Assembly: GCA_051294375.1 (NCBI GenBank)
Contig: JBJCIZ010000506.1
Span: forward strand, 1 to 31,197
Direction of reading: 5' to 3'
DNA length: 31,197 bases
From: Paraspadella gotoi
Taxonomy: Eukaryota; Animalia; Chaetognatha
The stretch's first letter is position 1, and the number at the start of each line of letters is the position of its first letter. The translations under genes were made by a program, and so were the position numbers. Shown piece after piece: positions 1 to 31,197 of the stretch. Below the pieces are notes generated by a model that had not been told where the DNA came from, searched no databases, and worked only from the letters and a program-made list of their open reading frames with translations.

Positions 1-354
1 AAAAAAAAAGCAAGAGAGTATTATGCATCGCGTGGCATGCCAACCGTTGTTTTTTCCCTTAGAACAACACTCGACCTTGTTCGCGTCAAAGTCACTCGCG
101 TTATTGACGGGAGACGAGACGACAACGACGACAACATCTAGACGAAAGACGACGACAACAGAAAACTAAGAAATAAAAACTGAAGAAAAAACAATCTGAA
201 TTATTCAAGTTATAAATTAGATTCGACGCTCTTATTTGGAAATTAATGCTCAAATCAGATATTTAAGATTACGTCCTCTTCCGAAGGAAACAAAAGCTGA
301 GGAGAAATAATAGTAACCAAAAAGAAAGGGAAAACGGAAGAAGAAAAATAATCA

Positions 355-360
355 CAAGAG

Positions 361-411
<51 letters not shown>

Positions 412-430
412 ACAAGAAGAAGAGTAGAGA
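355..430. repeat. Imperfect (GA)n microsatellite
   Basis: Directly visible GAGAGA run with a few interruptions. Confidence 0.95.
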
Positions 431-802
431 GAAATCCCATCACAGATGGCGATGAGTGTTGTGAGGTGAGTCGGCGCTTGAACCGTCTCGTCAATAGGAC
501 CGTGACGTGTTTGTAGAATCAACAGAGATTTTACACTTTTTACACTCGATGCTCCGACGTCGCAAAAGATGGCGGCACGGTCGACGTAAAAAGCTAGCGC
601 AGCACGCAAGTGTAGTATCAACTTCGTTTGCACGCCGAGAAGACTTTGCACCGATGAGATCGCCGTTACCGAAAAATCTACTCATTATTTTACGTAGCGG
701 GCGGCTGTTGAGAAGTTTGGAATATGAGGCTATTAGACAGGCTGTTTTAGAAAAGGCTGTTAGCTGGTTTATGTGTAACAGACGCTTAGCTCAGGGCACT
801 AG

Positions 803-805
<3 letters not shown>

Positions 806-893
<88 letters not shown>

Positions 894-900
894 GGAGAGG
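806..900. repeat. Imperfect (GA)n microsatellite
   Basis: Visible GA run; it explains the spurious RERERE/SLSLSL ORFs. Confidence 0.95.
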
Positions 901-1949
901 ACAATGCAAGTTATGAATAAAAATATATGAGCTAAATCTTTCTCACCATCTGTTTTCCTCAACTGCCAGAAGAATGGGAGAAAGAAAACAAAAAAGCAAT
1001 GGAGGAAAGGAAACCAACGGAGAAGGGGAAACACAACATGAAGGAAAAGAAACAATACGAATAGAGAAATTGAAATAAAAATCAGTGGAAGTAAGAAATC
1101 AAAAACTGACGACCCTGAAAATAAGACTCTGGCTAGTAAACACGGAGGTATGGTGAAGCGTATATATTGGAAAAAAACGAACACGAAAATAATAAAAATT
1201 ACAGCGGAGCAAAATAGGTCTTATCGAGAGGGAGAGAAAGTGGAAGTGAAACTAGAAATGGAAAAAATCTCGTGGCTGCGCCGAAGCCCCCGACTCGAAA
1301 AGGAGAAAGGAAGGAAATGGGAAGGGGGAAGAAAAGATCTTCGCGTCGCTCCTCCTCCTCACCGGCGACCCAATAAATTGCCCGAGAGGACAACACGCGC
1401 ACCGCGAATGGCCCGGGCTGTCCTCCGTGCACGTGCATGTGGTCCTAGGTGGAAAAAAAAACCTAACGGTGCATGGCGAGTGTGATGGCAAAGGTTGATA
1501 AAAAAAAAAAAACAAAAAATGGGGTGGGGAGGGGGGGGGGGGGGTAATTTCAAATAAGTCAAACGGTCATAACAGAGAGAAAATCAATTCATAGACAGTA
1601 GTACAATTATATGAATGGACTTTTGACAATACATAGACACGGGCTAAACTAGTAAAACATTTGAAATGTAAGGAAGCAAAACAAAGAAAAAAAAAACAAA
1701 AAAAAAAAACGAAAAATAGTATTTACAACAATAGGTGAGTGCTGTGTGAGTGCGAAGTTCCCATGCGCCATATATCCCCTATCACAGGCGTCCTCGTATT
1801 TGCTTTGATCGTTGATTTCAGGCGTAAATATTGGATTTTTTTGTTTTTGTTTTTTTTTGTGGCGAGACGACGCCGCGTCTCTTTTCTGCTTATTCGTAAT
1901 GGTTGATGCTTCCATGCGTTGCTCTCTTTTGTTTTCCATGGGCTTGTCA

Positions 1950-2790
1950 GGTTCGGAGTGGGACGGGCCGCGCTTATGTGCCTCGGGCGTCTGGGGAGGG
2001 AGAGCGCGCTGGGGTGCGCGTCCCGGAGTGCTTTCGTATTCGCGCGAACGGTGGTCGGGAGGGCGCCGGGAACTCAGTTGTTACGAGCCTGATCTCAGAC
2101 GTCCTCTAGCGCGGGGGAGGATCGCGTTCAAAGGATAATCAGAGTTGATATGCCAACGACCATCCTCAACGTCCGCCTTGTGGTGCTTTAAGCCAGGGCG
2201 TCCTAGCGGGGTCCTCGTATGTGTTTGGCGGGGTCTGTCGCAGCCTGTTGATTCCTTGAGGTACTTGTCGTAGTCCACAAATTTTGCAGATGGAGAATAC
2301 CAGTGCGCATTTGATCGGGGGGATTCCTCTCGAGAGGCTAGGGAAACGATGGTGATGGCCGAGGACGACGTAGAAATGACAGGTACGATTGTTAGCTTGG
2401 GCAGATCGACTCTATATTTTGTGGCGGCGCCTTCCCGAAAGACGTGGTCACTCTCGTCTCTCCATCTCCGATTAAGTCTGAAGGAACATGTCTCCGGGTT
2501 GAATAGGTCACTCGTTACATAATTTCGTGGAAATTCTCCTTTGGAAAAGGCCCTTCGGCGAGCGCCATTTAGCGCGTCCATCTGCGCCATAGGGCGGTTC
2601 TCCAGGTTTGTACCCGCCCTTCTCCTCAAACGTTCTTTTGTCGCCAGATTTCCAGTTGGTCGCGAGCCCATCCGTCTGCCGTAGGGGATGAGGATCCCGT
2701 CGTTGTTGTCGCGGAACTTTTGCTCGCCTGATGGCAGCCTGATCGAGCCGATTGCTCACGAGCAGTCGTCGTCGTCTTCGCCTGCACGGG
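1950..2790 (-). CDS. 'Gene L', copy 1: unknown protein, frameshifted in this assembly, possibly extending 5' toward ~3355
   Basis: GC-rich block. Peptide segments shared with copy 2 include LFNPET, LASREESPRSNA, YLKES, PGLKHHKADVE and LNAIL. No recognisable domain. Confidence 0.55.
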
Positions 2791-3360
2791 GTAGACGGGG
2801 TCCGTGGCACTTTATGATCACAACCTCGTCTTTCTACGACGACATGCTATCTCGTCGTGTGGGCTGAAGTCCTTGTATTTTGCCAATATGAGCCGTAGCC
2901 TGATAACCATGAGTGGCGTGTGGAGACTCTCCAAGTCCGCACAGCTGATGGGCGGTCTGGTTCGGGAGGTGTAGGAGCCGATGAGGTGGTGTACCGTTGC
3001 TGAGCATTGAAACCTCGTCCTGGGTCGTTGCAACTATGCCGACAAATCTCTGGAAGCAACGGGCGTTGGCTCCAGCAGGGAGAGAAAGGCGAGTAGGGCC
3101 GGGCCAGAGGCCCCGGCCCTCATACGATCCATTTTCTTTACTCGGGTGGGTGAGGGGGGTGAAGGTCCTATTTGGCTTCCCTTCTTGTTTGCGGTGGGGT
3201 TTTCTTCGATCTGCCAAGGGGGGGAGTAGAAGACCGATTAGTTGGCAACCATGGGCAACATCAATGAAATCGTGAAAACAATGGCAAATAATGTGAACAT
3301 GCAAATCGTAACAAAAATTCCCGATCGAAAGGGGAAGGCTTCGATTAGCTTCCAAATGAC

Positions 3361-3700
3361 ATGTTTTTATGTCTCTTACAACGGCGACGAATTTTAATCA
3401 TGTTTCCCGCTCTTTTTTTTAATTCGTGCGTTCTGTCAATCCTGGACCCGCTTGATTATCTCCCTAGCAACGGTGACGTGCTTATTCCGTTTCATGTTTT
3501 TAGACGTTTAACAACGTTTTTTTTGGTCTCGCTACAACGACGGCGATTTTTTTTATGTTTTCCCGCCCTTTTTCTTGATCCGCGCGTTCAGTCCAACCGG
3601 GTCGCGCGTTATATCTCCTAGCACGGTGACCTACTTATTCGTTCAATGTTTTTTAGAACGTTTAACAATGTCTTTTCGTCTCGTAGCCAACGGCGGTGGG
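3361..3700. promoter_or_regulatory. ~150 bp tandem repeat (about 2.3 units) with X-box (RFX)-like and E2F-like motifs; candidate bidirectional promoter/enhancer
   Basis: Unit elements recur: GTTTCCCGC (~3402, ~3558), ATCTCC(C)TAGCAAC (3458-3471, degenerate at ~3613), CTTATTC..ATGTTTT..ACGTTTAACAA. Lies between divergent genes L and R. The repeat is seen directly; the regulatory role is inferred. Confidence 0.6.
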
Positions 3701-4158
3701 CCTCGTAATCGCTTTTCTCGCTCATTGTTATACAAATTTATATCCTCGGTCAGGGGTGGCCCCCAGGCCCGCTGCGGGCACTCTTTTTTCATGAACAGCC
3801 TATAAAACGTATGTGTATTTTATCCTCGTGCTAATCAATCATCCGTCCAAGTAAAAAGTTACTCTAGGCTTGGGTTGTCGATGCGTTGCGCCTCCTCTTC
3901 ATCCAGCGGTAATCTTTCATCCTCTTTCGGCGGTAAAATATTTTCTCACATCGGCGGTGACTTTTGTTTCCTCTCCCCTCCGGGCGCAGTTCCTCGGGTC
4001 CTCGCCGATCGGTTTTCCTCTTCCTCTTCCTTCCTCCTCGTTGATTCTCAGAAAAGTTTCGAAGTCTCCGGGAGGGACTTTCACAAACCACGCTTGCCAG
4101 CTCCACTGCAAAAGACCTCCTTTTTTATTCGCTTTAAAAGAAAACTCGTTTCAAGAAA

Positions 4159-6237
4159 ATGGCGCAAAGATCTTCCATCTTCGATCGTTTAATTTCCATT
4201 CCCGGCGTCCTACGGTACTTGGACGAGATATTTCCGGTGCGCGTTGATGGCGTTCAATTTCGCGCCCCGATGCCCTCCACCCTTCAGCTACATTTGCTGA
4301 TGGGGAACTACTTGGGCGGATCCCGGATGACGGCGAGCCGCGCTTTTCAACAGTCGCGGTGGGCGACCGTCCGGGCGGCCGCTAACTCGCCTCCTCCTCC
4401 GAGTTTGGCGTCACGTATCCTCTATTTCGCTCCTTTTTTGTCGCGGCTCTCGGCTGGTGAGTACCCTCGTTTAGTTCCGCTTGTTTGGGGGGGAAGCCGG
4501 GGTTTTGTATTTAAAATCAGTCCTTTCTCGTTATCTATTCAGTTCCAATCGTCGGGCGGGCGCCTTTTACTCTCAGGGCCCGACCCTCTGCGTTTGGTCG
4601 ATCGCGCCGCTCCAAGCGGGCGCGGGAATATTTCAGCGGTCCGCCCGTTGGATCTCGGTCAGCCTGGAGGGCGGCGAAATGCCTGTCGAGGCCGTCCTTG
4701 CGGTGGCCCGCGGTCATGGCGGGTCTATTATGGCCAGGTTTCGACTTCCGGTGACGGGCTCTACCAGCCACCTGCCGCTGTAAGTATTTTTACATACATT
4801 TTTATGTCAAGTAGTTTCTTGCTCTGATTCGTGTCTTTCTTTAGTTCCGTTTTGTTTTCGCTGATATTATATTATCGCCATTCTTCCATTCTCTCAGTGT
4901 CCAAGTTTGGCCCGCACGACCAGCGCCGCTCGGCGATAGTGGATGCCTCCGCCGGGCACCTTGGCCGCTATCAGCTGCCGCGCAATCGTCCAGTGACGCC
5001 GCCGGTAAAGAACCTCGGTAGTTCTGTTTTTCTCCTGTTCTATCGTTCTCCTACGTTTATTTAATTTGTTCATTTATTTATTTATTTATTTATTCGTCTG
5101 TTAATTTCATCTACTTGTATCGTTTGTTTATTTTTGATCTACTCTTTTCTCTTTTTTTTTTTTCAGGACGCCGACCATGTCGTCGTCGGTCAAATTGGGC
5201 GTGGCGGCCAACTGCCTCTCGTAATACTCTCGTTATTCTTAGCTTTTTGTTTGTTTGTCTTTGACCGTCCATGTTTTCTTAGAAATGGTGGAATCGGATT
5301 AATTACTCATAGTGGTGCCTCGTTGTTTTCTCAGGCTCAGGCTGCGCCCTGACACGACGGCGTCCTCGACCACGGTGGGTTCCGCTGGGACCCCGCCAAG
5401 GCGTCCGCCGCCTCCGTGGCGCCCAGCGGGTCGTCTCAGGCCGCCTCGACCTCTGTTCCCGGCAGCCGGTGCCAGCTCTCAGTGATTCGGTGGCGAGTTC
5501 CGCGGCGCCCGCTCGTCCCTCCTCGCCCGGCGGGGAGTCGTCTGCGACTCGTCATCATCTTCCCCGGGGACTTCCGTCTCGTCGTCGTCTCCGAGGACGC
5601 CTCCCGCCGGCAAACGTCCATGGCGGCCTGTTTCACCCCTCGTCCGCGAGGAGGCCGTCGAGCCCAAATCAAAGAGGTCTCGCGATGGGAAAAGGCAGCG
5701 AAATCGTCTGGGTCGAAGCGGCGGTCTTCCAAGGCGAAGGCCGCTTCTCGAAAGTCGCCGAAGAAGTTCCCGTCGCTCACCAGTGGTTGCGCCTTGAGAC
5801 GGCGTCCACGCGCGGACCGGGTCCGGCGTCGTCAAAGCGATCGGATTCCTAAGAAGTCATCGAAAGCCGGCGCCGTCGGGGTGGCGTCACAGGTGGTGGA
5901 AATCGTCGGGAGGCGAGGCCGCTGGGGCCGGACCCAAGGCGGCGTCTGACTCGCCGGAGGAGAAAGGCGTTCGGGGTGGGAAGGCCCGGCGCTGTTCCGT
6001 CCCCCGCCGCCAACGCCAACACCGACGCCGACGCCAGCTCTAGCGCCACAGCAGTTATACTGCGGCCGAGGGCGCCTCGAGCGCGCCCGGGCGCTCGCGA
6101 GTTGGCGCCGTGTCCAAAATCAGGGGCAGTATACGACCCCGTGCCGCGTTGTCGGGTCAATAACTAATCCCCGCTGGTCATCATCAGGCGCCCACCCGTG
6201 GCGTTATCATGGCCGAAATTTTATCCCCGGTGTTTAG
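4159..6237 (+). CDS. 'Gene R', copy 1: five-exon gene, unknown N-terminal domain plus long basic K/R/S/A-rich low-complexity C-terminus
   Basis: ATG at 4159. GC-rich exons ~4159-4456, 4577-4779, 4898-5004, 5167-5220, 5335-6237, separated by T-rich introns. Donors are GTGAGT (4457), GTAAGT (4780), GTAAAG (5005; GTAAGA in copy 2) and GTAATA (5221; GTAAGT in copy 2), with polypyrimidine-CAG acceptors. Exact frame is uncertain because of indels. Confidence 0.7.
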
Positions 6238-6496
6238 ACTTAGTATTATATGTTCATTTTTAGATTCGTTGTGTTTGTTTATTTTTTTTTGTTCGCTTTT
6301 TTTTGCCTGTAAATATTCGTTCCTATTCATTTTGTTTACTCCGTTTTGCATGACCTAAATGTGTTTCGTAGTCATATATATAATCGATGTCTATATCAAT
6401 ATATTTTTGTATCTCGTAAAGGAAATCATATGTATTTGTTTTGATTCGATAAGAGAGAGACTTGTTTAGTTAAAATTGAAGAGTTTGTGTTAGACA

Positions 6497-6511
6497 GTTG
6501 CTCATGGCAAC
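6497..6511. promoter_or_regulatory. Near-perfect palindromic RFX X-box-like motif
   Basis: GTTGCTCATGGCAAC here and GTTGCCATGGGCAAC at 11464-11478 in copy 2; canonical X-box is GTTGCCATGGCAAC. Confidence 0.45.
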
Positions 6512-6989
6512 CGGAGGTGGTTTTTGATGTTTTTACATCAAATGGTTCAATCGAATGAAGTAGAAAAGGTCCTGCATCACGGGACGGAAATAGAACCCAT
6601 TTTCGGGCATCAGTAATAAGTTTTCGCAATTTTACTGCGTAAATAATTGATGCCTAATTAGATTTTTTTTTCGCTAGCGCGGCTAATGCAGAAGTCTTCA
6701 ACGTGCAACAAGTGGCCCATCTCGTCGTTCGTGAACTGGAAAGGACGTCCCGCTGTGCGAAGTAACGGGGGCGTGGTGAACGCGCGCGGGCCGATCCTCG
6801 TTTGCTGCAACGCGTTTCCAGGTGGCGTTGTATCATCTTGGGTCGTCGTAGCAGAAGCTCGCGTCGCTCTCCACTTACATCTTCGAGGCGTGGTTCACGC
6901 GTCGCAAATGCACGCGCTGCCACTAAGTAATGAACGGGGGCGTGAGGAGCACCGCGCAAAGGCCACGTGCTCGACACTTACATTTGAAA

Positions 6990-8401
6990 AAAAAAAGATC
7001 AGTTTTCTTCCGATTGAGGCGCTGCCGGCTGCGCGGAGCTTTTTCATAGTGCGTCTATGCACAACTCGAGGCTTGTTGCCGTCCATTGGTCCACTAAGAA
7101 GTCATCTCCCTCTTTTTTTTAGAATCGTGGCTATTTCATATTTCGGGCATAGTTTGTAACATTAAAGATTTAACTTTTGTTAGTTTTTCTTTTTCTACAA
7201 AATTTCTCCAAATAAGGACTTTTTCACCCGACGCCCAAACTCGGCGGTCATTCACGAGGATGAAGGCTTGGCGGCGTCTCCAGGTTTCTCTCTTTGCAAA
7301 ATTCTCTCAATCAATTCCTCAATGCGGATGTCTTTCCCATTTCCCTCTCAAATAGTCGCCGTCGGTTCCATCTGGCGCCTCCGCTTCCGGTCTCTCGGCG
7401 GTGGGCAGTTGTGGCTCTCTTCCATAAAAGAGGCGAAAGGGTGATGTCTGCAGGTCGTTGCTCATTCTCACCGGCGATATGTTGATGGCTCTGATGACTG
7501 ATTGCCAAGTGTCGATCCAGGGTTTCCCGCTCGGTTCCATGCGGCGGAGTAAATCGACGATGGTGGCGTTCATCTTCTCCGCCAGGTTCGAATTCTTCTG
7601 GGACGGCCGGAAATTGGCGGTGGAGAAGCCGAAGGACGTCTTCAGGCGTCCCATGACGCTGTTTACGAATTCTTTCCCTAGGTCCGTTGCTATTGTTTTT
7701 GTGGATAATTGATAAGAGTTGAAAATCGCCGCGATTGCGTCGGCGACCGTCTCGGCTGATTTATTCTTCAGCGCCGCCGCGAAGGCGTATCTGGAGGCGA
7801 CGTCGACGAGAACCAGGAGGTAGCGGAACCCTCGGATCTCCTCCAGCTGCAATAGGTCGGCGTGGAGCGTGCTGGCTATGGCTGAGTCGAATATTTTTAC
7901 TTTTCTTCCTTTTGCAAGCCTCGCCTTCTGGGCTAATCTGCAGTTTAGACATTGATGGAAAACTTTTTCGCAGACGGCCTTCAAGTTGAAGATGTAGCAG
8001 ACCCTGCTAATGGCGCACCGCAGTCGCGACGGGTTTGTGTGGGCGAGGTCTACGTGGACGTCTTTGACTACTTTTCCCGCCATTTTCGGCGGCACTATGA
8101 TGGATAAGTAAGTCGACCCGTCGTCATTAATTCCTTTATAATATAAGGTATTATGATTAATTTCTAGGTTATCTCTTATACTCATGATATGGTTCAAATA
8201 TTTGGATCGCACGCGCAGAACGTGTTCCTCCGGCGTCACGCCCATCTCGAGCGCCTCTATTGCTGCGAGCGTGTCCACGCATTTCTGCTGCGCCGCCGCT
8301 ATCTCTCCTTTGTTGACGTCGGCCTCGCCGCATGGCGGGGAGTTTTTCATCGTTTCGGCGATTGCGGCGTGGTTTTCTAGGATCTCGGTCGCCTGAATCA
8401 A
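6990..8401 (-). CDS. Retroviral-type integrase (HHCC zinc finger + rve DDE core + C-terminal extension)
   Basis: ORF 7319-8401 has HVDLAH...CLNC, then TLHAD, YLLVLVDVASRY, IATDLGKEF, NLAEKMNATI and SPFRLFYGREP. A frameshifted continuation gives GEKVLIW...KL and PRVVHRRTMKKL, resembling the GPY/F-type C-terminal module. Confidence 0.96.
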
Positions 8402-9003
8402 AAGCTGCGTGGATCGCCTCTTCGATCACTTCCGGTCTCGTGGCGTCTCCGTGGAACGCGCAGAGGCATCCAATGTCGTCCGCCTCTATTCGGTCTCTCT
8501 TCTTCTTCCACTTCGTTCTGGGTATTATGCTGTCGATCGGAGCACTTTGGTATTTTTTGACCAATTCTCCTCCCTCAGGGGACTTTGGTATTGTGATATC
8601 CAGATCGGGCTCCCCCTGGGGCAGAATTTTTGGGTTTTCGTCTGGGCAGGTTTTATCAGCTGGATTTAGTATTTTCGGGCATTTGTTGCCTATTTTGGGA
8701 ACTGGTTTTAGCTGGATCACCCCATCGGGATGTATTATTTGTACTGGGTGATTAGATGGCATTTTTATTGTTTGTAATCTGATAAGAATATCTTCTTGGT
8801 TATTGTGTTTCTGGTCCAAGGTTGGGGGGTTTAGAGCTAATTCCCCATTTGCGTGCGTTGGCTGTGGGTGTCTTGCATATACTTTGGTGTTGGCTGTTGT
8901 TGGGCCATTATTCGTTTTGTGCCTTGTAGTGGCTGTGGCGTCTCCAGTTCTCCCTATGCCTTTTCTTTCCTTTGGCTTGCTTTTCGGTCTGTATTTCTTC
9001 TCC
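8402..9003 (-). CDS. Long P/K/N/T-rich linker between RNase H and integrase
   Basis: Open frame KKKYRPKSKPKERKG...LDQKHNNQ...IEEAIHAAF joins the integrase ORF through a frameshift near 8400. Confidence 0.65.
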
Positions 9004-9379
9004 TAAGAATACAGAGAGGGGGTCTTCTTCCTCATTTTGTTGATATTCCACTACTCCCATAAGGTAGCACATTTGATCAGCTGCTCTGGTATCCTCTGCT
9101 GATGATCATTCTAGTGCTAATGGCATCTCGCTCTCCAGAATGCTTTGTTTAATTCTACAATTCTTCAGAGAAGTCATCTGTTAGTAAGATCATCCAGATG
9201 ATGTGGAGGTTTGTCATCTTCGCACGCCTTGAAGAGGTGTCTTCGGCCGGGTCATATAGAGACCTCTGGTTTGACGATCATCTTATGGTCCTATTAGTCG
9301 GCTGTGGTGATTTACACAGGATGGTGCGCGGAAACAAAAGAATTCTCCACTGTGCAGCATTGGGGTTGGCGTGGGCAGT

Positions 9380-9660
9380 GATGAGATCTGTGTCCTCGCC
9401 CAATTGTTGTGTACTGATGCCGAGTCTGTGACGACCAGGAATTTACGGAAACGGAGGAAAGAGTGACATTTGTTCCATTGCCTGGTAGAGTCCAACAGTT
9501 CTTTTCTGTTGATGTGGTATTTTGCTTGTTGTTGTGTAAACATGCGGGATCCGCATATACACACATCAGTTTTTTGTTCCTGAGGGTGAGAGGGCAGCTC
9601 CATAGCTGATTTCTGAAGCATCTGTGAAGAGTAGGAAGACACTCTTGTCAATATCCTCTT
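9380..9660 (-). CDS. RNase H domain of pol (frameshifted)
   Basis: VFLLFTDASEISYGAAL in one frame, then CICGSRMFTQQQAKYHINRKELL...FLVVTDSASV in ORF 9283-9651. The D..E..D catalytic residues are recognisable. Confidence 0.9.
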
Positions 9661-9899
9661 GGACTAATAAGTGGAGCCCATTAGTATTTGTTACTAAGTG
9701 TAACAGTTCCCTCAGGTGGATGATTATTTTCGGGGTTAGTTTGAACCTTGGTGATGCCTGCTTCTGCGTTCTAATTCTTCGTATAGCTTTTTTTGTTCGT
9801 TTGGCGAACCCTTGGCTAAAGGATTCTAAAAAAGCTCAAGGACTGGGCCAATTGTAAAACTTTTTTACGGCTGGTGGGTAGTGGCCTGGACGAGTAGTC

Positions 9900-10530
9900 T
9901 GAGAGTTTCTTTTTTCCCGGGAAGATTTTTCCTTCACGAAATTCATATCCCAAGAATTGAGAAGGCGCTATCAGTATCCTCTACGTTCATTGCTACGCAG
10001 GACCTCACCTGGCTTCAAGAGCAGGTTTTGGTGTTTGCAGCGTTCCAAGAAGACCCTAAATTGGGCAATGCTTTCTCCCACAGTTTTTGCTTTAAGCGAG
10101 AAATTGTCTGCATAGGACAGATAGGTTCCAATGGGGAAGCTGTCCCGAAAGGTCAGCTCAATGACTCGCGATGCTGTTGGGAAGGCCGGTGCAGCTCCCA
10201 TGGTGGTCCTTTGGAAGTTGTATGATTTCATGTCTGCACCGTAGATTGCCGTTATGCCTCTGCAGTTTGTGGAAAGTGGGATGTTGTAGAAAAAGTTGCT
10301 AAAATCAGCCGTCGTGAAATAGCATTCCTTTTCCATGAAGATCATCATTTCCCTCATGCTCACCAAATAGTTGGAAAAGGGTTTCATGGCCTTGCAGAGA
10401 TGGGCCTTCGGTCTGCCACTAATCGGAAGTTTTGCAGCTACCCTCATATCTGTGGCCTTCCTTAATTGGTCTAGTTAGACGATTTTACAGTTTTTCTTTT
10501 CAATGACGACGAGCATTTTGCCACTCCGTA
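9900..10530 (-). CDS. Reverse transcriptase domain with YADN motif (frameshifted)
   Basis: MLVVIEKK...LRKATDMR...FTTADFSNFFYNIPL...YNFQRTTMG...YLSYADNF...NLLLKP...FSILG align to the successive LTR-class RT motifs. Confidence 0.92.
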
Positions 10531-10861
10531 ACGAATGAATCTCGGATGGTTCCGCAGTCACATTCGCGACCCCGTGAGCGTGGGCGTGAGGTAATTGTCA
10601 ATGTAGCGGATCACATAACGCGGGCGGTCGCCGATAGGCGTTACCCTTGTGGAGAACACTCTGTTGGCTCTATACTCATGTGACAGGTAGCGCACCGCTC
10701 ATCACAAGTCTCGTCATAAGCTATATCCTATAGCACAATTCCCTGATTCCTGCTTCTGAGGATGCTGGAAGTTGTCCTGCCGCAAATAGATGTCGAGCGA
10801 AAATTTTCCCAAGCCAGATCTTCACATTGCTTTCGTCTTGTCTCCGGATGATAGGCCTTGC

Positions 10862-11168
10862 TTACTGCCTGAATTCCACTTCCAGAAACGCTGGTTTTCC
10901 TTTCTCGTCCCAGTATTGTTTCATGTCGTTCTGCACTTTAATGATAGCTTTCTCTATGTCTTCCTTGCTCATGTCGTCTCTATCAATGATAGAGGTAACT
11001 TTGGAGACTTTGGGTCTTTCTTTGTCCTCCTTCTCTCCAATTTGGTCCATTCTCTGAAGCAGCCACTCTGGAGCTGGTTCCCCTTCTTTTGGGCTGGTGT
11101 CATCCTCATCTTCTGAAGAGTCAAGCTCCCCTTCTTCTTTTTCGGTAGCCGGCATGCAGAAGGCCGAA
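10862..11168 (-). CDS. Acidic/helical polyprotein segment upstream of RT
   Basis: Open frame EKEEGELDSSEDEDD...SKEDIEKAIIKVQNDMKQYW on the pol strand, running into the gap. No protease D[TS]G motif seen. Confidence 0.55.
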
Positions 11169-11268
11169 NNNNNNNNNNNNNNNNNNNNNNNNNNNNNNNN
11201 NNNNNNNNNNNNNNNNNNNNNNNNNNNNNNNNNNNNNNNNNNNNNNNNNNNNNNNNNNNNNNNNNNNN
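11169..11268. other. 100-N scaffold gap at the junction between pol and the inverted copy
   Basis: N run. Other gaps are at 11521-11752, 12481-12505 and 22445-22469. Confidence 0.99.
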
Positions 11269-12648
11269 CTTGTTGCACGTGAAGACTCCTGCATTAGCCG
11301 GCTAGCGAAAAAAAAATCTAATCAGCATCAATTATTTACGCAGAAAATTGCGAAAACTTATTACTATGCCCGAAAATGGGTTCTATTTCGTCCCGTGATG
11401 CAGGACCTTTTCTACTTCCTTCGATTGAACCATTTGATGCTAAAAACATCAAAACCACCTGCCGTTGCCATGGGCAACTGTCTACACAAACTCTTCAATT
11501 TACTAAACCGAGCTCTCTCTNNNNNNNNNNNNNNNNNNNNNNNNNNNNNNNNNNNNNNNNNNNNNNNNNNNNNNNNNNNNNNNNNNNNNNNNNNNNNNNN
11601 NNNNNNNNNNNNNNNNNNNNNNNNNNNNNNNNNNNNNNNNNNNNNNNNNNNNNNNNNNNNNNNNNNNNNNNNNNNNNNNNNNNNNNNNNNNNNNNNNNNN
11701 NNNNNNNNNNNNNNNNNNNNNNNNNNNNNNNNNNNNNNNNNNNNNNNNNNNNAACAAAATGAACAGGAACGAATATTTACAGGCAAAAAAAAAGTGAAAC
11801 AAAAAAATAACAAAAACACAACGAATCTAAAACAAATCTAAAAATGAACATATAATACTAAGGCTAACGCCGGGGATAAAATTTCCGGCCATGATAACCG
11901 CCGCGGGTGGGCGCCTGATGATGACACCGGGGGTTAGTTATTGACACGACAACGCGGCACGGGGTCGTATACTGCCCCTGATTAGGACACGGGCGCCAAC
12001 TCGCGAGCGCCCGGGCGGCGCTCGAGGCGCCCTCGGCCGCAGTATAACTGCTGGTGGCGCTAGAGCTGGCGTCGGCGTCGGCGTTGGCGTTGGCGGCGGG
12101 GGACCGGGAACAGCGCCGGGCCTTCCCACCCCGAACGCCTTTCTCCCTCGGCGAGTCAGACGCCGCCTTGGGTCCGGCCCCAGCGGCCTCGCCTCCCGAC
12201 GATTTCGCCACCTGTGACGCCACCCCGACGGCGCCGGCTTTCGATGCCTTCTTAGGGATCCGATCCTTTGACGACGCCGGACCCGGCCGCGCAGTGGACG
12301 CCGTCTCGGGCGCCACCACTGGTGAGCGACGGGACTTCTTCGACGACTTTCGAGAAGCGGCTTTCGCCTTGGAAGACCGCCGCTTCGACCCAGACGATTT
12401 CCCCGCCTTTTTCCCACCGCGAGACTTCTTTGATTTGGGTTCGACGGCCTCCTCGGCGGACGAGGGCGAAACAGGCCGCCNNNNNNNNNNNNNNNNNNNN
12501 NNNNNCAGCCGCCAATGGACGTTTGCGGCGGGCGACGTCCTCGGGAACGACGAAGGCGGAGTCCCCCGGGAAGATTTTGTGACGAGTCGCAGCGACTCCC
12601 CGCCGGCGAAGGAGAGCGCCGATCCACTGAGAGGCACGGGCCGACAGC
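11269..12648 (-). repeat. Copy 2, piece 1 (inverted copy of ~5460-6712)
   Basis: For example CTTGTTGCACGTGAAGAC at 11269 is the reverse complement of ~6694-6712, and the encoded peptides match. Confidence 0.95.
11864..12637 (-). CDS. Gene R copy 2, last exon (basic low-complexity region)
   Basis: 257-aa ORF with KSSGSKRRSSKAKAASRKSSKKSRRSP...TRGGYHGRKFYPRR*, homologous to 5460-6237. Confidence 0.7.
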   Translation of the reverse strand: MPLSGSALSFAGGESLRLVTKSSRGTPPSSFPRTSPAANVHWRLXXXXXXXXXRPVSPSSAEEAVEPKSKKSRGGKKAGKSSGSKRRSSKAKAASRKSSKKSRRSPVVAPETASTARPGPASSKDRIPKKASKAGAVGVASQVAKSSGGEAAGAGPKAASDSPREKGVRGGKARRCSRSPAANANADADASSSATSSYTAAEGASSAARALASWRPCPNQGQYTTPCRVVVSITNPRCHHQAPTRGGYHGRKFYPRR

Positions 12649-13223
12649 GACCTCACCACCACGACCACAAAAACGGTGGTCGACTCACTTTTAATGCTCC
12701 GAGGTCATCCTTAACATTCTTTCTAAGCATTCCTTTATATCTGTTTAAAATATGTGGATACCATATCGCAATAAAATTTATAAATAGAAGTTATATCGGT
12801 CTTTCTCTTTTACAGACGTAACACCTTTAAAACAAAACAAAAACAAACAACTTTATAAAAATTAAATAATTACCGCATAAAAAAAGAAGATAAAAAAAAT
12901 TAATATTTATGAGCATAGAGTTCCTAATTTACATATATAAACTCTTCACTGGAGTCTTTAAAACTTCCACTTAACGCCCCTTTTCCCTCAGGTCGATCAA
13001 ATCACGGATTTCGCGGACGACGACGACACGATTCTCTTTTTCATCCCGGATTGATGTGAGAGCGGTCGCGGCAAGTGTGGAGCGGACGTGGCGATGGATT
13101 CGCTCGAGAAGCGAGTGTCGCGCCGCGCGACGAAGCTGGTCGATTCTCAAAATCTGGAAGCTCGAAAGGTGCGCTGCCTTCGGGTCTGATGTTCTCGAGC
13201 GAAGTGGGTAAGAGACTCAGTCA

Positions 13224-13292
13224 GTCTCTCTTTTCTCTGCTCTCTACTCTCTCTCTCTCTCTCCTTCCTCTCTCTCTCTCTTCTCTCTCTCT
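13224..13292. repeat. Imperfect (CT)n microsatellite
   Basis: Directly visible. Confidence 0.9.
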
Positions 13293-15329
13293 TTCATTTC
13301 AATTTCCTTTGATTTCAGTGAAAAAGCGAGGATTGGAATCAATTGGGACGCCGACGACACGAATTCGAGTCGACGGATCCTGAACGGACGAAACAGTTAA
13401 CTTTGACTGGGTTAGTTAGGACGACCGGGTTGAAGGTCGGGTCCGTGATCCAAACTTATTCTACGACTCCCAATAGTGTTTTACTATGATCGGATACTAT
13501 GTTTGGCTGTTTGTACCTTACTTAACGAAGCCTATTTTAAATTTACACTTTCTTAACTGATCTAATGAAATGATAAGAAAATAAAACCGAATTGCGGTTA
13601 ATATGCCAAATTAGATTGAGGAAGCTCGATTTTTTTAAGTCTAAAATTTATTGTCGAGAATTAAATTTGATTTGGGGTAAGTCCTACGACATTAATTTTT
13701 TTTTTTAATTTTGTCTGTCATAAATACTGTAATTACGTGTAAGGGACCTTATGAAATGACAGAGAATTTATATTTTTTTATGAACAAATGCTGATTTTGG
13801 GGTAAGTACATAAGATACGAATAGTATACTCCCCCCATTTTCCGGCCCGATAGAGGCCACGCTCTCCGCCTTCGTCTCCTTCTCGACGCATGCACGTCGC
13901 GCCACGGCCCGACGACCCGCCTGCTGTACGCGCTGCTGCGCGATGTGAGGCTGGGGGTGGGGGGCAGTATCTTGGACCGTCGCTAAGCAACGGGCGAAAT
14001 CACGGCTCGTTTTCAGCTGTCGCTGATTTGCCGCGCCGGCGTCTTGTGGGGTGAGGGGAGAGGGGGTGGTATTAGAGTGGTGAGGTCTGAAGCGGTGCTT
14101 GTCTGGGTTGCTGTGGTTGGTGGTATTTAAATTGTTAAGGTAGTTTAATAATATATAACGACAACCAAAATTACCCAGTTCTTTGTTCGGGGGTTAAAAA
14201 AGTTAAAAAAAAAAAAAAAATAATATAACGATTAAAAGTCGATTTTTCTCGATCAAAATTTGACATTTTTGATGAAATTTAGTTACTTACACCCATTTGG
14301 AAAAGCGTGTTAAATATTTACCAACAAACAAATTTTTGGAGCGTCTTCGTGGGGAAAAGTTAGAACGCTGGTTAAAGACAAACACAACGCTTGACGAATG
14401 GGTTACCTTGGGTCGCATGAGTGACGCCGTAGCGAGGACCACTTAAACGCGCATTGGTGAACACCATTGCATCAGCCACCGTTTGGCAGCGTCCCGGATT
14501 AGTCGTGATTAGTGCGATCGGCCGATCAACGCCGACGCTTGCAATTGCTTGCCACGAGCGTGCTTGGAGATGTCTTGGGCCGCGCCGGGACCCCGCTTCA
14601 CTCAACATCGCTGCCCGCTCCGCCTCCCCGGAATCCCCTTTATTTTTTCGGTGGCGCGCGTTTCTCTCCTTTCTTTTCCTCTGGGTTTTTTTTCCTTCCT
14701 TCTGGGCCCCGCAGAATTGGTCCGTTCTTGGTCTCGGTTTGCAGTTCGTCCGATGCCCCCGGTTTGTTAATCACCGCCTGCCTTCCTTTCTCTCTCTCCA
14801 CTCGCACCGCACCTGCCCATTTATTGGTTGCCCGTGAACACGAGCTTGCGACGCCACATGGGGTGTAATACTCCGTGTTTCCTTGGTTACCTCCTGATTG
14901 TATCTGCTAATTTTTCTCTTCCGACCCGACCCTTCTTCATGTTGTCTGTTATTCCACATCTTTTTCGTTTCTTTCTTTCTGCTCCATCTCCTTTTTTTGT
15001 CATCTTTTCCCATGTCCTCTTTTTTCCATGCCTCTTCAGTGCTCCTTTCCCTGTCATTCCTTTCATCTATCTCTCAAGTTTTGCTCTCCTTTTTTTTTTA
15101 TTATTTCTTGTCTATATTTTTTTTTGCTAGATTACTGTTCCTTTTATATCGTATTTTCTTTTTTCGTCTTGTTTTTTTTCATCGGTTGATGAGGGAGAAG
15201 ATTCCGAAGTGATGATACTACATATTAAAAAAAATTATTATTAAAATCCAAAGTTAAAGCAGTCAATGTTGCCTTTCCTAACCAATTCCTGAAATCGCCT
15301 CTCGATTAAATCGAAATGATCAAGGGCCA

Positions 15330-16935
15330 TAACTTATTCGACAACACTCTTGAAGTTCGCCGCCAAAAAATCCGCAGAAGTCATTACGTAGTGGAATTGT
15401 TTGGAATGTCGGTGATTCCAACGTGATCCGACTGAGCGGTCGATAGAGGAGACTGAAGGAATGAAGCGGTGCAGCAGCAGAGAAACGTGTAAGCAAAATT
15501 AGGGAGGGAGGAAGAGAGTGAGATACAACGCAAAAGTGTAGGGTGGAGTAATGTTTGTCTAAAAAGTGCGGTGTAAAGGAGTGAATAAAATTTTTATTTA
15601 AGGAATCGATTCTAAATGCTCTAGGCAAAAGTATTGAGAAGATACTCGAGTTTACCTTCTTTCTAGAAAAAGTCATTGCGAAAACTCTGACACACTGAAT
15701 GAAAATTCCGGCGAAGTAAGATGAATCATCAACTCTTATTTTCATTCACAAAAGAATACATGAGTACAACGTGTTTTTAGAAATTTTATTGCTGGTTCTT
15801 TTGTTTATGTTTCTCAACAATGCCCTCCATGATTCACATTTCCAAATTTTTAATAGAGTTCCCTTCTGTCAAAATACCGTCTCTATTATAATGATGATAA
15901 TCAAAAATCATATATTATATTAAATGACATGGATAATTTTGTAACCAGGTCATGTGAGGATCCATAAGTAATCCAATCCATGAGTGAATCCTCGTGCAAA
16001 ATGTGTATTTTCTTATTATGAGAGCGATTTGCTGTTATTATGTGCTTAGGTATTTGAATCTATTGCATTCATTCCGATTTAAGTGAGTATTACCATCTGA
16101 TTTTTTAAATTTGACTTATTTTGTACATTTTCTCCCGTACTAAAACATCTCTCTTCCTCATTTGTTTTTTTCCGGTTTCGTCGGGGAAAACGAAAACGAT
16201 GTCTTTTTTTTTTTTATCAGAGGTTTTCGCCAGGAGTGCGTGTGCTGTGTGCGGGTCAATTTGACACTTGGTTAGATGGCGCCGGGTCGGCGGCGCGACG
16301 GCCCAGTCGAAATGACGCTTAATCCGCGGTGGCATGGAGACGGAAACAATGCGGTCGCAATAAAGGAACATAACAGCGTGAACACCTAAGCTGAATTGGG
16401 TAAGGTATTTATAAATGATGGAAGGGTAGGAAGACGCCAAAAATAAGTGTACACCGCATAAGAAATTGTTATGATTTACCTAAATAATGAAGTTAAATGG
16501 TTGAAGACTGAATGTGAGGTTTGGAGTGAAAGGTTGTATATAACCTTAAAGAAGTTTTTAATTATATCAAATTATCTGACTTACACCTTATAGATATCGA
16601 GAATAGAAATTCTTTTGTAATTATCGATGCTAAAACTTGACTTCGTGAGTCCAACAAACAAATCCTTCAATGCTTGCCAGATCTGCGACGAATGCTTGAG
16701 AATAAGTGTCCAGTAAACAAGAGTGGTATCAACGCGGCCAAGCGAGATTAAAAAGGTCGAATATGGTCAGATCCATCACGAATGTCTAAGAAGCAGCCGA
16801 CGTCGAGGGTGATTCCTCATACGGCGCCGCCCGTTCGTCGCCAGAACGCCCGTTCGATTCATTCCGCGCATCACGGGAATTAATGCAGTTCGCTATCGAT
16901 TCCGAGATCTGTCGACCTTTCTGACGCTTCGTCAT
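15330..16935 (-). CDS. Possible multi-exon gene of unknown function inside the 7.8 kb segment
   Basis: Protein-like pieces on the minus strand: ISLGRVDTTLVYWTLILKHSSQIWQALKDLFVGLTKSSFSIDNYKRISILDIYK followed by a GTAAGT near 16583, a short candidate exon ~16480-16544, and ORF parts 16105-16385 and 15656-15745 (ending AAG|GTAAAC). No domain recognised. Confidence 0.3.
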
Positions 16936-17592
16936 TTCAAAGAAATATTATATTACATTTTTTCGAACCCGCTGTTCAAAACGACGTACGATCGCACCCG
17001 ACAAGACAAATGTAGGTTCTGTTTCGACAATATAATCCACCGACTGATTAGAGATTTAACTCAGTATACGGCGAACTGATCGTTTGAGCGTTTTTGGCTT
17101 CGCTCCAAATTGTTGCGAAAGCGAAGAAAAGATGAACGGATATAAAAAACACATAGTGTTTATCGCGAATTAAATGGCATCAGATTGTCTTTTGCTTTTT
17201 CCAATAAAAATTTTATTTATTATTGTTTTCTAATTTTTTTTAAGTATATTAACCTTTGTTGATTGGCAATATGATTTATAGTCCTTTGACATTATGAGTA
17301 TCCTCATTTATATTATTCCCCCTTTATCAGATTCAAGACGAACCTCAGCTGCGATCATTAGCTCCACTTTGATCCTTCCTTCACTTTTTCCCCCATCCAT
17401 CATCCCTCACCGGCGTCTGCTAAAAACTCATTATTCGCGACGAAGGAATTCGAATGGCGCCTGCTTTGTTTAGGATGAAGAATTGTATAGATCTATAGAT
17501 TTGCCGAATGTAAGATTATCATTCATAGAATATTTCTCTCTCACGATCCCATGCGGCCTGTTACGATTATGTATCTGGGCGGAGCGAGCATG

Positions 17593-17593
17593 A

Positions 17594-17624
<31 letters not shown>

Positions 17625-17626
17625 CG

Positions 17627-17670
<44 letters not shown>
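17593..17670. repeat. Imperfect (CT)n microsatellite
   Basis: Directly visible. Confidence 0.95.
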
Positions 17671-17675
<5 letters not shown>

Positions 17676-20041
17676 CACTCTAAAGCAGAGTGCCCTGGCC
17701 TCTTTGCATTGATCTTCTTTGAATCGATTCCGCCATAATTTTCTTCATTTTTCCGTTTTATTCGTCTGCGAGACTTTCAGAGAAAAATGGAATCATCCTA
17801 AACTCGGATCTTGCAATTCGTCTGACTCCAAATGGGGCTTCTCGAAATGATCGAGGATGGCTCTCTGTCGTCATCTCTCTCTACAGCCCTGCTTCGGCTT
17901 CTCTGCTTCTGCAGTCTCTCATTCGCTTGTCATGCTTCTGCTCTCCTTCTTAAATTTATTTTTTCCGGCTCTCTCTGTCTCTCTTTTATTTAATTCTATT
18001 GTTCTTTTTACTTAAAATTATATGTCATATATGAACTATTTCCGAAAAATCAATTATATTCGTCGTCTATACTTAAACTAGTTTTGAGTGTCAGTTTCCA
18101 TGAATTATTAACTAAGAGAATATACGTGTTGAATCCAATTTGGCCATAGCCTGATGCAAACATAAGTTTGAAGAGAATGAACAAAGCGGTAAAAGAAAGC
18201 AGAAGAATCGAGGTAGAAAAACAAGGAAAAGGAGAGAAAGGGGGTCGAGATAGGAGTGAAGCGGTAGCGTCTTTTTGAATGACAGTCTTATGTTTGTCAC
18301 TCCATATTCAAGTCAGAGTTAAAGAATAATTAAAGAGAGGAGGAGAAGAGGAGAGTGAGGAGAAGAGGATGATAGCGAGGAAGTGCGGATGTTTTAATAT
18401 TTGGTTGTATTTTTTTGAAATTTATGAGAAAGAGAGGATAGAGAATGCAAGAGGATAGTGTTAAACTTCATAGAGCCTCTGTAGAGAAAGCGTTTGTCTG
18501 GGATGGTGAAAAGAAATGGAACAATGGAAGAGAAAAACTTTAAATCATGGAGAAAGAAAGGGAAATCCAAGGAAATAAGAGGCCAGGAAGAATAAAGGAA
18601 CAGGAGATGGAGAAAAATAAAGAAATTGAGTTATGTACACTCGGAAGTAAATGATATGATACAAGAAAAAAAGTATCTCCAGAACTTGTGAAAAATGCAA
18701 ATCCTCGAGACGTAGATTTTATCCGTTATACGCATAAAGAAATCTTAGGATAGAAATAAATGGCGAGGGAGAAAATAAAGTCTAGTCGAACTAAGAAAAG
18801 ATAAAAGAAAAAAGAAGAAGAAGGACGAGATAGTGTCAGAAAATCAGAATTGCTGGACAAAGAGTGAACTAACAAAATTAACTAATTTTCTTTCGAAATA
18901 AACGTTGTAGGTTTTGACTACTTTTGGTATATTGAGAAATCTTTAATTCTAAGCTTTGCTTTCCTTTTCGCGTGAAGCCCGAATCGTCTTTCGATTGATG
19001 ACAAATCGTTCGTCGTGAACTTCAAACGTTCCCTCGTACTCCTCCTCTTCAACATGATCCATGCGTGAATTTATCCGTCCGCCACATTTTTTTTCTCTCC
19101 GAAAATTTTTTTGCGGAAAATTCAACAGAAATATAGAGCAAAAAATTTCCAAGAGATTTATTTAAACAAGAGTCTATATATTTTTTTCTTAGTGCTAAAT
19201 TATAATTGTAGACATCTCAATCGATTTCTCCCGTTAATTCACATGTGCTCGATTCGCTCGCTCACAATACCCATCTTAAATATATTATTTTAGTCTAATA
19301 ATCATCCATAGATTCATCCTTCGCCTCATCCCCTTTGCCTTTCCTCGCTAATGTACCGTTACTTCCAACGACCACCCGATCATGCACCCAATACGCCGCA
19401 TCCACGCGCAGAAATCCGCGAGCGAGCGTCGACGTAAACATTTATTTCGGTTCTTGTTTCTTATCTACTTCTTAAGTTCTTCATTCATAATAATTTATAT
19501 CCACGGCGGCCGTTCTTCGCTTCCCGCTCTTCCGCGTCTCCCTTCTTCTCTTTCCGCCACCCCTCCTTCGTTCCCCTCGGCAACGCATCTCTTTTCCAAA
19601 AAATTACATGCTGTTTCCGATATTGCCCTCCTCTTTGCCAGTAATTCCCGAGATTGGTTCTCGTTCCCTGTAGTACACGTCTCCGTTTTGTTCTTCTTTC
19701 CCTCTCCTTTTCCTCCCTCTTCTCTTTTAGTTTGTCCTGCATTTTCATTCTCATCAAGTCCTTACATCATCAACTCTCCTTCACGCCTGACTTTGTCTCT
19801 TTCCACTATACTCTCTTTTGCTTTCTATCGTTCCCTTTCTTTCTCCCTCTTTTCTCATATGCCCTTTTTACTCCTATCCATTCTTCTCTTACTCATCCTC
19901 TCACATCCCTTCTTTTTCTATACTAATCCCCATTTTCTCCTTTCCCTCGTGCCTTTTCTTAGTTTCCTATTCACGTCTGTGTGCATTCTTTTTACATCCA
20001 CTTGTCCGTAAATGTCTCCATCCCGAGCCTTTTTTCATGTT

Positions 20042-20137
20042 CTGCCCATTCCCGACTTCCTAGTCTCCCATCCCGACTTCCCACGTCTCCCATCCCAACT
20101 TTCACTCTCCCATCCCGACTTCCTATCTCCCATCCGT
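20042..20137. repeat. Minisatellite, ~21-22 bp unit CTCCCATCCCGACTTCC(N4-5), about 5 copies
   Basis: Repeated ctcccatccc(g/a)act core. Confidence 0.85.
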
Positions 20138-20525
20138 GCTTTCTCGTCCTGATCCTTGTATCGTCTCCCTCTTCTTCTCTCACATCATCTCTTTTTTTTC
20201 CTCTCTTCTCCTCGACTTTCTTATTCATCCCGAATCTCCTATGTTTTTTCGCTTTTGCTCCCGTCGCCGCTCGCTGCTTCTCAATCCCGGACCGTTACCT
20301 CCTAATTTCACGCCATAAGTCACTTCTCTTGTCTGTTCTACGGCCACTAGTTTGCCCTTACTATGTGTTACGTTTGGTGAGATACCACAAGAGTCACACG
20401 TAAAACTTAAAGAATAAGTTAAAATCTTACGAGACACTATGAGAATAATCTCGATTCCACCATTTCTAAGAAAATAGACGGTCAAAGACAAAACAAACAA
20501 AAAGCTAAGAACAACGAGTACTTAC

Positions 20526-21584
20526 GAGAGGCGGTGACACCACGCCCAATTTGACCGACGACGACATGGTCGGCGTCTTGCAAAAAAAAAAAAAAAAAGA
20601 AGAGAAAAGAGTAGGATCAAAAATAAACAAACGATAAAGTTAGATGAAATTTAACAGACGAATAAATAATAAATAAATAAATAAATGAACAAATAAATAA
20701 AACGTAGGAGAACGATAGAAAACAGGAAGAAAACAGGAACTACGAGGTTCTTACCGGCGGCGTCACTGGACGATTGCGCGGCAGCTGATAGCGGCCAAGG
20801 TGCCGGCGGAGGCATCCACTATCGCGAGCGGCGCTGGTCGTGCGGCCAAACTTGGACACTGAGAGAATGGAAGAATGGCGATAAATAATACAGCGAAAAA
20901 AAACGGAAATAAAGAAAGACACGAATCAGGCAGAAGAACTAGCTTGACATAAAAATGTATGTAAAAATACTTACAGCGGCAGGTGGCTGGTAGAGCCCGT
21001 CACCGGAAGTCGAACCTGGCCATAATAGACCCGCCCGATGACGCGGGCACCGCAGACGGCCTCGACAGGCATTTCGCCGCCCTCCAGGCTGACCCGAGAT
21101 CCAACGGGCCGGACCGTGAAATATTCCCCGCGCCCGCTGGAGGCGGCGCGATCGACCAGCGCAGAGGTCGGCCCTGAGTAAAAGGCGCCCGCCCAATCGA
21201 TGGAACTGAATAGATAACGAGAAGGACCGATTTTAAATACAAGAACCCCGTTTCCCTCCCCCCCCCAACAAGCGGAACCAAACGAGGTACTCACCAGGCC
21301 GAGAGCCGCGACAAAAAGGAGCGAAATAGAGGATACGTGACGCCAAACTCTGACGAGGAGGCGAGTAGCGCCGCCCGGACGGCGCCCCACCGCGACTGTG
21401 AAAAGCGCGGCTCGCCGTCATCCGGGATTCGCCCAAGCAGCTCCCCCATCAGCAAATGTAGCTGAAGGGTGGAGGCATCTGGGCGAAATTGAACGCCATC
21501 AACGCGCACCAGAAATATCTCGTCCAAGTACCGTAGGACGCCGGGAATGGAAATAAATGTCGAAGATGAAGTTCTTTGCGCCAT
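20526..21584 (-). CDS. Gene R copy 2, exons 1-4
   Basis: MAQR...ISIPGVLRYLDEIF start at 21584. Donors GTGAGT (21294), GTAAGT (20974), GTAAGA (20754) and GTAAGT (20525) are at the same positions as in copy 1. Confidence 0.7.
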
Positions 21585-22019
21585 TTTCTTGAAGCGAGTT
21601 TTCTTTTAAAGCAATAAAAAAAGGTCTTTGCAGTAGAGCTGGCAAGCGTGGTTGTGAAAGTCCCTCCCGGAGACTTCGAAACTTTTCTGAGAATCAACGA
21701 GGAGAAGGAAGAGGAAGAGGAAAATCGATTGGCGAGGACCCGAGGAACTGCGCCCGGAGGGGAGAGGAAACAAAAGTCACCGCCGAGTGAGAAATATTTA
21801 CCGCCGAAAGAGGATGAAATATACCGCTGGATGAAGAGGAGGCGCAACGCATCGACAACCCAAGCCTAGAGTAACTTTTACTGGACGGATGATTGATAGT
21901 CGAGGATAAAATACATATGTTATAGGACTGTTCATGAAAAAGAATGCCCGAGCGGCCGGAGCCACCCCTGACCGAGATATAAATTTGTATAACATGAGCG
22001 AGAAAAGGATTATGAGCCC

Positions 22020-22350
22020 ACCGCCGTTGCTACGAGACGAAAAACATTGTTAAACGTCTAAAACATGAAACGAATAAGTAGGTCCCCGTTGCTAGGAGAT
22101 AATCGAGCGCGACCACGGTGGACTGACGCGCGGATCAAAAAAAGGGCGGGAAACGTAAAAAATCGCCGTCGTTGCTACGAGACCAAAAAAAAAAAACCTT
22201 GTTAAACGTCTAAAACATGAAACGAATAAGCACGTCACCGTTGCTAGGAGATAATCAAGCGGTCCAGGATTGACAGACGCACGAATAAAAAAAAAGAGCG
22301 GGAAACATGATTAAAAATTGTCGCGCGTTGCTAAGAGACTAATAAACATG
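22020..22350. promoter_or_regulatory. Copy 2 of the ~150 bp X-box/E2F tandem repeat
   Basis: GTTGCTACGAGAC (22026, 22171), GTTGCTAGGAGAT (22088, 22240), GTTGCTAAGAGAC (22327); GCGGGAAA (22146, 22298). Confidence 0.6.
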
Positions 22351-22469
22351 TCATTTGGAAGCTAATCGAAGCCTTCCCCTTTCGATCGAATTTTTTACGA
22401 TTTGCATGTTCACATATTGCATTGTTTCACGATTATCTCTCTCTNNNNNNNNNNNNNNNNNNNNNNNNN

Positions 22470-23325
22470 TAATAAGCGTGAACCCTCTGTGATGCGATAA
22501 TTTTGTCATCATTCCTCTGCAGAAGCTCGTGGTCCGATGACGCCGCATCTGATCGTCCAGCACAACCACCGCCTTTTTTGTCCTCAAGTTTTCTCTCGGA
22601 AATAAACTCTTCGTTCGAAGCCTTCAATTGAAATTGATATTGTTGTTGCGAGGTTCGTGGAAAGACCTCTTTTGATCGCAATCGTAAAAATTAGTAAATA
22701 TGTCAGGGAACCTGTGTGAGCAGCTTACCCGCGTTGCGTAAAAATTGTAGACAAACGTGTTTTCCGACCCCCGATGCGCGACAATGCGATATTGGAACCG
22801 AATGGATCTGAAGATCTAAGAGTCGTCACCAATTCCATTTCGAATTTAATAAATTAAAAATTTCTTGTACGTAATGTGGGGGTGGGTCCGAAGTTTCGTC
22901 GGTTTCCGCGTCTTGTAATTGTCTGTACACCAAAATATTTTTTAGTGAATTTAACGCTCTCATAACTCCCGCAGTGCCTGGCCTGCTCGTCTCTTCCTTT
23001 TTGGAAATATTGTATAAACAATTTATCCTGTTGCCTCCGAAAATTTCTTTTATACCTTCCGCGATTACCATTTCGTTCTTTTGTATTTTTCTTCCGTAAT
23101 GTCATTAATTTCGTTTTGGCATCGGTTTGAATTTTAATATTTGTGTCCTGCTAGCGTTATCCATCGTTCGAGTATTGGGTTTTATTTGTATATAGAGATA
23201 GCTCGTTTCTTAGTCTTAAGTTTTTCGTTTTCGAGTAAATATTTTTTTCTAACTCGTGATTATGCGCTTTATGGTAAAATTTGCCTTATGGCTTCGTCTA
23301 ACTCGATTAAATTTTGCGGTCTCAT
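22470..23325 (-). pseudogene. Possible frameshifted coding region ('ORF X'), unknown product
   Basis: Successive protein-like minus-strand fragments: MRPQNLIELDEAIRQ (ATG 23325), ORF 22826-23071 and ORF 22433-22681. Absent from copy 1. Confidence 0.3.
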
Positions 23326-23534
23326 ATTATCCGTTATTGGGGATAACAAATAAAAAATATTTCTAACGATGGTCGAACGAATTTTAAAATATGCGGGCGA
23401 TGGTCACGCTTTTTATAATTTTCTTTTTTGTATTACCGCCTCTGTCGGAAATCTGTGAAATAAAAAATACTTCTGTCGTTATTGTTTTTTCTATAGTATT
23501 GCAAATTGACTATGAATAGACATAAACAATGGTC

Positions 23535-23742
23535 GGAACCCGCATATTCGCGAAAGTTTTTTATGGAGACGCGTGCCTCTGAGTGACAGAAGGGTAAACA
23601 TTGCCTCTGGGTATGAGCTGTCAACGATTGACGATCTGGGGAAACCCGCATATTCGGCGAAAGTTTTTTATGAGGACGCGTCCCTCTGTGTGACAGGAGG
23701 TAAACATTGCCTCCGGATATGAGCTGTCAACGAGATGACGAG
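23535..23742. repeat. Two-copy ~105 bp tandem repeat
   Basis: AACCCGCATATTC(G)GCGAAAGTTTTTTATG...GTGACAG..GGTAAACATTGCCTC..ATGAGCTGTCAACGA repeated at ~23537 and ~23643. Confidence 0.92.
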
Positions 23743-23850
23743 TTTTGAAGGATATGCGGGCGCCGCTAGTTTAACCCGCAAAAGGTAGGAACATCGATGG
23801 TTCCAGTTGTATGTTCACGCCGGATGGAACAAGACGTCGCGTATATTCTG

Positions 23851-23888
<38 letters not shown>
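23851..23888. repeat. (CT)n microsatellite
   Basis: Directly visible. Confidence 0.95.
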
Positions 23889-23891
<3 letters not shown>

Positions 23892-23997
23892 CCGAAATGT
23901 CTGTTCTCGCGGGGGATAGAACCGCGGCGGTGATTTGTCTCTCGCGCGCGTTTGGACAGGTCGATTCGTGATTTGCATGTACTATTCCGGACTGTCG

Positions 23998-24800
23998 ATG
24001 CCTATTGCACCTACTGACGACGACTGCTACGAGCAACGGCTCGTCAGGCTGCCATCAGGCGAGCAAAAGTTCCGCGACAACACGACGGGTATCCTCACCC
24101 CCTACGGCAGACGGATGGGCTGCGACAACTGGAAATCTGGCGACAAAAGACGTTGACGGAGAAGGAGGCGCGACAACCTGGAGAACGCCCTACTGGCGCA
24201 GATGACGCGCAAGGCGCTCGCCGAAGGCCTTTTCAAAGGAGAATTCCACGAAGATGTAACGAGACTATTCAACCCGGAGACAGTCCTCAGACTAATCGAG
24301 ATGGAGGAGACCGAGAGGACCACGTCTTCGGGAAAGCCGCCACAAAAATAAGGTCATCTGGCCCAAGCTAACCATCGGTTACCTGTCATTCTACGTCGTC
24401 CTGCCATCACCATTGTTTCCCTAGCCTCTCGAGAGGAATCCCCCCGATCAAATGCTTTGCACTGGTATTCTCCATCTGCAAAATTTTTGTGGACTACGAC
24501 AGTACCTTAAGGAATCAAAGCTGCGACAGACCCCGCCAAACACATACGAGGACCCCGCAAGGACGCCCGGCTTAAAGCACCACAAGGCGGACGTTGAGGA
24601 GGTCGTTGGCAACAACCTGATATCCTTGAACGCGATCCTCACCCGGCTAGAGGACGTCGAGATCAGGCTCGAACAACTGGAGTTCCCCGGCGCCTCCCGA
24701 CACCGTTTCGGAATCGAAGACGCCGAGGCGCGCCCCACAGCGCGCTCTCCCTCCCCAGAGCCCGAGGCACTAGCGCGGCCGCGCCCACTTCCGGAACCTG
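23998..24800 (+). CDS. Gene L copy 2: unknown protein with C-terminal coiled-coil-like segment (frameshifted; 3' end uncertain)
   Basis: MPIAPTDDDCYEQRLVRLPSGEQKFRDNTTGILTPYG..., LENALLAQMTRKALAEGLFKGEFHEDVTRLFNPETVLRLIEMEE..., NNLISLNAILTRLEDVEIRLEQLEFP followed by a P/E-rich tail. Confidence 0.6.
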
Positions 24801-25626
24801 ACACAGCCCATGGAAAACAAGGAGAAGCAACGCATGGAAGCATCAACATACGAATAAGCAGAAAAGAGACGCGGCGTCGTCTCGCAAAAAAAAAAAAAAC
24901 AAAAAAAATCCCAATATTTACGCTGAAATCAACGATCAAAGCAAACGAGGACGCTGTGATAGGGGATAATATGGGCATGGGAACTTCGCACTCACACAGC
25001 ACTCACCATTGTTGTAAATACTATTTTCGTTTGTTTTTTTTTTTGTCTCTCTTTTGTTTGCCTTACCTTCTTTCTACATTCCAAATTCGTTTTTTTTTTT
25101 TTTTTACTTAGTTAGCCCGTGTCTATGTATTGTCAAGTCCATCATTAATTGTACTACTGTTCTATGAATTGATTTTCTCTCTGTTATTGACCGTTTGACT
25201 TATTGATTACCCCCCCCTCCCCTCCCACCCCATTTTTTTTGTTTTTTTTACTCACCTGCACCACACTCGCCATGCACCGTTAGGTTTTTTTTTTTTCCAC
25301 TTAGGACCTCATGCACGTGCACGAGGACAGCCCGGGCCATTCGGGGCGCTGTTGTCCTCTCGGGCAATTTATGGGGCGCGTGAGGAGGAGGAGGCGACGC
25401 GAAGATCTTCTTCCCCCTCCCATTTCGCTTCCTTCTCCTTTTCGATCGGGGCTTCGCGCAGCCACGAGATTTTCCATTCTAGTTTCACTTCCCACTTTCT
25501 CTCTCTCCCGTTAAGACCTATTTCACGCTCCTCTGTAATTTTTATTATTTTCGTGTTCGTTTTTTTCATTATATACGCTTCACCACTACCTCTCGTGTTT
25601 ACTTTAGCCAGAGTCTTATTTCAGGG
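24015..25626 (-). repeat. Copy 2, piece 3 (inverted copy of ~1113-2785)
   Basis: Similarity ends at AGCCAGAGTCTTATTTCAGGG (~25606-25626), matching 1113-1136. Confidence 0.95.
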
Positions 25627-26580
25627 CAAACTTTGTTAATCTCTCAAACAACGAAAAAGAAAGGATAATTACCAAGAATATATTAAAAAAACCTCTGGCT
25701 TTTTTCGTCAGAGCTTAGTCCTACGCCAGGATATTAGATTTTCAGCTGAAGTTCGGTAGACCAAAGGTCATCCTATTTCGGCCGGTTCTCGGTTTTAGCC
25801 AATGTCCCACCCAAGGCTGTTTAGTTTTGAATATAAAGTCAAAAAGGCTATTTTTCAAGAACCTAATTTAAATGTCTGTCTTTCAAGTCACAATGCCTGT
25901 TAGAACGTACAAAGTATTTTGTATTGTGAAAGTTCAAAACCTTGAACCAATGTCAATTCATGTTAAATATATCAATTATCATTTCATTTAAATACTCACT
26001 AGTCAGGCAAGTGAACATTGATCAAAAACACGAAACTGCATTTTAATTATTCCCATGCCGGCTCCTCGCTTCCTCAGCAAGTCAGACTAAACGCGTTTTC
26101 TATCTCCCTGGTAGCGCGTGTAAACAAGCGTCGCTAAGCTTTAAACACGTCGACCGTAGCGCTAAGACGACTATTCGTTACAATAGTATTAATTAAATAA
26201 TGTTTTTTATGGTAAACAGAAATGTAATAAATATAAATATTATATTTTCTGAATAAAACAACTTAATTTTATTAGAAAATAGTAATTAAATACTCAAAAT
26301 AATTTGATATAAATATGCATCATTACCATTTATATATATCACTAATACATTAAAAATCGAAGTACATCTTTAGTACATGTTTTTGCCAAACTTACTTGTC
26401 ATTTGGGAAAAAATTAAATTTTAATGTTCGGATAAAATATTTGAGTTAATTTAATGAATATTAAGGTGTTTAATTAAGATTTTTTCCTGACGTCAATGTA
26501 TTATTTTCCCGCATTCTCGTTACTTTACTCCGAGTTAGGAAACGTAAAAGTATTGATGAAAAAGGAAAAGTAGTGATCAA

Positions 26581-27339
26581 AACTTTATATCCAGCTTTAT
26601 CACACACTTTCCTACTCACACACAAAATTTAATTCCAATCCAACCAGCCAATCACGAGTTATTGGAGCTTTTTGCTACGGATTTTGGGACGGATAGACGG
26701 ATCGATTGACTAATTAATTAATTATTGATTAATTTATTTATTAATTGATTAATTAACTGATTAATTATTTGATTTATTACTACATCCTGCATATACATTT
26801 AATATAAAAGGAAAAAGAAGCATAATCAATTAGTAAAACAGGTTTTTTGTTTTTTTCCATTTAAACTCATTTCCACTCAAACTATTCCATCGAAACTTGA
26901 TTTCCTGTTCAATCACACACTTTCCTACCCACATACAAAATTCCAAGTCAATCAGCCCATCCACTCATGAGCAATTGGTGTTCAAATAGTGAATATATTT
27001 TTTTTGTTTTTTCCATTTAAACTCATTTCCACTCGCACGATTCCATCGAAACTTCATATCCAGCTCAATCACACACCTATCCTCACACAAAATTTCATTT
27101 AAATCCATCCATCCAATCACGAGTAATTGGTGTTTTTTGCTAAGGTGGGACAGACGGACGGACGGCCAGACAGACAGACAGACGGACGGACGGACATCAT
27201 TTTTTTTGCATAATTTATCATAATTCGATGTTCTGACATGATATAAGTGTGTGCCCGACAATGTTGAGGGGGCGGACCGACGGACCGACAAAGTGAGTTA
27301 TAGAGTTGGGATCTGCTGATAAGCAGATTCGACTAAAAA
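26581..27339 (-). mobile_element. DINE-1/HINE-like non-autonomous Helentron-type repeat
   Basis: The minus strand starts TTTTTAGTC, then a short hairpin (GATCTGCT-gata-AGCAGATT, 27310-27329), a (GTCC/GTCT)n tract (27149-27195) and three diverged ~150 bp internal repeats (26581-26676, 26842-26983, 27001-27141). This is the layout described for DINE-1/HINE elements. The 3' end is not resolved. Confidence 0.6.
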
Positions 27340-27740
27340 TTGGGCGTGGAAAATGATCATTTTTTGTAGATTATTTTTCAACGTGTGGGTCGATTGATTT
27401 GAAATGTTACATCAACAATATTGACACCATTTCCTATCAGTAAATGTAAAAATATTTAAAATAACATTATAAACGACAAGGTAACTTGCCTATCTAGTCT
27501 GTTGCAAATCAACTGGACCACTGAAACAACTGGATGGATTGCTATTTGTTAAAATGACAGATTTTCTTTTATTTGTTATATTTTATTATTATATTATTTA
27601 TAGTATAATTAGAATCCAAAATAGAATATTCAATATAACAAATCAATGAAAGAACAACAAACTCACCCCTATTTTTGTAGTCGGGCATTGCATAAGTTCA
27701 CCCTGCCTATAAGCATGACACGTTCAGTTGTGACCCGATG

Positions 27741-27885
27741 GCTCATTGAGTACCGGGTTCAATCCTAACCCGGTACTTAGCATGAGCATGAGGTCGGCCC
27801 TAAGCCGCCTTGGGCCTTGGGGGCGTGGAAAACCCTCAAGCCTGGTTCCAAGCCCAGGACCCGTTCCATGGCTGCGAGAGCGGGT
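27741..27885 (+). ncRNA. Candidate structured RNA element: five back-to-back hairpins
   Basis: Stems paired by hand (see finding). G-T pairs in three stems favour folding of the + strand. Family not identified. Confidence 0.35.
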
Positions 27886-28988
27886 TAAAGAAGTTGCGGA
27901 TGGCACTTTTTAGCTCTACTTATCTCCTTTTCCACACTTAATATGTTAATATCATGACATGTTAAACATATGTTGGTGAGAAAAGGGAAGACAGCAAACG
28001 CCCAGTCAAAACCCCACCCTTTTTACTCGAAAGTTGAAAGACGGCCAATGCTCAGTTCAACCACTCTCGGCCTTCGGGGAAAAAGAAAAAATCCCAACTG
28101 AAAACCCAACAAAATTCACCAACCACTAGGCAGTCAAACCTACCAGAGGCAGCAGTTAAGGTACAGCGCTGGCCACCATGTGGTAACATGACCTTTGACC
28201 CTCAGATGTTATTAGAGAGCTAGTTATATTTCGTTCAAACTGACTATAGGTTTATAGTAAGATTTGCCTGAGTTAGTAGAATTTTGTTGAGTTGTTAATT
28301 ATATTAGAAAACAGGGAATTATAAGTTTCTTCTCCGAAGCTAAAAAAAAGAAGTGTACTAAATTCATTGCCTCTCTCTCGTCTCTCTCATTTGTTTATTT
28401 AAATCTAATCATTAAACCATAACATCCATTAAACTAATACCAGAAAGAAAATATAAGAGAGACTTGACCTTTTGTCTGAATAATTCTACAAAGACAAAAT
28501 TTTTTAATTAATGAAAATTGAGGCTACATAAAATATTATTGAAAATACAATGTACAAAATCATTCATATTAAGAAAAAACTAAAAACTGTAAAATTAACA
28601 ATTAACTGAGAATTTAAATAAAGGATTTTTATTGAAATTAAGAGTTTAATGAATAGTAAAGTAAGAAATTAATTATAATTAAATAAAAATTAAAGTAAGA
28701 GATAAATTTTAAGAGAAAAGTCTAAATTTTTATGAAAAGAAAAAGCTCATAAGTCAAAATAGAGCTGACCCCCCTCCTAACAAAGGGAGGCCGAGCTGAT
28801 GATCTTGGTAATGAACTTTTTTCATGGGTATTAAAATACTGAGTTACCACGATAACGTCTCCCATGGGATCATTTAGCTTGTTGTGTTGGGGTCTGGCAT
28901 ACTTTCTGCCAGAAAGATACTTCGTCACTCTTATGTCTTATCGGGCCTGATGCGCCAGCTGGCGGCCCTCTTTTCACCTTATGCCAAG

Positions 28989-30762
28989 GCATGTTGAGGC
29001 CTATTTCTTTCAATAAATTTTTTAGGTGATTTTTTTTGCCGATAAAGATTTTCATGTATATCATTAAACAGCATCGTTATCCAAACAATGGAAAAGTTAA
29101 ATTTCTAGATAAAATTGTTAAAAAAGATTTCGATCTATAGGCACTGCCTTCGCTTTCATCATAAATATATTAAAAATTTTGTGAGTGAATAGAAAAATAG
29201 GCGATTAAGCTGGAAATAAATTTCTCACAGAAGTTCAAAATAATTTGTGAAACAATTTCTTACTTTGAAACATGCTGAGGCCTCTTTATCCCAATAAATT
29301 TTTTACAAGATATTTTTGCGCCAATAAAGATTACATCTATTATTTGTTTCAGAGTCATGATTTTGGCAGATGATTGAATAGTAAATAGTTTGATTTGGTC
29401 TTTTCATGCCAATAATATAAAAGAAAAACAAATTATTTCTGGAAGTAACATAATATTTATTTTTAAATAAACACTGACCTTAAGGCCTGGGATCATTCAA
29501 ACAAGAATTGCATAAAGCTTTGTACAATTTATTATTATGTCAAAGAAAGTGTATTCCCTTCACGTTTCAAAAAAAAAACTCTAAATGATTAAGGTTCAGC
29601 TTCAAGAGGCAACTAAAAATCGGGCAATTTTTTTTATCAGTAAACCTTTTTAAACGCAAATTTTTAATTTTTTTTCAATTAACAGCACCTACCTCAGTGT
29701 AATACTAACAACTAAAACCAAGCCATTCCAATTATGTTATAGAATCAATTAATGATGAAAACATAAACGTTTATGTAGAGAGAGAGCAGAACGCTTATAT
29801 AAGGATGTCTATTATCATTTTATTACAAAAAAGAATGATTAAAAATTGTAAAATTTTTAAAATTCAAAGACATTCGTCCCCTGGCATCTGAAGTTGGGTC
29901 CACTTTGATAACAACCCTCAATGGTGCCATAGACTGCCACAGATTCCACAGACGTACCAGCCTCATGCTCTGCTTTTGACATTTAGTTTCTGTTCCCCAG
30001 GTTCAAAACTGGTTCAAAAACAAGACTGAGAAAAAAATAAATAACACTTTGCAGCATTCCTCTTTGTGCTTTCCCCAGCCACAGCCATTTGTTAATTTAA
30101 AAAAAAATTGTACAAAATTTGGATAAAACATCATTTAAACTAGAAATGAAAATAGATTTCGGAAAAGTGTAACGATTTTAAAGTTCTTTGCTCGACTTTC
30201 AGTTCTGTAAAATCTACAGAAAAAAAAAAAAAAAAACAAAAAGAGTTGGAGCTAAAACCGTTTGAAATAAAAATAAACTAAAATTATTTTTTTATAAGTA
30301 TGGAAAGGTGGGAGAAATTCTATGAGATGGATTTTGGAAAATGTTACTAGTTTTCAAGATATTTAGAATTTAATGCCAAAATTTTCTTATTCTTTTTTTT
30401 TTCTTATGAATTTGAAAAATCCCTCTCATAGAATTGGACCCTTGTCCTCAAGTAAATTTATGTAAAGTTTCATGAAAATCCCCTTAGACGTTTGGGCCGC
30501 AACTCTTCCGAAAGGTTTCTTTTATTTTATATAGTATTATAAAATTCGAAAAAACAGCAATGGATTCGAAGAGAAGATAAAGTGAATACAGAATCAACTG
30601 GACCTCTAATTTTCGAATACAAGCTTTATTTAATCCTAATTCTAACTTTTGGCCAGTGATCCCAGGCCTTAAGAGACTTCTGTCTCCCTCAAAGGTGCAT
30701 AACAAAATGAGAGACAAAATTTACATCTATGTCATTAAACAGCATTGTTATCTAAACAATAT
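28989..30762. repeat. Degenerate dispersed direct repeats (28989-29090, 29271-29345, 30713-30762)
   Basis: CATG(T/C)TGAGGCCT..CAATAAATTTTTTA..ATAAAGATT is shared by the first two; TCATTAAACAGCAT(C/T)GTTATC(C/T)AAACAAT is shared by the first and third. Confidence 0.7.
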
Positions 30763-31197
30763 ACAGTAGGGTGGAGTGATGAAAAGATTGAGCGATGGAA
30801 CAATATTTTTTTGCTGCCTTTGTATATGTAATAAAAAATAATTCAACCCTTTTTCAAAAAAAATTTGCATAGCAGTATCATTAATTGAATTTTCTTTATA
30901 GTAATATCCTCATTTAAGTAAGTAGACAGAGATTTCAACATGAAACCAAAGTGGATTTTATTCTCGGAAAAGTCACAAGCAAAGAGCGGCGTGAGACAGT
31001 TTAACACAATACAGAAAATGCTCGGTATTTATACAGAGTGAACGGATCAACGACATGGGCTCTCTTCCCGATGGCATGAAGCCCATCTTCTCATTGGTTG
31101 ATTCTCGGTGGTGATTCATCCAATCAGAGAGTCCTCGGTTGATTTCATCCGAGTTGTCGATCCGGTTTGGTTCTGATTCGATTCCAATATTTTCTCT

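Follow-up and report, generated by a model that had tools for sequence, protein, structure and literature searches.

A predicted multi-intron gene in the chaetognath Paraspadella gotoi lies next to, and antisense to, a divergent pol gene, and the two probably belong to one LTR-type retrotransposon of at least 15 kb, which carries pol, the antisense gene (R) and a further gene in pol sense (L). The window, the whole stretch of DNA analysed (31,197 nt of contig JBJCIZ010000506.1), likely covers two-thirds, on the 3' side, of a single element that is young and present in several copies. Its features, including a second copy (copy 2), are:

1116-1500, no strand: end of the element and candidate for the 3' LTR, with an approximate inner limit
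1733-3256, minus: L, GC-rich coding-like block in pol sense, estimated at ~400 aa
3377-3676, no strand: tandem repeat, period 156 bp, 1.9 copies
4052-4456, plus: predicted R exon 1, ATG at 4159, ~100 aa predicted to be helical
4543-4779, plus: predicted R exon 2
4898-5004, plus: predicted R exon 3
5167-5220, plus: predicted R exon 4
5335-6216, plus: predicted R exon 5, a basic tail rich in Ser/Ala/Lys/Arg with NLS-like clusters
6626-7002, no strand: variable spacer between R and pol, flanked by a 7-nt direct repeat
7020-8377, minus: integrase with H2C2 zinc finger, DDE core and a C-terminal domain
8378-9417, minus: long low-complexity tether from RNase H to integrase, a trait of the clade
9418-10555, minus: RT with a YADN motif, plus connection and a Ty3-type RNase H
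10880-11168, minus: pre-RT part of pol, cut by an assembly gap (iE 5e-8)
11269-12614, minus: piece of copy 2 matching 5519-6712
20435-22434, minus: piece of copy 2 matching 3268-5314
24016-25626, minus: piece of copy 2 matching 1113-2773, with its own flank

The order first read from the letters alone (minus-strand pol, convergent R, tandem repeat and L, with nothing missing between them) is confirmed by the sequence of 1113-11168, which is free of gaps, and by short-read contigs from public runs, which fill 30/30 bins in three of four runs and 28 in the fourth, X1. The minus-strand pol encodes RT, RNase H, a long tether and integrase, and its 3' end lies at about 7020-7040. A Pfam domain search found H2C2 and rve (E 1.6e-10) at 7322-8425, RT_RNaseH at 9286-9663 and a weak match to RVT_1, below the Pfam cut-off, at 9974-10474, all on the minus strand. 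The extent of the integrase C-terminus is indicated by residues 341-380 of P0006, which align with 7158-7039. One contig (X2 record 12) covers 7559-11106, so RT and integrase form a single unit, and in another (X1 record 6, 7676 nt, of which only the first 2521 nt map to the window) pol runs at least 5.1 kb further upstream. RT, RNase H and DDE integrase thus occur together in one pol, as in LTR retrotransposons, in the order RT-RH-IN; a protease lies upstream in 4/4 full-length relatives, giving the PR-RT-RH-IN order of Ty3/gypsy.

The sequence-only reading was right to see a retroelement pol, although its unusual lineage had gone unnoticed. In trees made with FastTree, the window falls into a clade with 19 unnamed proteins (integrase, 130 rows, support 0.999) or with seven (RT, 37 rows, support 0.988). 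The RT tree, rooted at its midpoint and free of named references, sets the clade apart from 29 unnamed YxDD RTs. All eight clade RTs carry [YWL][AI]DN; that of the window reads YADN, the YxDD catalytic motif of Ty3/gypsy being absent. The spacing from RNase H to integrase is ~495 aa in the window, 543-786 aa in 6/6 scored members of the clade and 172-278 aa in 20/22 proteins outside it. Searched against PDB, the clade profile finds its nearest solved structure in Ty3 Gag-Pol (E 8e-41). Like Ty3/gypsy elements (Metaviridae, yeast Ty3), the group has an H2C2 plus rve integrase, a Ty3-type RNase H and, in the relatives, the domain order given above; unlike them, it has a YxDN-type motif, polyproteins of ~2200-2300 aa, an RH-IN spacing of 500-800 aa and no Pfam gag domain in the relatives' polyproteins, and it stands as a clade on a long stem, apart from the ordinary gypsy-like matches. 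By these trees, pol falls within a well-supported group of unnamed metagenomic polyproteins, which is likely a divergent, Ty3/gypsy-like clade and is apparently undescribed; no published description of an Asn-motif clade was found in the literature searched.

A word-based protein search gave only three weak matches for the integrase, and none for RT among proteins of 294-2000 aa. Viral contigs scanned with the integrase, P0019 and three clade alignments gave no match, nor did a metagenome scan with the window integrase; with a clade alignment, the metagenome scan yielded one locus of 1316 nt, too short to reveal cargo.

In Ty1, the change of Asp to Asn at the same site abolishes transposition (PMC2148107, in the part available). 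The RT nonetheless likely works with YADN, because the Asn runs through the clade as a whole and the family shows signs of recent amplification. With ~20 unnamed proteins, the clade offers natural enzymes on which to test how far the second aspartate of YXDD is needed, and it points to a lineage of repeats that receives low scores in standard annotation, as RVT_1 did here. Kuafuorterviruses/Troyka are likewise a neglected lineage of animal LTR elements with an altered YXDD, but their motif is IADD, VADD or LADD and they are mostly 5-6 kb in length, whereas the present element has YADN and takes up 10 kb or more of the window (PMC11673190). YADN, WADN and LADN occur 0 times in the 282,042 supplement characters searched (PMC11673190).

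R had been proposed as a convergent, plus-strand gene of five exons, and the predicted intron layout agrees with a two-state composition HMM that knows nothing of splice motifs. Its T-rich blocks (4503-4550, 4779-4909, 5019-5164, 5222-5332) coincide with the four predicted introns (4457-4542, 4780-4897, 5005-5166 and 5221-5334; 86, 118, 162 and 114 nt), all of the form GT..CAG. No T-rich, intron-like break lies inside L, in keeping with the earlier view that L has no evident introns. The predicted introns recur in copy 2, where 4/4 R donors read GTRAG and none does so on the opposite strand; four of four was reached in 0/20000 composition-preserving shuffles. In copy 1, GTRAG stands at only 2/4 donors. 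The predicted introns lie on one strand only, strictly antisense to pol. A candidate acceptor ends at 4051, upstream of exon 1, and the sequence suggests a further exon on that side.

The DNA runs also contain a diverged R-like subfamily, in which islands are retained over exon 1, over acceptor 1, over exon 3 plus donor 3 and where intron 3 ends (3' side), and whose joints are 4083 to 4274, 4305 to 4526, 4572 to 4912 and 5006 to 5118. None of the 15 listed contig joints matches a predicted intron, and introns 2 and 3 are read through in contigs of X9, the sole run guessed to be RNA; none of the listed runs is on record as RNA, which says nothing about expression. The X9 joints inside R were rejected as splice junctions: none fits an intron, and 2/4 are also present in DNA runs.

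Many 1-nt indels break all reading frames, so the ORF lengths given for R and L are estimates. In copy 2, exon 5 is a 204-aa ORF with 21% K+R, 17% S, 18% A and 5% D+E. No homologue of R or L was found by protein, structure, Pfam, ESM atlas or viral-contig searches. For R exon 1, a word-based search of proteins of 173-2000 aa gave no relatives (weak evidence), the ESM atlas gave nothing above 0.83 and the viral contigs gave no match; pieces of R had no match in Pfam, TRP28 (PF04195) included, at a sensitivity lowered by the broken frames. L, its frames also broken, had no match in Pfam or PDB; a part of it gave no usable match in the atlas, and a piece of it none in the viral contigs. Single-sequence AlphaFold models were poor (pLDDT 55 for R exon 1, 64 for L), with no Foldseek E under 0.001 and best VIA Z of 6.2 and 4.7, respectively; structural matches of R to matrix proteins (Z 4.3-4.5) are not significant. 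By analogy and composition, the R protein would most likely be a nuclear, nucleic-acid-binding regulator of element expression or an anti-silencing factor.

L was read earlier as a second, divergent gene in pol sense. The coding-like block is confirmed, but it may not be a divergent gene driven by a separate promoter: position 3211 is a good splice acceptor in pol sense, which suggests a subgenomic gene in env position. L has a weak WW-like hairpin near its N-terminal third, a helical, coiled-coil-like middle and no clear membrane anchor. Compared with env-bearing gypsy elements (errantivirus-like), which have a sense ORF3 marked by a signal peptide, fusion-protein homology and a TM anchor, it has the position and the acceptor but no Pfam match or clear TM, and its frames are broken.

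The two copies align from 1113 and 25626, and the flanks beyond are unrelated. The candidate end at 1116 reads TG on the plus strand, so it is CA-ended in pol sense, and the bin 1243-1585 is ~2-6 times deeper than pol in the four runs. The window holds one element end, the other end, the PBS region and the place of a gag upstream of pol lying beyond the gap; no LTR pair, PPT, PBS or TSD was seen in it, in line with the earlier remark that no LTR pair or TSD is visible. Beside the candidate LTR, whose limit is uncertain, no purine tract of at least 11 lies next to 1500 in pol sense. The cargo is indeed multi-copy, with its second copy in the window as claimed, but that copy is not intact: it is inverted and in three pieces, with N gaps and stretches of unrelated DNA (~7.8 kb and 1.6 kb) between them, and it stops at 6712 only because the contig ends at a gap. 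Substitutions between the copies amount to 0-6% per region and 1-3% in long regions. No tRNA or Rfam match was found. A CpG-rich style shared by cargo and integrase, offered earlier as a link between them, was rejected as a sign of common origin: the flanks (1-1000 and 13-24 kb) are mostly like it, with CpG o/e of 1.0-1.7, and pol is heterogeneous, at 0.3-0.7 in its RT-RNase H-tether part.

Linkage was assessed in four public runs (X1, X2, X4 and X9, one of which may be the source sample), with joints from all four and from three studies. Contig depth is not copy number and there is no single-copy baseline, but median depths of L, the 5' half of R (R-5') and pol are similar in three runs (109/86/90 in X1, 108/110/110 in X2 and 1510/1376/1315 in X4), and contigs in 4/4 runs join the 3' end of pol to the R side. 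These depths and joints, together with the pol sequence at least 5 kb upstream, make a single element the best reading. The claim that R and L are parts of one element of >10 kb is supported further by their multiple copies and shared sharp end; set against it are the lack of the terminal features named above, the lack of a pol-to-L record among the records listed, the L/R depth of 8-11 in X9 (2-3 times the pol depth of 3.3) and a segment, 6731-7416, that is ~2-5 times deeper than pol in all four runs; a simple model with one element leaves these last two depths unexplained. The description of the element as giant holds on the traditional scale of >10 kb, given an inferred length of at least 15 kb, but not on the >20 kb scale in the available part of PMC6431247.

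The excess at 6731-7416 might instead mean that R and L make up a repeat distinct from the retrotransposon, either a DNA transposon or a non-autonomous unit, whose gene contains introns, and that a short LTR at ~6630-7000 closes the retrotransposon, the two having been joined once and co-amplified. This is unlikely. A short purine run followed by C-TG does lie just after the integrase end, near 7003, there is no PPT at the far end, and introns are usual in DNA-transposon accessory genes, to go by the accessible part of PMC12477816 (Sola1-1_Ec32). However, the excess depth reaches into the integrase coding sequence, and no transposase, TIR or Helitron-type end was seen in 1113-6712. Moreover, an abundant variant without 6626-7002 (joints 6607 to 7008 and 6607 to 6999 in 4/4 runs, recorded without side lengths or kind) keeps pol joined to the R side, which would be odd for an LTR.

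A segmental duplication of host genes, R and L, with a retrotransposon insertion inside it is very improbable. The R introns are of the ordinary spliceosomal kind and the gapped scaffold may join haplotypes or loci, but both copies end at one sharp TG/CA boundary with unrelated flanks, depth at the end far exceeds that of the body, structural variants and the diverged subfamily occur in DNA runs, and longer proteins yielded no relative for R exon 1 (a weak point).

Ogre-like elements have multi-kb LTRs, and one might place R and L inside a single LTR of ~6 kb that starts near 7100, where a 16-nt purine tract directly precedes TG (7120-7104, pol sense). Copy 2 holds only the part that would be LTR, and the X9 depths point the same way. 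Yet this tract codes for part of the integrase and aligns there with P0006, and the depth of L and R-5' equals that of pol in X1, X2 and X4; such an arrangement is most improbable. That the juxtaposition is an artefact of assembling error-rich long reads is scarcely credible, despite the 1-nt indels and the scaffolding of inverted copy 2 across N gaps, since 1113-11168 has no gap and is tiled by short-read contigs that include the pol-to-R-side joints.

If pol, R and L are taken as one LTR element, its nearest parallels include plants' Retand/Tat Ty3/gypsy elements, in which antisense ORFs (aORFs) are known: maize Grande, rice RIRE2 and Silene Retand (PMC7264820; PMC11963269, as far as available). 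Shared with these are a long region between pol and the 3' LTR (2.9-6.6 kb there, ~5.5 kb here), an antisense gene, an internal tandem repeat and a predicted nuclear or DNA-binding product; unlike them, the P. gotoi element has no TRP28/Transposase_28 match, a pol of a different clade with YADN and an animal host. In the text available, the Retand paper uses the word "intron" 0 times, and the review calls for a search for spliced antisense transcripts (PMC7264820, PMC11963269). Accessory genes after pol are also found in the large bdelloid Vesta/Juno/TelKA (ORF3), Oikopleura Tor (env) and planarian Burro elements, spliced or from internal promoters; in the available parts of these sources, the extra ORFs are in pol sense or within the polyprotein and have recognisable domains, and none is a multi-intron antisense gene like R (PMC5408684, PMC4402516, PMC6431247). 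HTLV-1 HBZ and BLV provide a spliced antisense gene in a reverse-transcribed genome, downstream of pol and expressed from the 3' end (PMC1459196, accessible part). R is likewise antisense, predicted to be spliced and downstream of pol. HBZ has one intron per isoform and comes from the 3' LTR. Unlike it, R has four or five predicted introns, no bZIP and no sequence link, and HTLV-1 is a vertebrate deltaretrovirus with env. Antisense ORFs (plants) and spliced antisense genes (HTLV-1) are known, but the literature searched gave no multi-intron antisense gene in such a lineage.

Retrotransposons are expected to lose introns, but by established logic introns antisense to the genomic RNA survive reverse transcription. 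The full-length genomic RNA would be made in pol sense, and on it the R introns would read CT..AC and be invisible to the spliceosome, hence surviving reverse transcription; the strand asymmetry is observed, the retention we infer. R would be transcribed in the opposite direction, starting either at an internal promoter close to the tandem repeat or, like HTLV-1 HBZ, in a terminal repeat, and spliced to encode a protein of ~500 aa whose head is helical and whose tail is basic and rich in Ser. L would be made from a subgenomic RNA via the acceptor at 3211 and, with no clear membrane anchor, would more likely be a protein-interaction accessory factor. A more tentative proposal, possible but somewhat doubtful as a whole, is an undescribed, deep lineage of animal LTR elements whose RT functions by nature with Asn in place of the second aspartate of YXDD, and whose genome, in this host, is ambisense and like that of a complex retrovirus, with an antisense regulator of five or six exons (its transcription possibly beginning in the 3' LTR, its first intron then enclosing L and the tandem repeat) and an accessory gene in env position. 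If it lies inside a retrotransposon, the four-intron R would show the antisense strand to be a working refuge for host-style spliced genes. R would offer a direct test, four junctions on one strand, of the idea that the plant aORF review left open; gene finders would label it a host orphan gene.

X1 is nearly without cover over 5359-6730. The tandem repeat is about one unit shorter in contigs of X1 and X2 (joint 3521 to 3726).

The element is real and unusual, and it is probably a single LTR-type retroelement that carries an antisense cargo gene whose splicing is predicted. Its pol lies on the minus strand, as the sequence-only reading had claimed and as matches to protein families confirm:

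7322-8425, minus strand: integrase (Pfam rve, E 1.6e-10; H2C2, E 2e-5)
9286-9663, minus strand: RNase H (Pfam)
9974-10474, minus strand: reverse transcriptase (RT; Pfam RVT_1, E 2.6e-4, under the cut-off)

The C-terminus of the integrase extends to about 7020-7040. The scaffold is eukaryotic and error-rich, with 4 N gaps. Its short GT-AG introns, its AG microsatellites, and a repeat with a GGAC microsatellite (~26.6-27.2 kb) may resemble those of arthropod genomes. A contig from public run X1 (record 5), compared over 998 nt with the integrase in the window, shows 12 gaps and no other differing letter. Since the comparison with short-read contigs gives gaps and no substitutions, the broken frames seem to come mostly from read errors, not from decay. 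The tether, RNase H, and RT (8450-10200) have a CpG o/e of 0.3-0.7, lower than the 1.1-1.5 of the integrase (7000-8450) in the same pol, possibly through old recombination between subfamilies. Despite their unlike CpG content, integrase and RT are tied into one unit, because a contig from run X2 (record 12) covers both (7559-11106).

When 1.84 billion proteins were scanned with HMMER, matches to the integrase numbered 8707, the best at 158 bits and the bulk near 70. In a tree built from the 129 of the best 150 of these matches that cover enough of the domain, the window and 19 relatives form a clade (support 0.999). An RT tree with 37 rows places the window in a clade with 7 relatives (support 0.988); both are midpoint-rooted FastTree trees from which named references are absent. 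Every RT of the latter clade carries the motif [YWL][AI]DN. Four full-length relatives (2174-2306 aa) comprise protease, RT, RNase H, a long tether, and integrase, with no gag match in Pfam. A profile of seven relatives aligns to 11032-7385 of the window, and its first PDB match is Ty3 Gag-Pol. Ten relative clusters examined, from ENA, JGI, or Logan, bear no informative name; one sits on contigs up to 17.7 kb. After the protease, relatives P0010, P0011, P0013, and P0019 share a conserved beta-rich stretch of ~130 aa, which to the eye recalls a degenerate dUTPase-like sequence; in P0013 and P0019 it has no Pfam match at E 10.

R, the predicted five-exon gene on the plus strand (4052-6216), was foreseen from the sequence, and its four predicted introns (86, 118, 162, and 114 nt, each GT..CAG) agree with that claim; a motif-blind composition HMM recovers them both in the copy beside pol (copy 1, 1113-6712) and in the second copy (copy 2, in pieces within 11269-25626). 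Donors in copy 2 read GTRAG in 4/4 cases, a pattern matched by 0/20000 shuffles, and none does so on the opposite strand; in copy 1 the count is 2/4. A pyrimidine test (12 of 15) is passed by 4/4 acceptors of copy 1 and by 2/3 of those present in copy 2, where the fourth is missing. L, the pol-sense coding-like block (1733-3256), has no intron-like blocks by the same HMM, in agreement with the earlier claim that it lacked evident introns; it has a pol-sense acceptor at 3211. Its codon-position GC (0.56/0.45/0.71 and 0.70/0.46/0.73) is like that of the integrase (0.52/0.40/0.66).

Sequence, profile, and structure searches gave neither a homologue nor a confident fold for R or L. The R product is predicted to combine a helical head (~100 aa) with a basic tail rich in Ser and Ala, so a nuclear nucleic-acid-binding protein would fit. 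Among the best Foldseek rows for a small hairpin in L are many WW domains, aligned across 24-27 columns at an rmsd of 1.0-1.6, with a nonsignificant E of about 1-2.

That R and L are accessory genes of one element of >10 kb, as had been proposed, stands in part. Contigs of 4 public runs (one organism, 3 studies) were aligned to 900-11168. Median depths over L, the 5' half of R, and pol, which are run depths and not copy numbers, are alike in X1 (109/86/90), X2 (108/110/110), and X4 (1510/1376/1315); X9 (8/11/3.3) counts against the proposal. The 3' half of R has depths of 2.8, 67, 1021, and 10 in X1, X2, X4, and X9. Bin 1243-1585 is ~2-6x deeper than pol, as expected of an LTR with solo copies, but 6731-7416 is also ~2-5x deeper, and this too weighs against a single element. 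In its favor, 4/4 runs contain a joint that links 6607 with 7008 or 6999, representing a variant without the R-pol spacer, the absent part lying between 7-nt direct repeats; a second subfamily therefore also appears to have the end of pol joined to the R side. The spacer contains an exact 12-nt repeat (6764-6775 and 6933-6944), and a diverged subfamily in X1 also aligns up to 6791. X1 record 6 runs ~5.1 kb past the assembly gap, which puts the unit at 15 kb or more provided that it extends to the sharp end at 1116. Both copies share that end (TG on the plus strand, CA in pol sense), followed by three common C's and then unrelated flanks, which also favors one element. Against one element, a purine-tract scan found no PPT beside it and, as before, neither an LTR pair nor a TSD was seen in the window.

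A rarer joint, 1519 to 4015, in X1 and X2 (depth 9-11) retains a plus-strand donor near 1495, clean in copy 2 only, and an acceptor at 4051, only a hint that R, with a first intron enclosing L, begins in the terminal segment. Directly after this candidate donor, both copies have on the plus strand an A-tract and then a G-rich tract (1500-1545), which could be a G-quadruplex or an intronic enhancer.

To the observed anatomy, intron strand asymmetry, repetition, and clade membership a mechanism may be joined. The predicted introns of R would survive copying owing to its antisense orientation relative to the genomic RNA; its product may be a nuclear regulator, and that of L an env-position accessory protein. 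The YADN enzyme may be active, since the Asn is clade-wide and the Kuafu supplement (available part of PMC11673190) has YIDN in two HEART rows. Against this counts Ty1 D211N, which kept polymerase activity in vitro and lost transposition (available part of PMC2148107).

In the available parts of the papers cited, plant Grande, RIRE2, and Retand carry tandem repeats and ORFs of antisense orientation downstream of pol (PMC7264820, PMC11963269); HBZ of HTLV-1 is spliced and antisense, starting in the 3' LTR (PMC1459196); extra ORFs in sense orientation occur in rotifer, Oikopleura, and planarian elements (PMC5408684, PMC4402516, PMC6431247); and DNA transposons carry accessory genes (PMC12477816). 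Kuafuorterviruses are unlike the window element in motif and size (PMC11673190). Word search of the available parts of PMC13524379 and PMC3118150 gave nothing relevant. By title and start of abstract, in a literature with subscription papers, Repbase, and bioRxiv supplements mostly outside its scope, we found no description of a YADN retrotransposon lineage or, for LTR retrotransposons of animals, of an antisense gene with several introns; such a family could stand recorded in those sources.

The second cargo copy claimed for the window is present but not intact, being inverted and split into three pieces. It differs from copy 1 by 0-6% substitutions per region and many 1-nt gaps. At the border of intron 4 and exon 5, ~7.8 kb of unrelated microsatellite-rich DNA (12650-20430) stands in place of ~130-200 nt; the ORFs scanned there gave no Pfam match above cut-off. 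The DNA that interrupts the copy includes, at 23537-23741, a tandem repeat with a 106-bp unit, present in 1.9 copies with 89% matches. At 30001-30123, a pyrimidine-rich acceptor precedes the opening of a frame with a motif that we take to be homeobox-helix-3-like, although Pfam gave no homeobox match there. Finally, 26576-27200 holds three related 90-nt units and a GGAC microsatellite, presumably resembling the short repeats associated with insect Helentrons.
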